Part shown: positions 1-64,000 of the stretch, piece after piece | Layout: every line of letters starts with the position of its first letter | Position numbering within the stretch: the first letter of the stretch is position 1 | From: Thermodesulfobacteriota bacterium | Lineage (GTDB): Bacteria; Desulfobacterota; Desulfobaccia; Desulfobaccales; 0-14-0-80-60-11 | DNA length: 64,000 nt | NCBI GenBank assembly: GCA_049322355.1 | Contig: JBMORG010000001.1 | Coordinates: forward strand, 19,410-83,409 | Reading direction: 5' to 3' | Position numbers and translations under genes: made by a program | The notes under the pieces: generated by a model | Told to the model about the DNA's origin: nothing | The model's input: only the letters and a program-made list of their open reading frames with translations | The model's database searches: none

Positions 1-2
1 AC

Positions 3-527
3 GTCAACCGTTTTTTATCGCACATGAACTCCCAGGAAACCATCCTTTACATTGACCACCGCCTGAAACAGGTGCGCTCCAGCTTCGCCTCTGTCTTTGA
101 ACCGAAATGTCAAGATCTGATTTTCCGGTTGACCGGAGGAGTGCCCCGCCGGGTCAATCAAATTTGTGATAACGCTCTACTGATTGCCATGGCCGAAGGC
201 GCAAGCAAGGTTACCCCAAAAATTCTGAAAAAGGCCGAGGAGGCTGCTCAAACCGATTTAATTTTTACCCCGAAATCTACCAAAGCTGGGGTTGGGTATT
301 TTAAGAGATTTTTCGGCCTCCGCAGCGCCATAACGTCTATTCTGGCTATTTTGGTTTTAGGGATAACTGCCCTTTTGGGAATAATTGCCCTTAACGGTGG
401 TTTTTTGGGAAAAAAGGGGACTCATGTAAGTTACCAAAATTCTGAATTAATTCAGACTTCCCCCGTTACCCAGGCCCATCCTCTGGAGCTGCCCAAAGGG
501 AGAAGTGAACACACTGATAGTCAATGA
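3..527 (+). CDS. ExeA-like AAA ATPase (EPS/PEP-CTERM-locus type), 3' portion only; the gene begins upstream of the window
   Basis: The frame is open from base 3 with no stop before the listed Met at 24. ...YIDHRL... and LTGGVPRRVNQICDNALLIA resemble the C-terminal lid of ExeA/GspA-type ATPases. A hydrophobic segment (ITSILAILVLGITALLGIIAL) lies near the C-terminus. Confidence 0.55.
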   Translation, partial: VNRFLSHMNSQETILYIDHRLKQVRSSFASVFEPKCQDLIFRLTGGVPRRVNQICDNALLIAMAEGASKVTPKILKKAEEAAQTDLIFTPKSTKAGVGYFKRFFGLRSAITSILAILVLGITALLGIIALNGGFLGKKGTHVSYQNSELIQTSPVTQAHPLELPKGRSEHTDSQ

Positions 528-668
528 AGAAGCCTGAGACAGCCGGTGAAGAGTCGAGAATGTCCATCGCATTTTTCTGGCTGGGTTTAATGTCGAAAAG
601 TATTTGGCCAGTCCCCTCAAACACGGAAACTCAAGGGGAAGGTCAGGGTAAGGGAGGGTAAGGACAAC

Positions 669-2012
669 GTGACGCGACGACAAAAACCAATTTTTTCCTC
701 CTTGGAGGGTCTAGACGCCGATTCTCCCCCGGGGAAAACTATACTTGCCGAACCTGCGCCGGTTAATGTTGCCATAGAGCCTTCCGAGTCAAGCTCTGGC
801 CCGAAAGATTACGGTGCTCCTATCATTAGCCGGCTTGAGAGTCCAACCGTTGAACCAGAACCTGCAAGCCAGGAGGTTTCCCCCCAGCCCTTGGGAAAGG
901 TAAGGCTTTCGGGGGATTATTGCGATTTCGGACAAGTCTTAATCGGCGAGTATCTGGACCGGGTGATTACGGTATACAACGATAGCGCTAGTGAGATTGT
1001 AATCGAAGCCTTGAATGGCCTGCCCGAAAAAGAGTTTAGTTTGGTTGAGCCGGCGGGCACCCCCCAACGCCTTTCCCCTCACAGTTCCTTAGATATAACC
1101 GTGAGGTTTGCCCCGGCCTTGGCGGGCAGGAAGGCTGTGGCGCTGTCCCTTGTTATCCCAGGGGTGGATGCCACGGTTTCAAGGGTCCAACTGCAGGGGA
1201 TTGCCGTTCAACTTACCCAGGCGCCTGAAATGACAGGTCTTCCAGAATTGAATAGCCAACCCTGTTATACCCGCACCCGGACCGTACCTGTGGTGTTAAG
1301 CACCTTGATTCGCAACCGCCTTATAGCAGGCAGCCCCAATACCATGATTCTCCAGGGTTACAAGTTGCTCCGAACTCACGTCCTTCAAAAAACCTGGGAT
1401 GAGCATCATAATGTATTAATGGTGACCGGCCCCTTGCCCGATGAAGGCAAAACCCTGACTGCCATTAACCTGGCCATCAGCATGGCCCAGGAAATGGATA
1501 AAACCGTGTTGCTGGTGGATGCTGATTTACACTCTCCTTCCATTCACCGCTATTTCGGGATACCCGCCGGAAAGGGATTGGTGGACTATTTGGAAGGTCG
1601 GGCGTCTATACCGGACCTCTTGGTCCATCCTCAAGGATTGGACCGGCTGGTGATTCTTCCTGGCGGCAAGCCCACAGAGTGGGCCACCGAACTCATCCGT
1701 TCCCCGCAGATGGCCAGGTTGGTGCCGGAACTGAAAGCCTGCTATCCGGATCGCTATGTCTTCTTTGACTTGCCGCCGCTTCTATCCTTTGCCGATGCTT
1801 TGGCGTTTGCTCCTATGGCAGACGGCATCATAGTAGTAGTGAGAGCCAGGAAAACCCCCCGGGAAGACCTGGCCCGCTGCATGGACATGCTCGAAGGTTT
1901 CCCTGTCCTGGGCTATGTATTGAATGGCTTTGACGAAGCGGACTCCTCCCGGTATTACCGCCACAACGGCCACCCGGGGAAAAGTTGGCTTTCTTGGCTA
2001 AGATTAAAATAA
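669..2012 (+). CDS. Exopolysaccharide tyrosine-autokinase-like P-loop ATPase (CpsD/Wzc C-terminal type) with an N-terminal Pro/Ser-rich and Ig-like region
   Basis: GTG start preceded by aagggaggg. MinD/ParA-type Walker A VTGPLPDEGKTLTAINLA and LLVDADL are present. The C-terminal tail has clustered Tyr (SSRYYRH). The N-terminal segment DFGQVLIGEYLDRVITVYNDSASEIVI...ITVRFAP looks like a beta-sandwich. Confidence 0.7.
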   Translation: MTRRQKPIFSSLEGLDADSPPGKTILAEPAPVNVAIEPSESSSGPKDYGAPIISRLESPTVEPEPASQEVSPQPLGKVRLSGDYCDFGQVLIGEYLDRVITVYNDSASEIVIEALNGLPEKEFSLVEPAGTPQRLSPHSSLDITVRFAPALAGRKAVALSLVIPGVDATVSRVQLQGIAVQLTQAPEMTGLPELNSQPCYTRTRTVPVVLSTLIRNRLIAGSPNTMILQGYKLLRTHVLQKTWDEHHNVLMVTGPLPDEGKTLTAINLAISMAQEMDKTVLLVDADLHSPSIHRYFGIPAGKGLVDYLEGRASIPDLLVHPQGLDRLVILPGGKPTEWATELIRSPQMARLVPELKACYPDRYVFFDLPPLLSFADALAFAPMADGIIVVVRARKTPREDLARCMDMLEGFPVLGYVLNGFDEADSSRYYRHNGHPGKSWLSWLRLK

Positions 2013-2013
2013 T

Positions 2014-2871
2014 ATGTCTTCCCAAATGCCATATCATTCTTCCAGTCCCTCTCAGCCTGTCACCATCATCAGGCCTAGCAAGGGGTTGATCTCTCTTAAG
2101 CTGGGGGAGCTCTGGGAATACCGGGATTTGCTCTACTTCCTCATCTGGCGGGATATAAAAGTACGCTATAAGCAGACCGCATTAGGAGCAGCCTGGGCTA
2201 TCCTGCAACCCTTTCTTACTATGGTGGTGTTCACCATTTTCTTTGGGAAGCTTGCCAAGGTGCCCTCCGACGGCATTCCCTATCCAATCTTCACCTACTG
2301 TGCCTTGCTGCCCTGGCAACTTTTTGCTAAGGCCCTGACAGATTCCAGTAACAGCCTGGTCGCCAACCAGCGGTTAATTACCAAGGTGTATTTTCCCCGT
2401 TTGGTGATCCCTATTTCAGCGGTGCTGTCGGGACTGGTGGATTTTGGCATCGCTTTTACGGTGTTGCTGGGGATGATGCTGTATTATGGCATTGCGCCCA
2501 ACCTCCACCTTCTGGCCCTGCCGCCATTTCTCCTGATGGCCATCGCGACAGCCCTGGCTGTCGGACTCTGGCTCTCCGCGCTGAACGTCCAATACCGGGA
2601 CGTGCGGCATACCACTCCATTTTTGGTACAGTTCTGGCTCTTTGCCACTCCCATTGCCTATCCCAGCAGCCTGGTGCCGGAGAAGTGGCGGCTGTTGTAT
2701 GGTCTCAATCCCATGGCCGGGGTGGTGGAGGGGTTCCGTTGGTCCTTGTTGGGCAAAGCCGGGGGATTAGGTCCCATGATGATTGTTTCGTGGGCCATGG
2801 TCTTTATTCTGCTCATCACTGGGCTGATCTATTTTCGCAATATGGAAAAGACTTTTGCAGATATTGTGTGA
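2014..2871 (+). CDS. wzm: ABC-2 type polysaccharide export permease
   Basis: N-terminal WEYRDLLYFLIWRDIKVRYKQTALGAAWAILQP is typical of Wzm/TagG permeases. There are about six hydrophobic helices. It lies directly upstream of the ATPase gene. Confidence 0.85.
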   Translation: MSSQMPYHSSSPSQPVTIIRPSKGLISLKLGELWEYRDLLYFLIWRDIKVRYKQTALGAAWAILQPFLTMVVFTIFFGKLAKVPSDGIPYPIFTYCALLPWQLFAKALTDSSNSLVANQRLITKVYFPRLVIPISAVLSGLVDFGIAFTVLLGMMLYYGIAPNLHLLALPPFLLMAIATALAVGLWLSALNVQYRDVRHTTPFLVQFWLFATPIAYPSSLVPEKWRLLYGLNPMAGVVEGFRWSLLGKAGGLGPMMIVSWAMVFILLITGLIYFRNMEKTFADIV

Positions 2872-2874
2872 CCT

Positions 2875-4155
2875 ATGAGCGATGTAGCCATTCGGATTGA
2901 GAATCTGGGGAAGCAGTATAAGATCGGCAAGCGGGAGAAATATTACACTCTGCGCGACAGCCTGACCCGATTCTTGTCAAATCCTTTCCGCAGGAATAAT
3001 GGCAACGGGGCACTGGATGATGGAAGCGAGGACCATATCTGGGCCCTCAAAGACGTTTCCCTGGAGATTAAACGGGGGGAGGTCATTGGAATTATCGGGC
3101 GCAATGGCGCCGGCAAATCCACTCTGCTTAAAATTCTCTCCCGCATCACCGAACCCACCGAAGGACGGGCGGAAATTTTCGGGCGGGTAGGTTCCCTCCT
3201 GGAAGTGGGCACCGGCTTTCATCCGGAGCTCACCGGCCGGGAGAATATTTACCTCAACGGGGCCATACTGGGGATGAGAAAGGCTGAGATCCAGCAAAAA
3301 TTTGATGAGATCGTAACCTTTGCTGAAGTCGAGAAGTTTCTGGATACCCCGGTGAAGCACTATTCTTCCGGCATGTACGTGCGTCTGGCCTTTGCCGTCG
3401 CAGCCCACCTTGACCCGGAAATCCTCCTGGTGGACGAAGTGCTGGCTGTGGGGGACGCCGCCTTCCAGAATAAATGTTTGGGGAAGATGAAGAATGTGGC
3501 CAGTGAGGGCAGAACGGTGCTTTTTGTAAGTCACAATATGAGTGCTATAAGCAACCTTTGTGAGCGCTCAATTTTGTTAGATCACGGGAAAAATAAATTT
3601 GATGGGGAAAGCCAGTCGGTTATAGACCGTTATTTATCATTATTTAGTGATAATACCAGTTCAATTCGATCTATGATTTCAGCGACGAGGTCGGGGATCG
3701 GTGGTGGAAAAATTGAAAGATTGGAAATAGAAACCAGTGATGGACGGAAAACAAATATATTAGGCATTGGAGATGCATTATGTGTCAAAATTTATGCTAA
3801 AATCATTGATAGATTACCAAGTATCGTGGTTGGGCTAGAGTTAAAAACTGATAATGGTACTCCAATACTAAACTTGCGTAGTGATAGTAATGGACAGTAT
3901 TTTGGTCCTTACAAGGAAGGAACAATAGTATTATTTACATTTAATATTCCTTCCTTACCTTTTTATCCCGGTAGTTATCTTCTTGAACCTTGGTTTGGGG
4001 AGAAAAAAGGAAAACGTATTGACCATGTACATGAACCTATTTCAATTGTACTTGAACCAATTGGAAAATTTAAGTCTGAAGCCATGATTCAAAAAGGCAG
4101 AGGACTTTTAATGATGGATTGTGAAATTTTTGATACTTTGCTTAACAGTACTTAG
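2875..4155 (+). CDS. wzt: ABC polysaccharide export ATP-binding protein with an extra C-terminal (glycan-binding-type) domain
   Basis: Walker A GRNGAGKST, signature YSSGMYVRLAFA and Walker B ILLVDEVLAVGD are present. About 170 extra C-terminal residues lie beyond the nucleotide-binding domain, and their coding DNA is visibly AT-rich from ~3530. Confidence 0.85.
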   Translation: MSDVAIRIENLGKQYKIGKREKYYTLRDSLTRFLSNPFRRNNGNGALDDGSEDHIWALKDVSLEIKRGEVIGIIGRNGAGKSTLLKILSRITEPTEGRAEIFGRVGSLLEVGTGFHPELTGRENIYLNGAILGMRKAEIQQKFDEIVTFAEVEKFLDTPVKHYSSGMYVRLAFAVAAHLDPEILLVDEVLAVGDAAFQNKCLGKMKNVASEGRTVLFVSHNMSAISNLCERSILLDHGKNKFDGESQSVIDRYLSLFSDNTSSIRSMISATRSGIGGGKIERLEIETSDGRKTNILGIGDALCVKIYAKIIDRLPSIVVGLELKTDNGTPILNLRSDSNGQYFGPYKEGTIVLFTFNIPSLPFYPGSYLLEPWFGEKKGKRIDHVHEPISIVLEPIGKFKSEAMIQKGRGLLMMDCEIFDTLLNST

Positions 4156-4160
4156 AAACA

Positions 4161-5354
4161 ATGAAAATCGGCTTAAGAATTTGCGAAGTTTCTTACAACT
4201 GGCCGGCAGAGGTCTTTATCCAACGGCATATTCATGCCCTCGGGAACCATATGCCTCTCAAGTTAGTTGCCCGGCACAATAGTCTTATTGCGGGGGAATC
4301 CGCCAGTATACAAGACCCCTTAAACAATATTTCGGCAGCCATTATGCCCAATTTCAACCATCTGTCCCTGTTACGAAAGGCATGGACTCTTCGCAATCTG
4401 CTTAAAACAAGAAATTACTCCAAGTGCAATGGCTCCTTGAGAGATCGGGTGTTGCTGGCTTTTTTTGAAAAATTAAACCCCTCATTAATTCACTTCCACT
4501 TCGGAACGTTGGCGGTTTCGATGCGCTGGATCGCCCAGGCCATGAACATTCCGTTCACTGTCAGCCTGCGCGGCTCAGATATCCAGGTGCATCCCTTGCG
4601 GTCGGATGATGACCGGCAGGAACTTTATCAAACGCTCCGGGAAGCTGCCGGTATCCATACCGTATGCGATAAATTCAATCAGGAAATCCGCCAGCAGGTC
4701 CAAGATTGTGTGATCCCGGAAACTATCTATACCACAATCCCTTTTCCCCAAAAATTGCCTCCATATCGACCTCCGGGAGACGGTGAACTACATTTTCTCG
4801 CAATCGGACGCCTTCAATGGCGAAAAGACTTTGTATCTCTTCTGAAAGCCTTGCGACTGCTCAGAGAGCAACGAGTCGATGCCCGCCTGACCCTCGTGGG
4901 AAGCGGACCGGATGAAGACCAGATTAGATACTGGGTCTCCCATCTGGAGTTGCAGCCTTACGGCCACCTGATAGGCAAAGCGGATTTTGCCCGTATTACC
5001 GACTTATTTGCCCGGTCCCATGCCTATGTGCAGTCCTCCATTGCCGAGGGTTTGAGCAATTCCCTGGCCGAAGCTATGGGTTGGGGGTGCCCGGTCTTTG
5101 CCACTGATGTCGGAGGGACTTCAGAAATAGTCATTGATGGTGAAAACGGCTTCCTGCTGCCTCCCGGAGAACCTGAAGTATGGGCGGCAAAGCTGCCTCT
5201 GGCATTAAACGGGCCACTGATGGAAAAAGTTCGCCAAAAAGCCCATGAAACATCCAAGCAATTCTTTACTCCCGAGCGGCATCAGCAGAAATTTATTGAG
5301 TTCTATGACCAGTCCGCGCAAAGGTTTTTGGAGAAGAAACCTGGAACTTTATGA
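4161..5354 (+). CDS. Glycosyltransferase, GT4 (GT-B) family
   Basis: C-terminal E-x7-E region EGLSNSLAEAMGWGCPVFATDVGGTSEIVIDGENGFLLPPGE. Confidence 0.8.
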   Translation: MKIGLRICEVSYNWPAEVFIQRHIHALGNHMPLKLVARHNSLIAGESASIQDPLNNISAAIMPNFNHLSLLRKAWTLRNLLKTRNYSKCNGSLRDRVLLAFFEKLNPSLIHFHFGTLAVSMRWIAQAMNIPFTVSLRGSDIQVHPLRSDDDRQELYQTLREAAGIHTVCDKFNQEIRQQVQDCVIPETIYTTIPFPQKLPPYRPPGDGELHFLAIGRLQWRKDFVSLLKALRLLREQRVDARLTLVGSGPDEDQIRYWVSHLELQPYGHLIGKADFARITDLFARSHAYVQSSIAEGLSNSLAEAMGWGCPVFATDVGGTSEIVIDGENGFLLPPGEPEVWAAKLPLALNGPLMEKVRQKAHETSKQFFTPERHQQKFIEFYDQSAQRFLEKKPGTL

Positions 5355-5396
5355 GCGGTGGTTAAAAACCTATTTTAACAAATAAATTGGAATACA

Positions 5397-6644
5397 ATGA
5401 AAGTTCTTTATATTAATGGGATTTTGGAGGAGCACCCGAAACCATTTCGGCCTTTACCACCGTTAGATTCTGGCGCTCCCATTAGCAATATGTTTAGATT
5501 AATCGAAGAACTGTCAAAGGACTCTTACGACTTAGATATTTCTGCTATCTCGGGAATATCATCAGAAATGTTAAATTACATGAATATCAAATGGCCTTTG
5601 GGAAGTTATAGAGGGAATTATTGTTGGGTTAAAGTTCCAGCTAAATTGAGAAAATTGAGTCACATCCTTGTAAGCAATTATATTATTTCTGGTATTTTAA
5701 ATAGACTTATAGGAGTTTATTCACTGCAATCCTCTTATTATTTGCTTAAAATTTATAGAAATATATTAAAAATCAAGCCAGATATTGTTGTGTTAGACGC
5801 CGGTGGTCAATTTATAAAAGGTCTATGTAACTTATTACCGAGTAGTGTTAGTATGCTCTTCTTTTGTCGAGGTGAGTCAGGTTATATAACCCGAAGTTCT
5901 ATGCATTTATGCAAAGCCGTCTTAGTTACCAATAACAAATTTAGCGAGTGGGTAACAAGTGTAAATATAAATGTGAAGGATATATTTATCATACCAAATT
6001 CATTAGATGAAAAGTATTTAAAGTTACCTAAGAATCAAGGAAGGTTTAATAATAACGAAAAACGAATTATTTTCGCTGGCCGCTTACATCCGGTCAAAGG
6101 TATAGAATTTCTTATAAAAGCGTTTTCTAAAGTGGTTAAAGTTTTTCCTGAGGCTCGTCTTGTCATAGTGGGGAAGGCAGTAGAAGTGCCAAAAATTATT
6201 GATCAGAATTTATATACTTCCAAATATGAAGATGAAATAAAACTTCTTGCTAAAAATATCCTTCCAAAAAACAGTTGCATTTGGATGGGATGGCTTGAGC
6301 AAGCTGACCTTATAAATGAATACCAAAAAGCTTACATGGCGGTATATCCTTCTGTTTGGGTTGAAGCTTTTGGAATGGTTGCATTAGAGGCAATGGCATT
6401 AGGTTTACCAGTAATAGCATCGAAGCGTCCAGGGTTCCAAACCTTACTCAGTGAAGAATGTGGAATTTTGATTGATGATCCAATGGATATAGAAGCACTG
6501 GGGGAGGCAATGGTAAAATTGCTGAGTGATCAAAATTATGCTGAGCGTCTTGGATTTAATGCTTACCATAAAGCGAGAAAATATTCAGTAGAAAAAGCCG
6601 CGAAAGAATTTATCAATATTATACAATCATTTGTTAAAAATTAG
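5397..6644 (+). CDS. Glycosyltransferase, GT4 family (AT-rich cassette)
   Basis: EAFGMVALEAMALGLPVIASKRPGFQTLLSEECGILIDDP. Strongly AT-rich codon usage relative to its neighbours. Confidence 0.75.
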   Translation: MKVLYINGILEEHPKPFRPLPPLDSGAPISNMFRLIEELSKDSYDLDISAISGISSEMLNYMNIKWPLGSYRGNYCWVKVPAKLRKLSHILVSNYIISGILNRLIGVYSLQSSYYLLKIYRNILKIKPDIVVLDAGGQFIKGLCNLLPSSVSMLFFCRGESGYITRSSMHLCKAVLVTNNKFSEWVTSVNINVKDIFIIPNSLDEKYLKLPKNQGRFNNNEKRIIFAGRLHPVKGIEFLIKAFSKVVKVFPEARLVIVGKAVEVPKIIDQNLYTSKYEDEIKLLAKNILPKNSCIWMGWLEQADLINEYQKAYMAVYPSVWVEAFGMVALEAMALGLPVIASKRPGFQTLLSEECGILIDDPMDIEALGEAMVKLLSDQNYAERLGFNAYHKARKYSVEKAAKEFINIIQSFVKN

Positions 6645-6654
6645 CGGTAATTGA

Positions 6655-7827
6655 GTGTTGGAAATGAAGATTTGTTTTGTTTGCAATGAATATCCTCCAG
6701 CTCCACATGGTGGTATAGGCACATTTATTTATAATCTTGCCCATGAATTAGTTAAAAATAATTTCGAAGTATTTGTTATTGGGTTCGATTCAAGAGTCAA
6801 TAAAAAAAGCCAGTGGTATGAAGAAGTTGGAATAAAAGTTTTTAGAATTTATTCACCGTTTCGTAACTTTCCAATAATGAGAATTAAGAATTACGAAATA
6901 AGCTTGCTCTTTTTATTAGAAAGAACTTATTTATCAAATATTATTAAAAAATATAATAAACAATATCGTTTCGATATTATAGAAAGTTACGATTGGAGCG
7001 GACCACTCATGTTTAAACCAAGTGAACCTTTAATTATAAGATTTCACGGAGCCAATACTGCATATCAATATTATGAGGGATTAAAAATTAGTCACTTATT
7101 AAAATATATTGAAAAACGAAATGTTTTAATGGGAGATGCACTTGTCAGTGTGTCAAAACATATCGGTGATGTTACTCTACAATCATTAGCTATTCATAAT
7201 AGAAACTACTCAGTAATATATAATGGCATCAATACAAATCATTTCATGCCTAATTATAATAAAATAAAATCTTATGAAGTGCTATATGTCGGTAGTATTA
7301 CTCGCCGTAAAGGAATTTATAGTTTATTAAAAATAATACCTCTGGTGCTAGAAAAAGTTCCCGAGGCAAGTTTTCATTTAATAGGGAAGTTTCCATCAGA
7401 GGATGAGGGAAAAAGAATTAAAAATCAACTTCAATCATCCCTAAGTGATTCGATGCGTCAAAGGGTAAATTTTTTAGGGGTTATCCCTTATGGGGAGATT
7501 GCTGAATGGTTTTCGCGGGCAGCAGTTTCAGTTTTTCCCGCCTACGCAGAAGCGTGCCCTATGGTCTGGCTGGAATCAATGGCTTGTGGAAGTCCTATAG
7601 TTTTAACTAATCGCGCCAGTGGCCCGGAAATAATTGAAGACGGTAAATCTGGTCTCATTGCTGATCCAGATAAACCTGATGAATTTGCTGGCAAAATAGT
7701 TCAAATACTACAGGACCATTCGCTATCTAAATATTTAAGTAATAATGTACGTCAGCGAGTAATAGAAGAGTTCGATATTAAGGTAATATCCAAACAAAAT
7801 ATCGAATATTATAAAGAAGTACTATAA
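6655..7827 (+). CDS. Glycosyltransferase, GT4 family (AT-rich cassette); an alternative ATG start lies at 6664
   Basis: N-terminal GGIGTFIYNLAHEL and C-terminal EACPMVWLESMACGSPIVLTNRASGPEIIEDGKSGLIADP. Confidence 0.75.
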   Translation: MLEMKICFVCNEYPPAPHGGIGTFIYNLAHELVKNNFEVFVIGFDSRVNKKSQWYEEVGIKVFRIYSPFRNFPIMRIKNYEISLLFLLERTYLSNIIKKYNKQYRFDIIESYDWSGPLMFKPSEPLIIRFHGANTAYQYYEGLKISHLLKYIEKRNVLMGDALVSVSKHIGDVTLQSLAIHNRNYSVIYNGINTNHFMPNYNKIKSYEVLYVGSITRRKGIYSLLKIIPLVLEKVPEASFHLIGKFPSEDEGKRIKNQLQSSLSDSMRQRVNFLGVIPYGEIAEWFSRAAVSVFPAYAEACPMVWLESMACGSPIVLTNRASGPEIIEDGKSGLIADPDKPDEFAGKIVQILQDHSLSKYLSNNVRQRVIEEFDIKVISKQNIEYYKEVL

Positions 7828-7851
7828 TAAATTATTAAGGTTATTATCTCA

Positions 7852-8961
7852 ATGTATAAAAAAATAAAGTTTATTTTATGCATCTGCACCTACAAACGGG
7901 CGCAGTTGCTTAAGAAACTTCTGCAAGATGTAGCGGTTCAGACGCAATGGCCGGATGCCGTGATCATCGTTGATGGGGACCCGGCTGTGCGGGAGGTTGC
8001 CTCTCTGCTGGCCGCGATGGATTTACCGTCAGCCTGGCGCCTTCTGTATTTGCCTTCAAACTACGCCAATCTCTCCTATCAGCGTTACTTGGGCTATAAG
8101 GCGGCCAAAAATCTCAATGCACAGGTCTTGCTTTATTTGGATGACGACCTGCGCATTTCTCAGACTGATGCCATAGAAAAAGTTGTTGCGCCGCTCAAAG
8201 ATGAAGCGGGTAGGGTTGTTGGAGTTACAGCTCCCTCCCGAACGGGTGGGTTTGAAAACATTCGGGAGGCTGAAGCACTCATCGATCAGGACCATCAGAG
8301 TCGAGCGGGGACACCTTTGCTGGTAAAGATGTTCGGTGCAGCCCGGAGAATACCTCCTGGGGGCTTAAGTCCATCGGGGCACCGGCGGTTTCCTTTAAAC
8401 CAGGGAGATAAATATAGGCCGGTCGAATGGCTACAGGGTAGAGTCATGGCCTACTCCATGCAAGTCTTATCCGAGGAATGTTTTTCAGAGGATTTATTTG
8501 CCCTCGATCATATTCGGTGTGGGCTGGGGGAAGATACTTTTTTATCCAGAAAGGTCTGGAGCAAAGGTCAGCTGCTCTTGGCATTTTGCGCCCAGTTCGA
8601 ACATCCAGATGATGATCTGCCCAAATCTTACCCTTATCAGGCCTACAAATTAGGCTACGCTTCGGCCTACAGCCGGCGACTGCTCAATGATCATTACCGG
8701 GGCTTTGACCCGCCCCTCTTGTCGGACCGATTCGCTTTAGTCAAAAGCTATCTCGGAACTGCCTGCCTCAATTGGTGGCGGGCGGTTACCGGACCGAAGC
8801 GTCACCGCTTTGCCTACGCCTGGGGGTATAGTCGAGGGGCCCTGCGGGGGCTGCTGCAAAAACCTACCGCCAGGAATCTCACGCCCCAGATCAACTGGCG
8901 CCGGGACGCGGAGGCGGCGCTGAAGAATCTCGTGGTGGTACAGCATGGCCAAGACTCTTAA
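7852..8961 (+). CDS. Glycosyltransferase, GT2-like
   Basis: N-terminal ILCICTYKRAQLLKKLLQDV fold signature and the acidic motif LYLDDDL. Confidence 0.6.
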   Translation: MYKKIKFILCICTYKRAQLLKKLLQDVAVQTQWPDAVIIVDGDPAVREVASLLAAMDLPSAWRLLYLPSNYANLSYQRYLGYKAAKNLNAQVLLYLDDDLRISQTDAIEKVVAPLKDEAGRVVGVTAPSRTGGFENIREAEALIDQDHQSRAGTPLLVKMFGAARRIPPGGLSPSGHRRFPLNQGDKYRPVEWLQGRVMAYSMQVLSEECFSEDLFALDHIRCGLGEDTFLSRKVWSKGQLLLAFCAQFEHPDDDLPKSYPYQAYKLGYASAYSRRLLNDHYRGFDPPLLSDRFALVKSYLGTACLNWWRAVTGPKRHRFAYAWGYSRGALRGLLQKPTARNLTPQINWRRDAEAALKNLVVVQHGQDS

Positions 8962-10324
8962 ATCCATCACTGCAACTGTGCCGCCCGCCTGGGTGCGTTC
9001 AAAATCCGGCCGGACCCTGGCACCAACCCAGGGGGAGGCCCTCTCCCGTAGCACGCAATTCCTCTTCCTGATCTTTGTGGCCTATACCGCCTGCCCCATC
9101 ATTGAGGTTCCCGGTCTGGATCTGTCGCTGTCCGCCTTGATCCTCCTGTTTATTGCCATCGAGATTTTTTTAAGCGGGTCGTTCGGTTGGGTGCAGCAAT
9201 ATTCCGGCTGGATTATCCTGGCGGGGTTTTTCTGGCTGGGCATCCTGCTGTCGCTGGTGGGGAATATCTTTTTGGGGGAAGGGGCCGCCTTCGACCTGGA
9301 CAACTGGAAACAGGTGCTTCGCTATGCCTACTGGATGGTGGCCTTCGTTACGACCATTTATGTGGTCTCCACGGCCAGGATGGGCCCCCGGGTGGTTAAA
9401 GCCATCACCTGGGCCATTCTAATCACGGCGCTATTCCGCTGGGGGGAGGCGGTCCTGTTCGGCAAGGTCGGAGCCTGGACTATGGGGGGCCTTTTTGCTT
9501 TAACGCAAAACATGTACGGCATCCTCTTTTCCACCTATGCTCCTTGCCTCTTGGTTCCCCTGGTATCCCGGGAAGGGCGGCGGTGGCCGGCAATCCTTGC
9601 CGCGCTCATTGTCTGGGGGGCGGTGGCCATCAACGGCTCCCGGAGCTCCTGGATTGCCGTGAGCCTGGGAATCTTCGTGTTCATGGGTTTGTACGCGGTG
9701 GCGCAGCCTGCCCGGATGCAGCGTCTGCTCCCTCTTATATTGCTTCCTGTAGTGCTATGCGGTCTGCTCTGGCTGGCCCCCCAGGTTTACACCGAAAAAG
9801 TCGCGGAACGCTTCGACACCTTTCACCACCTGGAGCAAGACAAATCCTACAATATACGCAAACTCATGATTCAAAAAGGCTGGCGCATGTTTCTGGATTC
9901 ACCACTATTTGGCGCCGGGGCGGGCAATTTTCGTAAGGAAATGGTCAAACTGGATATAGACAAAGGGACGCTCTCCGGCTCCCAGAAACATTTCAATAAG
10001 AAATCCTCACACAATTCCTACATTGCCCTGCTGGGGGAGACCGGGCTGGCCGGTTGCCTCCCCTTCGGGATTTTATTGCTGCTTCTGGTGGTAAAAGGCC
10101 ACAAAGCGGCGATGATTTTATCCCGGCAGGAGGAAACCTGGGCTTTAGGCATTTACGTGGGCTTCCTGATGATGAGCCTGCACCTGTGGGCCTTAAGCGG
10201 TTTGACTGGTACCGGCACTTGGGTGATGTATGGGATAGTGGCCGCACTGATATCATCTGCCCGCAAGGATTCAGACGATATGCAAACCATACCCCAGTCT
10301 ATAGCCCGACGGGCCAAAAAATAG
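8945..10324 (+). CDS. O-antigen ligase / Wzy-like polymerase family membrane protein
   Basis: About 10 hydrophobic helices. GSRSSWIAVSLG and the loop HNSYIALLGETGLAG are typical of the O-antigen ligase (Wzy_C) family. Confidence 0.7.
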   Translation: MAKTLKSITATVPPAWVRSKSGRTLAPTQGEALSRSTQFLFLIFVAYTACPIIEVPGLDLSLSALILLFIAIEIFLSGSFGWVQQYSGWIILAGFFWLGILLSLVGNIFLGEGAAFDLDNWKQVLRYAYWMVAFVTTIYVVSTARMGPRVVKAITWAILITALFRWGEAVLFGKVGAWTMGGLFALTQNMYGILFSTYAPCLLVPLVSREGRRWPAILAALIVWGAVAINGSRSSWIAVSLGIFVFMGLYAVAQPARMQRLLPLILLPVVLCGLLWLAPQVYTEKVAERFDTFHHLEQDKSYNIRKLMIQKGWRMFLDSPLFGAGAGNFRKEMVKLDIDKGTLSGSQKHFNKKSSHNSYIALLGETGLAGCLPFGILLLLLVVKGHKAAMILSRQEETWALGIYVGFLMMSLHLWALSGLTGTGTWVMYGIVAALISSARKDSDDMQTIPQSIARRAKK

Positions 10325-10328
10325 CGTT

Positions 10329-11537
10329 ATGTCTTTACGCTTGGGCTTCCATTACCATGTCCCGGCTCTTTCCCTGAATGGTCAGATATTTCTTCCCGGG
10401 TATTTGGGGAGGTTTATCGACAGCCTGGCGACACACTGTGAAGAGGTGGTATGCTTCCTCCATGCGCCCCTCCCAGGGGAACATGTCCTGATCGACTACC
10501 CTGTGCGGTCAGCCAAGGTCTCCTTAATTGACATCGGCCCTCACGTCTCTGTCCCACGGCGGCTGCTGTCCTCCCGCCAGGTTGCCAGCAAAATCCGTAA
10601 TGAATGCCAAGGCCTGGACGTGATGCTCATTCGCGGGCCCACGCCCCTGATGGCCACTATCGCCCAAGCCGTTGAGGGAGTACCCGTGGCCTTGCTATTG
10701 GTGGGAGATTATCTGGCGGGCGTCAACGACCTGCCCCAACCCTACTGGCGCAAGGAAGCGGTTCGGCTCTGGGCCTGGTGGAATTACCGGCAGCAACTGC
10801 GTCTGGCCCGGCGCAGCCTCACCTTGGTTAACAGCCGGCTGCTCTATGAGCAACTGCAGCCACTGGTGCCTGAATTGCATGAGGTCCGCACCACCACCCT
10901 GACGTCGAACGATTTTTTCATTCGGGAAGACACCTGCCAGACGCCGCCGTACCATCTCTTGTACACCGGCCGCATGGACCGGGCCAAAGGCCTGTTTGAG
11001 ATGGTGGAAGCGATAGCGCTGCTGGTCTCCCAAGGTGAAGATGTGATCCTGGATTTGGTAGGCTGGCCAGCCGAGAATGACAGCATAATGACTGAGCTTG
11101 CCAATCTGGCCCAAGCCCGGGGGGTGTCTGAGCAAGTCATTTATCACGGTTACAAACAGGTGGGCCCCGAGCTATTTGCCTATTATAAACAGGGAGATGT
11201 TTTTGTTATTGCCTCCCGTTCTTCTTTTGAAGGTTTTCCCCGCAGTATCTGGGAGGCCATGGCCCACAGCCTGCCGGTGGTGGCGACGCGGGTAGGGTCT
11301 ATTCCTTATTTTTTGGGAGGAGCAGTAGAGTTTATTGAACAAAACGATGGAAATTGTTTAGCCGCATCCATCCGCAAGATCCTGCATGATCAGGCAAGGA
11401 GACGACATCTCATTCAAGCTGGTTCGCGCATGGCTCGGGAAAATACCCTGGAAGTGCAAGGTGAAAAACTCATAGGCATCATTAACAGGTGGTTGGACAA
11501 AAAACATGGGAAAAATAGCCAGGCTTGTAAGGCATGA
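10329..11537 (+). CDS. Glycosyltransferase, GT4 family
   Basis: EGFPRSIWEAMAHSLPVVATRVGSIPYFLGGAVEF. Confidence 0.75.
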   Translation: MSLRLGFHYHVPALSLNGQIFLPGYLGRFIDSLATHCEEVVCFLHAPLPGEHVLIDYPVRSAKVSLIDIGPHVSVPRRLLSSRQVASKIRNECQGLDVMLIRGPTPLMATIAQAVEGVPVALLLVGDYLAGVNDLPQPYWRKEAVRLWAWWNYRQQLRLARRSLTLVNSRLLYEQLQPLVPELHEVRTTTLTSNDFFIREDTCQTPPYHLLYTGRMDRAKGLFEMVEAIALLVSQGEDVILDLVGWPAENDSIMTELANLAQARGVSEQVIYHGYKQVGPELFAYYKQGDVFVIASRSSFEGFPRSIWEAMAHSLPVVATRVGSIPYFLGGAVEFIEQNDGNCLAASIRKILHDQARRRHLIQAGSRMARENTLEVQGEKLIGIINRWLDKKHGKNSQACKA

Positions 11538-12036
11538 TTGGCCCCTGCATTTCGTTTTACTTTTTACCAACTGGCTGCCTGATAATATTGTTTTTTTGCG
11601 GTTACGGGGATGGTTGGCCAGACCTTTTTTCAGGTCATGCGGCGCTGATTTACGCTTGGGGAGAAATGTGACTTTCTATAACTCCTCCAAGATTGATCTT
11701 GGACAAAATATTTATATTGCCTATGGGTGTTGGATAAGCGCAGGTGAAGAAATTTGCATTGAAGACGAAGTCATATTTGGTCCTTACTGCATTATAAGTT
11801 CAACCAATCACTCTCGGGCAAGAAGGTCTTTCCGGTATGGCCCCCCCAAACAAGAAGCAATAAGAATCGGCAAAGGAAGTTGGATAGCCTCCCATGTTAT
11901 TATCACTGCCGGCAGTGAAATCGGCCCTGGCTCCCTCATTGCTGCGGGGGCAGTAGTGAATGGAAAGATAGCCGCGGACTCCCTGGCAGGAGGCATACCG
12001 GCCAGGTTTTTAAAAGAACTTTCTGATGGCGAATGA
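11506..12036 (+). CDS. Hexapeptide-repeat (LbH) O-acetyltransferase
   Basis: Left-handed beta-helix repeats IRIGKGSWIASHVIITAGSEIGPGSLIAAGAVVNGKIAADSLAGGIPARF. Confidence 0.75.
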   Translation: MGKIARLVRHDWPLHFVLLFTNWLPDNIVFLRLRGWLARPFFRSCGADLRLGRNVTFYNSSKIDLGQNIYIAYGCWISAGEEICIEDEVIFGPYCIISSTNHSRARRSFRYGPPKQEAIRIGKGSWIASHVIITAGSEIGPGSLIAAGAVVNGKIAADSLAGGIPARFLKELSDGE

Positions 12037-13087
12037 AATTGCAGGCAATCAACGAATATTGATCATCGGGAATTTTCTTTCCCGCTCGCATTTTACTTGG
12101 ACAATTTCAGAAGAATTGTTCCATAGGTTATCTGAAAAAGGCTGGTCGGTTATTACAACTTCAGCTAAAAATAATAGAATTGCAAGGTTGTTCGACATGA
12201 TTTATACAACTTGGATTAATAAGAAAAAATACTCTTGTGCTCAAGTGGATGTCTATAGTGGCCCCGCTTTTTTATATGCGGAAGCGGTAAGTTTGTTCCT
12301 GCGCATACTCAGAAAGCCGTTTCTTCTTACCCTACACGGGGGAAATTTGCCTGCCTTTGCGCAGCGTTGGCCAATTAGACTGCACAATTTGCTGAAAGGG
12401 GCGGATGCGGTAGGAACTCCATCATTATATATTCAAATGAATTTAAAAAGCTCCAGAGAGGATATCATATATCTGCCTAATGGCATAAACCTAAACCGAT
12501 ATAATTTCCGACTTCGATCTCAGCCGGCTTTCAGAATGGCTTGGCTGCGGGCCTTTCATCAAATTTATAACCCGGCCATGGCAGTCAGAACCTTGGCCCT
12601 ATTAGCCAAGGAATATCCTGATATACAATTACAAATGACCGGGCCCGACAAAGGCGATGGTTCGCTCCCCGAAGTGAGAAATTTGGCTGAGCAATTTGGG
12701 ATTGGCAAAAATCTTCACATTACTCTCGGAATACCTAAGGAGGAGGTTCCAAGGCATTTATGTGGCTTTGATATTTTCCTTAATACTACTAATTACGAAA
12801 GCTTTGGGGTATCCGTGATGGAGGCAGCTGCTTCCGGAATGTGTATAGTCACCACTAACGTGGGGGAGCTTTCTTATTTATGGCAAGATGGCCATGATGC
12901 CCTGCTGGTGCCTCCCAATGATCCTGAGGCCATGGCTGCAGCGGTGCGCCGCATTTTGACGGAACCGGGATTGGCCGAGAGACTCTCCTTTAATGCCCGC
13001 AAGAAAGCGGAGCAGTTTGACTGGTCAATTATTCTGCCACAATGGGAAGCCCTGTTGACCAAGGTAGCGCAAGGGAAAGAGAAGTGA
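12026..13087 (+). CDS. Glycosyltransferase, GT4 family
   Basis: ESFGVSVMEAAASGMCIVTTNVGELSYLWQDGHDALLVPPND. Confidence 0.75.
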   Translation: MANEIAGNQRILIIGNFLSRSHFTWTISEELFHRLSEKGWSVITTSAKNNRIARLFDMIYTTWINKKKYSCAQVDVYSGPAFLYAEAVSLFLRILRKPFLLTLHGGNLPAFAQRWPIRLHNLLKGADAVGTPSLYIQMNLKSSREDIIYLPNGINLNRYNFRLRSQPAFRMAWLRAFHQIYNPAMAVRTLALLAKEYPDIQLQMTGPDKGDGSLPEVRNLAEQFGIGKNLHITLGIPKEEVPRHLCGFDIFLNTTNYESFGVSVMEAAASGMCIVTTNVGELSYLWQDGHDALLVPPNDPEAMAAAVRRILTEPGLAERLSFNARKKAEQFDWSIILPQWEALLTKVAQGKEK

Positions 13088-14496
13088 AGGATTCACTCCT
13101 TAAGGTCTACCACCATGCCCCATATACTCTGAAAGTGCTGGCCGCCAGTGCCTGGGGCTATTACCTGCGCTGGTGGCGGTATGGTCCCGAGACCGAGAGG
13201 CTGGTGGACGAGGCTCGGGAACGGGAATATTGGAGACCGGAGCAATGGCAGACCTGGCAGGAAAACCGGCTAGGTTACGTGCTACATCGGGCCGCCACCC
13301 GGGTGCCCTACTACCGGGAGCAATGGGCGGAACGGCGGCGGCGAGGTGATCGTGCTTCCTGGGAATACCTGGAAAACTGGCCGATTCTGGAGAAGGAGCC
13401 GCTGCGGCAGAACCCCAAGGCCTTTGTGGCTGATGACTGTAACCTTAAGAATATGTTGGAGGACCATACCAGCGGCACCACTGGCAAACCCCTGGTTCTC
13501 TGGATGAGCCGGAATACGGTCCAGGTCTGGTATGCTCTTTTTGAAGCCCGCTGGCTCCGTTGGTATGGCCTTAACCGGCATGACCGCTGGGCCCATATTG
13601 GAGGGCGGTTGGTGACGCCCGTTACAAGCCGACAACCTCCCTTTTGGGTCTGGAACGCCGGGTTAAACCAGCTTTATATGTCATCTTATCACCTCGCACC
13701 TGATCTTATTTCTCATTATGTTGAAGCCCTAAAACGTTATCGGGTCAAATATCTGCTCGGATATTCGTCTTCCCTTTATACGCTGGCGCAGGAAGTCCTG
13801 CGCCGGCAACTGGATGAAACAAATATTTCCGCAGCAATTACCGATGCAGAACCCTTATTTGACTACCAAAGAAAGGCAATTGTCCAGGCGTTCCGGTGTA
13901 AGGTTCACCAAACCTATGGGATGTCAGAAATGGTGGCCGCGGCCAGTGAATGTGAATCCGACTCCCTCCACCTGTGGCCCGAAGCTGGGTGTCTGGAACA
14001 TATTAATGATGGACATGAAGTTGGGTCTGCCTCTGGACAACTTATTAGCACCGGCCTGATCAACCCCGATATGCCCCTGATCCGCTATCGGGTAGGAGAT
14101 CGCACCGCCCAAACAATCAGCAATCATGAATGCCCATGTGGGCGAAACCTTCCGGTTCTCCCTGCCATTCAGGGAAGAATAGATGATTTATTGTATACCA
14201 AGGACGGCCGAAAAATTGGCCGGCTTGATCCTGTATTTAAAACCGATTTGCCCATCCTGGAAGCTCAAATTATTCAGGAATCTCTGGATTTAATTAAAAT
14301 TCGCATTGTGCCAGCGCTTGGTTTTTCCGAAGCAGCTACAGGTTTGATTGTTGATAGACTAAGAGAGAGAATGGGTCAGGTGGATGTTCTTGTGGAACAA
14401 GTATCGGAGATTCCACGGGGGGCTCATGGAAAATTTAGGGCTGTAGTCTGTAATTTGTCTGATGAGGAAAAAGCCAGATTGAGCAAGATTGGTTAG
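13042..14496 (+). CDS. PaaK/CapK-like adenylate-forming enzyme (phenylacetate-CoA ligase family); the start may be the GTG at 13084, which overlaps the upstream stop
   Basis: AMP-binding motif HTSGTTGKPL. Length and layout match PaaK/F390-synthetase-like proteins found in capsule loci. Confidence 0.7.
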   Translation: MGSPVDQGSAREREVKDSLLKVYHHAPYTLKVLAASAWGYYLRWWRYGPETERLVDEAREREYWRPEQWQTWQENRLGYVLHRAATRVPYYREQWAERRRRGDRASWEYLENWPILEKEPLRQNPKAFVADDCNLKNMLEDHTSGTTGKPLVLWMSRNTVQVWYALFEARWLRWYGLNRHDRWAHIGGRLVTPVTSRQPPFWVWNAGLNQLYMSSYHLAPDLISHYVEALKRYRVKYLLGYSSSLYTLAQEVLRRQLDETNISAAITDAEPLFDYQRKAIVQAFRCKVHQTYGMSEMVAAASECESDSLHLWPEAGCLEHINDGHEVGSASGQLISTGLINPDMPLIRYRVGDRTAQTISNHECPCGRNLPVLPAIQGRIDDLLYTKDGRKIGRLDPVFKTDLPILEAQIIQESLDLIKIRIVPALGFSEAATGLIVDRLRERMGQVDVLVEQVSEIPRGAHGKFRAVVCNLSDEEKARLSKIG

Positions 14497-14507
14497 AAAG
14501 AATCCAA

Positions 14508-15569
14508 ATGGATAAACTTCCCTTTGTTTCGATCATCATGCCGATCCGAAACGAAGCAAATTATATCGCCCGGAGTCTCGGATCGGTTTTAGCTCAGGAT
14601 TATCCACCGGAACGCATGGAAATTTTGGTTGCTGACGGCATGTCTGAGGACGCAACCCGGCATATGATTGATAAGACAATAAGGGAAATGGGAATTGCTG
14701 CTGCTGGAGGTCAGCACGAAAAGGCAAATCCGGTTCTACCTGTGGTGCAGGTTCTGGACAATCCTGGGCGAATTGTGCCCACTGGGTTTAACCTCGCCCT
14801 CAAACATGCCCGGGGAGAGATTATTATTCGGGTGGACGGTCACTGTGAGATTCAACCCGATTATGTGCGACGTTGTGTGGAACTGCTCTTGCAAACCGGG
14901 GCGGACAATGTGGGGGGGCTGCAAGCCGCCGGAGCTAAAGATAGTGTTGGCAAAGCCATTTCTCTGGCTACCAGTTCTCCCTTTGGCGTTGGTGGGGCGA
15001 AATTCCATTATGCGACCCAGCCGGGCTGGGTAGATACAGTCTATTTAGGTGCTTACCGTCGGGAGGTTTTTGAACGCCTTGGGGGGTTTGATGAAGAGCT
15101 GGTGCGCAATCAGGATGATGAATTTAATTTTCGCCTCATCCAGAGCGGCGGCAAAATCTGGCTCGATCCATCCCTAAAAACGGTTTATTACAGCCGGGCC
15201 AGCTTCGGAAAGCTCTGGCGGCAATATTTTCAATACGGGTTTTACAAGGTGCGGGTGATCCAAAAGCGGAGAGCGGTTGCTTCCTGGCGTCATCTAGTGC
15301 CAGCCGGCTTCGTTTTGGGATTAGGCGTTACTATGTTGTTGGGCTTGGCCACCGGCAACCAGCGGTGGGTTTTTACTATCACCGGGCCCTATCTCATCGC
15401 CAATTTAACCGCCAGCCTCTGGACAACCAAAAAGGATTGGCGGTTCTTGCCTCTGTTGTCTCTTAGTTATCTAATATTACATCTTTCTTATGGGGCAGGT
15501 TTTTTATGGGGTTTGTGGATATGGCGTCACCGGTGGCGAAATTCTGCTCACAATTCATCATTATCTTAA
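14508..15569 (+). CDS. Glycosyltransferase, GT2 family with C-terminal membrane helices
   Basis: VSIIMPIRNEANYIARSLGSVLAQDYP, IIIRVDGH and NQDDEFNFRL, followed by hydrophobic C-terminal helices. Confidence 0.8.
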   Translation: MDKLPFVSIIMPIRNEANYIARSLGSVLAQDYPPERMEILVADGMSEDATRHMIDKTIREMGIAAAGGQHEKANPVLPVVQVLDNPGRIVPTGFNLALKHARGEIIIRVDGHCEIQPDYVRRCVELLLQTGADNVGGLQAAGAKDSVGKAISLATSSPFGVGGAKFHYATQPGWVDTVYLGAYRREVFERLGGFDEELVRNQDDEFNFRLIQSGGKIWLDPSLKTVYYSRASFGKLWRQYFQYGFYKVRVIQKRRAVASWRHLVPAGFVLGLGVTMLLGLATGNQRWVFTITGPYLIANLTASLWTTKKDWRFLPLLSLSYLILHLSYGAGFLWGLWIWRHRWRNSAHNSSLS

Positions 15570-15651
15570 TGACTTGGCACTCCCAGGATACAGATGCTGT
15601 ACGACAATTCCCTTGCTGAGTACCTATTATTTTGGCCTGATCAGAAAGTTG

Positions 15652-17598
15652 ATGCTTTCTTTTAAACTCCTTTCATTGGTAGTTATTCTTGTCTTCTGGC
15701 CATATGTCAGTTGGGGGGGGCAGACCCAAAAGATTACAGGAACATATAAGATCGAAGACCTGGGAAAAATCATCCAATCAGCTACCCTGGAACATCGTTT
15801 CCAGGTTCATCTCCTTCAAACAGATCAGACTCATCTGCTCCTCTATTATGTTCTCAAAGATTGTGGCAAGCAGCCCTTCCAGATCTTGGATGTCAACCTG
15901 AACAACGGTCAGACGCGGGTTGCTGATGCAATCTTAGGTCGTCCGGGTCCCGTTGCCACCATCTTGCACTCCAATGGCTTGATCTACATTGGTTCAGGCG
16001 CCCCGGGGTATTTTATGGTCTATAATCCGGAGACCGGGCAGACCCGGCAGATCGCCAATCTGGCCGAGGGGGCGCAATACATTATTGAAGGTGACGACGG
16101 CGCCATCTATATCGGCGAGTGTACAAAAGGTTATGTCGAACGCTATGACCCCAAGACCCAGGCCTGGGAAAATTATGGGATCATCGACGACCCCGGTCCC
16201 CCTTACTATCGATATGCCTATAGCCTGGGTGCTGATGAACGTTACATATATATTGCAATAGGCCAAAAACCCTGGTACCTGGCGATATTCGACCGCCAAA
16301 ACCGCAGTACCCAACTCTTTTGGAAGGAACTGAACCCCACCTTTGTAGGAGTATCCCGGGGGAAAGATGGCCGCTGGTACTCCCAATGCTTTGCGAAAGA
16401 AGGTAAACGCTGGTATCGCCTGAACGGTCAGCGACCTCCGGAGTTGATTCCAAAGGAACCTGTACTCACGCACGGCTGGCTTACGCGCCTTCCTCAGCCG
16501 CTTAATGCTTATGAAGTTGACCTTACCCAAGCCTATCCTGATAGTGGTAACGAAGGTAAGGTCATGGTGCGCTGGCGGCGGCGGGGCCAGATTGAATGGC
16601 GGGAAGCTACAGTCCAGGTTCGCCTCGGCCCCATCGACATCAAACGCCTGTATGCCTGGGATGATAATCGGCTGTTAGGGTTTACGTCATTTTATGGGCC
16701 GGTTTTTCTCTATGACCCGGCCAAGCGCCAGACCACCTTCCTGGGCCGCACGGAGAGAAGCCTCTATGACGCCTTGTTTTCTCAGGGCCGGTGGTGGCTG
16801 GCGGGATATCCAACGGCAACGATGGTATATGATCCACTTCGTCCTTGGACTTTAACCGCTTCCACGAAAGATCTCTTTTCCAGTTTGGTCAACCCGCATT
16901 TGCTACGGCTGCCGCCGGATGGTTCGGCCAAATACCATTACTATTTGGCGGCCGGGACCGACAACTGCATTTATATAGGGGGCCACCGAGAGAGAGACAG
17001 CGTCGGCGGCACCTTAGGGTGGTACAATCCCCACACAAGAATGACCGGAGGCTTAAGGCAACCATTTCTCCAGTATGAAATTCGTGATTTACTCCCGATC
17101 ATCAATGGCACCAAAATACTGATAAGCACCGTGGCGCGAGATAGAGGCACCGATGGTAAGTTATTTCTCTTTAACTGTCAGCAGAAAAAACTGGAAGCCG
17201 AATTTCTGCCTTTATCTGGAGAAACTGATGCTGGCAAGGTAGTAGAGATTGAACCCGGCTTAATCCTGGGCTTGATTAGAGGGTCGCCCAAAAGCCGGGT
17301 CTATAAATTTGACCTCCAGGCTGGGAAGCTAGTTTTTGTGAAAGACCTGGACGGAAAAATGTTCGGAGAGGTTCGCAGTTATGACCGCCGGGCAATTAAA
17401 GGCCCTGACGGCCATGTCTGGTTATACATTGACAATACGATCTGCCGCATCAATCCAGCTGATGGAACTGTACAGAGGGTTCTGGAGGCCCTGCCGGCGG
17501 GTAACTTGTTATTTTTTAAAAATGACCTTTACATTTATGGAGATTACAACCTAAGGCGGGTTTCCAATATCTTTACTGAGGCCCTTCCAAAGCCTTAG
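15652..17598 (+). CDS. Secreted hypothetical protein with beta-propeller-like repeats
   Basis: The ATG at 15652 gives a signal-peptide-like N-terminus, MLSFKLLSLVVILVFWPYVSWGG. IYIG-containing repeats recur (NGLIYIGSG, DGAIYIGEC, ERYIYIAIG, DNCIYIGGH). The listed upstream extension from 15490 overlaps the preceding gene. Confidence 0.6.
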   Translation: MLSFKLLSLVVILVFWPYVSWGGQTQKITGTYKIEDLGKIIQSATLEHRFQVHLLQTDQTHLLLYYVLKDCGKQPFQILDVNLNNGQTRVADAILGRPGPVATILHSNGLIYIGSGAPGYFMVYNPETGQTRQIANLAEGAQYIIEGDDGAIYIGECTKGYVERYDPKTQAWENYGIIDDPGPPYYRYAYSLGADERYIYIAIGQKPWYLAIFDRQNRSTQLFWKELNPTFVGVSRGKDGRWYSQCFAKEGKRWYRLNGQRPPELIPKEPVLTHGWLTRLPQPLNAYEVDLTQAYPDSGNEGKVMVRWRRRGQIEWREATVQVRLGPIDIKRLYAWDDNRLLGFTSFYGPVFLYDPAKRQTTFLGRTERSLYDALFSQGRWWLAGYPTATMVYDPLRPWTLTASTKDLFSSLVNPHLLRLPPDGSAKYHYYLAAGTDNCIYIGGHRERDSVGGTLGWYNPHTRMTGGLRQPFLQYEIRDLLPIINGTKILISTVARDRGTDGKLFLFNCQQKKLEAEFLPLSGETDAGKVVEIEPGLILGLIRGSPKSRVYKFDLQAGKLVFVKDLDGKMFGEVRSYDRRAIKGPDGHVWLYIDNTICRINPADGTVQRVLEALPAGNLLFFKNDLYIYGDYNLRRVSNIFTEALPKP

Positions 17599-18075
17599 CG
17601 GATATTTGTGGTAATTCCAACCGAAAAATGACCCCTCGCGACAACCCAAAATTGACCCCCCTTGCCGTTTAGATTTTGATAAACTGTTTATTGCCTGGGC
17701 GGAGGATAAGGCACTGCTGGAGGGCAACCTGAGCGCCGCCGCAGGTGACCAATTTTCGGTTGGCATTACCATCTTTTCTTTACCTGCCTCTCCGGAAATC
17801 ACCAAAGCGATAAACTCCGGGGGTGCGGGGGCAGAGCCCCTGCCTATGATTGGTTCAGGGCATCTGAGTACTGCATTCTCTCCGGATATCATTGGGCTCC
17901 ATGATCGCGCCCAGTGGTCGAGGCAGCACTTCTGTGGCCAGCAGAATCTTCCTCCAGCCATTGATCATTGAAGGTTAGGATGGCCTTGGCGCACCATGCA
18001 CTCGCCGCTGCAGGGTTCGTAATTGGTTATCGGCCGCGTTTGACAAAGGTCTCCAGGATATAATGCGGCAGCGGC

Positions 18076-18489
18076 TCAGGTGAGGGAAATAACCTTGTCC
18101 GCCAGTTGCATCGAGGTGATGATATCCAGCATGTTAGTGACTTCGCCCACCTGGTTTTTCTCATACAGACCAAAGGCCTTCAAGCAGGGGCCGCAGACCA
18201 TGATGTTTAGGCCATTTTGGGCCAATTCTTGCAAGTGGGGCAAACCTTCCGACCCCGCCACGGTATGTTTGACTGCCCCGTTCAACAGGATCAGGCGCCA
18301 GAGATCGTCTTTCATTTCCTTCATTTTCATGATGAAATTGACGACGATATGCTGCCCCAGGGCCTCATCGGGTTTACCCAGGCTATCCGTGGCCAGCAGG
18401 ACCGCGATTTTCTTCCCGGCTTGGGCCTGCCCCTCGGGAACCGCGCCACAAGCCTCACCTATTGGATTGCTTTGTTTTTTTTCGCTCAT
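18076..18489 (-). CDS. DsrE/DsrF-like (YedF C-terminal-like) family protein
   Basis: KKIAVLLATDSLGKPDEALGQHIVVNF...ILLNGAVK...MVCGPCLKAFG resembles the DsrE-fold sulfur/selenium-relay-like domain. Confidence 0.5.
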   Translation of the reverse strand: MSEKKQSNPIGEACGAVPEGQAQAGKKIAVLLATDSLGKPDEALGQHIVVNFIMKMKEMKDDLWRLILLNGAVKHTVAGSEGLPHLQELAQNGLNIMVCGPCLKAFGLYEKNQVGEVTNMLDIITSMQLADKVISLT

Positions 18490-18533
18490 TTCAGTTCTCC
18501 TTTGTCTTTAGTAGTGTCAATCATGTTGTTGGG

Positions 18534-19421
18534 TTATTTTGCCTTAAGCATTGCCGTTCCAGGGCCACTTGGCGTTAATTCAATTTTCTCTCGATATTCA
18601 AACCCTCCTTTATTGTTCAAGCCGATTTTGGCTGCCTGTCTGAAGGCATCGTGCGCAAACACCAGTAGCCAATTTTCCTCACGGGCCCGCACCAGAATTG
18701 ATTCCTTCTCCTTTAGGGTAATTAGCGGCTCATTGTCATAAGCCATAATAAAAGGGAGATGAATATGCGCCGCAGTTGGGATAAGATCGGCGCAGTACAG
18801 TAACTTTTCTCCACCATCCTCGATTATTACGACTTGCATTGCCTGGGTATGCCCAAACAGTGGTTTGACCACGATCCCCGGATAAATTTCTCCCTCGCCT
18901 TCGACTAGTTCCACCAGTCCGTCGGCAATCAAGGGAAGATAATTATCGGGAATGAATGAGGCGGCATCTTTAGGGCTGGGCGATTTAACCGATTCTAAAT
19001 GATCCTTCTGCACGTAATACCTGGCGTTAGGGCAGGTTGGCGCCACTCTGCCATTCTCTTTTGTGGTGGCTCCTCCGGCATGGTCAAAGTGCAGATGGGT
19101 AAGAATGACGTCTGTAACATCCTCCGCTTTAAGGCCAAATGGCCTGAGGGCATAATCGATCGAAGATTTTTCCCGATCAATCCCGTAAATCCTGCAGAAC
19201 TTCTCATCCATCTTGGTGCCGTTGCCCACATCGATCAGCAGGACATGATCTTCCCACCTAACCAAGAGCAAGCGGGCTGCCAGCGGAATCCGGTTCATTT
19301 CATCTCCGGGATGATAGGCCTTGGACCACACCGGCTTGGGCACAATCCCGAACATGGCCCCGCCATCAAGGGCGAAGGAGCCGGTTTCGACTGCATCAAT
19401 GGTGAATTTCTCAAGAATCAT
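18534..19421 (-). CDS. MBL-fold metallo-hydrolase
   Basis: Zinc motif THLHFDHAGG, with downstream His/Asp positions (FGHT..., CADL...). Confidence 0.8.
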   Translation of the reverse strand: MILEKFTIDAVETGSFALDGGAMFGIVPKPVWSKAYHPGDEMNRIPLAARLLLVRWEDHVLLIDVGNGTKMDEKFCRIYGIDREKSSIDYALRPFGLKAEDVTDVILTHLHFDHAGGATTKENGRVAPTCPNARYYVQKDHLESVKSPSPKDAASFIPDNYLPLIADGLVELVEGEGEIYPGIVVKPLFGHTQAMQVVIIEDGGEKLLYCADLIPTAAHIHLPFIMAYDNEPLITLKEKESILVRAREENWLLVFAHDAFRQAAKIGLNNKGGFEYREKIELTPSGPGTAMLKAK

Positions 19422-19562
19422 AAGGACCTCCGATGTTGCTTATGTCTCGTTATGAACCAGCAGTGATTAATGGATTGACCCGCTCTTGCCACTGGCCATC
19501 GATACATTTCAGAATCTTGGCGCCCGCCATAATCTCTGAGCCATGCGGATAGAACTTGCCGT

Positions 19563-19712
19563 TCAGATGGCAAGGCTTTGGTTTTGTTTTGCAGACTCAA
19601 ATCCCATGGACTCGAATTCCATCTCGAAGGTCTTATAAAAGGCCAACAGGATGGCCTGGGGGAATTTCAGGCCATTTTTAAAGGCCTTCACTGCCCGCAG
19701 TATCAGATTCAT
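19563..19712 (-). CDS. Small hypothetical protein (49 aa from the Met with a strong RBS)
   Basis: The ATG at 19712 is preceded by ggagaaggagg. This is the first gene of the minus-strand operon divergent from lysR. See the finding on a possible frameshifted continuation. Confidence 0.35.
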   Translation of the reverse strand: MNLILRAVKAFKNGLKFPQAILLAFYKTFEMEFESMGFESAKQNQSLAI

Positions 19713-19744
19713 GGCAACCTCCTTCTCCATATTTTTAGTTGAAT

Positions 19745-19830
19745 CGATTATCAATCGTGATATAAGATTATATAGTCTTAATTATCGTGTCCAACGATTT
19801 GTTTCGATCTTATCAATCGAAAAAATTGAT
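19745..19830. promoter_or_regulatory. Divergent control region with candidate LysR-type binding sites
   Basis: The 10-bp direct repeat TTATCAATCG occurs at 19748-19757 and 19810-19819. A dyad ATCAAT-N7-ATTGAT lies at 19812-19830 and CGATT-N3-AATCG at 19745-19757. The region sits between divergent genes. Confidence 0.4.
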
Positions 19831-19846
19831 CGGCAGGGGAAGAAAG

Positions 19847-20740
19847 ATGGAAATTCGGCAGCTCAGATCATTTCAGGCAGTGGCCAATCTCTTGAGCTTC
19901 AACAAGGCCGCAGATCGCCTTAACTACGCCCAATCCAGCATCTCGGCGCAGATTCAAGCCCTGGAAGAAGAACTCAGGGTGCAACTTTTTGATCGTTTGG
20001 GTAGGCGGGTGCTGTTGACTGAAGCCGGAACGCAGTTGCTGGAATATGCCAATAAGATTTTGGACCTGGTTGATGAATCTCACTCTGAAATGGCGGGCGC
20101 CAAAGAACCGCTGGGATCGTTGACCATCAGAATTCCGGAGACCTTTGGGGTGCATCGGCTGCCGGCCGTGATCCAAGAGTTCCATACCCGGTTCCCGAAA
20201 ATTCAGCTAAACTTCATTACCTGCGCCCATGAGGGTCTGGAAAAGGACCTACGCAAGGGACTGACCGACTTGGCCTTCCTCCTGACGGAGTCTTTCCAGA
20301 CTGCGGACCTGCTGTCGGAAACCCTGGGCTTTGAGTCCGTGGTCCTCGTCGCCGGTAGCGATCATCCCCTGGCGGCGAAAGTGGCCGTGCACACCCGGGA
20401 GCTGGCCGGAGAAACGATCCTGCTTTCGAAGGTGGACTGTAGTTATCGGAAATCCTTTGAACGACTCTTGCATGAGGAAGGCATCGGCAAGTTAACCAGG
20501 CTGGAGTTTCATAGCGTTGAGACTATCAAACGGAGCGTCAGGGCAGGAGTGGGAATCACGGTGATTCCCGAGATTGCCGTGGCGGAAGAGGTTGCCGCCC
20601 AAAAATTAGTGATTCTCCCCTGGACGGAAGGCCCCATCGAGGTGGCGCTCCTGATGATCTGGTACCGGGACCGTTGGCTGTCGCCCACCTTGAGGGCGTT
20701 CATGGAAGTAGCGAAGCGGGTGCTGGCCCAGGCTGCCTGA
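19847..20740 (+). CDS. LysR-family transcriptional regulator
   Basis: MEIRQLRSFQAVANLLSFNKAADRLNYAQSSISAQIQALEEEL is the canonical LysR wHTH N-terminus, and a substrate-binding domain follows. The ATG at 19847 is preferred over the listed 19787. Confidence 0.9.
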   Translation: MEIRQLRSFQAVANLLSFNKAADRLNYAQSSISAQIQALEEELRVQLFDRLGRRVLLTEAGTQLLEYANKILDLVDESHSEMAGAKEPLGSLTIRIPETFGVHRLPAVIQEFHTRFPKIQLNFITCAHEGLEKDLRKGLTDLAFLLTESFQTADLLSETLGFESVVLVAGSDHPLAAKVAVHTRELAGETILLSKVDCSYRKSFERLLHEEGIGKLTRLEFHSVETIKRSVRAGVGITVIPEIAVAEEVAAQKLVILPWTEGPIEVALLMIWYRDRWLSPTLRAFMEVAKRVLAQAA

Positions 20741-20798
20741 AGAAGCAAAGGGAAAAATGGAGAGGAGGGGCGGGGTCTGATGGCATAGGCGTTCAGCG

Positions 20799-22166
20799 TT
20801 AGGCCGGATAATCTTGTGCCAAGGTCTTCAACCGCTTCATAAGGTTCCCATAAGCTTTGAAAAGTGACGGTAATTCCCGAAGACGATATTTACGCATGAG
20901 CCTGATCTGATTTCTCAGGGACCGGGAGCGTTTGACCAGCGACGTCAGTTCAGCATAAAAATCCTTCAGCGGCAGTTTGGTGGGCAGTAAGGTATGAAAA
21001 AAATCGAAATAGTCGAAATTGGCGTTGATGAGATTATCCCGAACCTCGTCATACAGATCGGTCCCCGGCAAGGGAGTCAATACGGAAAAACCGATAAAAT
21101 CGAGATCCAGGCCGAGGCAGTATTTCCGTAAGTCGGTGAAGTCCTTCCGGTCGAACTCGGGCCTGATCATGAACATGGGCCAGATATCGATGCCGAGATC
21201 TTTGAGTATGCGCACCGCCTTTTCATTGTTTTCCACGGTCGCGCCCTTGTGTACCATTTTCAGATCCTGGTCCCTGATGAACTCAAGCCCTACAAAGACC
21301 CTTTCTAACCCTGCCTTCTTCCATTTTTCCAGCAGGTCGGGATGATGGGCAATGGTATCGCTGCGCCCGTAAAGAAAAAAACGTTTTCTGATCCCGGCCC
21401 GCTGGATGAGATCCGCCAGGATTCCCATGCGCGACGTATCCAACAGCGATTCATCATCCGCAAAGAATACATACTTCTCCTGGATGGTCCCCAACTCCTC
21501 CACAATGCGCTCGGGCTTCCTGGCGAGGTACCGCCCGCCGGTCAATTTCCACAGTGCACAGAATTGGCAGCGGAAATGGCAGCCCTTGGAGGTGCGGATG
21601 GACGCCAGGGGCCTCATCCACTCGCTGAAATAAGATGGTCGGTAGGCCGCAGTGAGATCCCGCCGGGGGAAGGGAAAAGCGTCCAGGTCCAGGCTTACAT
21701 CTTCCTGATGGAGAAGAATGGCGCCGTTTTCCAGACCGACAGCCCCCGGAATCTCCGACAAGGCCTGGTTTTTTTCCAGCCGAACCATGGCCTCCCGGAA
21801 GGGAAAGACACCTTCCCCCGAGATGATGAGGTCAATAAACGGGGTATAAAAATCCTCCGGACTTACGGTGGCGTGATGCCCGCCGACCACGGTGCAGATT
21901 TCCGGGTTGAAAGATTTGATCTGTTCAAAAAGCCTATTCACCGTGTTGACATGGACCGTATAGGAGGTGATGCCCGCAACATCGGGCCGAAAGTCACGAA
22001 GGTACGAGTCAAGATCGGGATCGAGCCGCATGTCGAGAATGCGCACATCGTGGTCCGGGGCGACCCCCGCCGCCAGATATTCCAGGGCCAGCGGCTCAAA
22101 AATGGAAAAGTCCTCGCCTCCCAAGGCCTTCTCGGGTTTGGCGGGTTGTATCAGCAGAAGGTTCAT
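20799..22166 (-). CDS. B12-binding domain-containing radical SAM protein
   Basis: The N-terminal Rossmann-like B12-binding region is followed by SKGCHFRCQFCALW (the CxxxCxxC radical-SAM cluster motif). Confidence 0.8.
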   Translation of the reverse strand: MNLLLIQPAKPEKALGGEDFSIFEPLALEYLAAGVAPDHDVRILDMRLDPDLDSYLRDFRPDVAGITSYTVHVNTVNRLFEQIKSFNPEICTVVGGHHATVSPEDFYTPFIDLIISGEGVFPFREAMVRLEKNQALSEIPGAVGLENGAILLHQEDVSLDLDAFPFPRRDLTAAYRPSYFSEWMRPLASIRTSKGCHFRCQFCALWKLTGGRYLARKPERIVEELGTIQEKYVFFADDESLLDTSRMGILADLIQRAGIRKRFFLYGRSDTIAHHPDLLEKWKKAGLERVFVGLEFIRDQDLKMVHKGATVENNEKAVRILKDLGIDIWPMFMIRPEFDRKDFTDLRKYCLGLDLDFIGFSVLTPLPGTDLYDEVRDNLINANFDYFDFFHTLLPTKLPLKDFYAELTSLVKRSRSLRNQIRLMRKYRLRELPSLFKAYGNLMKRLKTLAQDYPA

Positions 22167-22197
22167 TGCTGCCTTATTGCGGTAAGTTCAAAATCTG

Positions 22198-22806
22198 TTA
22201 ACGGGTGCTCCTGCTTATGCCCTTAAGGTAAGGTTCAGTCATGGCCGCGAGAATTTCCGCCGCCAGGTCTACGGTCATTTCCGGATTTCGAAAAAGCAAG
22301 ATGAGGGCGCCGAGGTACAGCGAGAATATCGCCCCCGCGGCCACTTCGGTATTCACATCCTCCCTGATAGTGCCCCGGACCTTTTCCTCTGCCAACATGC
22401 CGGACAAGAAAAGGAGATATTGTTCAGACAGTCGGGACAGGTTTGGGGTTTCGCCTGCGGGTTCGAATATGGTTTGGCGGATAAAGGCCCGGTAGAGGTC
22501 GCGGTTCTTATCATAGAGCCGGAAGAATCCCTGCGCCAGGTGCATCAGGCGCCCAAGGAGTGCCAAATCCTTGGGTAACGAGGCCATAAGTTCAGATAGA
22601 GCCTTGCCAATATCCCGGTTGAGGGCCTCTTCCAGCAATGCAGTCTTGCTTTTGAAATGCACCACCACCGAAGCTGGAGAGACCCCGGCTTGCCTGGCTA
22701 TGTCCCTGATAGTGCATTCCTCCATCCCTTTTTGGGCAAAAAGCCGGCGTGCCGCTTTTAAGATGAGCTCCCTGGTTTCTTTTTTTGAGGCTTCGCGGCG
22801 ATTCAT
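22198..22806 (-). CDS. TetR/AcrR-family transcriptional regulator
   Basis: N-terminal HTH KETRELILKAARRLFAQKGMEECTIRDIARQAGVSPASVVVHF. Confidence 0.9.
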   Translation of the reverse strand: MNRREASKKETRELILKAARRLFAQKGMEECTIRDIARQAGVSPASVVVHFKSKTALLEEALNRDIGKALSELMASLPKDLALLGRLMHLAQGFFRLYDKNRDLYRAFIRQTIFEPAGETPNLSRLSEQYLLFLSGMLAEEKVRGTIREDVNTEVAAGAIFSLYLGALILLFRNPEMTVDLAAEILAAMTEPYLKGISRSTR

Positions 22807-22820
22807 TTATCTAAACCAGT

Positions 22821-22844
22821 TTATTAAATAAACATATTTAATAA
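22821..22844. promoter_or_regulatory. Perfect palindrome, candidate TetR operator
   Basis: TTATTAAATA-aaca-TATTTAATAA (10-bp arms, 4-bp spacer) lies 15 bp upstream of the tetR start. Confidence 0.45.
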
Positions 22845-22859
22845 AATTGGGAGCTCTCT

Positions 22860-23220
22860 GTCAAGCGAAAAAACAAGAATCAGGAGCGGCACGGCAAAAC
22901 CGGCATCGGACCGAAAGAGGATCAGGGTTTCGGGATAGGCTTTTTTTCAGTTTCTTAATTAAACGCACTGACAGCCCCTTGGAGGCGTGGGTATTGCCAG
23001 AGCGCAGCATCGCGGCCAGGGGAAAGCCATCGCGGCCAGGGGAAAGCCATCGCGGCCGTCGAAGACGAGGAGCGGATGGTGCATATGCTCTTTGTAATAG
23101 CCATGGAAGAAGCTGAGTTGCTGTTTCCCGTGAGTAGGGTCATCGACGACCGGGAGTTTTAATTGTCGCTCATCACAAGGCGGTTCCAGAAAGTGATGGA
23201 TTGCAAAAGAAATCCTTTCC
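22860..23220 (-). pseudogene. IS1380-family (DDE group 1) transposase relic, internal fragment with frameshifts
   Basis: The minus-strand translation reads ...LKLPVVDDPTHGKQQLSFFHGYYKEHMHHPLLVFDGRDGFPLAA... . Once one copy of a 20-bp duplication is removed it continues ...MLRSGNTHASKGL..., and in another frame FRSDAGFAVPLL. These blocks match conserved IS1380-type transposase motifs. No start codon or full-length frame is present. Confidence 0.55.
23017..23056. repeat. 20-bp tandem duplication inside the transposase relic
   Basis: catcgcggccaggggaaagc occurs twice in tandem, followed by a partial third copy (catcgcggcc). A 20-bp insertion breaks the reading frame. Confidence 0.8.
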
Positions 23221-23561
23221 TTTCTTCATAGGGATAAAAAACTCCTATTCCTCTTTCCTCTCCAAATTAGATAAGCTTTAAAGTATGTACTGTACAGATG
23301 TATAGTATAATTAAGGAGATTATGCCAACGGGGCAATTGATGCACAGTGGGCGATAGCGCTGGAAGGATAAGGAATGTTTGTGTAAAAGACCTCGACATG
23401 ACCAGGTGTTCACTCTTAAGATTATTCATTCTACCCGTGTTAAGGCCGAAAGGTAGCGGCTCGCTTAACCGGATATAATTATCTTTGCTTAAATATCGGT
23501 GGAGATGCGCCAGGTAACAGTCTTAATGAATAAATTCTATTTGTGATTTAAAGTGGGGCTG

Positions 23562-24344
23562 TCAGCTTCCTTTATTAATCCACAAGAGAGATAGGACAAA
23601 TCCATAGTTTGCCGAGCTAACTGAATGTTCCATTATCTTATTAAAACCATAACCATTACCACCAATCCATGCATCGCTCTCAACTTCCACTGGTTCATCG
23701 GGAAGGGCATTTCCTTGGAAGAAGCGCGATGCGATTGTTCTATTGTCAAGATTATGTATGGGTATGTATGATAAAAAATAATCATTTTTACGGAACCACC
23801 TAATTTGCGCTTCTTTTGAAAACACCAAGGCGCATGATTGATTACAGAAACGCACGAATCGCATAGCAGTTGCGGTTAGGGATGTGTTGAAAATCTCAGT
23901 AAGTCTTTTTATATGATCTAAGCTAACTTGTTCAACCTGGCATTTTCGTTCAATTAAAGTTCTTGGGAGCAATAATTCCTGTGCAAAAGCATTTGCTTCC
24001 TTTTCTTCCTTACATAATTTCTCAGACTCCCAAATATCATTATGTTCAAGTATGTGCATTGATACTCCATGATTCAACACAAAATGCCCAAGTTCATGAG
24101 CTATGCTGAATCGTCTACGGGCTAAGTTTGTTTCTGAATCAGCAATTCTGATTGTCCCACGATCTCCATAGCGAACTAAACGCGCAGCAGCGCCATCAAG
24201 TTGACCTAAAATAACTTTGACCCCCAGAGCATCACACAGAGCCTCAATTTTGATCTCATCAGGGATTGTAATGGCAAACCTATCAATTATCTCTAATGCT
24301 TTACGCTCGGCAGCCAATAAATTTGGTTCGATATTCTTCGGCAT
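23562..24344 (-). CDS. ImmA/IrrE-family zinc metalloprotease with an extra C-terminal domain
   Basis: HEXXH motif in FSIAHELGHFVLNHG, with downstream EEKEANAFAQELLLP. About 120 additional C-terminal residues follow. Confidence 0.8.
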   Translation of the reverse strand: MPKNIEPNLLAAERKALEIIDRFAITIPDEIKIEALCDALGVKVILGQLDGAAARLVRYGDRGTIRIADSETNLARRRFSIAHELGHFVLNHGVSMHILEHNDIWESEKLCKEEKEANAFAQELLLPRTLIERKCQVEQVSLDHIKRLTEIFNTSLTATAMRFVRFCNQSCALVFSKEAQIRWFRKNDYFLSYIPIHNLDNRTIASRFFQGNALPDEPVEVESDAWIGGNGYGFNKIMEHSVSSANYGFVLSLLWINKGS

Positions 24345-24347
24345 TTT

Positions 24348-24773
24348 TTACTCTTTGTTTTCCATCCTTGCTTTTGCCATTTCCAAGTCCTCCAATAAAG
24401 ACAATAGATCATCTTTAGATTGAGACTCGAGACCCCGGTAAGCTACCGCGAAAGTCCTCTCAGGCATGGTGGTCAATTCCCTAATTCTCGATATAATCTT
24501 TTCCTTAGTCCAGTGGAGCCTCTCTGAGAAATTTTCCGGCCAGGGTCCTGGTGATAAGCTTTTCTCCTGCGCTTCTTCGGGCACCTGAGCTTTGGCGGCA
24601 GCTTGGATGCCCTTGAGCCTCTCCATCAACCGCCCCTTAACTGCTTCATAATCTACCCCAGATGCTCTCAGGTCATCTATCACCTCTTCGAGTGTCTGAC
24701 CATCGCTGCGTGCCATGAATTCCGTCACGGTGTTAAGAAAAGACCACATTCTTTTTTTATTGTCCAGTTCCAT
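24348..24773 (-). CDS. Hypothetical protein, no recognisable HTH
   Basis: The ORF is tightly packed between the sigma-like gene and the ImmA-like gene, with 3-4 nt gaps. Its composition is more GC-rich than either neighbour. Confidence 0.5.
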   Translation of the reverse strand: MELDNKKRMWSFLNTVTEFMARSDGQTLEEVIDDLRASGVDYEAVKGRLMERLKGIQAAAKAQVPEEAQEKSLSPGPWPENFSERLHWTKEKIISRIRELTTMPERTFAVAYRGLESQSKDDLLSLLEDLEMAKARMENKE

Positions 24774-24777
24774 GAAG

Positions 24778-25434
24778 TTACCTTTTATGAAATAGTTGAT
24801 TATATAAAGGTCTTACCCTTCTGCGTAATTTTTTCATGATGCGATAAACATCATTGATACCTATATTTGTTTCCTCAGATATAAGTTTCGGAGTATATAC
24901 CCCATCATATAATGCAGAAAGTATCAACATTATTTCCTTATCATCTTTACATAAATCGTTTATGCACGTATAGATATTTTTCAATTCATCATTTCGTTCC
25001 AAAAGCTTCTCAGGATTCCCAAAATCAATATCGTCATGGCATAAATTATTTATATCATAAGGTCCATTTGGATCGTCAAGTGAGACAGGATTATGAACTA
25101 GCTTTTTTAAATATTGTAATTTGTGGTTTATTATGCTATCAATAATACTCATTATAAAAGACTTTGGATCTAAGTATTTATCTTTGTTCCAATTTCTATA
25201 GGCAAAATCTTTGCCTATCCCATATGCGGAGGCGATGGATTCCATTGTTATATCCTCAGGATCTAATATTATATCACCATTCCTTATTCTATTGTAATTA
25301 GTTTTAATTCTAGCATATTTGAATAGTTGAGGCATGAGTTCAGCCCAATCTACCTGGTTTAATTGGTCCCGGTTTCCCTTGTCGTATTTTTTGTTTTCCT
25401 CCAAATCCACTGCATAGCCTCCGCAAAATCCCAA
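24778..25434 (-). CDS. Sigma-70/ECF-like protein (region 2-like and region 4-like HTH)
   Basis: The C-terminal EIMLILSALYDGVYTPKLISEETNIGINDVYRIMKKLRRRV looks like a sigma region 4 HTH. The N-terminal WAELMPQLFKYARIKT is region 2-like. The gene is AT-rich. Confidence 0.45.
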   Translation of the reverse strand: MGFCGGYAVDLEENKKYDKGNRDQLNQVDWAELMPQLFKYARIKTNYNRIRNGDIILDPEDITMESIASAYGIGKDFAYRNWNKDKYLDPKSFIMSIIDSIINHKLQYLKKLVHNPVSLDDPNGPYDINNLCHDDIDFGNPEKLLERNDELKNIYTCINDLCKDDKEIMLILSALYDGVYTPKLISEETNIGINDVYRIMKKLRRRVRPLYNQLFHKR

Positions 25435-26120
25435 TGATTTTTCTGAGGGAAATATTTTTACCTAAAGATTTTGCTTTCGTGGCAAAAAATTAATTCTCAT
25501 GGGCATATAAATATTAGGAGGACGGGCATGAGAATCAACATATCAATAAAAAAGGAAGGCTGGAGCAGGCAGCTCCTCTTCCATTGCCATAGCCATGAAT
25601 CAAAAATTGAATACTGCAAAAATAAAAAGGAGTCAAGTATTTTTATAAAATAAATAATAATATTTTTTAACTAAGCAGTATCCTCCAAAAAATTCCCCTT
25701 ATGGAATTAAGCTAAGAAACCCATCTTTACTAAAAATTAATCTCTTGCTACTGCCTTCTGTAAACAATCATTCAAAATAATTACCGCTTAGTTAAGAATG
25801 CCGGAAACCAGAGTTCTCTAGTTAATAATGCCCTTAAGAAGGCGATAGAAATAATCATATACTCGTCATGGCAAGTTATGGTAACTTATGAATGATTCTT
25901 TTAAAATCAATGTAACATGTAAATAATTTGACAAAGAAAGTTTACGCGTCAGTGTTGTGATCCTACTCCCTTGAAAACTTTAGAAAATGCAGACTCAGAA
26001 AAATCAAATTACGGTCATTTATAGGATATATTGTTGGAGATTCAGCTATCAATATATTCAGGAGGTTATGAATGTTTTGAAAAATTACGATGAATTAAAA
26101 TTACAAATTGCACATTTTAG

Positions 26121-27474
26121 CAGGCTGATGAAAAACCACTTCGATTAAGCCGTGTCATCTTCTTAGAAGACGGTTTTGGTACCCTTATGACGGGCAAAGT
26201 CTCGAGAAAATCTGGGCTGCGTCCTCCATCAGATGTTGGTTGTAGGCAGAGCTATCGCTTTCCCGATAGCTGCCGTGGTTCAAAGAGAAACCACCGTCGC
26301 CATGTTACGGATGCGCACCAGGTTGTACGCCGCCGCAGTCAGGGTGAACATCCAGCCCACCCGGTCAAGGCCTCGGTGCCGGGTCTTGCGGAGATTGCCC
26401 ACGGTCTTCATCCAGCCGAAGATTTCCTCCACCCTCTTCCGGAGGCGCTGGCTGACGGCGTAGCCCGGATGGCGGGTGGTGCGGCCGTCAATGGCGGACT
26501 TCCGGCCGTGACAGTTTTGGGCCACATGGGGCACGGCCTTCAGGGCCCGCAGAGAGTGGACAAATTCCTGAGTATCGTAGGCCTTGTCTGCGCCCACGGT
26601 AATGCGATGCCGGCCGGGAACGCCCCCCACCATGTCCTCTGCTGCCTCCCGCTTGGCCGTGCCGGTGGCTGCGGTGAGCCGGGGCCAGACCACCAGGCCG
26701 TGGCGGTTCTCCATGAGTACATGCCCCATGAAGCAGAGCTTGGCCTCTTTGCCTTTGCCCTTCTTGAACAGCCGGGCCTCGGGGTCGGTGGTGGAGGCAT
26801 GCGTCTGGTTCAGGCGCTTGTCCCCATGAAAGTCCACTTCCGGGTTGCGGCCGCCGCCGCCCTCGGGGGGCGGGGCGTCTTTGGGGCGGAAACTCTTCAG
26901 GGAGGCCCAGGCCTCGATTAAGGTGCCGTCCACGGTGAAATGCTCATCCGACAGCAACCCGGCGGCCGCCGCCTGCTTCAGGATGCGGGCGAAAAAGGCC
27001 GCGGCCAGGTCCGAATCGAGGAAGCGTTCCTGGTTTTTGGAAAAGACGGAATGGTCCCAGACCTTGTCGTCCATGGAAAGACCGACAAACCAGCGAAACA
27101 GGAGATTGTAATCAAGTTGCTCCATCAACAGGCGGGCGCTGCGGATGGTGTAAAGGATTTGCAGCACCAAGGCGCGCAGCAGCTTCTCCGGGGGGATGGA
27201 AGGGCGTCCTTCCCGGGAATACATGGCCTGAAACTCTCCGGACAGTTCGGCCAGGGCTTGATTCACCATGTCCCGGATGGGTCTTAAGGGGTGATCCCGG
27301 GGCACACGGGCTTCGGGAGAAAGGTAGCTGAACATGGCTTGCTGTTGCACATCCTTGCCGCGCATACTGGCTGCCTCTAGATAACATATTGTTATCATTG
27401 ACTATAGCACCTTTTAGCCATTAAAGACAGCCTTATTTAAGGATCATAAATAAAAGAGTTTTTCAACAGCCTGT
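26121..27474 (-). mobile_element. Intact IS5-family insertion sequence (1,354 bp)
   Basis: Terminal inverted repeats are caggctgAtgaaaaac (26121-26136) and the reverse complement of gtttttcaAcagcctg (27459-27474), matching at 15 of 16 positions. They are flanked by a direct TTAG at 26117-26120 and 27475-27478, which fits the YTAR 4-bp target of IS5-type elements. The body is GC-rich within an AT-rich context. Confidence 0.85.
26280..27365 (-). CDS. IS5-family DDE transposase (DUF772-type N-terminus)
   Basis: QQAMFSYLSPEARVPRDHPLRPIRDMVNQAL... and LLFRWFVGLSMDD... are typical of IS5/IS1182-group transposases. The likely start is MRGKD at 27365. Confidence 0.9.
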   Translation of the reverse strand: MRGKDVQQQAMFSYLSPEARVPRDHPLRPIRDMVNQALAELSGEFQAMYSREGRPSIPPEKLLRALVLQILYTIRSARLLMEQLDYNLLFRWFVGLSMDDKVWDHSVFSKNQERFLDSDLAAAFFARILKQAAAAGLLSDEHFTVDGTLIEAWASLKSFRPKDAPPPEGGGGRNPEVDFHGDKRLNQTHASTTDPEARLFKKGKGKEAKLCFMGHVLMENRHGLVVWPRLTAATGTAKREAAEDMVGGVPGRHRITVGADKAYDTQEFVHSLRALKAVPHVAQNCHGRKSAIDGRTTRHPGYAVSQRLRKRVEEIFGWMKTVGNLRKTRHRGLDRVGWMFTLTAAAYNLVRIRNMATVVSL

Positions 27475-27881
27475 TAGAGGGAGAATCTATCTTCAAATCT
27501 ACTGGTTCCGGAAAACGGCCAACCGGTTTTGACTTAAATTGTGCAACCTGCGGATCTTAAAATCTTTAATGAATAAAAACAATTATAGGCTTTAACAGGG
27601 CTATAAAAGTAACTGATAATAAAAAGAGGAGGTCAACACTGTGGTCAAAAATCGGGGTAACTAAGCAATGACTGCATACGTTCTTTAAAACCCCACCTTG
27701 TTGTATCGATCAAGTTCAGCGACAGATTAATCTGGATTTAATTAGCTGATCTTTACAGTCAGCTGCATGGATAACTGTTGGTTTTTATAGCCAATCCCAA
27801 ATATTCTCTTCTCAGATTGAAGTACTCTTCAGGCAATCTCAAGAAAAGCTGAGAATAATTTACTGCGAGGATAAGTATGCT

Positions 27882-28124
27882 ATGAAACAAAATCGAAGTG
27901 CAAAGTTTCAGAACCCTAATGTTAATGCGCAGCTATTAAACATCGATGATGCTGCCGAACGCCTCAACATCTCCAGTCACACCGTAAGGGGGCTGGTGCG
28001 GCAAAGAAAGATCACCTTTGTTAAGCTTGGAGCCCGGGTATTATTTCGTCCCCAGGACCTGGAAGAGTTTATCAAATCCCATTTGGTCCCCGCCCAGGCC
28101 GGAGGCCAGGAGGAGACCCCGTGA
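27882..28124 (+). CDS. Excisionase-family helix-turn-helix DNA-binding protein
   Basis: LLNIDDAAERLNISSHTVRGLVRQRKITFVKLGARVLFRPQDLEEFI. Confidence 0.75.
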   Translation: MKQNRSAKFQNPNVNAQLLNIDDAAERLNISSHTVRGLVRQRKITFVKLGARVLFRPQDLEEFIKSHLVPAQAGGQEETP

Positions 28125-30826
28125 AACCCCAGTTTTCGCAGGCTAAATCACGTAAATCCGGATGCCAGGGAAGGATCACGGTCGCAGACATCGCCGCAGA
28201 CCTGGAATGCCGCAGACCTGGCTGCAGTTGCCACCATGAAGGGCCTAACGGCTGGCAAACCCATTGCCCCGCTCATGCAGATGAGCACCCCTCAATGTCC
28301 CTTTCGGAAAGTGATGACGGCAAAGTTTTGGTCCACTGCTATGCCGGCTGTGACCAGATGGAGGTAATCCAGGCGCTAAAGGACATGGGGCTGTGGCCAT
28401 CCCAGGCAAATACCTCGGGGACTGATCCCTCCCGGCCACCTAGGGGAGAACTGGTGGAGGCCTATAGTTATTTGGATGAAGCAGGAAAGCTGCGCTACCA
28501 GTCCTGCCGGTTTATACCAAAGATTTTTCGACTGCGGAAACCCATTGGCCAGGGCGATTGGGAATACAATCTCAAAGGTGTTGACCGGATTCCCTACAAT
28601 CTTCCAGACGTCATCGGGTCCGAAGTGGTCTTCATCGCCGAGGGCGAGAAAGACTGTAACAATTTAAAGAAGGTGGGGATTTCCGCCACTACTAACCCGA
28701 TGGGCGCTTTGAAATGGCGCAAGGAATACAACCGCTATTTTGAAAACAAGCAGGTCGTCATCCTTCCAGACAATGATGAGCCTGGCCGCAAACACGCCGA
28801 TTCCGTGGCCCGGCATCTCCATGGGGTCGCAGCTTCGGTCAAAATCCTGGAGCTTCCGAATCTGCCGGAAAAGGGCGATGTCTCTGACTGGCTGGCAGCC
28901 GGCGGCACTGCCGAGGAGTTGCGGAAACTGGCGGAGAAAGCCCCGGAATGGCAGCAGGCGGCCAAGGTTGGACCGCAGAAGGAAAACGGCTCCAAGGGAT
29001 CCCGGGCAAGTGGGATTTTGCGCCCGGTGGACCCCGACGAAAAACCGGAACTGCCCCCGGTTAATGCCACGCTTCCAAATGCCCCGGTGCTCAAAAACAT
29101 TACGATTCCGGCGGGATGGTCCCTGACTCCAGAGGGCGTGGGCAAAATCATCAAGATCAAGGAGGGGTTGGAACACCGCCTGGTGGCACCCGCTCCCATC
29201 ATGATTGCCGGACGTCTAGTAGATCAGGTCGATGATACCGAGTTCCTCAAGTTGACCTGGTTACGGGATGGCAGGTGGAAGGAACAAACGATAAGCAGGA
29301 AGGTAATCGCCACCACCAGGGCGATAACCGAACTGGCAGAAGTGGGCCTGCCGGTCACCAGCAAGAACGCCGGCGACCTCGTGGAATTTTTGGCGGCTTT
29401 TGAAGCTGAAAACATCGGTATGCTCCCCCTGGCTCGGGTTTCCCCGCATCTGGGCTGGCAGGGAGAAGCAGGAAACCTTGAGTTTTTATGGGGCAAGACC
29501 TTGCTTCGGCCGGGTCTGGACCGGCAGGCAATCGACCTGGAAATGCTGCCTACCAAGCAATGGCAGCGGGATGTGGTCACTTTCCGGGGTACAGACCTCG
29601 GGGATGAACAGATAGCCGCAGCCTTTTGTTCCCAAGGCTCCTTTGAAGGCTGGGTACAGGCCGTAAAGCTGGTCGCCGATTATCCACGGGTGATGTTAGG
29701 TCTTTACGGCGCCCTGACACCGCCTTTACTGGAGATCTTTGGCTGTCCCAATTTCATCTTGGATTGGTCGTGCAGAAGCAGCGTTGGGAAAACCTCATTG
29801 CTCCGGGGCGGGGGCTCCTGCTGGGGCAACCCGGATGAACAGGCGGACGCCTCGGTGATTGCCTCCTGGGATGCCACCCGGGTGTGGATTAATCGGGCGG
29901 CCGTGACATTACATAGCTTGCCCCTCTTCCTGGACGAGACCAAGCGGGTCAAGTATCCGGCAGAAATAGGCAGGATTCTTTATGACATAGCCCAAGGCCG
30001 GGACAGGGGCCGGGGATCAAAAATGGGGACGCGCCGGTCCGACACTTTCAGAACCGTTTTACTCTCCACCGGTGAAACCCCGGCTGTGTCCTTCACCAAC
30101 GACGGCGGCACCCGGGCCCGGGTTTTGACACTGTGGGGGCACCCCTTTGGCAAAGCCGACCAAGAAACGGCAAAGCTGGTCAATACCTTGAACCTGGCGG
30201 TAAAGCAAAATTACGGTCATGCCGGTCCCTTGTTCGTCCAATTCCTCCTCTCCCATCAGAGTGATTGGGAGATGTGGCGGAAGAAGTATTACGCAGTGAA
30301 TGCAGCCTACCAGGACATGGCCGGAGCCAATCCTGTCGCCAGCCGATTGTGTGCCTACTTTTCGGCCTTAAACCTGACCGCGGCCATCGCACACGCCGCT
30401 TTGGACCTGCCCTGGACTTATCAGGATCCGGTGGAAGCCTTATGGGAGGATCTGGTTTCGGAAACCGACACGGCTGATGTCGCCAGCCAAGCCCTGGCAA
30501 TGGTAGTGAGCTGGGCCCGAGCCCATGAAACCAGCTTCTCCGGGCGCGAGAGAGATGGTAGGCCATCATTCCAGGGCTGGGCCGGCCGATGGGATCCCGG
30601 TGAATCCTGGGAGTATATCGCTTTCCTGCCGCATCAGCTCAAGGCGCTGATCAAGGAATTCGGCTTCGATTTCGAAGCGGTAACCAGATCATGGCTCGAT
30701 TCTGGATGGCTGGAAGTTGACAGAGGCCCTAGGAAGACCCGCCAGAAGCAGATCCGTATTAACGGTGAAAAAACCGGGGCTTATGTGATTCGTCGCAGCG
30801 CCATTAAAGCCCTGGAAAGCGAATAG
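28121..30826 (+). CDS. Primase/helicase-like replication protein (Zn-binding N-terminus, Toprim, DUF927-type P-loop C-terminus)
   Basis: Zn-binding region HCPAHADEHPSMSL...VHCYAGC. Toprim motifs VVFIAEGEKD and VVILPDNDEPGRKHA. P-loop WSCRSSVGKTSLL in a DUF927-like region. Confidence 0.8.
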   Translation: MKPQFSQAKSRKSGCQGRITVADIAADLECRRPGCSCHHEGPNGWQTHCPAHADEHPSMSLSESDDGKVLVHCYAGCDQMEVIQALKDMGLWPSQANTSGTDPSRPPRGELVEAYSYLDEAGKLRYQSCRFIPKIFRLRKPIGQGDWEYNLKGVDRIPYNLPDVIGSEVVFIAEGEKDCNNLKKVGISATTNPMGALKWRKEYNRYFENKQVVILPDNDEPGRKHADSVARHLHGVAASVKILELPNLPEKGDVSDWLAAGGTAEELRKLAEKAPEWQQAAKVGPQKENGSKGSRASGILRPVDPDEKPELPPVNATLPNAPVLKNITIPAGWSLTPEGVGKIIKIKEGLEHRLVAPAPIMIAGRLVDQVDDTEFLKLTWLRDGRWKEQTISRKVIATTRAITELAEVGLPVTSKNAGDLVEFLAAFEAENIGMLPLARVSPHLGWQGEAGNLEFLWGKTLLRPGLDRQAIDLEMLPTKQWQRDVVTFRGTDLGDEQIAAAFCSQGSFEGWVQAVKLVADYPRVMLGLYGALTPPLLEIFGCPNFILDWSCRSSVGKTSLLRGGGSCWGNPDEQADASVIASWDATRVWINRAAVTLHSLPLFLDETKRVKYPAEIGRILYDIAQGRDRGRGSKMGTRRSDTFRTVLLSTGETPAVSFTNDGGTRARVLTLWGHPFGKADQETAKLVNTLNLAVKQNYGHAGPLFVQFLLSHQSDWEMWRKKYYAVNAAYQDMAGANPVASRLCAYFSALNLTAAIAHAALDLPWTYQDPVEALWEDLVSETDTADVASQALAMVVSWARAHETSFSGRERDGRPSFQGWAGRWDPGESWEYIAFLPHQLKALIKEFGFDFEAVTRSWLDSGWLEVDRGPRKTRQKQIRINGEKTGAYVIRRSAIKALESE

Positions 30827-30838
30827 AACCTGTTTTAG

Positions 30839-31106
30839 TGTGGACAATGAGAACAGGCTGCGGACAGTGAGCTAATGTATAATCGCTGTAATACCAGATA
30901 GTTATACCATTGTCCGCATCGTTCTCATTGTCCTCATGGGGTTAGACCGTTGGTTATGGTCGCGAAATTACCCGGCGCCGATCAGGATATGGTGCCTGCA
31001 AAAAGTGGGTGAGCAAAAAATCACTGAGGACAATGCGGACAAAATGTTAAGTGGCTTAATTTATTGCTTTAAAGTCGTACGCGCTGTCTACATTGTCCAC
31101 ATTGCC
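30839..31106. repeat. GGACA(A/G)T repeat cluster including a large imperfect palindrome (candidate origin or operator of element 1)
   Basis: Left arm tggacaatgagaac...gcggacagtgag (30841-30871). Right arm ccattgtccgc...gttctcattgtcc (30907-30933). Further copies lie at 31028-31047 (ggacaatgcggacaaaatg) and 31091-31106 (cattgtccacattgcc). Confidence 0.6.
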
Positions 31107-31123
31107 TATATAGGAGGAAAATT

Positions 31124-31564
31124 ATGACCGTTTTACTGGATGATGAGTTTCTACGAAGTTTGGGGATCAGAGAGGGGTGCTTGCCCCGATGGTCCGCCCC
31201 CACCAAGGAGCCGGTGACCGGCGTCGGGCAGAACCTGCCGATGGCCGAGGACAAACCTGTCCCGCCGGAAGTTCTCGATCTTACCCCGGAAGAACTGGAA
31301 AAATTGATCAAGGAGGACCACAGCGAGGAAAACCCGTATGTGTTTTTGATGCCGGGGGGCCGTCACACGGCTGCAGTTTATCCTGGTGACACCAAAGAAT
31401 TGCCGGAAACCATGGACAAGTATGACATGGTGTTGAAAGCTAACCAATTTATGAACATGGTTGACTTATGTAAAACAGGCCAGAAGAAGTTCATGGGCTA
31501 TAAGACCAGAACCGGCGAGTGGTTCGACCTAAAAGGAGGAATTTTGGAATGTTTAAAGATCTAA
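31124..31564 (+). CDS. Hypothetical protein
   Basis: ORF with RBS taggaggaaaatt before the ATG. No recognisable motif. Confidence 0.5.
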   Translation: MTVLLDDEFLRSLGIREGCLPRWSAPTKEPVTGVGQNLPMAEDKPVPPEVLDLTPEELEKLIKEDHSEENPYVFLMPGGRHTAAVYPGDTKELPETMDKYDMVLKANQFMNMVDLCKTGQKKFMGYKTRTGEWFDLKGGILECLKI

Positions 31565-32025
31565 AGGAGTTGGTCAAGTTGTTCGAGCTTGACCCTGACG
31601 TCCGCAGCGCTGTACTGCAACTGGACCATTATCTGGTCTTGGAGGCGAGGACTGAAGCGGCAGAATCTTTTTTGTCTCAACTGATTTGGGGGTTGTATCT
31701 GCCATTCACCGTCTCCTGGCTATCAGAGGCGGGCTTCACAGTGCGGCTCTATAAAAATCCTTATGAAAAATCTTTTACAAACCCGCTCGCGGCAGACAGG
31801 TTTGGGATCCGCACTTTATACGGGCCTAGAGATCGCATCGCAGTCCCCAGGTCTTATGACGGCGAAGATGAAGAATCGCTGCTGGAAGAACCGGTGGCGG
31901 CGCTGCCAGAAAAAACTCTAACATTGTTGGGCCTTATGGATGATCTCTGTGACAAGCTAATTTTTCACGAATCTGTGCCCCCTGATGTTGCACCGCAAGA
32001 TGCAACCTACCGCAACATCATCTGA
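31549..32025 (+). CDS. Hypothetical protein
   Basis: The ATG at 31549 is preceded by aaaggagga. The listed start at 31519 is less likely. Confidence 0.5.
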   Translation: MFKDLKELVKLFELDPDVRSAVLQLDHYLVLEARTEAAESFLSQLIWGLYLPFTVSWLSEAGFTVRLYKNPYEKSFTNPLAADRFGIRTLYGPRDRIAVPRSYDGEDEESLLEEPVAALPEKTLTLLGLMDDLCDKLIFHESVPPDVAPQDATYRNII

Positions 32026-32187
32026 CTCGTAGGAGCTTAAGGACTACATAACCAAAATATATCGATGGACCGGCTGCTCGTAAAAGTGCAATTAAGCCGG
32101 TCCATATCTTTTAAGACGTAAGCCGATTTATCCGGCTGCGTTTCCCTCCTGAGCTCCCATTTTTCGACCTGGCCATTCGGCTGGGTA

Positions 32188-32562
32188 TTGGGAGAAACAA
32201 CATTCATGGCGTCATCTGCAATTGAATCTGCGCACCAGTATGAGATAATGACCCTTGAGGAGGTTGCTCAATTTCTCCGGAAAAGTGAAAGTTGGGTTTA
32301 CAAAAATTGGAGGGTATTGGGCGGCAGGAAGCTCAGGGGTTCTCTCATTTTTCCTTCAAAGGAGGACCTCTATGGGCGTCTATTTCCAAAAGGGGAAGGG
32401 GTGGAGATACGACTTCATCCTGAAAGGCCAGCGCTACAGCAAGTGCTGGTTCAAAACCAAGGCCGAAGCCCGGCAGGCCGAGGCAAAAAAACGGGAGGAA
32501 CTGAAAAACCCGCCGCCAGCGGTGGAGATCCCAACCGACATGGCCTTCTTGGACTTGGTTAA
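32188..32562 (+). CDS. Helix-turn-helix (excisionase/AlpA-like) protein; start (32206 or 32248) and functional 3' end are uncertain because the tail overlaps the int start
   Basis: MTLEEVAQFLRKSESWVYKNWRVLGGRKL is an HTH-like segment. The ORF continues in an alternative frame over the integrase 5' end. Confidence 0.4.
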   Translation: MGETTFMASSAIESAHQYEIMTLEEVAQFLRKSESWVYKNWRVLGGRKLRGSLIFPSKEDLYGRLFPKGEGVEIRLHPERPALQQVLVQNQGRSPAGRGKKTGGTEKPAASGGDPNRHGLLGLG

Positions 32563-33454
32563 TCTGCGGCTGGACTATGTGAAGGCGTATAAGTCCCAGA
32601 AATATTACGTCGACCATATCTATACCGTCAAAAGGTTTGTAAAGGAATGGCGGAACCTTAGTTGCCGTGAAATAACGATGCAGATGGTCCAGCGCTATCT
32701 CATCAGACGAGCCAGGGTGTCGGCTTTCACTGCCAACAAGGACCTACGGTATCTCCGGGCCCTGTTCAACTTTGGAATCAAACAGAATCTGGTGAAGTAC
32801 AACCCTACCCAGGGAATGGAGTTTATGCCGGTGGAGCGCAAGCTCAAATACGTTCCTCCGAAAGAAGATGTGGCCAAGGTGCTTCTGGCAGCAAACCCGG
32901 ATGCCCAGGACTACCTGATAGCCATCATGGACACCATGGGCCGGATGAGCGAAATAAACCGTCTGACCTGGGAGGACGTAGACCTAAAAACAAAGAGCGT
33001 GGTGCTCTATACCCGAAAGAAAAAGGGCGGGCACTTGACCCCCAGACAGGTACACATGACCACCAGGCTCTTTGGCATGCTTGTCAAACGGTATAAGAAC
33101 CGTGACAAAACCAAACCCTGGGTCTTCTGGGACCGGCGCTGGAGCCGCAAAGTGGGGAAGTTCGTAGAAGGCCCCTACCAGCATCGCAAAAACCTTATGG
33201 CCAAACTGTGCCAGCAGGCCGGGGTGCGGCACTTCGGCTTTCACGCCCTGCGTCACCTCGGAGCTTCCATCATGGACCGGGCAAACGTACCAATTGGCTC
33301 CATCCAGCGGATCCTGGGACATGAAAACCGGACTACCACGGAGATCTATCTCCATTCCATCGGCGAGGCCGAGCGGGAAGCCATGGCCATCTATGAGCGG
33401 GCCTGGCAGGATGATCTCCAGGAAAAAAGTCACACACAAAGTCACACACAGTAA
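32372..33454 (+). CDS. int: Tyrosine recombinase / site-specific integrase (element 1)
   Basis: The ATG at 32372 is preceded by aaaggagga. Catalytic signature RMSEINRLTWEDVD ... HALRHLGASIM ... LGHENRTTTEIYLH (R...HxxR...H...Y). Confidence 0.9.
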   Translation: MGVYFQKGKGWRYDFILKGQRYSKCWFKTKAEARQAEAKKREELKNPPPAVEIPTDMAFLDLVNLRLDYVKAYKSQKYYVDHIYTVKRFVKEWRNLSCREITMQMVQRYLIRRARVSAFTANKDLRYLRALFNFGIKQNLVKYNPTQGMEFMPVERKLKYVPPKEDVAKVLLAANPDAQDYLIAIMDTMGRMSEINRLTWEDVDLKTKSVVLYTRKKKGGHLTPRQVHMTTRLFGMLVKRYKNRDKTKPWVFWDRRWSRKVGKFVEGPYQHRKNLMAKLCQQAGVRHFGFHALRHLGASIMDRANVPIGSIQRILGHENRTTTEIYLHSIGEAEREAMAIYERAWQDDLQEKSHTQSHTQ

Positions 33455-33462
33455 AAGAAGGA

Positions 33463-33494
33463 GGGGTTAGCCCAATAGCTAACCCCTTGATTTT
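33463..33494 (+). terminator. Rho-independent terminator-like hairpin after int
   Basis: ggggttagc-ccaata-gctaacccc (9-bp perfect stem) followed by ttgatttt. Confidence 0.55.
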
Positions 33495-33496
33495 AC

Positions 33497-33546
33497 TGGA
33501 GCCGGCAGGGGGATTTGAACCCTCGACCTGCTGATTACGAATCAGG
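33497..33546 (-). other. 3' fragment (anticodon arm to CCA) of a tRNA-Thr(CGU)-like gene; att-site remnant, not a functional tRNA
   Basis: The minus strand reads cctga-ttCGTaa-tcagc aggtc gaggg-ttcaaat-ccccc tgccggc t cca. That gives an anticodon loop with CGT, a variable loop, a T arm with the TTCAAAT loop, a 7-nt acceptor strand, a discriminator and CCA. No matching 5' acceptor or D arm follows at 33547-33580. The T stem has an A:C mismatch. Confidence 0.7.
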
Positions 33547-33685
33547 GCAAATATCATTTCAAACCGTTTTTTACCTTCCCATGACTATCCTTTTAATTAC
33601 TAAAAAATCTTGACAAATGGCATTGTTATGAATATCTTTTGGTCTAAGATGTTTCCCTATGTCCCTTGCGCTGCCAGGTTAAAAA

Positions 33686-33710
33686 TGCTACCCCAGTTGC
33701 TACCCCAGAA
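33686..33710. repeat. Left copy of the 25-bp direct repeat (tandem TGCTACCCCA motifs), candidate att or arm site
   Basis: tgctaccccaGttgctaccccagaa lies 18 bp upstream of the int2 start. Its partner at 63944-63968 differs at one base. Confidence 0.6.
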
Positions 33711-33727
33711 ATTGGAGAGGCGACCAG

Positions 33728-34948
33728 ATGAAAAAATTCACCGATAAGAAGATCCAAAATCTCAAGCCCAAAGCCCAGCGGTATGAAGAATGGGAAGGAA
33801 ATGGCTTTGGAGTCCGGGTTTCTCCCAAGGGGATAAAGAGCTTCGTTTTTATCTATAGATTTGAGGGGAAACCCCGGAGACTTACTCTGGGAAACTATCC
33901 AACCATGACTTTGGCAGATGCCCACGAGGCCCATGCCAAGGCCGTAAAGAAGTTGGAGAAGGGAATTGACCCAGGAGCCGAGACTGTGTCTGAACGTCAG
34001 GAGGAACGCAAAGCTCCCACTGTGGCACACTTGGTTGAGGAGTACATGGAGAAGTGGGCCAAAACAAGAAAACGTAGCTGGAAAGAAGATGACCGTATCC
34101 TAAAAAAGGATGTGCTTCCGACATGGGGCCACCGCAAAGCCAAAGAGATTAGCAGGCGCGATGTTATTCGGCTACTCGATGACATTTTTGACCGTGGTGC
34201 CGGCATCATGGCAAACCGAACTTTAGCGGTTGTTCGCAAGATGTTTAACTTCGCCGTAAGCCGAGATATTGTGTCTGTTTCCCCCTGCTTGGCTGTCCGC
34301 GCACCGGCACCTGAGCAACGTCGGGATCGGGTTTTGACCACAGATGAAATTCGAGCTCTTTGGCAAGGTTTGGCTGGCGCTAAGATGATGGCAGAGGGAA
34401 CCAAATTGGCCATAAAACTGCAATTGGTGACTGCACAAAGAAAGGCCGAAATCGTCAGTGCGGCCTGGGATGAAATTGATTTGACCGAAAAATGGTGGAC
34501 TATCCCGCCCGAGAAGGCCAAGAATAAGATGGCACATAGAGTTCCTCTATCTCCCCTGGCTTTGGAGCTTCTGGAGAGGGCTAAAGATTTTTCGGGCAAT
34601 TCATCATGGGTTTTTCCTTCACCCCGCACAGACCGGCATATTACCCCGGAAGCCGTTGATCATGCACTGCGGCGCCCTGGCCTGAATGCCTTAGGTTTCT
34701 CTTTTGTACCTCATGATTTGAGAAGAACTGCGGCTAGTCACATGACCGGGATGGGTATATCCCGGCTGGTAGTTAGCAAAATACTCAACCATATTGAGCG
34801 CGGTGTAACAGCCGTATACGACCGCCATAGTTATGATCGGGAAAAGCGTCAAGCCTTGGAATCCTGGGGCTCCAAGCTTAAGTCTATCATTGAAGATGCT
34901 GAGATAAAGGTGATCCCGATGGTTCGTGGCGGTCTTATTAAGAGCTGA
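33728..34948 (+). CDS. int: Tyrosine integrase, P4/CP4-57 type (element 2)
   Basis: The N-terminal arm-binding-type domain is KKIQNLKPKAQRYEEWEGNGFGVRVSPKGIKSFVFIYRFEGKPRRLTLGNYP. Catalytic TAQRKAEIV..., HDLRRTAASHM and LNHIERGVTAVYDRH are present. Confidence 0.9.
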   Translation: MKKFTDKKIQNLKPKAQRYEEWEGNGFGVRVSPKGIKSFVFIYRFEGKPRRLTLGNYPTMTLADAHEAHAKAVKKLEKGIDPGAETVSERQEERKAPTVAHLVEEYMEKWAKTRKRSWKEDDRILKKDVLPTWGHRKAKEISRRDVIRLLDDIFDRGAGIMANRTLAVVRKMFNFAVSRDIVSVSPCLAVRAPAPEQRRDRVLTTDEIRALWQGLAGAKMMAEGTKLAIKLQLVTAQRKAEIVSAAWDEIDLTEKWWTIPPEKAKNKMAHRVPLSPLALELLERAKDFSGNSSWVFPSPRTDRHITPEAVDHALRRPGLNALGFSFVPHDLRRTAASHMTGMGISRLVVSKILNHIERGVTAVYDRHSYDREKRQALESWGSKLKSIIEDAEIKVIPMVRGGLIKS

Positions 34949-35035
34949 GCCTGCCCATCCACTCCAAGCCGATCGCCAGGGAGACCTCATTACGTTGGGC
35001 AGGATGCTTTCTGGGGATCATAAGATGAGGTAAGT

Positions 35036-35734
35036 ATGTCCCATAAAACAAAAAATCTTTTCCATCAGCGCAAAAAGGGCGAGCCCATTACCTATGATGG
35101 GAACATCGAACCCATACCCTTTCCGCTGGGAAGCCGGGAAGGGCCGAACGCTCTCACATTAAAAATTACCGCCTCCCCAGAAGACTGGCAGACCCTTTTC
35201 CTCTTGGCGGAAGCAGATCCGGAGCATCTTGGCAAGTTGATCAAATTTTACATTACCAACCCTATCTATGAGCATTATCTTACCAAGGAAGAAATTAATC
35301 AAACTCGCGGAGTTCACGATATTGCTGAGCGAAATTTCATGGACAGGGCCCGAAGGTATGCAGTGGCTACCTATACCGTTCTCTCACAATGGGCTAAGGG
35401 CCCCATGGCAAGCTGGCCAGAATATTTGCAAGCTTTAATTCGAGAAGCGGAAAAAACCATGGGCAAGGAAAATGTCTGGCCTCCCGAAAAGGAGGCGCCA
35501 GATGTTATTACTATGGTGAGGTGTCTGATAGCCTTAAAATACGGGAACCAGATTAAACAGTTTCGGCTTACTGAACCGGAGTTTATGGACAATGAAGTCT
35601 TCCGTAAAACTTATCTTGATAAGAACAAGTTAAAAGCAGCAAAATTTTATATACAGGAATATGGAGATAAGATGACTGTTGAGTGGTTATTTGACATTCT
35701 ACCAGAATTTCCTTGGGTAGCAGAGGATGAGTAA
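35036..35734 (+). CDS. Hypothetical protein
   Basis: ORF with RBS gaggt before the ATG, followed by a strong terminator. No recognisable motif. Confidence 0.5.
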   Translation: MSHKTKNLFHQRKKGEPITYDGNIEPIPFPLGSREGPNALTLKITASPEDWQTLFLLAEADPEHLGKLIKFYITNPIYEHYLTKEEINQTRGVHDIAERNFMDRARRYAVATYTVLSQWAKGPMASWPEYLQALIREAEKTMGKENVWPPEKEAPDVITMVRCLIALKYGNQIKQFRLTEPEFMDNEVFRKTYLDKNKLKAAKFYIQEYGDKMTVEWLFDILPEFPWVAEDE

Positions 35735-35778
35735 TGTAACTTAGACATTCTAAAACAATAAGTCTTGGGCATCAGAAA

Positions 35779-35809
35779 GCCAATCCTTTATAGGGATTGG
35801 CTTTTTTTT
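35779..35809 (+). terminator. Rho-independent terminator
   Basis: gccaatcc-tttatag-ggattggc followed by tttttttt. Confidence 0.7.
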
Positions 35810-35837
35810 GCAAAATAGCAATTTTAGACTTCCAAGC

Positions 35838-35856
35838 ATTTGCAATTTTTGCAAAT
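35838..35856. promoter_or_regulatory. Palindromic TTGCAA operator-like site upstream of alpA
   Basis: atttgcaa-ttt-ttgcaaat (8-bp arms). An additional ttgcaaaa lies at 35808-35815. Confidence 0.35.
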
Positions 35857-35941
35857 TAAGGATTCCCGGTACTCATGAAAACTTATGATAGGTTCTGCAT
35901 TTAATAGAAACAAAAAGAATGGATCAATAAGGAGTGTTGAT

Positions 35942-36181
35942 ATGAGTAATTTAATATGGCGAGAACCTAAAGTCAAGGAAGAAACTGGTCTCTCAAAATC
36001 AACGAGATGGCGGCTTATGAAAGCCGGCCTTTTTCCTCAAAAGATTCAGCTTGGCCCCCGAGCTGTTGGATGGCGGGCTGAAGAAGTCATCGAATGGTGC
36101 CGGACCAGGCAAGAAGCAAAGGCCGAACCTGTGGCGAAGAAGAATCCCGACTCAACCGAAAATCAAGAGCTCCTGGCGTAG
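35942..36181 (+). CDS. alpA: AlpA-family phage/island transcriptional regulator (HTH)
   Basis: The ATG at 35942 is preceded by aataaggag. KVKEETGLSKSTRWRLMKAGLFPQKIQLGPRAVGWRAEEVIEWC is the typical AlpA/Phage_AlpA motif. Confidence 0.8.
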   Translation: MSNLIWREPKVKEETGLSKSTRWRLMKAGLFPQKIQLGPRAVGWRAEEVIEWCRTRQEAKAEPVAKKNPDSTENQELLA

Positions 36182-36206
36182 CTGGCCAGAAAAAAGGACG
36201 AAGAGA

Positions 36207-36962
36207 ATGGCTTGGTCCGATGCTTGTAAGTTAGAAGCGGTGGCGCAGATTGATAAAAGAAAGGAAAAACTTGGATCGGTTCGCGCCGCCATTAGAGAAA
36301 TTTCTGAAGAAAGCGGAATCCCTCAAAACACGCTTAAAAGATGGAAGTACCCCGAGACAGATTATAAGTGTACCAGAAATGGTACACCCTATCCCTCAAC
36401 AGAAAGTGAAACCTGCGCCACTTACCCCCTTTACACCCAGGACTTTGACTCTGGCCGTAAAAAGCTGGTGTATGGGGTTTGTGAAAGCCATGGTAACCGG
36501 CTTTTTACGATAAAGGAATATCGGGTGACACGAGATGGCAAGGAAGTCGCTACCAGGAATCGGCTCATCTTACCCTTGGATCTCTTCTGCCAGTTCCTGG
36601 TCCATTCAGTAATGATTAAAGAGGAACTCTCAGGAAAATCTGAGGCTGATAGTCCAGGCTACAATGAGGACGAAGTAGGGCCACCGGATGGTGAAAATGC
36701 AAGTGTTTCGCTGGGCGATGCAATTGGACCCGAAAACGAGGCCACGGAAATATCTCCTAAACCAGCCGATAGCGCCGAAGACACCGCTGTTGAGGCTGAA
36801 CTTGTCCAATGTGCCGATTGTTTGCATTTTGCCGCGAAGAAATGGGCCCCCGAAGAGAATGGGGCTTGCAATGCAAGATCAGGTCCTTGGAATGGGAAGA
36901 TTTTCCAGCCGCCTTATGTGCCGCATATTTGTCCAAACTTCCAAGACAAACACTCCGAGTAG
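36207..36962 (+). CDS. Hypothetical protein (Cys-rich C-terminus)
   Basis: The ATG at 36207 avoids overlap with alpA. The C-terminal CADCLHF...CNARSG...HICPNF suggests metal binding. Confidence 0.45.
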   Translation: MAWSDACKLEAVAQIDKRKEKLGSVRAAIREISEESGIPQNTLKRWKYPETDYKCTRNGTPYPSTESETCATYPLYTQDFDSGRKKLVYGVCESHGNRLFTIKEYRVTRDGKEVATRNRLILPLDLFCQFLVHSVMIKEELSGKSEADSPGYNEDEVGPPDGENASVSLGDAIGPENEATEISPKPADSAEDTAVEAELVQCADCLHFAAKKWAPEENGACNARSGPWNGKIFQPPYVPHICPNFQDKHSE

Positions 36963-36971
36963 GATACGGAT

Positions 36972-39494
36972 ATGAATGATTCCCCTTTTCTCGAACGTTT
37001 GGCTGACCGCCTTCGGGCAAGCGATTATAAAAGTCCTCGCTTCAAAGATAACGGCCAGTATATGTCCAATTTGATTTGTCCGGAATGCGGGGATCCCTCT
37101 GCCTGGGCGTATTCCAATGCGCCGTGGTCAATCAATTGTAACCGGCTTAATAAATGCGGCACCAGAACAAAGACCTTAGACCTTTTTCCCGAGCTAATCA
37201 GCAACGTTGAGAAGGAATACACCCCCGAGGACGAAAACCGGCCCGCAACGATCTACTTGCAAAGAAGAGGTCTGAATAAATCCTTGAAGGGGCTGAAATA
37301 CCGCTACATGGCCAACTTGCGAGGCCTCAGCGGCGGCGTTATGTTCCCGGTAGGCCAAGATGAGCATGGTCAGCCCATCTTTAATGGGCGGCTTTTCGAC
37401 CCTCCCCCGAAAGAGGCGAAAGGCCACAACATCGGTTCCACTTCCGGCATGTTTTGGAAACACCCTGGTATCACCTATCACCCAGAAGAGGAGACGTTTG
37501 TCACCGAAGGCATAATTGACGCCCTTTCCCTAATCGAAATCGATCGCCAGGCCATCGCTGTTCTCTCTTCTGGCCAGGACCCCACGAAACTGGACCTCGG
37601 GGAATTTTCCAAATTGGTAACCGCCTTCGATAAAGACGAGGCAGGGAAAAAAGCCGCACAACGCTGGCACAAGGCATTTAAAGGTAAAATTAAAACGATA
37701 ACTCCCATTAAAGGGGACTGGAATGATCTTTTGACCAGTCGGCCTAAAGAAGAGGCGAAGAAATACTTCGAAGAAAAGATAGAGGAATTTAGGGTCCGGG
37801 GAAAACTGGCACTCGCAAAAACCGCGGGAGAGTATGCCCAAATCTTCTGCGATTTTTACCGTCGCCTCCTCGGCCTATTTCCTTTTGAGAAGCAATACTA
37901 CTACTCACAGGAGAGGAATGGTCCTCATGGGCCTGTGCTAATAACCAATCGCGTCTCAAACTTCACGCTCGATGTTCGACACTTTCAGCTTGAAACCGTT
38001 AACCAGGAGGAGCCGGTCAATAGATTTTCCCTCGAAATTAAGCCGCGCAAAGGGCAATCGACAGCCTGTTCGGTTACTGCTGAGGAGATTGCATCGCCTC
38101 ACGGCCTGACGACCATGTTCCTCCAGCGCGCCAGGGTGCTATGGATGGGCGGCAAACCGGAATCGTTGGCCCTGGCTGAATTGATTGTCGAGTCCGGCGC
38201 TCCCGTTGTTCGGCAATTACAGGCAACTGGCTATGACTCGGAATCGGGATGCTATGTTTTCAAAACTTTCCTGATCACCCCCAAGGGGCAAATGCTGCTG
38301 CCTAACAACCACGGCTTTTTCGAGGCAACTCGTGCACTTTATATACGGCCTGCCCCTCACCCCACTTTGAGCCCGGTTAAGGGCATCGCACCCAAAGAAG
38401 TGTGGTGGTTGATTTCTCTGGCCTGGGGGGATAAGGGCGTGGTGGCCGTGGTGTGGGTAGTGGCGAGTTGGTTTGTGAATCAGATAAAGAAAAGAATCGG
38501 CTTCTTCCCGTTCGCATCATTACACAAGGACCCCCAAACTGGAAAAACCCGCCTTGTGAGGACCCTGAACGCAATGCAGGGTCTTGATGAAGAAGGTTTG
38601 CCGATGGTGAAGGTTAACACGAGTAAGGGCGAAGTCCGTCAACTGGCGCAACGGTCTGGCCTGTTCAAGGCCCTGCTGGAAGGCAACAACGCAGAAAAGA
38701 TGCGATTTGATATGGAGACGATCCTGCCCTTGTATAACTCGAACCCATTACAAATAACGGCCAAAAAAACACTCGACATCCAAACCAGGGATGTACCCTT
38801 CCTATCGTCACTCATGTTTGTCCAAAACGTAGAACAATTCAGGTCTCGGGCGCAGCGGGAACGAGTAATATCATTGAAATTCGAGAAAAAAGACCTCACT
38901 GTTGAAACTAAAAAGGCGCTGGATGACTTATTGAAAATACCATTGGCACAACTATCACATTTTTTCGTTGATGTAATGGCTCATCGAAACCAAATTGAGG
39001 ATGAATGGTATGACGAATTTAAACACTGCCAAGAAGAGTTATATGAGGCAATTCCTGATAACCGCCTGAATGAAAATTACGCTCTGATATTAGCATTTCA
39101 TCGGTTGTTATGCAAGATCATCGAAATTGAATATGATCTAAGGCCATATATTGAACAGCTTGGTAAAGAGAAGTATGAAGAATGTAACCGGAGAGATGAA
39201 ACAGTTGCTGATCACTTTTTTAACTTACTTCTTGGTCTCGATCACGATGAAAGGGACCAACAAGCATGTTATAGAACAATAGCAGAGAACAATCAGCTAT
39301 TTATTCATATAGGCAAGGCATTAAAGAGGATTGACGATGCTGGATACCGCTTTACCGTGCAACTGAAGGACCTGCATGCATCGTTAAAAGAGCACCCTTC
39401 CTTTATTAAGAGCAATGACGGTCGGCAGCTGGGTGGAACGTATCAAAAGGGTTGGCTCTTTGACTATGAAAAGATTGTCACTGATGAGGGGTAA
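36972..39494 (+). CDS. Toprim-domain DNA primase / replication initiator of element 2
   Basis: Zn ribbon CPECGDPSAWAY...CNRLNKCG. Toprim motifs FVTEGIIDALSL and VTAFDKDEAGKKAA. A large C-terminal domain of unknown type follows. The gene is immediately followed by iterons. Confidence 0.8.
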   Translation: MNDSPFLERLADRLRASDYKSPRFKDNGQYMSNLICPECGDPSAWAYSNAPWSINCNRLNKCGTRTKTLDLFPELISNVEKEYTPEDENRPATIYLQRRGLNKSLKGLKYRYMANLRGLSGGVMFPVGQDEHGQPIFNGRLFDPPPKEAKGHNIGSTSGMFWKHPGITYHPEEETFVTEGIIDALSLIEIDRQAIAVLSSGQDPTKLDLGEFSKLVTAFDKDEAGKKAAQRWHKAFKGKIKTITPIKGDWNDLLTSRPKEEAKKYFEEKIEEFRVRGKLALAKTAGEYAQIFCDFYRRLLGLFPFEKQYYYSQERNGPHGPVLITNRVSNFTLDVRHFQLETVNQEEPVNRFSLEIKPRKGQSTACSVTAEEIASPHGLTTMFLQRARVLWMGGKPESLALAELIVESGAPVVRQLQATGYDSESGCYVFKTFLITPKGQMLLPNNHGFFEATRALYIRPAPHPTLSPVKGIAPKEVWWLISLAWGDKGVVAVVWVVASWFVNQIKKRIGFFPFASLHKDPQTGKTRLVRTLNAMQGLDEEGLPMVKVNTSKGEVRQLAQRSGLFKALLEGNNAEKMRFDMETILPLYNSNPLQITAKKTLDIQTRDVPFLSSLMFVQNVEQFRSRAQRERVISLKFEKKDLTVETKKALDDLLKIPLAQLSHFFVDVMAHRNQIEDEWYDEFKHCQEELYEAIPDNRLNENYALILAFHRLLCKIIEIEYDLRPYIEQLGKEKYEECNRRDETVADHFFNLLLGLDHDERDQQACYRTIAENNQLFIHIGKALKRIDDAGYRFTVQLKDLHASLKEHPSFIKSNDGRQLGGTYQKGWLFDYEKIVTDEG

Positions 39495-39790
39495 GGTTTC
39501 AGAGGTTTCACCAAGGTTTCATATAAGGTTTCAGTGAATAACCAGTATTTATCTATATCTTATATATATTGAAACCTCTGAAACCTCTAAAACTATATAT
39601 CAATTTATAGGGGTGACATAGATCAATGACAACCGGATATGAAAAAATTCTTGACCTGATGCACAGGAAAAACAAAATTTCCGATTCGAGGTTTCAGAGG
39701 TTTCACGGCAACTTAATTAGTTGTTATAATTCAGAAAAGAATGAAACCTCTCCCGAAACCTCAGAGGTTTCACCCGAAGTTTCAGCGGCT
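39495..39790. repeat. Iteron-type replication origin candidate: 12 GGTTTCA/TGAAACC heptamers around an AT-rich core
   Basis: Direct copies lie at 39495, 39504, 39515 and 39527. The AT-rich tract accagtatttatctatatcttatatatat spans 39541-39569. Inverted copies lie at 39570 and 39579. Further copies lie at 39690, 39699, 39742, 39754 (degenerate), 39766 and 39778 (degenerate). The 13-mer TCAGAGGTTTCAC occurs three times. Confidence 0.7.
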
Positions 39791-40594
39791 GCGCCCCCCA
39801 TTTCCTCCTCTTTAATTCCCGAAATCCAAGCCTGGATCGCCAGCGTCGTCGAGCTCGCCCTAATCGGGAAGCTGACCGAGGCCGTAGCGCTCTCCGTAAA
39901 ACCGGCATTTCAGTCAATCTTGGGTGAAGGTCCGGTGTGGTTCTGCCCGGACCAGGTGACTGCCGACAGTAAGGCCCCTGACTTGGCTTTTACCGGCGAA
40001 GAACTAGCTGTGGTCATCCCGCTCTTACACCACGGGGATCGGCAACTTGCGGAGGCGGTGGTCATGGCAAAGAGAATCCTGGGAGGGACCATCATGGTCT
40101 CTTCTTTAGACCCGGAAGCAGCGCAGCCTTCCGATGACCTGGCGGTTTTGAGTTCGCAGGAAGAGGCAAAGGATGATGGCAGCACAGGCCAGCAAAAGGG
40201 CGGGGTGAGTCAGTCAACCCCAGAGGGACTCGCCAGCCCCGGCCGGCATCTGGTGAAAATTTCCAAGGTGCTCTGCTACCTGCATAATTTTCCTGAATAC
40301 ACAGGCCCCAGAGCCCGCCTAGAGATGGAAATTCTCGAAGGTCCCGATACCGGTAAAACCATCGTCGATAACATCTCTTTGCCGCACCCGCAGGAACCAC
40401 CGGGCAGGAAGAAGCGCCGGATCGAAATTGCTTACCGCCTTGGCCTGATCCCGCATGGGGCAAGGGGTACCGTCAAGATAGATTGGAATTGCTTGGAAGG
40501 CAAAATCGGTCTGGCGCATTACGGTTATAAAACCATTTCCGGGCGTGTATTCCCCACGGTGGAGTGGGAAAAATATGAACACAAGGAGAGTTGA
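39626..40594 (+). CDS. Hypothetical protein; the 5' ~160 nt overlaps iterons, so the true start may be downstream
   Basis: A long ORF with no recognisable motif. The N-terminal peptide (RFQRFHG, ETSPETSEVSPEVS) is dictated by the repeat DNA. Confidence 0.4.
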   Translation: MTTGYEKILDLMHRKNKISDSRFQRFHGNLISCYNSEKNETSPETSEVSPEVSAAAPPISSSLIPEIQAWIASVVELALIGKLTEAVALSVKPAFQSILGEGPVWFCPDQVTADSKAPDLAFTGEELAVVIPLLHHGDRQLAEAVVMAKRILGGTIMVSSLDPEAAQPSDDLAVLSSQEEAKDDGSTGQQKGGVSQSTPEGLASPGRHLVKISKVLCYLHNFPEYTGPRARLEMEILEGPDTGKTIVDNISLPHPQEPPGRKKRRIEIAYRLGLIPHGARGTVKIDWNCLEGKIGLAHYGYKTISGRVFPTVEWEKYEHKES

Positions 40595-40595
40595 A

Positions 40596-40844
40596 ATGGA
40601 TACTACTGACTGGAATGACCCAATGGTAAAGGAAGTTTTGAAGCGGATGGACATCAGGAAGGAATTTGAACGATGGGGCGGCAAAATCCTGCCAGGCGCA
40701 GAGCCTAATTCTAAAGGCTGGATTGAAAGCGAGGCTATGTTTAATCAGGGTTATAGGGCTTTTATTAATATTGGCAACGGGCCAGATCGGGGAGCGTACG
40801 TTGAATTTCCTCCCGACGATTTCCCGGATAAATTGGACGGCTGA
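40596..40844 (+). CDS. Hypothetical small protein
   Basis: The ATG at 40596 is preceded by aaggagag. Confidence 0.4.
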   Translation: MDTTDWNDPMVKEVLKRMDIRKEFERWGGKILPGAEPNSKGWIESEAMFNQGYRAFINIGNGPDRGAYVEFPPDDFPDKLDG

Positions 40845-40881
40845 CCCCACCGACAAACCAACGATAAAAGGGAGACATAAA

Positions 40882-41337
40882 ATGACATATAAAGACGATG
40901 ATTCGAGAATGTCGCCTCGCGAGCTGAAATTCCTGGAGCATTATTTCTCAGGCTCCACGATGAAGGACGCCGTTAAAGCTGCAGGCTATAGAGGGGCAAG
41001 TGCCCCGGCACTTTGTAACACTGGGAGAGCGATTTTGACAAGATATGAGCAAAACACAAGCGCTCAGGAAATATTTCGCCGGGTAGGGGCCAGTGAGACC
41101 CGGATCGCCCAGCTTCTTCTGAATCTGGCCGAAAACGCGGAGTCTGAGGGCACACGAGTCCATGCACTGGGTATTCTGTCGAAATGTATGGGCCTGCAGC
41201 GGGAATCGAATGAACCCGTCCGGGGTGCAAAGATTATTATTTCAGGTCCTGATCTACCAAATGAGCCCGGCCCACCTCCTAACACAGGCCAGATGACTCA
41301 TCTTAAACAAACAACTCCTCTTAAGATTACGAGATGA
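40882..41337 (+). CDS. terS: Phage terminase small subunit-like protein (Terminase_2 type)
   Basis: The ATG at 40882 is preceded by aaagggaga. MSPRELKFLEHYFSGSTMKDAVKAAGYRGASAPALCNTGRAIL matches the LxPxxxxFxxxY...A...AGY...A...G pattern of small terminases. Confidence 0.65.
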   Translation: MTYKDDDSRMSPRELKFLEHYFSGSTMKDAVKAAGYRGASAPALCNTGRAILTRYEQNTSAQEIFRRVGASETRIAQLLLNLAENAESEGTRVHALGILSKCMGLQRESNEPVRGAKIIISGPDLPNEPGPPPNTGQMTHLKQTTPLKITR

Positions 41338-41437
41338 CGCACACTGTAATGAGGGGATGGTCACGGATCGAAAAAATGGACCCTCCCCTCAATATTCATT
41401 AATTTTCATATGTAACTTTGAATGGACATAAGGAAAA

Positions 41438-41866
41438 ATGACCAAATTTTCGGCAAAAAAACAGCTTAAAGGCAAGCCCCGTGGAAGACCGTTTCCGCCA
41501 GGTGTATCTGGTAACCCACGGGGCAGACCGAAAGGCAGGTTGAACAAAAGCAGCCTTTCTGTGCTGGAGGGGGTCGAAAAGGCGCTGGCGAAGATTAAAC
41601 GGGCTGAAGAAGAGCGGGCCAAGCCCCTGATTCTGGACAAAACGCGGCATTTTGAAGCCTGGTCAGACTGTTACATCCAAGATGGCATGCGGTTCCGCAA
41701 GGACAACTTGGAACGGGTAAACCCCAACGGCGACATCCCCCTCCGACCGAAGCGGTTAAATATAAGGGAGAATAGGCAGGCGGTGCTTTGGGGAGGGCGC
41801 AGATATTGGAGTCAATATGGCTGGTTGTTCGATCCATCCACATGGAAAGCAGTGAATCCTGATTAG
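41438..41866 (+). CDS. DUF5681-like phage-associated protein
   Basis: N-terminal GKPRGRPFPPGVSGNPRGRPKGRLNK (the GNPxGRPKG motif). Confidence 0.5.
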   Translation: MTKFSAKKQLKGKPRGRPFPPGVSGNPRGRPKGRLNKSSLSVLEGVEKALAKIKRAEEERAKPLILDKTRHFEAWSDCYIQDGMRFRKDNLERVNPNGDIPLRPKRLNIRENRQAVLWGGRRYWSQYGWLFDPSTWKAVNPD

Positions 41867-42054
41867 GGAGGCCGCTTGGCAGCAATTCCACGACCATTAT
41901 CACGTGTTAATTAGCCACATCTCCCCTCATTCCAAATCCAACCTCATTTATCGTATTCCCACGGGATGCCGATAGCTTCACAAAACCATTTGACCTATTG
42001 TTGCAAATGGCAATATGATGAAAAACAGCTTATCACATCAATGAGGAAGACTGT

Positions 42055-43569
42055 ATGGATGTGACCCGTGCGAATGGTAGCAGCCTCACCCTGTCTCAAC
42101 TCGAATCGCACCTTTGGGAAGCAGCCAACATTCTGCGCGGACCGGTTGATGCCGCCGACTTCAAGACCTACGTTTTTCCCCTCCTCTTTTTTAAGCGCAT
42201 TTCTGACGTACACGATGAGGAGTACCAAGCGGCATTGTCTGAGTCGGGAGGGGACGAAGAGTATGCCAGGTTCCCTCAAAATTACCGCTTTCAAGTCCCA
42301 GAAGATTGTCATTGGCGCGATGTCCGGGCGGTGACGACCAATGTTGGTCAGGCCTTCCAAACTGCCATGCGTGGTATTGAAACCGCAAACCCGGAAACGC
42401 TTTATGCTATCTTCGGCGATGCCCAGTGGACGAACAAGGACCGTCTCTCTGACACGCTATTGCGTGACCTAATTGAGCATTTCTCCCGGATCAACTTGGG
42501 CAACGAAGCGGCGCAGGCCGACATCCTCGGACAGTCTTACGAATATCTCATAAAAAAGTTTGCTGATCTCACCAATAAGAAGGCAGGAGAGTTTTACACC
42601 CCGCGTTCGGTTGTCCGGCTAATGGTAAACATCCTTGATCCCCAAGAGAGTGAATCTATCTATGATCCCGCTTGTGGCACCGGAGGGATGCTATTAGAGG
42701 CGATACACCATGTTCGAGAGCACCACGGTGACGACCGTACTCTCTGGGGCAGGCTTTCGGGCCAGGAAAAGAATCTGACCACCGCCGCCATTGCCCGCAT
42801 GAATCTTTTTCTACATGGGGCTGCTGATTTCAATATCGTGCGCGGCGATACATTGCGAAATCCAGCTTTTTTTTCAGGCGATAATCTCGCCACTTTCGAC
42901 TGCGTCATCGCCAATCCGCCATTCTCCCTTGAAAAGTGGGGAGAGGAAGTCTGGGCCAGTGATCCCTTTGGTCGGAACTTCGCCGGCATGCCCCCGGCTA
43001 AGAGTGGCGACTTCGCCTGGGTCCAGCACATGATTAAATCCATGGCACCGAAAACTGGCCGCATGGCGGTAGTCCTGCCCCACGGGGTTCTGTTTCGCAT
43101 GGGGGCCGAAGGCAAGATTCGCCAAGAACTTCTCAACATGGACCTTCTCGAAGCCGTTATCGGCCTTGGACCAAATCTCTTTTATGGCACCGGCCTCGCA
43201 GCCTGCATTCTGGTCTTCCGCCGGCGTAAAGCACTGGAGCGCAAGAACAAGGTACATATCATTGACGCTTCTCGGGAGTTCAAGAAAGGCCGGGCCCAGA
43301 ACGAATTACTCCCGGAACACGTTGACCGCATTTATCGGTTGTACCAGGATTATGCCAATGTCGATGGGGTTGCCCGAGTGGTCAACCTGGAGGAGATCGC
43401 ATCAAACGATTACAACCTCAATATTCCCCGCTATGTTGAGCCCAAAGTGGAACACGAGGTGCTCACGGTGGAGGAGGCCAAGGGACATCTGCGGCTTAGC
43501 GCTGATGGGGCCTTTGAGGCAGAGGAAAAACTCATCAGCCTGCTCAAGAGCGAGGGGCTTCTGACTTAA
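42055..43569 (+). CDS. hsdM: Type I restriction-modification N6-adenine DNA methyltransferase subunit (free M subunit)
   Basis: HsdM N-terminal domain LESHLWEAANILRG. Motif I is YDPACGTGGML and motif IV is VIANPPFS. Confidence 0.9.
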   Translation: MDVTRANGSSLTLSQLESHLWEAANILRGPVDAADFKTYVFPLLFFKRISDVHDEEYQAALSESGGDEEYARFPQNYRFQVPEDCHWRDVRAVTTNVGQAFQTAMRGIETANPETLYAIFGDAQWTNKDRLSDTLLRDLIEHFSRINLGNEAAQADILGQSYEYLIKKFADLTNKKAGEFYTPRSVVRLMVNILDPQESESIYDPACGTGGMLLEAIHHVREHHGDDRTLWGRLSGQEKNLTTAAIARMNLFLHGAADFNIVRGDTLRNPAFFSGDNLATFDCVIANPPFSLEKWGEEVWASDPFGRNFAGMPPAKSGDFAWVQHMIKSMAPKTGRMAVVLPHGVLFRMGAEGKIRQELLNMDLLEAVIGLGPNLFYGTGLAACILVFRRRKALERKNKVHIIDASREFKKGRAQNELLPEHVDRIYRLYQDYANVDGVARVVNLEEIASNDYNLNIPRYVEPKVEHEVLTVEEAKGHLRLSADGAFEAEEKLISLLKSEGLLT

Positions 43570-43621
43570 TTGCAACGACGAGCATGGAACCTGAAATTAC
43601 CTAAGGGGTTGTCACGGAAAT

Positions 43622-45853
43622 ATGAGAGACGCACAAAAACCTGACCATATTAGCCTTAATACGCTTATTGGAAGACTCAAGGAAGGACGGTTCGTTATTC
43701 CAGACTTCCAGCGCGAATTTGAATGGCGCCCTTGGGACATCCGGGACTTGATGCGCTCCATTTTTCTCGACTATTACATCGGTAGTCTTCTCCTGTGGAA
43801 AGGCAAGAAAGAGAACTTCGCAGCTCTCTCGTGTCAAGCGATTCATGGGTTCGAGGGAGAAGAGAGACCCGAATCCATCGTGCTCGATGGCCAGCAGCGC
43901 CTCACTGCGATGTATTACGCCTTTCTCGCACCCGATGTTCCACTACCTCACCGGGCCAGTCGCGCCTTTTATTTCATCAATATTGAGAAATTCATGGCTG
44001 AGGTATACGACGAGGCCTTTGGCTACGATTGGCTTTCACGCCGATGGTTGAAAATCCTCGGTAACCGGGAGGCCCAATATGCGGACCATATCTTCCCTCT
44101 ATCGGTCGTAGGTGCAGGTGGGCGTGATCTGTGGAAATGGATAGATGGTTATGAGAAGTTTTGGCTTAGAAAAGCATCGGAAGCGGAATCCTCAGGCGAT
44201 ACAGCAAAATTCGTTGCCGCAACCCAGCATGCTGAAAATGCGATCGCCTTCGACGAACATCTCAGGGGGATCACTGAACAATACCAAATCTCTTACATAG
44301 AGCTGGATCAAGACCTCAGTATTGACAAGGTATGTGATATCTTCACGCAAATCAATAGCCGGGGTATTCGCCTCGACATTTTTGATCTCATGAATGCGCT
44401 ATTGAAGCCCAAAGACCTCAAACTCAAAAAAATGTGGCGTGACGCTGCTCCGCGTCTTGAGTTCGTCAATAGCGAGAAGATGAATGTCTATATCCTCCAA
44501 GTCATGTCCATCCTGAGACAAAATTACTGCTCGCCCAAGTACCTTTATTTTCTTCTCCCTGGTCAAGAGAAAACAGTCCGCAATCCGGATGGCACCCGCC
44601 AAAAGGAGATTCTGATCGCAGACATTGCCGAATTCGAGAGGCTTTGGAACCAAGCTGTCTCTTCCCTGGAAGCTGCCATCTATGTGTTGCGACAGCCCCA
44701 AGAATTTGGTGCCCTCTCCTCTGATTATTTGCCATATGTCTCCATCCTGCCAATTTTCGCCGCTCTTCAGGCTCACGTTAAAACGATTCCGGCAATGCGT
44801 CGCCTCGATGCCCAACGCAAGATTCGCCACTGGTATTGGGCCTCCGTCTTCAATAACCGCTATTCAGGCGCTGTAGAATCCACCAGCGCCCGTGATTTTC
44901 TTGACCTCAAGGCATGGATTGATGATGACGCCGCCGAACCGCCCTTAGTCTTTGAGTTTGCCAACACTTTCCGCAACCTGGATCTTCGCAAGGAAACCAA
45001 GCGCGGAACTTCGGTTTATAACGGAATATTTAATCTCTTGGTTCTTCAGGGCGCTCGGGATTGGATGAGCGGCACAGTCCCACAACATAACAATCTGGAT
45101 GATCACCATATTGTTCCCGCGTCCTGGGGCGCCAGAAATATCGAAGGTGGATTGGGTCACACAATCCTGAACCGGACGCCTTTGACGGCCGAAACCAACC
45201 GGCAGGTGATCCGCGACCGCCTGCCCAACGCCTACCTGCCGGAACTCATTGGGGCAAGCGGAGAAGGGACCGTTCGTGCCATCTTGGAGTCACACTTTAT
45301 TTCGCCTGCCGCATTCGCTATCCTACTGCGAAATCCCTTTGGTCCCGAAGATTTTCAATCCTTTATCTCTGAGCGCCAGAAGACGATCCTTGAAGCCATT
45401 GAAAACCTGCTTATAAAGGAACGGCTGGACTTACCACCGCAGCTTCGAGAGCTCGATGCGGCGATTGAGCAAATAGAGTTATCTATCCGTGAAGCAATCC
45501 AATCAACTCTCAACGGCGATATATCTCTTATCCCTTCCCATGTGCTCGTGAAAGTTGAAGAACGTATTTCACGGGCGACCAAAAAGACCGCGGCCCTCAA
45601 TGGGGATTATTATCAAACCTTGACCGGCAAGTTGGAATACTTTGATTTGCGAGAACTCCAAGACACCATCACCAACAGTTCTCTCTGGCCACATTTCCAA
45701 CCGCAATTCGTAAATAAAGAAACCTTTGTTAAAAAGTTCGACCAGCTCGGTGAACTGCGGAATGGCATTCGACACAGCCGGACGGTGGACGACATTACCC
45801 GGAAAGAGGGTGAAGCCTCAATACTCTGGTTTAAGCAAGTGCTTGGTAAATGA
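43622..45853 (+). CDS. DUF262 (ParB-like NTPase/nuclease) plus DUF1524 (His-Me/HNH-like) plus C-terminal HEPN-like domain protein
   Basis: DUF262 motifs FVIPDFQREFEW and LDGQQRLTAMY. DUF1524-like DDHHIVP...NRTPLTAETNR. The C-terminal ELRNGIRHSR is an Rx4H HEPN-type motif. The stop overlaps the next start (ATGA at 45850-45853). Confidence 0.75.
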   Translation: MRDAQKPDHISLNTLIGRLKEGRFVIPDFQREFEWRPWDIRDLMRSIFLDYYIGSLLLWKGKKENFAALSCQAIHGFEGEERPESIVLDGQQRLTAMYYAFLAPDVPLPHRASRAFYFINIEKFMAEVYDEAFGYDWLSRRWLKILGNREAQYADHIFPLSVVGAGGRDLWKWIDGYEKFWLRKASEAESSGDTAKFVAATQHAENAIAFDEHLRGITEQYQISYIELDQDLSIDKVCDIFTQINSRGIRLDIFDLMNALLKPKDLKLKKMWRDAAPRLEFVNSEKMNVYILQVMSILRQNYCSPKYLYFLLPGQEKTVRNPDGTRQKEILIADIAEFERLWNQAVSSLEAAIYVLRQPQEFGALSSDYLPYVSILPIFAALQAHVKTIPAMRRLDAQRKIRHWYWASVFNNRYSGAVESTSARDFLDLKAWIDDDAAEPPLVFEFANTFRNLDLRKETKRGTSVYNGIFNLLVLQGARDWMSGTVPQHNNLDDHHIVPASWGARNIEGGLGHTILNRTPLTAETNRQVIRDRLPNAYLPELIGASGEGTVRAILESHFISPAAFAILLRNPFGPEDFQSFISERQKTILEAIENLLIKERLDLPPQLRELDAAIEQIELSIREAIQSTLNGDISLIPSHVLVKVEERISRATKKTAALNGDYYQTLTGKLEYFDLRELQDTITNSSLWPHFQPQFVNKETFVKKFDQLGELRNGIRHSRTVDDITRKEGEASILWFKQVLGK

Positions 45854-48504
45854 CCCGCATTTCTCAGCAGCAACTGGAATCCTATCTCTGGGGCGCGGCC
45901 ACCCTCTTACGGGGGACCATTGACGCCGGAGACTACAAGCAGTTTATCTTCCCACTGCTGTTCTACAAACGGCTTTGCGACGTTTTCGATGAGGAGACCT
46001 TGTTGGCCCTGGCTGAGTCCGGAGGGGATGCCGACTTCGCCGCCTATCCGGAGAACCACCGGTTCCAGATCCCGGTTGAGGCCTATTGGCGAGAAGTGCG
46101 GCAAGTAGCCAGGGACGTGGGACGTACCCTGCAAAACGCCCTCCGGGCCATAGAAACCGCCAATCCTGATAAGCTCTACGGCATCTTCGGCGATGCCCAA
46201 TGGACCAACAAGGACCGCCTCCCCGACGCCATGCTACGGGACCTGATCGAGCACTTTTCCTCTCTCCATCTCACCCTGACCAACCTGCCGGAAGACGAGC
46301 TGGGCAACGGCTACGAATACCTCATCAAGAAGTTCGCCGACGACTCCGGTCACACTGCCGCCGAGTTCTACACCAACCGCACGCTGGTCCACCTTATGAC
46401 TGAAATGCTGGACGTGCAACCCGGGGAATCCGTCTACGACCCCACCTGCGGTTCCGGTGGCATGTTGCTTTCCTGCATTGCCCATCTGCGCCGGCAGAAT
46501 AAGGAGTGGCGAAACGTCCGCCTCTACGGGCAGGAGCGGAACCTTATGACTTCCGCCATCGCCCGGATGAACTGCTTCCTCCACGGCGTCGAGGACTTTC
46601 ACATCGTGCGCGGCGACACCCTGGCCTCGCCCAAGTTCGTGGAGGGTGACCGCCTCCGGCGCTTTGACGTGGTGCTGGCCAATCCGCCCTATTCCCTCAA
46701 GCAGTGGAACCGTAGCGCCTTCACCAATGATCCCTGGGGCCGCAACCTCTTCGGCACCCCGCCCCAGGGCCGGGCCGACTATGCCTTCTGGCAGCATATT
46801 ATCTGCAGCCTGGCGCCCCGGACTGGCCGCTGCGCCATCCTTTTTCCCCATGGCGTGCTCTTTCGCCAGGAAGAAGCGGACATGCGCTCCAAACTCATCG
46901 AGGCCGACCTCATCGAGTGCGTTCTGGGCCTGGGGCCGAACCTCTTCTACAACTCGCCCATGGAGGCCTGCGTTGTCGTCTGCCGGACGGCAAAACCCAA
47001 GGCCCGCAAAGGCAAGATCCTCTTCATCAACGCGGTCAACGACGTCACCCGGGAACGGGCCCAGAGTTTCCTTAATGATGCGCATATTCAGCGCATCCTC
47101 GCCATTTACCAGGCGTTCCAGGATGAGTCAGGTTTTGCCCGCGCGGTATCCATCGAAGAAATACGCTCCAAAGGCGGCAACCTGAGCATCCCGCTTTACG
47201 TCTCCGCACCAAAAGCTAACGGACAACTCCAGGTTTCGGCAAACGGCTCTTTGTCAGAATCGCTTACCGCGTGGCTGTCGTCAGCCCGCAACGCCCGAAG
47301 TGCTATTGCCGCCGTCCTTGAGTCTAAAGCGATCAAGGAAAATGACAGCTTAGCTGCCAAGCCGACCAATACATTGCCCGCATGGCTGAAACGGGATGAA
47401 TGGAAGAGGCTGCCGTTTAGCTGCTTCGCGGAGAACGTCAACCAGCGTGTCGAGCCCATCGAGGCGGGGGATGAAATTTACGTGGGATTGGAGCATCTCG
47501 ACTCAGAGAATCTGCATATACGGAGGTGGGGCAAAGGAAGCGATGTCATCGGCACCAAGTTAAGGTTCCGCAAGGGAGATCTGATTTTCGGCCGGCGCCG
47601 CGCTTACCAGCGCAAACTGGCGGTGGCCCAGTTCGACGGTATCTGCTCAGCGCACGCCATGGTGGTGCGCGCCAAGCCGGACGAGGTGCTGCCGGAGTTC
47701 TTGCCCTTCCTGATGATGAGCGACCGCTTCATGAATCGGGCGGTGGAGATTTCCGTCGGCTCACTCTCGCCCACCATCAATTGGAAGACCTTGAAGTTTG
47801 AAGAGTTCTCCCTCCCCCCACTGGACCAGCAGCGGCGCATTGCAGAAATTCTTTGGTCGGTGGATGAGGTGGAACAACGGTTGCAGCAACTAAATCAAGC
47901 TGTAGCCGGAGCCATGGATTCATGGTTGGACGAGCAGCTTTCTTATAACGTCCGTGAGATTAGAATCAATGATTTTGGCGAAGTAGTTACTGGAACTACA
48001 CCCAAAACATCTGGAAAGCATTTTTACGATCCCCCGGAACGCCTATTTGTTTCTCCTGCTGATATAACTGACTCTCGCTACGTGACGACAACGGAAAAAC
48101 GTGTTTCCCAAACTGGACTGGAATCGGGACGCCCAATTCCACGTGATGCTATCATGGTTGTCTGCATAGGTTCTACCATAGGTAAGGTCGCGATGGCCAG
48201 CGAGCTGTGCATCACGAACCAACAGATAAACTCAGTAATCTGCAACTCTGAATATCATCCTTTGGTTGTCTACCACTTATTGCGCCGCCAGCATAACTTG
48301 TTCCGGCAGACAGCAGGATGTACAGCACTTCCCATCCTTAACAAAGGCCAATTTGGGTCTCTACGGATTCGAGTCCCTAAACCTGGAAGGGACCAACAAA
48401 TCGCCAAAAAAATGATTGAGTTTGAACAAGCAGTCAATACGACCATAGAGGAATTAACCATCGCAAGAAACCTAAAAACCACAATGGTCAACTATCTATT
48501 ATGA
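45850..48504 (+). CDS. hsdM-hsdS: Type I R-M methyltransferase (second HsdM paralogue) fused in frame to a complete HsdS specificity subunit
   Basis: The N-terminal ~470 aa parallel the first HsdM (FGDAQWTNKDRL, LRDLIEHFS, YEYLIKKFAD, YDPTCGSGGML, VLANPPYS, GLGPNLFY). The C-terminal ~400 aa have two target-recognition-like regions separated by the conserved spacer LPPLDQQRRIAEILWSVDEVEQRL. The C-terminal helix is QQIAKKMIEFEQAVNTTIEEL. Confidence 0.8.
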   Translation: MTRISQQQLESYLWGAATLLRGTIDAGDYKQFIFPLLFYKRLCDVFDEETLLALAESGGDADFAAYPENHRFQIPVEAYWREVRQVARDVGRTLQNALRAIETANPDKLYGIFGDAQWTNKDRLPDAMLRDLIEHFSSLHLTLTNLPEDELGNGYEYLIKKFADDSGHTAAEFYTNRTLVHLMTEMLDVQPGESVYDPTCGSGGMLLSCIAHLRRQNKEWRNVRLYGQERNLMTSAIARMNCFLHGVEDFHIVRGDTLASPKFVEGDRLRRFDVVLANPPYSLKQWNRSAFTNDPWGRNLFGTPPQGRADYAFWQHIICSLAPRTGRCAILFPHGVLFRQEEADMRSKLIEADLIECVLGLGPNLFYNSPMEACVVVCRTAKPKARKGKILFINAVNDVTRERAQSFLNDAHIQRILAIYQAFQDESGFARAVSIEEIRSKGGNLSIPLYVSAPKANGQLQVSANGSLSESLTAWLSSARNARSAIAAVLESKAIKENDSLAAKPTNTLPAWLKRDEWKRLPFSCFAENVNQRVEPIEAGDEIYVGLEHLDSENLHIRRWGKGSDVIGTKLRFRKGDLIFGRRRAYQRKLAVAQFDGICSAHAMVVRAKPDEVLPEFLPFLMMSDRFMNRAVEISVGSLSPTINWKTLKFEEFSLPPLDQQRRIAEILWSVDEVEQRLQQLNQAVAGAMDSWLDEQLSYNVREIRINDFGEVVTGTTPKTSGKHFYDPPERLFVSPADITDSRYVTTTEKRVSQTGLESGRPIPRDAIMVVCIGSTIGKVAMASELCITNQQINSVICNSEYHPLVVYHLLRRQHNLFRQTAGCTALPILNKGQFGSLRIRVPKPGRDQQIAKKMIEFEQAVNTTIEELTIARNLKTTMVNYLL

Positions 48505-51476
48505 AAACCTTCACCGAATCCAACACCGTCGAACAGATGATCCTGGATGCCGCCACGTCGCCATTGGGCGCGGGCGAAGTCCGACAGGGCTATGCAGTAG
48601 ATTCGCTGGGCAGAGAGTTTCGACCGGCCCAGTGGAAGTACGTCCCTGCCACCGAACTCCCCCGCCAAAGCGCAGACGTCATGATCGAGACCTGGGTTCG
48701 AGAAGCGCTAATCAGGCTCAATCCCGAGATCGCTGCCCAGCCTGAACGGGCCGACGAGGTCATTTATAATCTGCGGGCCTGCATCCTCTCGGTGCAAGCC
48801 GATGGCATCGTGCGCGCCAACGAAAATTTCATGGCCTGGCTCCGGGGCGAAAAGACCATGCCCTTCGGGCCGGGTGGTGAACACGTCCCTATCCGTTTGG
48901 TAGATGCCGACCAGCCGGGCAACAACCGTCTTATCGTCACCAACCAATGGACATACCAAGCCGGACCGGTGGAGAAACGGTTCGATGTGGTCTTTGTGGT
49001 CAACGGCCTGCCCCTGGTCGTCGGCGAGGCTAAGACCCCTTCCCGCAGCGCGGTTACCTGGTTTGATGGCGCCTTTCAGATCAACCAGATCTATGAAAAA
49101 GAGGCGCCGGCCATGTTTGTTCCCAACGTCTTTTCCTTTGCCACCGAAGGCAAGCGCTACCGCTACGGCGCAGTGCGCATGCCTATCGACCTGTGGGGCC
49201 CCTGGCGGGATGAGGAAAACCAGGAGGAAGGGCAACTCCACCATGTCAAGGCTACGGTCCAGAGCATGCTCCGGCCCGAAGTGGTGCTGGACATCTCCCA
49301 GAACTTCACCCTGTTCGCCACCGATAAGAAACATCGCCGCATCAAAATCATCTGCCGTTACCAGCAGTATGAAACTGTCAATAAGATGGTGGCCCGGGTG
49401 GTGGCAGGCTACCCCAAGAAAGGCCTGATCTGGCATTTCCAGGGTAGCGGCAAATCCCTGCTCATGGTCTTTGCGGCTCAAAAGCTCCGGCTGCATGAGA
49501 AACTTCTTAATCCCACGGTAATCATCGTGGTGGACCGCATCGACCTGGACACCCAGATCACCGCCACTTTCAACGCCGCAGACGTGCCCAACATGGTGGG
49601 GGTGGCGACTCGCCAGGAGTTGCAGACTCTGCTGGGCCAGGACGTGCGTAAGGTGCTCATTACCACTATCCACAAATTCGCCGAGGCGGACGACAGACTG
49701 AATGAGCGGTCCAACATCATCGTGATGGTGGACGAAGCCCACCGCACCCAGGAAGGGGACCTGGGGCGCAAGATGCGCGCCGCGCTGCCCAATGCTTTCC
49801 TCTTTGGCCTCACCGGCACACCCATCAACAAGGCCGACCGGAACACCTTCTGGGCCTTCGGCGCCGACGAGGACGAGAAGGGCTATATGAGCCGCTACTC
49901 GTTTGAGGAATCCATCCGGGACCGGGCCACCCTGCCCCTGCATTTTGAGGCCCCGGAAGTCAAGCTGAAGATTAACAAGGCAGCCATTGACGAAGCCTAC
50001 GCCCAGCTTACCGACCAACTGAGTGAGCAGGATAAAGATGATCTGGCCAAACGAGCCGCCAAAATGGCCGTGTTGGTGAAAAACCCCGAGCGGGTGCGGG
50101 CCGTAGTCCAGCATATCGTCTCGCACTTCCAATCTAAAGTAGAGCCCAATGGTTTCAAAGCGCAGGTAGTGACCTTCGACCGGGAGTGCTGTGTCCTTTA
50201 TAAGCAGGTGATGGACGAGTTAATCGGCGAGGAAGCCAGCGCGATTGTTATGCATTACGCAGCGGGCGATCCCTCGGCATGGAAGCCGTATGCGCTCAAC
50301 CGTGATGAAGAAGAGAAATTGCTGGATCGGTTCCGGGACACGGCCGACCCGCTGAAGTTCGTCATTGTCACCTCAAAACTCCTGACAGGCTTCGACGCCC
50401 CCATCCTTCAGGCGATGTATCTCGACAAACCCATGAAGGACCATAACCTCCTGCAGGCCATCTGCCGGACCAACCGCACCTATGGCCAGACCAAGACCCA
50501 TGGCCTGATTGTGGACTATATAGGCATTTTTGACGATGTGGCCCGGGCCCTGGACTTTGACGAAAAGGCGGTCCAGAAGGTGGTGAGCAACATTGACGAA
50601 CTGCGTCAGGCGCTCCCAATGCAGATGCAGAAATGCCTCGCCTTTTTCGCCGGCGTAGATCGTACCGTAGGGGGTTATGAGGGCCTGATGGCCGCCCAGC
50701 AGTGCCTACCAAACAATGAGACCCGGGATAAATTTGCGGCTGAATTCTCGGTACTGGGCACCATTTGGGAGGCGCTCTCACCTGATCCGTGTCTGGGTCC
50801 TTATGAAAAGGATTACCGGTGGCTGACCCAGGTTTATGAATCGGTGAAGCCACCCAGCGGTAATGGCAAGCTACTCTGGCACGCCCTGGGGGCCAAGACG
50901 GTGGAGCTCATCAACCAGAACGTGCACGTGGAGTCTGTCCGTGACGACCTGGAGACGCTGGTGCTCAACGGCCAGGTATTGGAAGACTTCCTCAAGGATA
51001 TTGAACCGGGCAAAAGGGCGAAGGAAGTCGAGATTAAGCTGGTGGCCCGGTTGCGCAAGCATCTTGGCAACCCCAAATTTACCGCCCTGGGCGAGCGCCT
51101 GGAAAAGATCAAAGAGCGCCATGAACAGGGCCTTATTACCAGCCTGGAGTTCCTAAAGCAAATTCTCGAGCTGGCCAAAGATGTGGTTGAAGCCGAGAAG
51201 GAAACCGACCCCGAGGAGGAGCGGGATAAAGCCAAAGAGGCCCTTACTGAGCTGTTTAAGGAAGCTAAGGGGACAAACACCCATATTATCGTTGAACGTA
51301 TTGTGGCGGACATCGACGACATCGTGAAGAAGGTTCGTTTCCCCGACTGGCAGCGTACCACCCAGGGCGAACGCCTGGTACAAAAGGAACTGAGGAAGGT
51401 ATTGCTTAAGTACCAGCTTCATCGCGACCAGGAGCTTTTTGATAAGGCTTACGCTTACATAAGGCAATATTATTGA
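48501..51476 (+). CDS. hsdR: Type I restriction enzyme R subunit (SF2 translocase plus nuclease)
   Basis: FQGSGKSLLM (Walker A), MVDEAHRTQ (DEAH), LTGFDAP and QAICRTNR are present. The start overlaps the upstream stop (ATGA at 48501-48504). Confidence 0.9.
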   Translation: MKTFTESNTVEQMILDAATSPLGAGEVRQGYAVDSLGREFRPAQWKYVPATELPRQSADVMIETWVREALIRLNPEIAAQPERADEVIYNLRACILSVQADGIVRANENFMAWLRGEKTMPFGPGGEHVPIRLVDADQPGNNRLIVTNQWTYQAGPVEKRFDVVFVVNGLPLVVGEAKTPSRSAVTWFDGAFQINQIYEKEAPAMFVPNVFSFATEGKRYRYGAVRMPIDLWGPWRDEENQEEGQLHHVKATVQSMLRPEVVLDISQNFTLFATDKKHRRIKIICRYQQYETVNKMVARVVAGYPKKGLIWHFQGSGKSLLMVFAAQKLRLHEKLLNPTVIIVVDRIDLDTQITATFNAADVPNMVGVATRQELQTLLGQDVRKVLITTIHKFAEADDRLNERSNIIVMVDEAHRTQEGDLGRKMRAALPNAFLFGLTGTPINKADRNTFWAFGADEDEKGYMSRYSFEESIRDRATLPLHFEAPEVKLKINKAAIDEAYAQLTDQLSEQDKDDLAKRAAKMAVLVKNPERVRAVVQHIVSHFQSKVEPNGFKAQVVTFDRECCVLYKQVMDELIGEEASAIVMHYAAGDPSAWKPYALNRDEEEKLLDRFRDTADPLKFVIVTSKLLTGFDAPILQAMYLDKPMKDHNLLQAICRTNRTYGQTKTHGLIVDYIGIFDDVARALDFDEKAVQKVVSNIDELRQALPMQMQKCLAFFAGVDRTVGGYEGLMAAQQCLPNNETRDKFAAEFSVLGTIWEALSPDPCLGPYEKDYRWLTQVYESVKPPSGNGKLLWHALGAKTVELINQNVHVESVRDDLETLVLNGQVLEDFLKDIEPGKRAKEVEIKLVARLRKHLGNPKFTALGERLEKIKERHEQGLITSLEFLKQILELAKDVVEAEKETDPEEERDKAKEALTELFKEAKGTNTHIIVERIVADIDDIVKKVRFPDWQRTTQGERLVQKELRKVLLKYQLHRDQELFDKAYAYIRQYY

Positions 51477-51569
51477 AGTTCATATATTACAAAAAACATT
51501 GTTAAGTTTGTATGAAGAAACGCAAAGTGGATTGTCATTCATTGATCAATCCTGGGTCCATTCATAGAG

Positions 51570-54500
51570 GTGGCAAGTTCAATGACAGATGAGGAAAAGA
51601 GCCTATCCCTCCTGCGATTTCTGAAGGATGTAGTTTCCATCAGAAGGCAACGTCTGCCGCGTTATACCGACAACGATAAGCTTATATGGTTTACCAAGCT
51701 CCCTCGAGAACGCCAGGAATGCCGTTCCCCCCTTCTTTTTTGGGAATCAGAGGAGACGCCTGATTTTTGGTTAGAAGTTAAGAAGACCCGCCCGCCATTA
51801 CGAGCGTCCCTCCCCGGAGAACTTACTGATTGGATTGACTCCAAAGAATTGGAAGATGTAAACAAAGAACCTGAAATCCCCTCCTCCATTACTGTCTTTG
51901 TCGAACAGAACGTGCCGGACCCGGAAGCACCGCCAGGGCAACAACGTATTATTACGGAAAAAGTTCCAGTCCAGCACCACCTTGAGGATTACCCTAAGCT
52001 GCAAGAAGCATGGCTCAATTATCTTGTTAATGAATGGGAGCCATGGGCTGAGAAGAAACGTCGTTGGCAAGAAGTTCAAACTATTTATGAAGACGTTGAC
52101 TTCATGCGGCGGCGGCTGGAAGAATCTGAAGAGCGTTTTGAACTGTTTTTAGGCCTTGGATTACTTGTTTGGAAAGATTCTACGGAGAAACTAGTCCGAC
52201 GTCATCTTCTCACTGGACTTGCTGAAATAGACTTTGATGCTGCCCGTGGGATTCTCCGAGTTGTTCCGGCCGCTACTTTTGAGACATTCCGCATTGAAAT
52301 GGACATGCTTGAACTCCAGGATCGCCCACGGATTGACGAACAACAAATCCAAAAAAAACTTGAAGATTTAGATATCAATGCCTGGGATACATGCAAGGTA
52401 GGGGAAATCCTGCGTGAAATTGCCAATAGGGCTAAAGGAGACTCCCAGGTAGATGAGGATTCTTTTGAAATCCCGCGGCCTGGAGATAACACTCTTAGGG
52501 TTTCTTTTGCGCCAGCTTTTGTTTTACGTGAACGTCGTTTCACCGCACCGGAAGAGGTAATCGGGCGACTTTTGGATCGAATAAGCGACTCACCTAACGA
52601 AACCACTAAGCCCTGGGACCAATTTTTAGCCGAAGGAGTTTCAAATGATCAAGAGGTTAATAATGTTTTTGGAGAGAACACTATCACTTACCCCCAATCG
52701 GTTGAACGCATATTCTTTCCTCGGCCCACAAATGAGGAGCAGCGTCAAATAATTCATCGCCTTCAAGCCTCGTCATCCGTAGTGGTGAAAGGTCCACCAG
52801 GTACCGGGAAAAGCAATACCATAGCCAACCTTATAAGCCATCTTTTGGCTACTGGGGAACGGGTCCTGGTGACTGCCCAGGCACCTAAGGCGCTCGATGT
52901 CCTTCGGAACATGGTTCCCCGAGGTCTTCAGAACCTGTGTCTTACTGCATTGAGTTCCTCCAGAGAGGATCAACGCCTCTTGGAGGAAGGGGTTCGGGGT
53001 ATTGTTGGTCGAAAAAATGATTGGGAAACGGAAAAGGAGAACTGGCCTCACGAGATAACAGAACGAGATCTTCGATTAAACCATCTGGAAAAAGAACTGG
53101 CAAACACCGAGCGTCAATTGAGGGAATACCGTGAGGCTGAAACTTTCCCTCATATCTTGCCAGGTGGTTACGAGGGGACCGCAGCCCAAATCGCCAGACA
53201 ACTGGAGCAAGAGCGTGAAACCCTGGGGTGGTTCCCCGAAGTTGTTCAGAGCCAAAATAATTTTCCCTTATCTGAAGATGAATTACTACTCTTGGCTGAA
53301 ATGCATAGAAAATTAACTCCTGAGAACGAACAAGAGCTGGATTTGGAAACCGGAGATTTTGACCTCCTCAGCCCTTCGGATTTTTCACACGTTTTGACTG
53401 GCTTAGAGGAGGCAATTGAAAAGGCCGACACTGCCTCACAAAGTGCTGATCCCGACAAATTGGAAATTTTGAAAGATTCCGCTACCGAGACCATCAACAA
53501 GACAGCAATCACTCTTAAAACAATAGAAGAAAATTGGCTACGCTCTACCCGTGCCTTGGGGGAGATGGCTCATTCAGTATATGAAGATTTATTGGTGACC
53601 CATCGAAGCCATTGGAATCTTCTTTATCAACACACTAAGACAATCCTTGAGCAAATCGAAGTCAATCAGGAAAGACTTGCCGGGGCTGAAGTACATATCC
53701 CCCCAGAGTTGAGCCTTCCTCAGCTTTTAAGCGATACAGAGCGTCGCTTAGATCACCTTGTTAAGGGGGGTCGGATAGGCATATGGTTTTTTCAACCAAA
53801 AATCATCAGGGAGACCAATTATCTCGAAGAACAATGCCGAGTGAATGGTTGTCGACCGCAAGAGCAAGAGCATCTCGAAAGGATAATAGCCTGTCTACGT
53901 TTGCAAGCTAACATACAAGAATTCCAGGCACAATGGCCCCAACCCATCGATATTATGAATGGGGATAATATCCGGGCTGCCATGGCCGCCCGAGAGTTGG
54001 TGACCGAATTGGAACACATCCTGTCTCTGTTTGATGATTTCGGTAATGACGTCGTTCCATGTATACCGGTATCGTTTAGAGCCACTCTGGGTAGTCAAGC
54101 GCAACGGTTAATTTGGCTTAAAGCCATTGAAGCAGAACTTGCCCGCCGTGATCTTGAAACCCATCAGGAACCACTGTCTGATTGCCACCAGCAAATCCAG
54201 AGTTGCCTCAATAGTGGTAGGGCCCATCCATCCTTGTCCAGACTTGCTGAAGCCATATATGCTCACGACCGTGCAGCTTGGCATGGAGCTTGGGAACAGC
54301 GAGAAATTGTTAAGGAAAACCGCCTGCGCCTGAAAAAGTATCGTGAACTGATTAGTCGGCTCAGACCCCTTAGCCCCGGTTTGCCAGAGTTGTTACAGAC
54401 CCATCAAGGCGATCAAGAATGGACACCTCGGCTTTTGGCATTGGAGAAAGCCTGGCATTGGGCTTTAGCCTGCAACTGGATTGCGGCAACTTCAGACCCA

Positions 54501-57263
54501 CATCGATATGAGGAGCTGATGCTGCATAGCCACCGTCTTCAGGAGAAGATTGAGAGTCAAACTGAAGAAACAGCTATCTTGCGGGCCTGGAACACCTTCT
54601 TTTCCCGCTTAGACTCCCGTACCACTCAGAACCTTGGAGCCTGGACTAAAGCAATAGCCCGTATTGGCAAAGGCACGGGAAAATACGCGTACCGCCGTCG
54701 CCGGGAGGCACGTAAGTACCTGATGGAATGTATCCCTAAAATGCCCGCCTGGGTTATGCCCCTCCACAAACTGTGGGAAACTGTGGAGGCCGTCCCGGGG
54801 CTTTTCGACACCATCATTATAGATGAAGCTTCCCAGGCAGGGATAGAGTCTTTGGTTCTTCTATTGCTCGGCAAACGAATCATTGTGGTTGGCGATGATA
54901 AACAGAATAGCCCCGAGGCGGTAGGAGTACTCGAAGACGACATCGCCAGACTGGTTAGGGAACATCTGGAAGAATTCCACTTCCGGTACGAGTATCGCCC
55001 GGATACCAGTCTTTTTGATCATGCCGAACGCGCCTTCGGAAACCTTATTTCCCTTCGGGAACATTTCCGGTGCGTACCAGAAATTATCCGATTCAGCAAT
55101 GACTTGTGTTATAGAGAAGCGCCCCTGATTCCCTTGCGCCAAGCACCGCCTGAGCGCCTTTCTCCCTTGCGCCATACTTTTGTGCCCAATGGTACCTGTC
55201 AAGGGGACGGTCAGAGAATTCGCAATCTCCCCGAAGCTGAGGAACTCGTCCTAACCATCAAACAATGCCTGGAAGACGAAGCCTATGAAGGGAAATCCAT
55301 GGGCGTGATCGTATTGCAAGGGAAAGCACAGGGGGAACTTATTGAAAGGATACTGGCTTTGGAACTCGATCCTCAGGTCATCGCTGAACGGAGACTTCGT
55401 TGCGGCGTCCCAGCCACCTTTCAGGGGGATCAGCGTGATGTTATCTTCCTTTCTATGGTAATCGCTCCTGATAAGCACATCACCGCCCAAACTACGCTTC
55501 CTGCCCAACGTCGGTACAACGTTGCCATGAGTCGCGCCCGTGACCAGGTATGGTTGTTTCACAGTATGCAACCTCATGACCTTAGCAAAGACTGCCTACG
55601 GCGTCGCTTGCTGTTCTTCTTCCTGCGTCCATCAATTTTATCTCTGGAAACTGAGGAACTGGAGCGTCTGGAAAAGGAGGCTCTAAGGACCCCAAGGCGG
55701 ATAGGTAGCCAACCAACCCCTTATGAAAGTTGGTTTGAAGTCGATGTTGCTCTTGAGTTGTTGCGCCGCAATTATCGTGTTCACCCCCAATATGAAGTGG
55801 CCGGGAAAAGGATTGATCTGGTAATCGAAGGGACTGAATCCCGTTTGGCAGTGGAATGTGATGGCGATGCATGGCACGGACCGGAAGAATATGACCGGGA
55901 CATGGCACGGCAACGACAGCTTGAGCGCGCCGGCTGGACATTTTTCCGCGTTAGAGAGTCGGAATTTTATATCGATCGTAACCGGACTACCCAAGACATC
56001 ACTCGGGTATGCAATGAATTGGGGATTATCCCGGAGAGGCAGGAGTCAGAGCTTGAGACCGATATGGCGGTCTCGGGACAAGAAATAGAAACAGATGCTG
56101 AAGCCTTTCAAGCCTCTGAGCCTATAGAAAATAATGGCCAGCCGAGCCTTGATTTTCCAGAGTCAGAAGAAGGCCCCTTTACTGGATACTCTGGGCTTAA
56201 TTTTTCCGATCCCAGGGAGGCCTCCCCGGTAGATCTGAGGGAGACGCTGATGAGAATCATTAGCCAGGATGGCCCTCTTTCTCGGGAATCTATTTATCGG
56301 TTGTACGCCGAAGGGTGTCCCCATCTGCACCGTATCACCAAGACTATTCGAGAAAAAATCAACCGCACCCTTGGAGCCATGTTGCGGACAGGGGAAATTG
56401 TGCACGAAGATGAACTGGGTAAAGGTCGACCTCAGGGGATGATTGTCCGGCGGACAGGAACTCCGTTAGTACGATTAAGGCCTGCAGGGCGCCGCGACTT
56501 AGAGGAGATACCTCCTTCAGAAATTTTGCTGCTTTTGGAGAGACTCAAAATAGATGCTTCTACACGTGATTTCTTCGGAGAGGATTTGATTTTCCGCAAG
56601 ATTTTGGATCATTATGGGTTTCAGAAACTGACAAGATCAAGACGAAAACATCTCCAAGCTGTATTATTTTCCTCACGACAGAAGAACTTATTTCAACCAT
56701 TAGTGTCCGATAGAACAGTTATGGACAAAGAGGAGATTAGCAAGTTACATCAGGACAGGCATTTACGGTATGGATCCAATTTTTTTGAAGAGCATCAGGC
56801 ACGAGATGGAATAGAGGATTCAGAAAATGCAAAAGGCTGGAACGAATCTTCATTTTTTCAAGATATGAGGACTAAAGGTTTTGAAGCGGTTTTAGATGTA
56901 GCTTTCAATATGTTGGAATGGATTAAATCAAAGAAAGTTGATCTGGAATATGGCAAGGGCGCGGTTACTGGTTCTTTTTATCCGGTGATTGATTCCAAAG
57001 GCAAAAGATATAGACTTTTTACCGTTTATTCTGACGGACGAATGGAAATTTGGTTCGCTTATATAAAACAGATCCCACCCTTCGATCAAGAACAAAACCT
57101 TTCAGAATTACTTTTCCGTTTGAATCAAATTGCAGGGGTTTCTCTTGCAAAAGAATCCGTAAATCGCTATCCCGGCATTAAATTATCTGTATTTGCAGAA
57201 GGTCAGGCTTTAAAGCAGTTTTTTGCCATATTTGATTGGGTATTCCAAGAAATCAATGTGTAG
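51570..57263 (+). CDS. Giant SF1 (Upf1-like AAA_11/AAA_12) helicase with a DUF4011-like N-terminus, a DUF559/Vsr-like endonuclease domain and additional C-terminal modules (Hhe-like); an alternative start lies at 51582
   Basis: DUF4011-like ELFLGLGLLVWKD...LLTGLAEIDFD. Walker A VVKGPPGTGKSNT, motif II IIIDEASQ, FRCVPEIIRFSN, ATFQGDQRDVIFLSMV and RRYNVAMSRARDQVWLF are present. The nuclease core is RIDLVIEG...LAVECDGDAWHG...RQRQLERAGWTFFRV. Confidence 0.8.
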   Translation: MASSMTDEEKSLSLLRFLKDVVSIRRQRLPRYTDNDKLIWFTKLPRERQECRSPLLFWESEETPDFWLEVKKTRPPLRASLPGELTDWIDSKELEDVNKEPEIPSSITVFVEQNVPDPEAPPGQQRIITEKVPVQHHLEDYPKLQEAWLNYLVNEWEPWAEKKRRWQEVQTIYEDVDFMRRRLEESEERFELFLGLGLLVWKDSTEKLVRRHLLTGLAEIDFDAARGILRVVPAATFETFRIEMDMLELQDRPRIDEQQIQKKLEDLDINAWDTCKVGEILREIANRAKGDSQVDEDSFEIPRPGDNTLRVSFAPAFVLRERRFTAPEEVIGRLLDRISDSPNETTKPWDQFLAEGVSNDQEVNNVFGENTITYPQSVERIFFPRPTNEEQRQIIHRLQASSSVVVKGPPGTGKSNTIANLISHLLATGERVLVTAQAPKALDVLRNMVPRGLQNLCLTALSSSREDQRLLEEGVRGIVGRKNDWETEKENWPHEITERDLRLNHLEKELANTERQLREYREAETFPHILPGGYEGTAAQIARQLEQERETLGWFPEVVQSQNNFPLSEDELLLLAEMHRKLTPENEQELDLETGDFDLLSPSDFSHVLTGLEEAIEKADTASQSADPDKLEILKDSATETINKTAITLKTIEENWLRSTRALGEMAHSVYEDLLVTHRSHWNLLYQHTKTILEQIEVNQERLAGAEVHIPPELSLPQLLSDTERRLDHLVKGGRIGIWFFQPKIIRETNYLEEQCRVNGCRPQEQEHLERIIACLRLQANIQEFQAQWPQPIDIMNGDNIRAAMAARELVTELEHILSLFDDFGNDVVPCIPVSFRATLGSQAQRLIWLKAIEAELARRDLETHQEPLSDCHQQIQSCLNSGRAHPSLSRLAEAIYAHDRAAWHGAWEQREIVKENRLRLKKYRELISRLRPLSPGLPELLQTHQGDQEWTPRLLALEKAWHWALACNWIAATSDPHRYEELMLHSHRLQEKIESQTEETAILRAWNTFFSRLDSRTTQNLGAWTKAIARIGKGTGKYAYRRRREARKYLMECIPKMPAWVMPLHKLWETVEAVPGLFDTIIIDEASQAGIESLVLLLLGKRIIVVGDDKQNSPEAVGVLEDDIARLVREHLEEFHFRYEYRPDTSLFDHAERAFGNLISLREHFRCVPEIIRFSNDLCYREAPLIPLRQAPPERLSPLRHTFVPNGTCQGDGQRIRNLPEAEELVLTIKQCLEDEAYEGKSMGVIVLQGKAQGELIERILALELDPQVIAERRLRCGVPATFQGDQRDVIFLSMVIAPDKHITAQTTLPAQRRYNVAMSRARDQVWLFHSMQPHDLSKDCLRRRLLFFFLRPSILSLETEELERLEKEALRTPRRIGSQPTPYESWFEVDVALELLRRNYRVHPQYEVAGKRIDLVIEGTESRLAVECDGDAWHGPEEYDRDMARQRQLERAGWTFFRVRESEFYIDRNRTTQDITRVCNELGIIPERQESELETDMAVSGQEIETDAEAFQASEPIENNGQPSLDFPESEEGPFTGYSGLNFSDPREASPVDLRETLMRIISQDGPLSRESIYRLYAEGCPHLHRITKTIREKINRTLGAMLRTGEIVHEDELGKGRPQGMIVRRTGTPLVRLRPAGRRDLEEIPPSEILLLLERLKIDASTRDFFGEDLIFRKILDHYGFQKLTRSRRKHLQAVLFSSRQKNLFQPLVSDRTVMDKEEISKLHQDRHLRYGSNFFEEHQARDGIEDSENAKGWNESSFFQDMRTKGFEAVLDVAFNMLEWIKSKKVDLEYGKGAVTGSFYPVIDSKGKRYRLFTVYSDGRMEIWFAYIKQIPPFDQEQNLSELLFRLNQIAGVSLAKESVNRYPGIKLSVFAEGQALKQFFAIFDWVFQEINV

Positions 57264-57397
57264 ATCTTACCCAAGCGAGTGGTCGGTCAACCCCAAGCGA
57301 CTGCACGTGAGGTCGTTAGGGATCACATTGCGAGCCGCACTATGAAATTGTGAAAAAACTGACCAGGGTTGGTTCTTGGCATGTCTTTTCCACTCCG

Positions 57398-60300
57398 TCA
57401 AGCTCCGGCAGGCGGGAATTTCCATTGCCGCGAGTCTGTGGACTGGTTTTGGGTATTAGTTTTTCGCTGCAAGAATACATCAATGTCTTTAATCTCAAAA
57501 AAGGCTATCGCTGCTTGGTCTTGCCCATGTAAATGAATAATTTGTCTATCGAAAGGTTTTTTATAAGGTGCGTAGGCATTACTACCGCCATACTTGCCGT
57601 TATTTGCAACAATGACCATCTGAAACATATGATAGTGCAAGGCCATCGCCATATTGTCAAAAGTGTTTACATCTTTATTCATCGCTGGAACAGCGAAAAT
57701 ATCCGAGCGATTCCGTAAATCAGCAGCGAGTGTGATATCCGTAGCGTCGTAACAGATGGAAGCTGTGAGCCATAATGGCCGGGTTTGATCTCGACTACAC
57801 CATTCATAACCTACTAACCACTGGCATGGTCTAAAACTTTGGATGACTTGTCCTCGTCCCGATCTATTCGACTCCACCTCCTCTTGGGCGAGGTGGTACT
57901 TGCCTTGTTCGCGAATATAAATCCGTAAACCATGTGTTTCGGACCATGCCGGAATTACCCAAAGTGCCGAGTTTACTAAAGGTGGCTGACCCGCCAAGAG
58001 TTCTTTATAGGTTAATCCCACTGTAATTATTGCCTTATGTGCACGAGCGAAAGGTACAAGATGCGTTGGGATGTCTTTTGGATGGACGGAAAGCTCTGGT
58101 AAAATTAACCAATCAAGGCGCCTTCCAAGCGTCTTGTGTGTCTCTCGGAGTGTCAACAATCTCTCGATTGCAACCAACGTTGCCGATAGATGATTGCGGT
58201 GGCGTCTGCGGATATTCGGGCCTGGTAGAGTGAGGTCTGCCGGGGGTTTGAATTCATCATCGGTTGGAATTACGGTTTGGGCAACGCATACCCTCAAAGG
58301 CCGGTCCACATCAGTCTTGTCGAGTCGGGGTGCTTCAAGATTGAGCATCAATACATGGCTTGATCTTCCCACGATTATCTTTTTAAAAAATTTATCAATG
58401 AGGTCTCGTGTTCTCTTAATTCCATCGCGAACATACTCAACGATCTCGGATACCTCGGAGTTTCGACAACCAGGCCAATGGAGCAAGGCGAATAGAAGTT
58501 GTTCAGTCCAGTACGAGATTGGTAACCAGTAATCACCGAAAGCGGAATGCTCGTTAAGCAGACCGTAGAGTCTTTGATACCAATGGCTGCAAGGAGCCCG
58601 ATATATTGCCATTTCTTCTTTCCAATGAGGCAACCGTACCACCAGCGTGAAGTCTTGCCGAGCCGTCAGAATGAACCTCATAAGATACCCGAGTTGTAAA
58701 CGCCAGCGTTCTTCAGGCGGGCACCACGACGGTGGTCGGTACATCGATCCCTTGGGATCGACTCGACTTGGAACTATCTCAATTTCATCGACTGTGGACA
58801 ACGGGTCGTTTAAATCTGAGAGCCTGACATAAATGTCTGATGGAGTGACAACCTCGTTATCGTTGAATTCGGGCCATTTTTCTAAAAGCTTTATTGCGAA
58901 TGAGATAATCGCAACTTCATTTCGGAGTTGGTTCTTTGGACCTTTTTGAAGTACCAAATCCGCGAGTGTTGACCACTGATCCTCCTTAACTTTTTTTTCT
59001 AAACATAAGTCACTGCGAACTCTCGGAGAGACCTCTACGGACAGCTCAGGTTTTGATTCAAGGATTTCAATTACAAAAGAGGGGTCTCGTTCTGCAATTT
59101 GGTTCAAAAGATGAGGGGTTATATTTTGTTCAATTAGTTTGATCGCTGCCTTTTGGTCAAGAAATGATCGTCGCGACAAAGTAGACAAGGTGGCAAAATC
59201 AGCATTGTTTAAGCCATCACTTTCACCACTTAAGAAATTAATTAATTCAATGTAATGTTTGGTCTCAGAATCATGTTCCGCGCGAAGGATTGATACTTGC
59301 GTGGGATTGTTTGCAGCGAGGAACAAAAGAACTTGCTGCCTAAGATACCACGGCAGAGTAATGGCAGGCAGTGAAAGGAGTCGCTTAGCTTCTTCCAAAA
59401 GAACTGAACGATAATCCGCAAGTTTTATTCCATTTGGAAGAGATGAATTGTCATCAACAAATCCTGTTTCGGTGGCGCCTGCACGGAAAATCTCGGATAA
59501 ACAGTACCAAGCTACGCGGCAGAGAGCCTTGCGGGGCGCACCAGTTTCGGTAAAAGGCCTCAACAAGTTCAAAACATTTTCTAGAACATCCTTAGCAGGC
59601 CAAAGGTCCAGCCCGATGCGAAGAAGACGCACATTAGACGGATCTTCAACCCATGTCTCTATGAGTCCAAGGGCGAATGCTTTTACTTCTTCATCAAGAT
59701 CAGCTTGGGTGCGAAGCGACCCGAAATTATCTGTCCGACATGCATCAGGCTCTTTTTCGAGTTGTTCTTTTTTGGGGCCACAGTCCTCTAAAAGTGGTCT
59801 AAGTGAACGATAAGTACTTCTGAATCGTCCTGCTGCGAAACGTGCAACTGTCTCATCTCGAACGTCCGGAATTGGAGAGAAAGCCCATCCATTTTCCTTC
59901 AAACGTTCCTCAGAATAGCGCCGCTGGGACCGTATCAACCCCTGGATAGAATATAGGATATCTTGCCCAGCGACGGCATCGAATCCCCCGGAGATCGCGC
60001 CCTGTATGCGCTTCATCTTTTTGCTTTGCATCAAAATTGGAGGCTCGTCAACACCAAATGCAGCAGCTTTGGTCTTATCCTTGGATACTTTTAACCCACC
60101 CGCATGGATGTCCAGTAATTCCTGAAGCCAACCGACAATATTCTTCTCAAGGTCAGGGAAGTGAATGGCTTGATCAACCGTCAATACGATTCGAAGATCA
60201 TCAACATAACGACAAACATCTATTACTCTGATGCCAGTTTCGATCTCTTGCGTTATAAATTTCCTCAACCCTTGATCGAAGTCAAGGAGGGAGATGTTCG

Positions 60301-61171
60301 CGAAAAATCCCGCAGAAACAAGACCTTGTGGCAGTGCAACTTTCGAGAAATCCCCAAGGTCCTCTGCAGATGCATACCTCATTACTTCATTCTTGTCTTT
60401 CGCATGCCAGGTCCAAGACAAAAGCCTTTTGACAAAATCATAAAATCCTGGATCGTCATCTGTTGTTTTTAAGGCTTCAATTTTCTCATTCAGCAGGGCT
60501 GGCCGAACCCTGTCGTAGAACTGGCTTAAATCCGAATACACAATCGTGACTCGAGTTCCTGGGGAATTGTTGACAGCCTCAGCCCGACCAACAAATTCCG
60601 GTCTCTCAAGGAATTTTTGGTAATCCTGAAAATAGGCGCGGTAGAGCTTTCCCGAACCCCATCGGTGATGTAATGTTCCGTCACAGCTTTTGTCACAAAA
60701 AAGGCGGTTTCCATAGGAAATAACCTTGTATCTATCGGTGGCTTCTTTAATTGAGGAGCTTGGATCTCCCTGGATTGTTTCTGTCCGATCAGCAAGGCAC
60801 AACATAACAGCAGTAGCGGCAACTTGATCCTTAAGGCTCACATGGGCCAACGGACGGAGTTTTACGGAGTTTTCTCTCTTCTTTGCTGGCTTCGGCTTCC
60901 ATTCGTTTGTTTGAGGATTAACAAGCCACTGTTGGCTCTTTGGGGCAGGCACAAGCCGGATTGGGTCATTTAACCATTGTTCGGGAGTCATTAGCTCTTC
61001 GGCCAAATCGGCAAGGAATTGCCGGAGGTTAACCGTAGCTCGATCTAACTCGAGGGTGTCAGAGTACCAGTTATGGTTACGGATATATGAGGAGGTCTTC
61101 TTCCATGCCTGTATGAGGACCTCTTCCCGGCACAGGTTCTCAAGGCGAGGAAGGAGGAATTCATCATCCAT
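57398..61171 (-). CDS. Reverse transcriptase fused to a C-terminal nitrilase (CN-hydrolase) domain; DRT type 1 / UG1-like defence RT
   Basis: RT motifs are SDLSQFYDRV (A), LPQGLVSAGFFANI (B) and RYVDDLRIV (C; the YVDD codons at 60197-60208 were verified). The nitrilase triad context is LRVCVAQT..., WLILPELSVHP and SICYDATD (Cys codon at 57752-57754). Confidence 0.8.
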   Translation of the reverse strand: MDDEFLLPRLENLCREEVLIQAWKKTSSYIRNHNWYSDTLELDRATVNLRQFLADLAEELMTPEQWLNDPIRLVPAPKSQQWLVNPQTNEWKPKPAKKRENSVKLRPLAHVSLKDQVAATAVMLCLADRTETIQGDPSSSIKEATDRYKVISYGNRLFCDKSCDGTLHHRWGSGKLYRAYFQDYQKFLERPEFVGRAEAVNNSPGTRVTIVYSDLSQFYDRVRPALLNEKIEALKTTDDDPGFYDFVKRLLSWTWHAKDKNEVMRYASAEDLGDFSKVALPQGLVSAGFFANISLLDFDQGLRKFITQEIETGIRVIDVCRYVDDLRIVLTVDQAIHFPDLEKNIVGWLQELLDIHAGGLKVSKDKTKAAAFGVDEPPILMQSKKMKRIQGAISGGFDAVAGQDILYSIQGLIRSQRRYSEERLKENGWAFSPIPDVRDETVARFAAGRFRSTYRSLRPLLEDCGPKKEQLEKEPDACRTDNFGSLRTQADLDEEVKAFALGLIETWVEDPSNVRLLRIGLDLWPAKDVLENVLNLLRPFTETGAPRKALCRVAWYCLSEIFRAGATETGFVDDNSSLPNGIKLADYRSVLLEEAKRLLSLPAITLPWYLRQQVLLFLAANNPTQVSILRAEHDSETKHYIELINFLSGESDGLNNADFATLSTLSRRSFLDQKAAIKLIEQNITPHLLNQIAERDPSFVIEILESKPELSVEVSPRVRSDLCLEKKVKEDQWSTLADLVLQKGPKNQLRNEVAIISFAIKLLEKWPEFNDNEVVTPSDIYVRLSDLNDPLSTVDEIEIVPSRVDPKGSMYRPPSWCPPEERWRLQLGYLMRFILTARQDFTLVVRLPHWKEEMAIYRAPCSHWYQRLYGLLNEHSAFGDYWLPISYWTEQLLFALLHWPGCRNSEVSEIVEYVRDGIKRTRDLIDKFFKKIIVGRSSHVLMLNLEAPRLDKTDVDRPLRVCVAQTVIPTDDEFKPPADLTLPGPNIRRRHRNHLSATLVAIERLLTLRETHKTLGRRLDWLILPELSVHPKDIPTHLVPFARAHKAIITVGLTYKELLAGQPPLVNSALWVIPAWSETHGLRIYIREQGKYHLAQEEVESNRSGRGQVIQSFRPCQWLVGYEWCSRDQTRPLWLTASICYDATDITLAADLRNRSDIFAVPAMNKDVNTFDNMAMALHYHMFQMVIVANNGKYGGSNAYAPYKKPFDRQIIHLHGQDQAAIAFFEIKDIDVFLQRKTNTQNQSTDSRQWKFPPAGA

Positions 61172-61765
61172 AATAAAGAGGCTCTTCGAAAATTTCTTTC
61201 GGAATTTAAAAATCCAAATGCATAGGTTCTATGATTTATTTTTCTAACCAAATTTTCTTGTCAAGGCATGCTATCATAAAATTGGTCCCAGCGGGGGGAT
61301 ATCTGTCAGGAACTCTCCCAGACAAAAAGGAATAAATTGATTGTTGGGCGCGGTGTCCGGATCAAGCATATACGGGGAGGGGGAGTCCCAGTCCCCGTTT
61401 TCGAGTTTTTCTTCTTCCTAATATATTGCGTATTTTTGAACACCTTAGTGGGCACTGGGTAGTTAGCATCAGCCCTTTGCCATTGCCCTGGCCCCCGACG
61501 CAAGTGGCGGCGCCGGGCAGTCAGTCAAGGCTAAGGGTTCTTTTGGGGGGAGGGTAAGGTCAGGGGCCGAGGGAGATCGTCTCCTTGGGTTCTGAGGATG
61601 CGGTGCATCCAAATTTATGTAAACGTATTTTGTTGCCGAAACCATGTTTCTCGATCAATTTATAAGGACTTAGCTTAAGAAACTGAAGTTTTTGGGATTT
61701 TTCCGGGCAAAGAGGCTCCAAAAAAGTTGTATAGAAGAGAGAAATTCAGACATATACAATACAGA

Positions 61766-62932
61766 TCATGGCTTTATGTCCACTCCTGGAGGCCTTATGT
61801 CTTTTCTATACGTTATATCACGGATATATTCGCGGTTTATTCCAATAAGTTCCACCTTCTTCCCATAAGTTAAGTCTCTAAAAAAATCAGATTTTTGTGC
61901 TTCTACAATATTGGCTACAAATATAGTTTCATTTGTCTCATTAATTAAAATGACTGGTCCAGTCTCAATGCATGGCGCAGATTGCGTTTCATGGTTATTA
62001 GAAAATTTTTTCATTATTTTCTCTGGCATTTCTCTATGGCAGTATAAATTTACTATTGGTGCAGTACTATAATCTGCTCCACCTTTTTCAATAGGGATAT
62101 ATGGATAAAAGAATACCGCAAAGGTATGTATACTAAAAATATAAAGAATAAAAACCATAGAAAATGAAATAGCTGTAGCGAAACTCTTAAACCCTTTTGA
62201 AACACTATGCTCTGCAATAAACATATCGACAATCTTGTATATTATAATTCCAAGTAAAAAGATAATTAATAAAAAATTATAACCATATCTACAAAATACC
62301 ATCGTATACAATTTTTTAAACATAGCTGGAAATACATTAATATTAACTATAGTACAAATTACCATTATTTGTAGCGCAAATATTGTTATGCAGAAAGCAC
62401 AGTTTGCCCTACTAAGGAAATCATCTTTATTAACTATTTTAAAGTTATGTAATAGGTCAATAATATTTCTCAGCATAAATATCATAAAAATGGGCACAAA
62501 ATTGAAACCAATTAAGATGGGGTTTGCCCTTAATTCACCGTGAACTGAATAAAAGGCAAATGAAAAAAAGGTAATGAGAGATAGAAATATTGTTATTAAT
62601 GAGCATCCGATTGTCCAAAAATAAATTATTCTGTCTTCTCCCCAAAAAATACCAAAAAGATTAATCCTTTTTTTATTTTCATTACATACTTTTAGAAAAT
62701 AGAAAAAAATAATCCAAGGAACAAGTAATATAATTACTAATATTGAGTAAATAGTGCCTATATGAATATATTTCAACTTAATAAATGATCCTAAATCTAA
62801 TAGCCCTAACCTACTAAAATGTGTATATACGATTAAAAAACCAGAACCATAAACAAAAGCAACCAATAAAATAAACCACTTAGGGCCTTCAAACTTAATC
62901 CCGCTTAAATGATCTTCCATAAGCCGCCTCAC
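61766..62932 (-). CDS. Orphan polytopic membrane protein (about 8-9 TM helices plus a ~100-aa soluble C-terminal domain), extremely AT-rich
   Basis: Hydrophobic helices run throughout (FILLVAFVYGSGFLIVY, IYSILVIILLVPWIIFFYF, LITIFLSLITFFSFAFY and others). No recognisable catalytic motif. Confidence 0.55.
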   Translation of the reverse strand: MRRLMEDHLSGIKFEGPKWFILLVAFVYGSGFLIVYTHFSRLGLLDLGSFIKLKYIHIGTIYSILVIILLVPWIIFFYFLKVCNENKKRINLFGIFWGEDRIIYFWTIGCSLITIFLSLITFFSFAFYSVHGELRANPILIGFNFVPIFMIFMLRNIIDLLHNFKIVNKDDFLSRANCAFCITIFALQIMVICTIVNINVFPAMFKKLYTMVFCRYGYNFLLIIFLLGIIIYKIVDMFIAEHSVSKGFKSFATAISFSMVFILYIFSIHTFAVFFYPYIPIEKGGADYSTAPIVNLYCHREMPEKIMKKFSNNHETQSAPCIETGPVILINETNETIFVANIVEAQKSDFFRDLTYGKKVELIGINREYIRDITYRKDIRPPGVDIKP

Positions 62933-63474
62933 ACGAGGAATGAATTATTACAAGTAGCAGATTTATGCAAAGAATCTAAAACGAGTTACTATATAACTTA
63001 GCGTAATCACAAAAAATACTCTCGTTTTATGGTGGAGCTTTCAGCCAGAGAGGAGGATAGCATAAATTTTAAATGATTTATAATAAATGAAACATCAAAT
63101 ATAATTTTTTCAAAATTTTATTCCTAAACCGACCTTCACCCGCTCTACTCCCCGACCGAAAAATCGAAAAATTCCCAGACCGATCATATTAACCAGGGGG
63201 GAGTAGGAGTCCCGTCTCCGGTTTTTACTCTGGGGTGGGAAGAAAGGGATGTAAGGGAGGGGGCTGGGGTCTGAGTAGACAGGGGTAAGTCAATCCATTC
63301 TCCCCTTGTTGGCCGGCGGCGGAAAGGGGACCGTTGTGGGGGTGGCATGAGAAGCCAGGACTGCAGGACCGAATGGACAGGAAAAGATTGGGGAGGGGCA
63401 CCGGACAAAGCGGTAAAGGTGCGATCTTAATATGAAGGGATCTTTCGATCCCTGATCCCCATCAATAATAATCT

Positions 63475-63685
63475 TTAATCCCTGCCCGGAGGTTTCCGAG
63501 TTTCAACGGTAAAGGCTTTGATGAGGTTGTCCAGGTCGTTGGGTTAAACAGGGTGCGCCGTCCAATTTTTGCGTAAGGGATTCGGCGCCGGCTAACCCAC
63601 CCCGCAATGAGTATTTACTGATTCCCAGACGCTGGGCTGCCTCGTCAACGGTGAGCAAGCCCTTGGGCATTTCCTTTTGCACCAA
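63475..63685 (-). pseudogene. Decayed excisionase-family HTH gene (two frameshifts)
   Basis: Frame 1 reads MPKGLLTVDEAAQRLGISKYSLRG. A second frame reads WVSRRRIPYAKIGRRTLFNP. A third frame reads DLDNLIKAFTVETRKPPGRD-stop. Spliced together, the three pieces recreate a typical excisionase HTH like the intact one at 27882. Confidence 0.55.
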
Positions 63686-63943
63686 ATCGTTTTCTCATTG
63701 CCGGACTTGCCCCGCGCACATCTGAGTCCGCTCCAAAGCAATCACTAACCGATCAATGAGTTCCACAAATTTTGGATTCACCTTGCACAACCAAAGGGTC
63801 TAATCAGTTTCCAAATTATCTCTCCTTGCGTGAGCTTATGTACCCGTGATTTGGCCGGTGATACCCCAAGCTGCTACCCCAATAATTTTTTGTTAAGGCT
63901 TGTGATATGGGAGGTCCTGTCAAAGCTCTACCAGAGGCAATTT

Positions 63944-63968
63944 TGCTACCCCAATTGCTACCCCAGAA
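63944..63968. repeat. Right copy of the 25-bp direct repeat (tandem TGCTACCCCA motifs), candidate att or arm site
   Basis: tgctaccccaAttgctaccccagaa. Extra related motifs lie at 63860-63881 (gataccccaag ctgctacccca). Confidence 0.6.
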
Positions 63969-64000
63969 CATAAATGAGGTTAAACCTATCGGCTAACCCC

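Follow-up and report, generated by a model that had tools for sequence, protein, structure and literature searches.

A predicted single-protein helicase-nuclease on an integrative element of a Thermodesulfobacteriota bacterium, a candidate anti-phage system distantly related to Hhe

Single-protein helicase-nucleases like Hhe are common in defence islands. In the 64,000-nucleotide stretch of Thermodesulfobacteriota DNA that was analysed here as a whole (the window), a very large open frame follows the hsdR gene of a Type I restriction-modification (R-M) system, and the original prediction took it for an Hhe-type defence gene. Is this gene an Hhe, a part of the neighbouring R-M system or a system of its own? 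With somewhat better than even confidence, we predict a stand-alone, single-polypeptide, ATP-driven helicase-nuclease acting against phages or other mobile DNA and carried as cargo of a ~ 30-kb element, the defence role being proposed because of the domain content and the gene neighbourhood.

The gene and its predicted parts

The open frame at 51570..57263 (+ strand) is intact and runs from a GTG start over 1897 codons, the length that had been claimed. The likely start of the helicase-nuclease gene is the ATG at 51582, with AGAGGTGG in front of it; the resulting product of 1893 aa matches a deposited MAG protein (P0001, Thermodesulfobacteriota, 'AAA domain-containing protein') with 100% identity from end to end. 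No megablast match to the gene was found among all complete E. coli genomes and the PLSDB plasmids. The parts of the gene are as follows, residues being counted from the ATG.

51582..57263, + strand: full helicase-nuclease gene, 1893 aa plus stop (the alternative GTG at 51570 gives 1897 aa)
51582..52589, + strand: N-terminal domain, aa 1-336, alpha/beta, family-specific (21-sequence alignment; AF2 model)
52719..52961, + strand: first part of helicase domain 1A, with Walker A GPPGTGKS at nt 52791-52814 and motif Ia (Pfam AAA_11, AAA_30, AAA_19; PDB sequence matches)
52962..54761, + strand: clade-specific insertion of ~ 600 aa between motif Ia and motif II (translation; hhalign)
54762..55616, + strand: rest of domain 1A and domain 2A, motifs II-VI (second stretch of Pfam AAA_11, AAA_12; PDB matches Upf1 and Sen1)
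55719..56021, + strand: Vsr-like nuclease of the restriction-endonuclease fold, MTES_1575 / DUF559 (Pfam; aligns to the Hhe nuclease)
56187..56681, + strand: C-terminal DUF3320-like region, end of the family core (Pfam below cutoff; hhalign; ProA profile in family member P0069)
56838..57260, + strand: target-specific C-terminal domain of ~ 140 aa, aa 1753-1893 (21-member alignment; homologue search; AF2)

All motifs quoted in the original prediction are found in the translation, namely GPPGTGKS at aa 404-411, exactly where the Walker A codons had been placed, IIIDEASQ at aa 1078-1085, FRCVPEII, QGDQRDVIF, MSRARD and the nuclease core (LAVECDGDAWHG...ERAGWTFFRV), together with VVGDDKQNSP; DEASQ of motif II lies at nt 54822-54836. 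Pfam recognises AAA_11 at aa 383-447 and again in a second stretch, and AAA_12 at aa 1141-1326, and K410 and the helicase motif residues are invariant in an alignment of 21 family members. The PDB sequence relatives of the motor are Upf1/NAM7, Sen1, IGHMBP2, DNA2, RecD and Aquarius; with the family profile, the matches to Upf1/NAM7, Sen1, IGHMBP2 and DNA2 reach E-values of 2.5e-14, and Upf1, Sen1, IGHMBP2 and DNA2 are all SF1B enzymes. Judged by motifs I, Ia and II-VI and by its similarity to Upf1, Sen1 and IGHMBP2, the motor is a complete Upf1-like SF1B ATPase/helicase core, and the statement that all SF1 helicase motifs are present is borne out by translation, Pfam and alignment alike. Membership of SF1B would imply 5'→3' translocation.

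Motif I and motif II are ~ 670 aa apart, of which ~ 600-650 aa form the insertion proper once motif Ia and the flanks of domain 1A are set aside. Hence the predicted insertion of ~ 650 aa does exist, at ~ 600-670 aa, and it splits helicase domain 1A. Pfam gives no match within it. Its homology to the insertions of a group of plasmid relatives, which are 623-628 aa long, extends over 583 columns (hhalign E 6.8e-39), and hhalign detects no similarity to the insertions of Hhe or of DUF3320 proteins (E 0.17-0.34).

Downstream of the motor, MTES_1575 (PF18741) matches aa 1385-1474 at 3.2e-29, with 101.3 bits against a cutoff of 38.2, and DUF559 matches weakly. The 21-member alignment shows no variation at D1412, E1425 or H1432 and at least 90% conservation at D1427; we propose D1412, E1425 and D1427 as the catalytic residues. 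Thus the restriction-endonuclease-fold core that had been read from the sequence is confirmed, MTES_1575 scoring above its gathering threshold and the acidic residues being intact.

The region that follows had been described as winged-helix-like segments, which receives tentative backing. The Pfam match to DUF3320 (PF11784) stays below cutoff (17.4 bits against 25, E 0.0044), while hhalign aligns aa 1552-1695 to the C-terminus of one DUF3320 protein with E 2e-5 and a probability of 77%, and to a small alignment of DUF3320-protein C-termini with E 2.8e-4 and a probability of 41%. Furthermore, the ProA profile aligns through the DUF3320-like region in family member P0069. DUF3320 has been assigned as a wHTH (PMC3710099), and the region probably consists of two winged-helix domains.

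The N-terminal domain is conserved across the 21-sequence alignment, with many invariant charged residues, and was modelled by AF2 with a pLDDT of 78 and a pTM of 0.70. No structural analogue of the model was found in the PDB (Foldseek best E 0.27, TM ≤ 0.11). Pfam matches nothing in the domain and, even at E ≤ 10, detects no DUF4011 (PF13195) in aa 1-380 or in the whole protein, so that the label 'DUF4011-like' has no support from Pfam. By hhalign the domain is homologous to the N-termini of the plasmid relatives (E 8.6e-21), and two independent profiles give a weak collinear match at the DUF4011 core motif LxLxxGxLxW (E 0.002-0.003, probability 10-13%), which may reflect a remote homology around this one motif. 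Because D, E, H and R residues are often invariant in this domain, a second nuclease was also considered; it was rejected as no match to a restriction-endonuclease fold was found.

Relation to Hhe and other known systems

Reportedly, Gao et al. validated Hhe defence experimentally in 2020. Phage triggers of Hhe, and counters to it, are described in the PhageMaP preprint (10.1101/2024.10.10.617714), according to which the triggers are found among genes of T7 DNA metabolism and expressing a trigger together with Hhe is toxic. The original prediction, in which Hhe figured as a mere candidate, understated the case.

Hhe and the target are both single large polypeptides. In each, a very large insertion interrupts domain 1A of an Upf1-like SF1 helicase, after which come an MTES_1575 Vsr-like nuclease and a short C-terminal region; the two nucleases align, and proteins of this kind occur on plasmids and islands beside other defence genes. 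A true Hhe orthologue, composed of DUF4011, helicase and Vsr nuclease and working exactly like Hhe, would agree with the order of parts shared with a PGAP-annotated Hhe (N-terminal domain, Walker A near residue 400-450, very large insertion, motif II, domain 2A, MTES_1575, C-terminal tail), with the significant similarity of the C-terminal half (BLASTP 4e-25, hhalign 3.5e-26) and with the weak collinear match of two profiles at LxLxxGxLxW. However, the BLASTP alignment covers the C-terminal half only and is 27% identical, and the NCBIfam Hhe equivalog (NF042953), whose cutoff is 2000 bits, gives 132.8 bits (9e-39), 15-fold less, and aligns to aa 1075-1508 only; likewise, the PADLOC Hhe model (PDLC02194, 6e-29) covers only aa 1074-1483. 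The PGAP-annotated Hhe carries Pfam DUF4011 (1.6e-37), which the target does not, the N-terminal domains matching around one motif only (E ~ 0.002). Moreover, the two insertions share their site but not their sequence (E 0.17), that of the target (~ 600-670 aa) being ~ 250 aa shorter than that of Hhe (~ 880-940 aa). Orthology to Hhe is in our view very improbable. From the Hhe label, the single-gene combination of an Upf1-like helicase with an MTES_1575 nuclease is retained, while membership of Hhe itself is not, and in PADLOC, which had been suggested as a check, profile comparison gives PDC-S37 as the best model, matched in the C-terminal half only.

Among curated NCBIfam models the closest one is ProA (NF058533, 'anti-phage protein ProA'), with 228.4 bits against a cutoff of 1500 (1e-67). 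Family member P0069 scores 218 bits, its aa 376-1690 aligning to positions 639-1902 of 1903 in a single stretch from Walker A to the C-terminus, from which we take helicase, insertion, nuclease and C-terminal region to be collinear in the two; the first ~ 640 model positions, i.e. the N-terminus of ProA, are nevertheless unmatched in P0069 and the scores remain far under the cutoff. The PDC-S37 match (2e-65) pairs aa 1075-1703 with positions 938-1538 of 1550 and so covers helicase domain 2A, the nuclease and the C-terminal region, but this is ~ 40% of the model, the N-terminal half differs, and PDC-S37 itself is only a candidate single-gene system. A search of the available library for literature on ProA, PDC-S37 and PLuB as defence systems yielded nothing usable. 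Given that the Hhe and ProA models are both missed by large margins, a transfer of function from either of them is an extrapolation.

The PADLOC models MkoA and MkoC match the helicase 2A part only (1e-28 to 1e-30), and whereas Mokosh combines a helicase with a PLD-family nuclease, the target has no PLD domain according to Pfam. Nhi has its nuclease first, is of a different nuclease type and is much smaller than the target; no Nhi model appears among the PADLOC matches at E ≤ 0.01. This protein of staphylococci is a single-gene nuclease-helicase which nicks and unwinds phage DNA and depends on the phage SSB (PMC12904381); being one protein with a nuclease and an SF1 helicase, it serves as a model for the mechanism. 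Proteins of the MTES_1575 type have been described as carrying an SF-I helicase, a novel Vsr-family REase and two wHTH/DUF3320 domains (Anantharaman et al. 2013, PMC3710099), which is the C-terminal module of the target (SF1 helicase, Vsr REase, DUF3320-like wHTH); MTES_1575 itself also has transglutaminase and HEPN domains, both absent from the target by Pfam.

The plasmid relatives mentioned above are unnamed 'AAA domain-containing' proteins (L011-L015) from Variovorax, Fusobacteria, Sphingobium, Streptomyces and Acinetobacter. They have the helicase and nuclease of the target together with a homologous N-terminal domain and insertion, none carries DUF4011, and their genes adjoin BREX, AbiE, GIY-YIG and restriction genes. 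They differ from the target in their low identity (28-38%) and in size, most of them being ~ 1525-1576 aa long with 424-507 aa after motif II, compared to ~ 620 in the family core.

Family, neighbourhoods and mobile element

As judged by alignment and profile comparison, the target belongs to a large unnamed family of proteins of ~ 1700 aa that is distantly related, as a sister family, to Hhe, ProA and PDC-S37. The family search returned 1263 proteins at E ≤ 1e-10 and ~ 20 full-length loci, which are scattered patchily over Nitrospinota, Planctomycetota, Acidobacteriota, Chloroflexi, Verrucomicrobium and others; members are 49-78% identical (21 aligned), and JGI annotates homologues as 'very-short-patch-repair endonuclease'. 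Among the 208 ORFs that flank the gene to a distance of 6 kb at 21 loci, no conserved partner was found; the most widely shared cluster of flanking genes is present at 3 loci. The conserved synteny expected of a housekeeping family, which would have spoken against the original prediction, is hence not seen.

Defence genes (R-M, toxin-antitoxin, other) occur at 7 of the 10 Pfam-annotated family loci, while the other three have only a transposase, an HTH or excisionase-like gene, or a WYL regulator. At separate loci the gene is accompanied by Type ISP R-M, by PIN-FitA, by BrnT or by a WYL regulator directly upstream. One locus (L101) has Type III R-M downstream together with MNT-HepT and GmrSD, and another has a Mokosh-like helicase-PLD gene with HicB. 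With no conserved partner gene and with variable neighbourhoods of defence and mobile-element genes, the family has the setting of a stand-alone system.

In the window the surroundings of the gene are marked by three features.

33686..33710, no strand: candidate attL, left copy of a direct repeat of 25 nt, shortly before the P4-type integrase gene
63944..63968, no strand: candidate attR, right copy of the repeat, matching the left one at 24 of 25 bases
48501..51476, + strand: hsdR, Type I restriction subunit, upstream neighbour (Pfam HSDR_N, SWI2_SNF2, ResIII; PADLOC REase_I 1e-134)

The P4-type integrase gene lies at 33728-34948, and together with the att-like repeats it supports the mobile island that had been proposed. 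We conclude that the gene is cargo of a ~ 30.3-kb integrative element between these 25-nt repeats. The element also carries Type I R-M, DRT1 (DRT1a) and its own primase, and Type I R-M, GmrSD-like and DRT1a genes are present in the window.

Proposed function and the extra C-terminal domain

We infer the roles of the N-terminal domain, the insertion and the extra C-terminal domain purely. At rest, the N-terminal domain and/or the insertion would hold the nuclease inactive. During infection the protein might use its N-terminal domain and its DUF3320-like (wHTH) modules to contact DNA structures or nucleoproteins that are specific to the phage, for instance intermediates of replication or recombination, or ssDNA covered by phage proteins. 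The SF1B motor would then move 5'→3' along one strand at the expense of ATP, and the Vsr-like nuclease would nick or cut the unwound DNA, so that the invader would be destroyed, or abortive infection would follow if host DNA were cut too.

The position of the gene raises another reading, in which it would assist or cooperate with the Type I R-M system next to it, perhaps as a nuclease-helicase that acts in processing and requires hsdR/hsdM. It is indeed the next gene after hsdR on the same strand, as had been stated, with a gap of 93 bp from the GTG or 105 bp from the ATG. No promoter or terminator pattern is present in this gap, in a scan that is uninformative for a Thermodesulfobacteriota genome, hence transcriptional coupling to the R-M operon is possible. 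Within the family, Type I R-M genes are found beside the gene at 3 of 21 loci, the window included, and those of Type ISP at two of 21, to which the Type III genes of L101 can be added. However, at least 15 of the 21 loci have no R-M gene within 6 kb, other members stand alone or beside unrelated systems, and hsdR, which is upstream in the window, is downstream in L021 and L032. Furthermore, the Type I set is already complete here with hsdM, a fused hsdS and hsdR. Cooperation with hsdR, which the original prediction had allowed for, is therefore not supported as a rule, Type I genes being found at few loci and at varying positions, and we regard an R-M accessory role as unlikely.

If the protein acted on RNA instead, like the Upf1-type helicases of eukaryotes and as has been suggested of Mokosh, phage transcripts would be degraded or stalled. 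Among solved structures the motor is closest to the RNA helicases Upf1, Sen1, IGHMBP2 and Aquarius, Upf1-like helicases act on RNA too, and the MkoA/MkoC matches point the same way; yet the same motor class also includes enzymes acting on DNA (DNA2, RecD and Nhi), the PLD nuclease of Mokosh is absent, and the effector is of the Vsr/DUF559-type restriction-endonuclease fold, a family of DNA nucleases (PMC3710099). An RNA target thus appears improbable. The island's own primase, the DNA2-type helicase-nuclease fusions among the sequence matches, the repair label given by JGI and the few loci lacking defence neighbours would all fit an enzyme of housekeeping or element maintenance with no defence role, such as Dna2-like end processing, Vsr-type mismatch repair or island replication. 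Against this, the family is patchy across phyla with no conserved synteny, the gene recurs in R-M, toxin-antitoxin and defence islands and beside integrases, and its best profile matches are all anti-phage models, which makes such a role very unlikely.

The Hhe-like layout of N-terminal domain, split SF1B motor, Vsr nuclease and DUF3320-like (wHTH) tail occurs in at least one further large family. Since this family is unnamed in the NCBIfam, Pfam and PADLOC models, censuses of defence systems probably undercount the class. Families with a common motor and nuclease and differing N-terminal domains and insertions could guide swaps of parts for trigger specificity. The practical value is modest for now.

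The target differs from its family by the extra C-terminal domain, which is joined by a ~ 50-aa linker just past the ancestral stop position and is absent from the other 20 aligned members. Among the 21, it was gained by the target alone, an extension resting on a single MAG contig. An assembly artefact was considered and rejected, given that the frame is open and that the same 1893-aa product was deposited independently. AF2 models the domain with a pLDDT of 97. A 'double-wing' DNA-binding fold was also rejected, the Foldseek hints being insufficient: no convincing fold match was found in the PDB (best E 0.1), T4 MotA (6k4y_M) reaching a TMq of 0.46 with a probability of 0.57 and DUF419/DR2400 and PUR-alpha being weak, nor in BFVD, where gp200 of Bacillus phage G was the best match (E 6e-3, TM 0.39).

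No Pfam model covers the domain. Small proteins (P0121-P0125) carry it at their C-termini with 60-66% identity, and at E ≤ 1e-3 its superfamily comprises at least 1298 cluster representatives. Elsewhere, TIR, HEPN, GmrSD, HNH, NucS and kinases are among the partners fused to this domain. Given that this superfamily travels with many immune effectors, it is a candidate portable sensor, and its most likely role in the target is that of an extra module for sensing or binding. Tentatively, and with more doubt than confidence, the parts can be read jointly as a distinct single-protein immune system whose N-terminal domain and insertion would together make up a new type of infection sensor, the C-terminal domain belonging to a widespread sensor/adaptor superfamily that has been repeatedly recombined with unrelated immune effectors. 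If so, the extra domain would be a portable module for phage sensing or ligand binding.

Gene structure, conserved residues and spread of the family

The open reading frame at 51570-57263 (+) is open throughout, with 1897 codons counted from a GTG, in agreement with the original prediction. An ATG preceded by the purine-rich AGAGGTGG lies at 51582, 12 bases past the GTG, and the 1893-aa product counted from it matches the deposited protein P0001 at 100% identity along the whole length. P0001 comes from a 379-kb contig and carries the annotation 'MAG: AAA domain-containing protein [Thermodesulfobacteriota bacterium]'. Residue numbers used here are counted from this ATG. All motifs quoted in the prediction were read in the translation: Walker A GPPGTGKS (aa 404-411, exactly nt 52791-52814), motif II IIIDEASQ (aa 1078-1085), FRCVPEII, QGDQRDVIF, MSRARD and the nuclease core LAVECDGDAWHG...ERAGWTFFRV; GDDKQNSP was found as well. 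Pfam assigns AAA_11 in two stretches, AAA_12 at 1141-1326 and REase_MTES_1575 at 1385-1474 (101 bits vs a gathering score of 38.2), with a weaker DUF559 match. The closest solved sequences are Upf1/NAM7, Sen1, IGHMBP2, DNA2, Aquarius and RecD, hence the motor is of the Upf1-like SF1B class. Given the ~670 residues between Walker A and motif II, the large insertion claimed between motifs I and II is real, lies in domain 1A and is near the claimed size. The C-terminal core (~aa 1536-1700) resembles DUF3320, with a Pfam match below cutoff (E 0.0044) and hhalign matches to the C-termini of DUF3320 proteins at E 2e-5 and 2.8e-4; the ProA model aligns across this region in family member P0069. DUF3320 consists of two wHTH domains after the MTES_1575 Vsr REase (Anantharaman et al., PMC3710099). 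For the N-terminal domain of the family, no structural precedent was found in the PDB.

With the target as query, a word-indexed protein search gave 1263 hits at E<=1e-10. Of these, the top 120 are nearly all 1700-1760 aa long, with 50-78% identity over ~90% of the query, and their MAG labels include Aminicenantes, Acidobacteria, Zixibacteria, Gemmatimonadota and others. Scanning the GTDB species representatives gave ~20 full-length copies, one of them in an isolate, Verrucomicrobium sp. 3C; hosts are found among Nitrospinota, Planctomycetota, Chloroflexi, Spirochaetales, Acidobacteriota, Clostridia, Nitrospira, Chitinophagaceae and Desulfobaccales, a patchy distribution that fits horizontal transfer. 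Across an alignment of 21 sequences, conservation spans residue 1 to ~1700. K410 (Walker A), D1081 and E1082 (motif II), residues of motifs III to VI and the nuclease residues D1412, E1425 and H1432 are invariant, and D1427 is at least 90% conserved. The invariant helicase and nuclease residues indicate that both predicted enzymatic activities are under purifying selection.

Relationship to Hhe and ProA

The architecture had been assigned to Hhe and described as DUF4011-like. The NCBIfam Hhe equivalog, whose cutoff is 2000 bits, scored 132.8 and aligned with residues 1075-1508 only, while the top curated NCBIfam model, 'anti-phage protein ProA', reached 228 bits against a cutoff of 1500. The top PADLOC model was PDC-S37 (2e-65, C-terminal half only), followed by MkoC, Hhe (6e-29, a partial match at residues 1074-1483) and MkoA. 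Pfam searches of the whole protein and of residues 1-380 gave no DUF4011 match, even at E<=10. As a reference we used the PGAP-annotated hhe of a Klebsiella IncFIB plasmid (L007), whose 1911-aa product has DUF4011 at 30-308 (1.6e-37), Walker A at 447, motif II at 1387 and MTES_1575 at 1683-1780. The order of parts in the target parallels that of this protein, but its N-terminal 1070 residues are not Hhe-like; BLASTP aligns the C-terminal half at 27% identity (4e-25), along with the Walker A region, and the hhalign alignment (profile vs sequence) is confined to 1055-1484. The identification as Hhe was rejected on every membership test run (NCBIfam, PADLOC, Pfam DUF4011).

By tblastn of PLSDB, relatives of the target were found on 532 plasmids, all at <60% identity. 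Five were retrieved (L011-L015, from Variovorax, a Fusobacteria bacterium, Sphingobium, Streptomyces and Acinetobacter), annotated only as 'AAA domain-containing' or 'DUF3320 domain-containing' proteins. Pfam found AAA_11, AAA_12 and MTES_1575 in all five and DUF4011 in none (0/5), and their scores resemble the target's (ProA 207-278 bits, Hhe 135-161 bits). The N-terminal domains of the target family and of these five are homologous (local hhalign, E 8.6e-21, 354 columns), as are the insertions (hhalign, E 6.8e-39, 583 columns), which are of uniform length in the five (623-628 aa). A small contrast profile was built from six Hhe, DUF4011 and DUF3320 proteins (L007, L096-L100). Against it the insertion gave no match (hhalign E 0.17-0.34) and the N-terminal domain matched only around one helix-hairpin motif, LEE..-L.L..G.L.W...PL (E 0.002-0.003, probability 10-13%), at the same place with two independent query profiles. 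A very remote relationship of this domain to DUF4011 is possible; a one-motif match of this kind leaves the description as DUF4011-like unproven.

From these profile comparisons we place the target in an unnamed sister clade of Hhe and ProA, with an N-terminal domain and a ~600-625 aa insertion of its own as the defining features. The target is new as an unnamed variant, the architecture class itself being already familiar, and its family is missed by curated resources.

The additional C-terminal domain

The other 20 aligned members end at ~residue 1700-1760, the two nearest relatives (78% and 73% identity) with '...RQKDLFQQ*' and '...RQRRLFH*'. The target runs on from exactly the end point of these two with 'RQKNLFQPLVSDRTVMDKEE...' and, after a ~50-aa linker, carries one more domain.

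56838-57260, + strand, extra C-terminal domain (141 aa, aa 1753-1893)

This domain shares 60-66% identity with the C-termini of five small proteins, the N-termini of which are NucS_C-like nucleases or MerR-like HTH. Exhaustive HMMER over 1.84 billion cluster representatives gave 1298 proteins with it at E<=1e-3, of which 495 pass E<=1e-10; most are 120-500 aa long with the domain C-terminal. The domain itself was without Pfam match in 64/64 sampled members, and its partners in this sample included protein kinase, CBS, DUF4268, DUF4145, GmrSD_N + GmrSD_C, CAP12/Pycsar TIR, HNH_2, HEPN_Swt1, Hypoth_Ymh, DUF5655 and DUF7662. An AF2 model of very high confidence (pLDDT 97, pTM 0.90) gave no convincing Foldseek match in PDB and BFVD. 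We read the domain as a putative unannotated, promiscuous module of conflict systems, with sensing or binding as its most plausible role; it points to an unannotated domain superfamily of sizeable extent that has links to immune effectors.

Among the 21 family members the HMM of the extra domain matches the target only. The family members P0048 and P0058 have ankyrin repeats as add-ons, and P0103 has a Trans_reg_C wHTH; since these differ, the C-terminus looks like a variable accessory slot. A further member, P0112, has an unassigned 120-aa C-terminal tail at the same position as the add-ons of other members.

Genomic setting and predicted action

The target follows hsdR on the same strand, as predicted, among these features of the window.

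33686-33710, left copy of direct repeat TGCTACCCCAGTTGCTACCCCAGAA, candidate attL, directly before the integrase gene
33728-34948, P4-type tyrosine integrase, left of the Toprim primase
36972-39494, Toprim primase, left of the Type I R-M genes
42055-43569, + strand, stand-alone hsdM (504 aa)
43622-45853, + strand, DUF262/GmrSD_N protein (743 aa)
45850-48504, + strand, hsdM-hsdS fusion (884 aa)
48501-51476, + strand, hsdR, overlapping the fusion gene by 4 nt
57398-61171, - strand, DRT1a reverse transcriptase-nitrilase (PADLOC Drt1a 1288 bits, full length, 5-1256 of 1257 aa)
63944-63968, right copy of TGCTACCCCAGTTGCTACCCCAGAA, candidate attR, one mismatch (24/25 bases identical)

The flanks of the two 25-nt copies are unrelated, and 0/100 shuffles yielded two matches; the right copy is ~30 nt from the window end and the junction beyond falls outside the window. 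As candidate att sites, the repeats are the signature of attL/attR around a ~30.3-kb integrative element that has defence genes as cargo and includes the Toprim primase, Type I R-M, the target and DRT1a. Taken overall, what the original prediction observed is confirmed and its interpretation is supported in part, being right on general class, on placement and on the mobile island but wrong on the family name. No tRNA gene was found in the window, and a pattern scan of the hsdR-target gap found neither a sigma-70-like promoter nor an intrinsic terminator pattern. DRT1a is convergent with the target, their stop codons being ~135 bp apart, and two terminator-like hairpins lie 3' of the target stop on the + strand, one at 57363-57379 and the other, barely within the DRT1a ORF, at 57428-57441. 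The arrangement of the Type I R-M locus is unusual in having two hsdM-type genes with the DUF262/GmrSD_N gene between them; the product of the latter may be a separate Type IV-like module.

Clustering of 208 flanking ORFs within 6 kb of 21 family loci found no conserved partner, the largest flank cluster being common to at most 3/21 loci. Genes for hsdM/S are present at 3/21 loci and Type ISP genes at 2/21. Nine homologue neighbourhoods were annotated with Pfam.

Neighbours of nine homologues
L001: little notable (transposase, HTH)
L003: Type ISP R-M, integrase
L004: Type ISP R-M, SLFN_AlbA_2 ATPase, HSP70-TPR, UvrD
L005: PIN-FitA, transposase
L006: WYL-WCX regulator directly upstream (8805-9800)
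L101: Type III R-M with embedded MNT-HepT, GmrSD (operon 13265-21160)
L102: Mokosh-like helicase-PLD protein, integrase, HicB
L103: little notable (HTH_17 excisionase-like)
L104: BrnT

The plasmid relatives L011-L015 adjoin BREX brxL, AbiEii, a GIY-YIG nuclease and a BPTD_3080 restriction enzyme. Judged by gene content, the context pattern is that of a predicted stand-alone defence gene accumulating in defence islands. It argues against an obligate R-M accessory, and gives no support, as a rule, to the cooperation with hsdR raised earlier as one option, as hsdR-like genes occur at only 3/21 loci and in varying position (upstream of the gene in the window, downstream of it in L021 and L032). 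It also argues against a housekeeping gene with conserved synteny, the reading named beforehand as refuting a defence role, no conserved flank being found over the 21 loci.

The target holds in one chain a predicted SF1B ATPase/helicase and a predicted Vsr-type endonuclease, both intact and conserved, with further conserved N-terminal, insertion and DUF3320-like modules. Hhe is reported to protect as a single gene (Gao et al. 2020). In the PhageMaP screen (10.1101/2024.10.10.617714), seven T7 class II DNA-metabolism genes are potential Hhe triggers and Bas63 g40 is toxic only with hhe present. Nhi, a nuclease-helicase encoded by one gene, nicks and unwinds phage DNA and is governed by phage SSB (PMC12904381). 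The target may be autoinhibited at rest; a phage replication/recombination intermediate or nucleoprotein would be recognised via the N-terminal domain, insertion and wHTH region, ATP-driven 5'->3' translocation would follow, and the coupled Vsr-like nuclease would nick or cleave DNA, with direct invader destruction or abortive infection as possible outcomes.

Among the homologue loci, the protein adjoining the homologue at L102 (4753-7887, 1044 aa, AAA_11/AAA_12 + PLDc_2 + Zn-ribbon) is Mokosh type II-like, and the WYL-WCX regulator at L006 belongs to a type controlling other defence systems; the Type III R-M operon at L101 likewise adjoins its homologue directly. Further features were recorded in the window.

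23008-23047, perfect 20-nt tandem duplication, CATCGCGGCCAGGGGAAAGC x2
23562-24344, - strand, IrrE/Peptidase_M78 gene, in a low-GC stretch (0.37) at 24000-26000
26280-27398, - strand, DDE transposase, left of candidate attL
28121-30826, DUF927/Cch-HTH primase-helicase-like protein, left of candidate attL
32255-33454, second tyrosine integrase, left of candidate attL
39494-39511 and 39689-39706, perfect 18-nt direct repeat AGGTTTCAGAGGTTTCAC, 195 bp apart, around the start of ORF 39626-40594

The genes at 26280-33454 may form another mobile element, inserted in tandem at the site used by the first. GC content is also low at 6-8 kb (0.35) and at 62-64 kb (0.38), the background being ~0.50; the low-GC segments suggest further foreign DNA. 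The true hhe of L007 is directly preceded by a DUF262 domain protein gene (1-1674), and the target too has one, the DUF262/GmrSD_N gene ~5.7 kb upstream; DUF262 proteins may recurrently co-occur with the helicase-nuclease class of Hhe and the target.

What the first reader, a model, noticed from the sequence alone, without database searches (positions are those of the whole stretch)
57398..61171. Reverse transcriptase-nitrilase fusion (DRT1/UG1-like) convergent with the helicase gene
Seen in the sequence:
- RT motifs A, B and C are present, including a verified YVDD at 60197-60208.
- A ~600-aa helical middle region follows.
- The C-terminal CN-hydrolase has the PEL Glu and a Cys in SICYDATD (codon at 57752-57754).

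Established knowledge: RT-nitrilase fusions form the UG1/DRT type 1 class of defence-associated RTs. Their template, product and the role of the nitrilase are unresolved.

Inference: this copy sits on a satellite-like island beside other defence genes and next to a long non-coding region. That makes it a good specimen for finding the cognate RNA.
Basis: partly seen in the sequence, partly recalled or inferred. Interest (0 to 1): 0.6.

Follow-up and report, generated by a model that had tools for sequence, protein, structure and literature searches.

The report
Intact DRT1 reverse transcriptase-nitrilase defence gene
This is an intact but ordinary copy of DRT1, a known anti-phage gene that fuses a reverse transcriptase to a nitrilase, carried on a 30-kb mobile defence island; a 2026 study of the family shows it needs no RNA template, so there is probably no partner RNA to look for.

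Summary
ORF 57398-61171 (-) encodes a 1257-aa protein with YVDD at 60197-60208 and the nitrilase Cys codon at 57752-57754.

It is a full-length member of DRT1/UG1. PADLOC Drt1a scores 1288 bits end to end. The solved DRT1 structure 9YFD aligns over residues 8-1236 (E 1e-114, about 30% identity).

Every residue shown experimentally to matter in DRT1 is conserved:
- RT D324/D325
- priming Ser (S394 = S402, invariant in 99 of 99 diverse homologues)
- nitrilase E1026/K1091/E1098/C1140
- C-terminal lid K1251/A1255

Neville et al. 2026 (PMC13275509) showed template-free, protein-primed synthesis of semirandom ssDNA adducts that assemble dormant filaments.

The inference that the flanking non-coding DNA holds a cognate RNA is not supported. 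That DNA is unconserved in 81 related loci, not unusually structured (z -0.55), has no Rfam match, and contains a frameshifted excisionase-like pseudogene.

No drt1b partner is present. The upstream 7-TM gene is a 29% GC orphan.

The island context holds: a 30.3-kb integrase/primase element bounded by 25-nt direct repeats.

Verdict: a new member of a known kind, of low interest.

The parts
57398..61171 (-). drt1 (drt1a) gene: 1257-aa reverse transcriptase / alpha-helical repeat / nitrilase fusion, intact
   Evidence: ORF listed. PADLOC Drt1a PDLC03745 scores 1288 bits over aa 5-1256. PDB 9YFD DRT1 gives E 1.3e-114 over aa 8-1236. The same 1257-aa product is called on an independent Logan assembly.
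60047..61171 (-). RT (fingers/palm/thumb) domain, aa 1-375. Motif A D214 is at 60530-60532, motif B QGLVSAG at 60308-60328, and motif C YVDD at 60197-60208.
   Evidence: Pfam RVT_1 covers aa 205-371. D214, Q282, D324 and D325 are invariant in 99 of 99. D324/D325 align with D324/D325 of 9YFD, whose D-to-N mutant abolishes defence (PMC13275509).
59702..60046 (-). Flexible priming loop, aa 376-490. The predicted priming serine S394 (codon 59990-59992) lies in the motif AISGGFD (59978-59998).
   Evidence: S394 aligns with S402 of 9YFD and is Ser in 99 of 99 diverse DRT1 proteins. The loop has low pLDDT in the model. It corresponds to unresolved residues 382-478 of 9YFD.
58322..59701 (-). Alpha-helical repeat domain, aa 491-950
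   Evidence: In the AlphaFold model of aa 376-960, aa ~486-845 are almost all helix with pLDDT 75-94. Only weak HEAT/ARM-like fold matches were found. The region aligns with the alpha-helical repeat domain of 9YFD.
57464..58321 (-). Nitrilase (C-N hydrolase) domain, aa 951-1236. The catalytic tetrad is E1026 (58094-58096), K1091 (57899-57901), E1098 (57878-57880) and C1140 (57752-57754).
   Evidence: C1140 aligns with catalytic C1116 of 9YFD. E, K, E and C are present in 99, 99, 98 and 98 of 99 sequences respectively. The model (pTM 0.83) matches amidases and C-N hydrolases at E ~1e-9.
57401..57463 (-). C-terminal tail, aa 1237-1257, with the conserved lid motif WKFPPAG (57404-57424). K1251 and A1255 correspond to K1219 and A1223 of DRT1.
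   Evidence: K, P and A are each present in 93-95 of 99 sequences. In P0260, which is 59% identical to 9YFD, the same motif falls on positions 1219-1224. K1219A and A1223F abolish defence.
61172..61765 (-). 594-nt upstream intergenic region. It presumably holds the promoter and 5'UTR. No evidence of an ncRNA was found.
   Evidence: No similarity in 81 DRT1 loci. RNA fold z-score is -0.55. No Rfam match at E<=1. Promoter-like sites are no more frequent than in shuffled sequence.
57264..57397 (.). 134-nt convergent intergenic spacer between the helicase-nuclease stop and the drt1 stop
   Evidence: Coordinates. Fold z-score is -0.56, with weak terminator-like hairpins only.

Best explanation
This is a stand-alone DRT1 (UG1, class 3 UG/Abi) abortive-infection defence gene. 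It is cargo of a ~30-kb integrative element in a Thermodesulfobacteriota genome.

By homology with the characterised enzyme, it most likely works as follows:
1. The RT domain (YVDD, D324/D325) uses no RNA template. It primes on its own Ser394 in a flexible loop and makes a short, A-rich, semirandom ssDNA that stays covalently attached.
2. These DNA adducts drive tetramerisation through the nitrilase domains and stacking of tetramers into filaments.
3. In the filament, the C-terminal tail (K1251-x-x-P-A1255-G) swaps onto a neighbouring protomer. There it closes the nitrilase active site (E1026/K1091/E1098/C1140) and keeps it dormant.
4. A phage-encoded activity in mid-infection, such as a Dda-type ssDNA helicase, releases the lock.
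5. The nitrilase then acts on a still unknown essential substrate and aborts the infection.

Shown here: family membership, intactness, and conservation of every functionally tested residue. Inferred: all of the biochemistry.
For: Family membership:
- Full-length match to PADLOC Drt1a, 1288 bits.
- Full-length alignment to solved DRT1 9YFD, E 1e-114 and 30% identity.

Conserved functional residues:
- D324/D325, S394 (= S402), C1140 (= C1116) and K1251/A1255 (= K1219/A1223) are conserved in the query.
- They are invariant or nearly invariant across 99 diverse family members.
- These are exactly the residues whose mutation abolishes defence in PMC13275509.

Domain structure:
- The nitrilase fold is confirmed by modelling.
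- The loop-plus-helical-repeat middle region is confirmed.

No partner or RNA needed:
- There is no drt1b. PADLOC gives nothing for the flanking ORFs, and only 134 nt lie downstream.
- About 82% of DRT1 genes lack drt1b, and the characterised DRT1 works alone.
- There is no conserved or structured flanking RNA.

Context:
- Defence-island neighbours include type I R-M, a GmrSD-like gene and a ProA/Hhe-like helicase-nuclease.
Against: - Identity to the only biochemically characterised DRT1 is just ~30%. The priming motif differs (AISGGFD versus VGTSSIP), so the priming site is an alignment-based prediction.
- The K. pneumoniae DRT1 of Gao et al. reportedly needs its TM partner. Some family members are therefore not autonomous.
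- Nothing here shows expression or activity.
- The host is an anaerobic Thermodesulfobacteriota MAG whose phages are unknown, so a Dda-type trigger is pure extrapolation.
- The nitrilase substrate is unknown even for the model enzyme.
Confidence: 0.82

Rival explanations
1. The RT copies a cognate non-coding RNA encoded in the adjacent long non-coding region, as in retrons, DRT2 or DRT9, and that cDNA mediates defence.
For: - There are 594 nt of non-coding DNA upstream of drt1 and more than 1 kb beyond the TM gene.
- Class 2 UG/Abi RTs and retrons do use adjacent ncRNAs.
Against: [quoted passage not shown]
- The flanks have no similarity in 81 DRT1 loci.
- The nearest upstream ORF of at least 150 aa lies within 100 nt of, or overlaps, the DRT1 start in 27 of 73 loci.
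- The upstream fold z-score is -0.55.
- There are no Rfam matches.
- Part of the 'non-coding' DNA is a frameshifted HTH_17 pseudogene.
Confidence: 0.03
2. This is a two-gene system. The co-oriented upstream 388-aa 7-TM protein (61766-62932) would be a lineage-specific membrane effector or partner, functionally analogous to Drt1b.
For: - It is on the same strand, immediately upstream.
- It is a multi-pass membrane protein (7 hydrophobic segments).
- About 18% of DRT1 genes have a TM partner, and in K. pneumoniae that partner is required.
- The arrangement is kept in an independent assembly.
Against: - It matches no PADLOC model even at E<=10, and no Pfam, NCBIfam or PHROG family.
- It is an orphan. 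Only its own sequence and one weak partial hit exist among 5.8 billion proteins, and that hit is not next to an RT.
- It is absent from 81 DRT1 loci.
- A 594-nt gap separates it from drt1, and its GC content is 29% against 46% for drt1. Both argue for separate acquisition.
Confidence: 0.07
3. This is a silent or decaying copy. The gene would be a remnant on a degrading mobile element and no longer functional.
For: - The same island carries a twice-frameshifted excisionase-like gene.
- No convincing sigma-70-type promoter was found upstream.
Against: - The ORF is uninterrupted over 1257 codons and aligns end to end with its homologues.
- All catalytic and regulatory residues are retained.
Confidence: 0.05
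4. It belongs to UG5-large (DRT11-type) and not to UG1.
For: - UG1 nitrilases nest within the UG5 nitrilase radiation.
- The PADLOC RT_UG5-nitrilase model hits at 131.9 bits.
Against: - The UG5 hit covers only the nitrilase region, aa 1015-1227.
- The RT region scores only 20 bits against RT_UG5_small, versus 1288 bits full length for Drt1a.
- The DRT1-specific priming Ser is present. The paper states that it is not conserved in other class 3 DRTs.
Confidence: 0.02

Closest known systems
DRT1 (UG1) of Neville et al. 2026, PDB 9YFD (PMC13275509)
   Same: - Same three-domain architecture and length (1257 versus 1229 aa), collinear over the whole protein.
- Same RT catalytic Asp pair, priming Ser, nitrilase E-K-E-C residues and C-terminal K-x-x-P-A lid.
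- Stand-alone gene without drt1b.
   Different: - Only ~30% identical.
- It belongs to the large environmental branch modelled by PADLOC PDLC03745, not the branch modelled by PDLC02171 (441.6 bits).
- The priming motif is A-I-S-G-G-F-D, not V-G-T-S-S-I-P.
- There is a longer linker (about 6 more residues) between the nitrilase core and the lid motif, and only 2 residues follow the lid Ala instead of 6.
- The host is a Thermodesulfobacteriota MAG.
DRT type 1 of Klebsiella pneumoniae (Gao et al. 2020), with the drt1b membrane gene
   Same: RT-nitrilase fusion of the UG1 group, with both domains needed for defence.
   Different: That system has, and reportedly needs, the cluster-85 TM protein Drt1b. 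No Drt1b homologue is present here.
UG5-large / DRT11 RT-nitrilase (PMC13436386)
   Same: Class 3 UG/Abi RT fused to a related nitrilase, with an abortive-infection-like phenotype. It can work without a TM partner.
   Different: The RT domain is from a different group. Only the nitrilase region of the query matches UG5 models.
AbiK / Abi-P2 / DRT4 (class 1 UG/Abi RTs)
   Same: Works alike in one respect: template-independent, protein-primed synthesis of random ssDNA covalently attached to the enzyme.
   Different: These have no nitrilase effector. They have a different oligomeric architecture, and they are not family members by sequence.
Retrons
   Same: A functional analogy drawn by the DRT1 authors: RT-made non-genomic DNA holds an effector dormant in a filament until phage infection.
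   Different: Retrons copy a dedicated ncRNA into msDNA and usually have a separate effector gene. No ncRNA is detectable here.

Membership tests
DRT1 / UG1 (class 3 UG/Abi RT) | Full-length match to the family profile | tested here: met
   PADLOC Drt1a PDLC03745 scores 1288 bits, covering aa 5-1256 against profile positions 5-1175 of 1176. phmmer against 9YFD gives E 1.3e-114 over aa 8-1236.
DRT1 / UG1 (class 3 UG/Abi RT) | Single polypeptide of 1200-1300 aa: N-terminal RT, alpha-helical repeat middle, C-terminal C-N hydrolase | tested here: met
   The protein is 1257 aa. RVT_1 covers aa 205-371. The middle region is helical. The C-N hydrolase fold is confirmed. The definition comes from Mestre 2022.
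DRT1 / UG1 (class 3 UG/Abi RT) | RT catalytic YxDD with the Asp pair (D324/D325 in 9YFD) | tested here: met
   YVDD is at aa 322-325. D324 and D325 are invariant in 99 of 99.
DRT1 / UG1 (class 3 UG/Abi RT) | Conserved priming serine (S402 in 9YFD), specific to DRT1 among class 3 enzymes | tested here: met
   S394 is in the same alignment column as S402, and that column is Ser in 99 of 99. This is by alignment only; priming itself was not tested.
DRT1 / UG1 (class 3 UG/Abi RT) | Nitrilase catalytic Cys (C1116) with the Glu-Lys-Glu partners | tested here: met
   C1140 aligns with C1116. E1026, K1091, E1098 and C1140 are conserved in 99, 99, 98 and 98 of 99. The assignment of the E, K and E positions is my inference from the motif order of the nitrilase superfamily.
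DRT1 / UG1 (class 3 UG/Abi RT) | Conserved C-terminal lid residues (K1219, A1223) used for domain swapping | tested here: met
   WKFPPAG is at aa 1250-1256. K, P and A are each present in 93-95 of 99. The numbering was checked on P0260, which is 59% identical to 9YFD.
DRT1 / UG1 (class 3 UG/Abi RT) | [quoted passage not shown] | not testable with these tools
   These are biochemical and genetic properties shown for 9YFD only.
DRT1 / UG1 (class 3 UG/Abi RT) | Accessory, not defining (about 18% of members): an adjacent drt1b transmembrane gene (cluster 85) | tested here: not met
   The flanking ORFs give no PADLOC hit at E<=10. The upstream 7-TM gene is an unrelated orphan. Absence of drt1b is the majority state for the family.
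UG5-large / DRT11 | RT domain of the UG5 group | tested here: not met
   RT_UG5-nitrilase matches only aa 1015-1227 (131.9 bits). RT_UG5_small scores 20 bits on the RT region.
Class 2 DRTs (DRT2, DRT9) and retrons | Adjacent conserved, structured ncRNA used as template | tested here: not met
   No Rfam match. No conservation in 81 loci. Fold z-score is -0.55. The Drt2 profile scores only 29 bits.
Group II intron RT/maturase | Match to the RT/maturase equivalog model | tested here: not met
   TIGR04416 scores 29.7 bits against a cutoff of 300. No intron RNA was found in Rfam.

The most novel reading that the evidence does not exclude
The 29% GC, 7-TM orphan gene directly upstream (61766-62932, same strand) might be a newly recruited membrane partner of this DRT1. 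It would be unrelated in sequence to Drt1b but play the same role, for example a channel gated by the DNA adducts, as proposed for Hailong. That would show that DRT1 enzymes repeatedly capture unrelated membrane effectors.
Probability: 0.06. Interest if true: 0.5.

Novelty: new member of a known kind. Interest (0 to 1): 0.2.

Why it matters
It matters little beyond cataloguing. It adds a Thermodesulfobacteriota example to a family already found in 366 species-representative genomes across many phyla.

The comparison does give one useful by-product. The priming serine, the nitrilase tetrad and the C-terminal K-x-x-P-A lid, identified in one enzyme, hold across 99 representatives that share only ~30% identity. 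This supports the generality of the published mechanism.

The family's real open question is the substrate of the nitrilase and the full trigger pathway. This copy does not make that question easier to test.

Tried and rejected
- E. coli genomes megablast of 57000-64000: no match, so the window is not enterobacterial.
- tblastn of the protein against the phage collection: no match.
- tblastn against plasmids: only 7 distant hits.
- Rfam at gathering threshold on the whole window, and at E<=1 on 57000-64000: nothing.
- tRNA/tmRNA scan: none, so no tRNA integration site lies inside the window.
- blastn (word size 7) of the three flanking non-coding stretches against 81 DRT1 loci: only chance-level 16-26-nt matches.
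- RNA folding of the upstream and downstream spacers: z -0.55 and -0.56.
- Repeat search in 57000-64000: only short chance-level pairs.
- Promoter and terminator scan: no more sites than in shuffled sequence.
- TM gene as Drt1b: rejected.
- Fold search of the middle domain: no significant PDB match, only weak HEAT/ARM-like resemblance. 9YFD itself is newer than that fold library.
It was rerun with aa 1-1199.
- The query's own sequence was not returned by the homologue search, although an independent Logan contig encodes it. I treat this as a database quirk.
Full report
**1. The observation**

- The window holds a 1257-codon ORF on the minus strand, 57398-61171, starting with ATG.
YVDD is aa 322-325 at 60197-60208. 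The Cys of SICYDATD is aa 1140, codon 57752-57754. The PEL glutamate is E1026 at 58094-58096.
- The gene is convergent with a 1897-aa helicase-nuclease gene (51570-57263, +), and the two stops are 134 nt apart.
- An ORF of this length that aligns end to end with hundreds of homologues is not a chance feature.

**2. What it is**

- PADLOC's Drt1a model PDLC03745 matches aa 5-1256 at 1288 bits. The next RT-group models score at most 50 bits on the RT region. The UG5-nitrilase model matches only the nitrilase part.
- The PDB holds one relative, 9YFD, 'Defense-associated reverse transcriptase 1'. It is collinear over aa 8-1236 (E 1.3e-114) at about 30% identity.
- Pfam sees only RVT_1. NCBIfam gives only a sub-threshold group II RT hit, 29.7 bits against a cutoff of 300.
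- Because no CN_hydrolase profile hit was found, I modelled aa 940-1257 from a 39-sequence alignment (pLDDT 77, pTM 0.83). The best PDB fold matches are all nitrilase-superfamily amidases or C-N hydrolases (E about 1e-9, probability 1.0).
- A model of aa 376-960 shows a low-confidence ~110-residue loop followed by a confident all-helical region. That region resembles HEAT/ARM solenoids only weakly.
- The architecture is therefore RT (1-375), flexible loop (376-490), helical repeats (491-950), nitrilase (951-1236) and tail (1237-1257).

**3. The family has been characterised**

Neville et al. 2026 (PMC13275509) report the following for DRT1:

- It primes on its own Ser402.
- It makes short A-rich semirandom ssDNA adducts.
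- The adducts drive tetramer and filament assembly.
- The last 19 residues domain-swap to close the nitrilase site.
- The mutants D324N/D325N, S402A, C1116A, K1219A and A1223F abolish defence.
- T4 escapers map to the Dda ssDNA helicase.
- About 18% of drt1 genes have a drt1b membrane partner, and the studied enzyme works without one.
- The nitrilase substrate is still unknown.

**4. Do the functional residues hold in this copy?**

I collected 120 close homologues (54-72% identity) and 150 representatives at the 50% clustering level. I aligned the 97 full-length representatives with the query and the 9YFD sequence, which I reconstructed from the printed alignments.

| Residue in the query | Equivalent in 9YFD | Conservation |
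|---|---|---|
| D214, Q282, D324, D325 (RT) | D212, Q281, D324, D325 | 99 of 99 |
| S394 (priming serine) | S402 | 99 of 99 |
| E1026, K1091 (nitrilase) | E1017, K1077 | 99 of 99 |
| E1098, C1140 (nitrilase) | E1084, C1116 | 98 of 99 |
| K1251, P1254, A1255 (tail) | K1219, P1222*, A1223 | 93-95 of 99 |

*Position read from P0260; the 9YFD tail itself was not recovered from the printed alignments.

- In P0260, which is 59% identical to 9YFD, the tail residues fall on positions 1219-1223. This confirms the equivalence with the essential K1219 and A1223.
- Most of the family reads S-G-[G/P]-x-D after the serine. The characterised enzyme's G-T-S-S is the outlier.
- All tested defining features are therefore met. 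The biochemistry itself cannot be tested here.

**5. The cognate-RNA idea**

- The 594-nt upstream spacer (61172-61765), the >1-kb stretch beyond the next gene (62933-64000) and the downstream spacer have no similarity in 81 DRT1 loci from other genomes.
- Both spacers fold no better than shuffled sequence: z is -0.55 upstream and -0.56 downstream. The 62933-64000 stretch was not folded.
- No Rfam match was found, even at E<=1.
- In related loci the median upstream gap is 183 nt. In 27 of 73 loci the nearest upstream ORF of at least 150 aa lies within 100 nt of, or overlaps, the DRT1 start. That leaves no room for a conserved RNA gene.
- Part of the 'non-coding' DNA (about 63470-63690, minus strand) is a decayed gene. 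Joining three reading frames gives a 65-aa peptide that matches Pfam HTH_17 at E 6.7e-14.
- Together with the published template-free mechanism, the inference is not supported.

**6. Partner genes**

- There is no room for a gene downstream.
- The co-oriented upstream gene (61766-62932) encodes a 388-aa protein with seven hydrophobic segments and a ~110-aa soluble tail. Its GC content is 29%, against 46% for drt1.
- It has no hit in PADLOC (even at E<=10), Pfam, NCBIfam or PHROGs.
- Among 5.8 billion proteins it matches only itself and one weak partial hit. That hit is not next to an RT. The self-match is annotated in a Thermodesulfobacteriota MAG.
- It is absent from the 81 related loci.
- I therefore treat drt1 as stand-alone. 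A residual 6-7% remains for a lineage-specific partner.

**7. Context**

- A 25-nt direct repeat, TGCTACCCCA(G/A)TTGCTACCCCAGAA, lies at 33686-33710, 18 nt upstream of a P4-type integrase gene (33728-34948). It recurs at 63944-63968 with 24 of 25 positions matching, 30,258 nt away.
- Between the two copies lie:
  - the integrase;
  - a primase (36972-39494; phrog_1139, 276 bits);
  - a type I R-M locus interrupted by a GmrSD-like gene (42055-51476);
  - the ProA/Hhe-like helicase-nuclease;
  - drt1;
  - the orphan TM gene;
  - the excisionase-like pseudogene.
- So 'mobile defence island' is supported. 'Satellite' is not demonstrated, because no capsid-related functions were recognised.
- To the left lies a second mobile region with another integrase, a DUF927/Cch-like helicase, a DDE transposase and an M78 peptidase.

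**8. Verdict**

- The gene is a new, intact member of a known and now mechanistically described family.
- It is widespread: 366 hits among GTDB species representatives across many phyla.
- Interest is low (0.2).
- The most useful by-product is that the residues defined in one enzyme hold across the whole family.
- The most intriguing side observation is a recurrent type IIG - DRT1 - PDC-S68 helicase cassette in related genomes. It is not present in this window.

Noticed in passing
Related loci L003, L013, L016, L019, L020, L021, L023, L024, L072 (and partly L071, L002, L038, L056, L081): In about 10-14 of 80 DRT1 loci from different phyla, drt1 sits in a co-oriented, tightly packed three-gene cassette. 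Upstream is a type IIG REase-MTase-like gene of ~1300-1390 aa whose stop overlaps the drt1 start by 4 nt in several loci. Downstream is a PDC-S68 RecD-like helicase of ~1250-1275 aa, 22 nt away in L016, L020, L021 and L072 (23 nt in L023). A phage ssDNA helicase (Dda) is needed to trigger DRT1, so a host helicase partner is worth testing. No paper mentions PDC-S68. The cassette is absent from this window.
   Followed up: partly
window 33686-33710 and 63944-63968: A 25-nt direct repeat, TGCTACCCCA(G/A)TTGCTACCCCAGAA (24 of 25 identical, 30,258 nt apart). The left copy lies 18 nt upstream of a P4-type integrase gene. The two copies are probably the att-type ends of a ~30.3-kb integrative defence island. 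A third related half-copy is at 63865-63881.
   Followed up: partly
window ~63470-63690 (minus strand): A frameshifted excisionase/AlpA-like HTH_17 gene. Joining three frames gives MPKGLLTVDEAAQRLGISKYSLRGWVSRRRIPYAKIGRRTLFNPNDLDNLIKAF..., which matches Pfam HTH_17 at E 6.7e-14. Part of the 'long non-coding region' is therefore a pseudogene or carries assembly indels.
   Followed up: yes
window 61766-62932 (minus strand): A 388-aa orphan membrane protein with 7 hydrophobic segments and a ~110-aa soluble C-terminus. Its GC content is 29.4% in a ~49% GC window. It has no family hit in any library. Its only database relatives are itself (Thermodesulfobacteriota MAG, ACOZFS_00320) and one weak partial hit.
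   Followed up: yes
window 42055-51476: The type I R-M locus has an unusual layout: a stand-alone hsdM-like gene (42055-43569), a GmrSD_N/DUF262 gene (43622-45853), an HsdM-HsdS fusion (45850-48504) and hsdR (48501-51476).
   Followed up: no
window 51570-57263 (+): A 1897-aa SF1 helicase (AAA_11/AAA_12) with an MTES_1575/DUF559 endonuclease domain. Its similarity to anti-phage ProA (228 bits, cutoff 1500), Hhe (133 bits, cutoff 2000) and PADLOC PDC-S37 is only partial. It may be an undescribed variant of these single-gene helicase-nuclease defences.
   Followed up: partly
window 23008-23047: An exact tandem duplication of a 20-nt unit, CATCGCGGCCAGGGGAAAGC, between the TetR gene and the M78 peptidase gene.
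   Followed up: no
window 23500-33500: A second mobile region lies left of the island. It holds an M78/IrrE-like peptidase (23562-24344), a DDE transposase (26280-27398), a DUF927 + Cch-HTH replicative helicase-like gene (28121-30826) and another tyrosine integrase (32255-33454). This suggests tandem elements at an integration hotspot.
   Followed up: no
DRT1 family alignment (query aa 388-398): The invariant priming serine is followed by Gly in most of the 99 diverse DRT1 proteins (motif I-Q-x-x-x-S-G-[G/P]-x-D). The experimentally studied enzyme (V-G-T-S-S-I-P) is the atypical one. A strongly conserved basic stretch, RFAAGRFRSTYRSLRPLL (aa 444-461), also sits in the loop that is unresolved in the structure.
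   Followed up: partly
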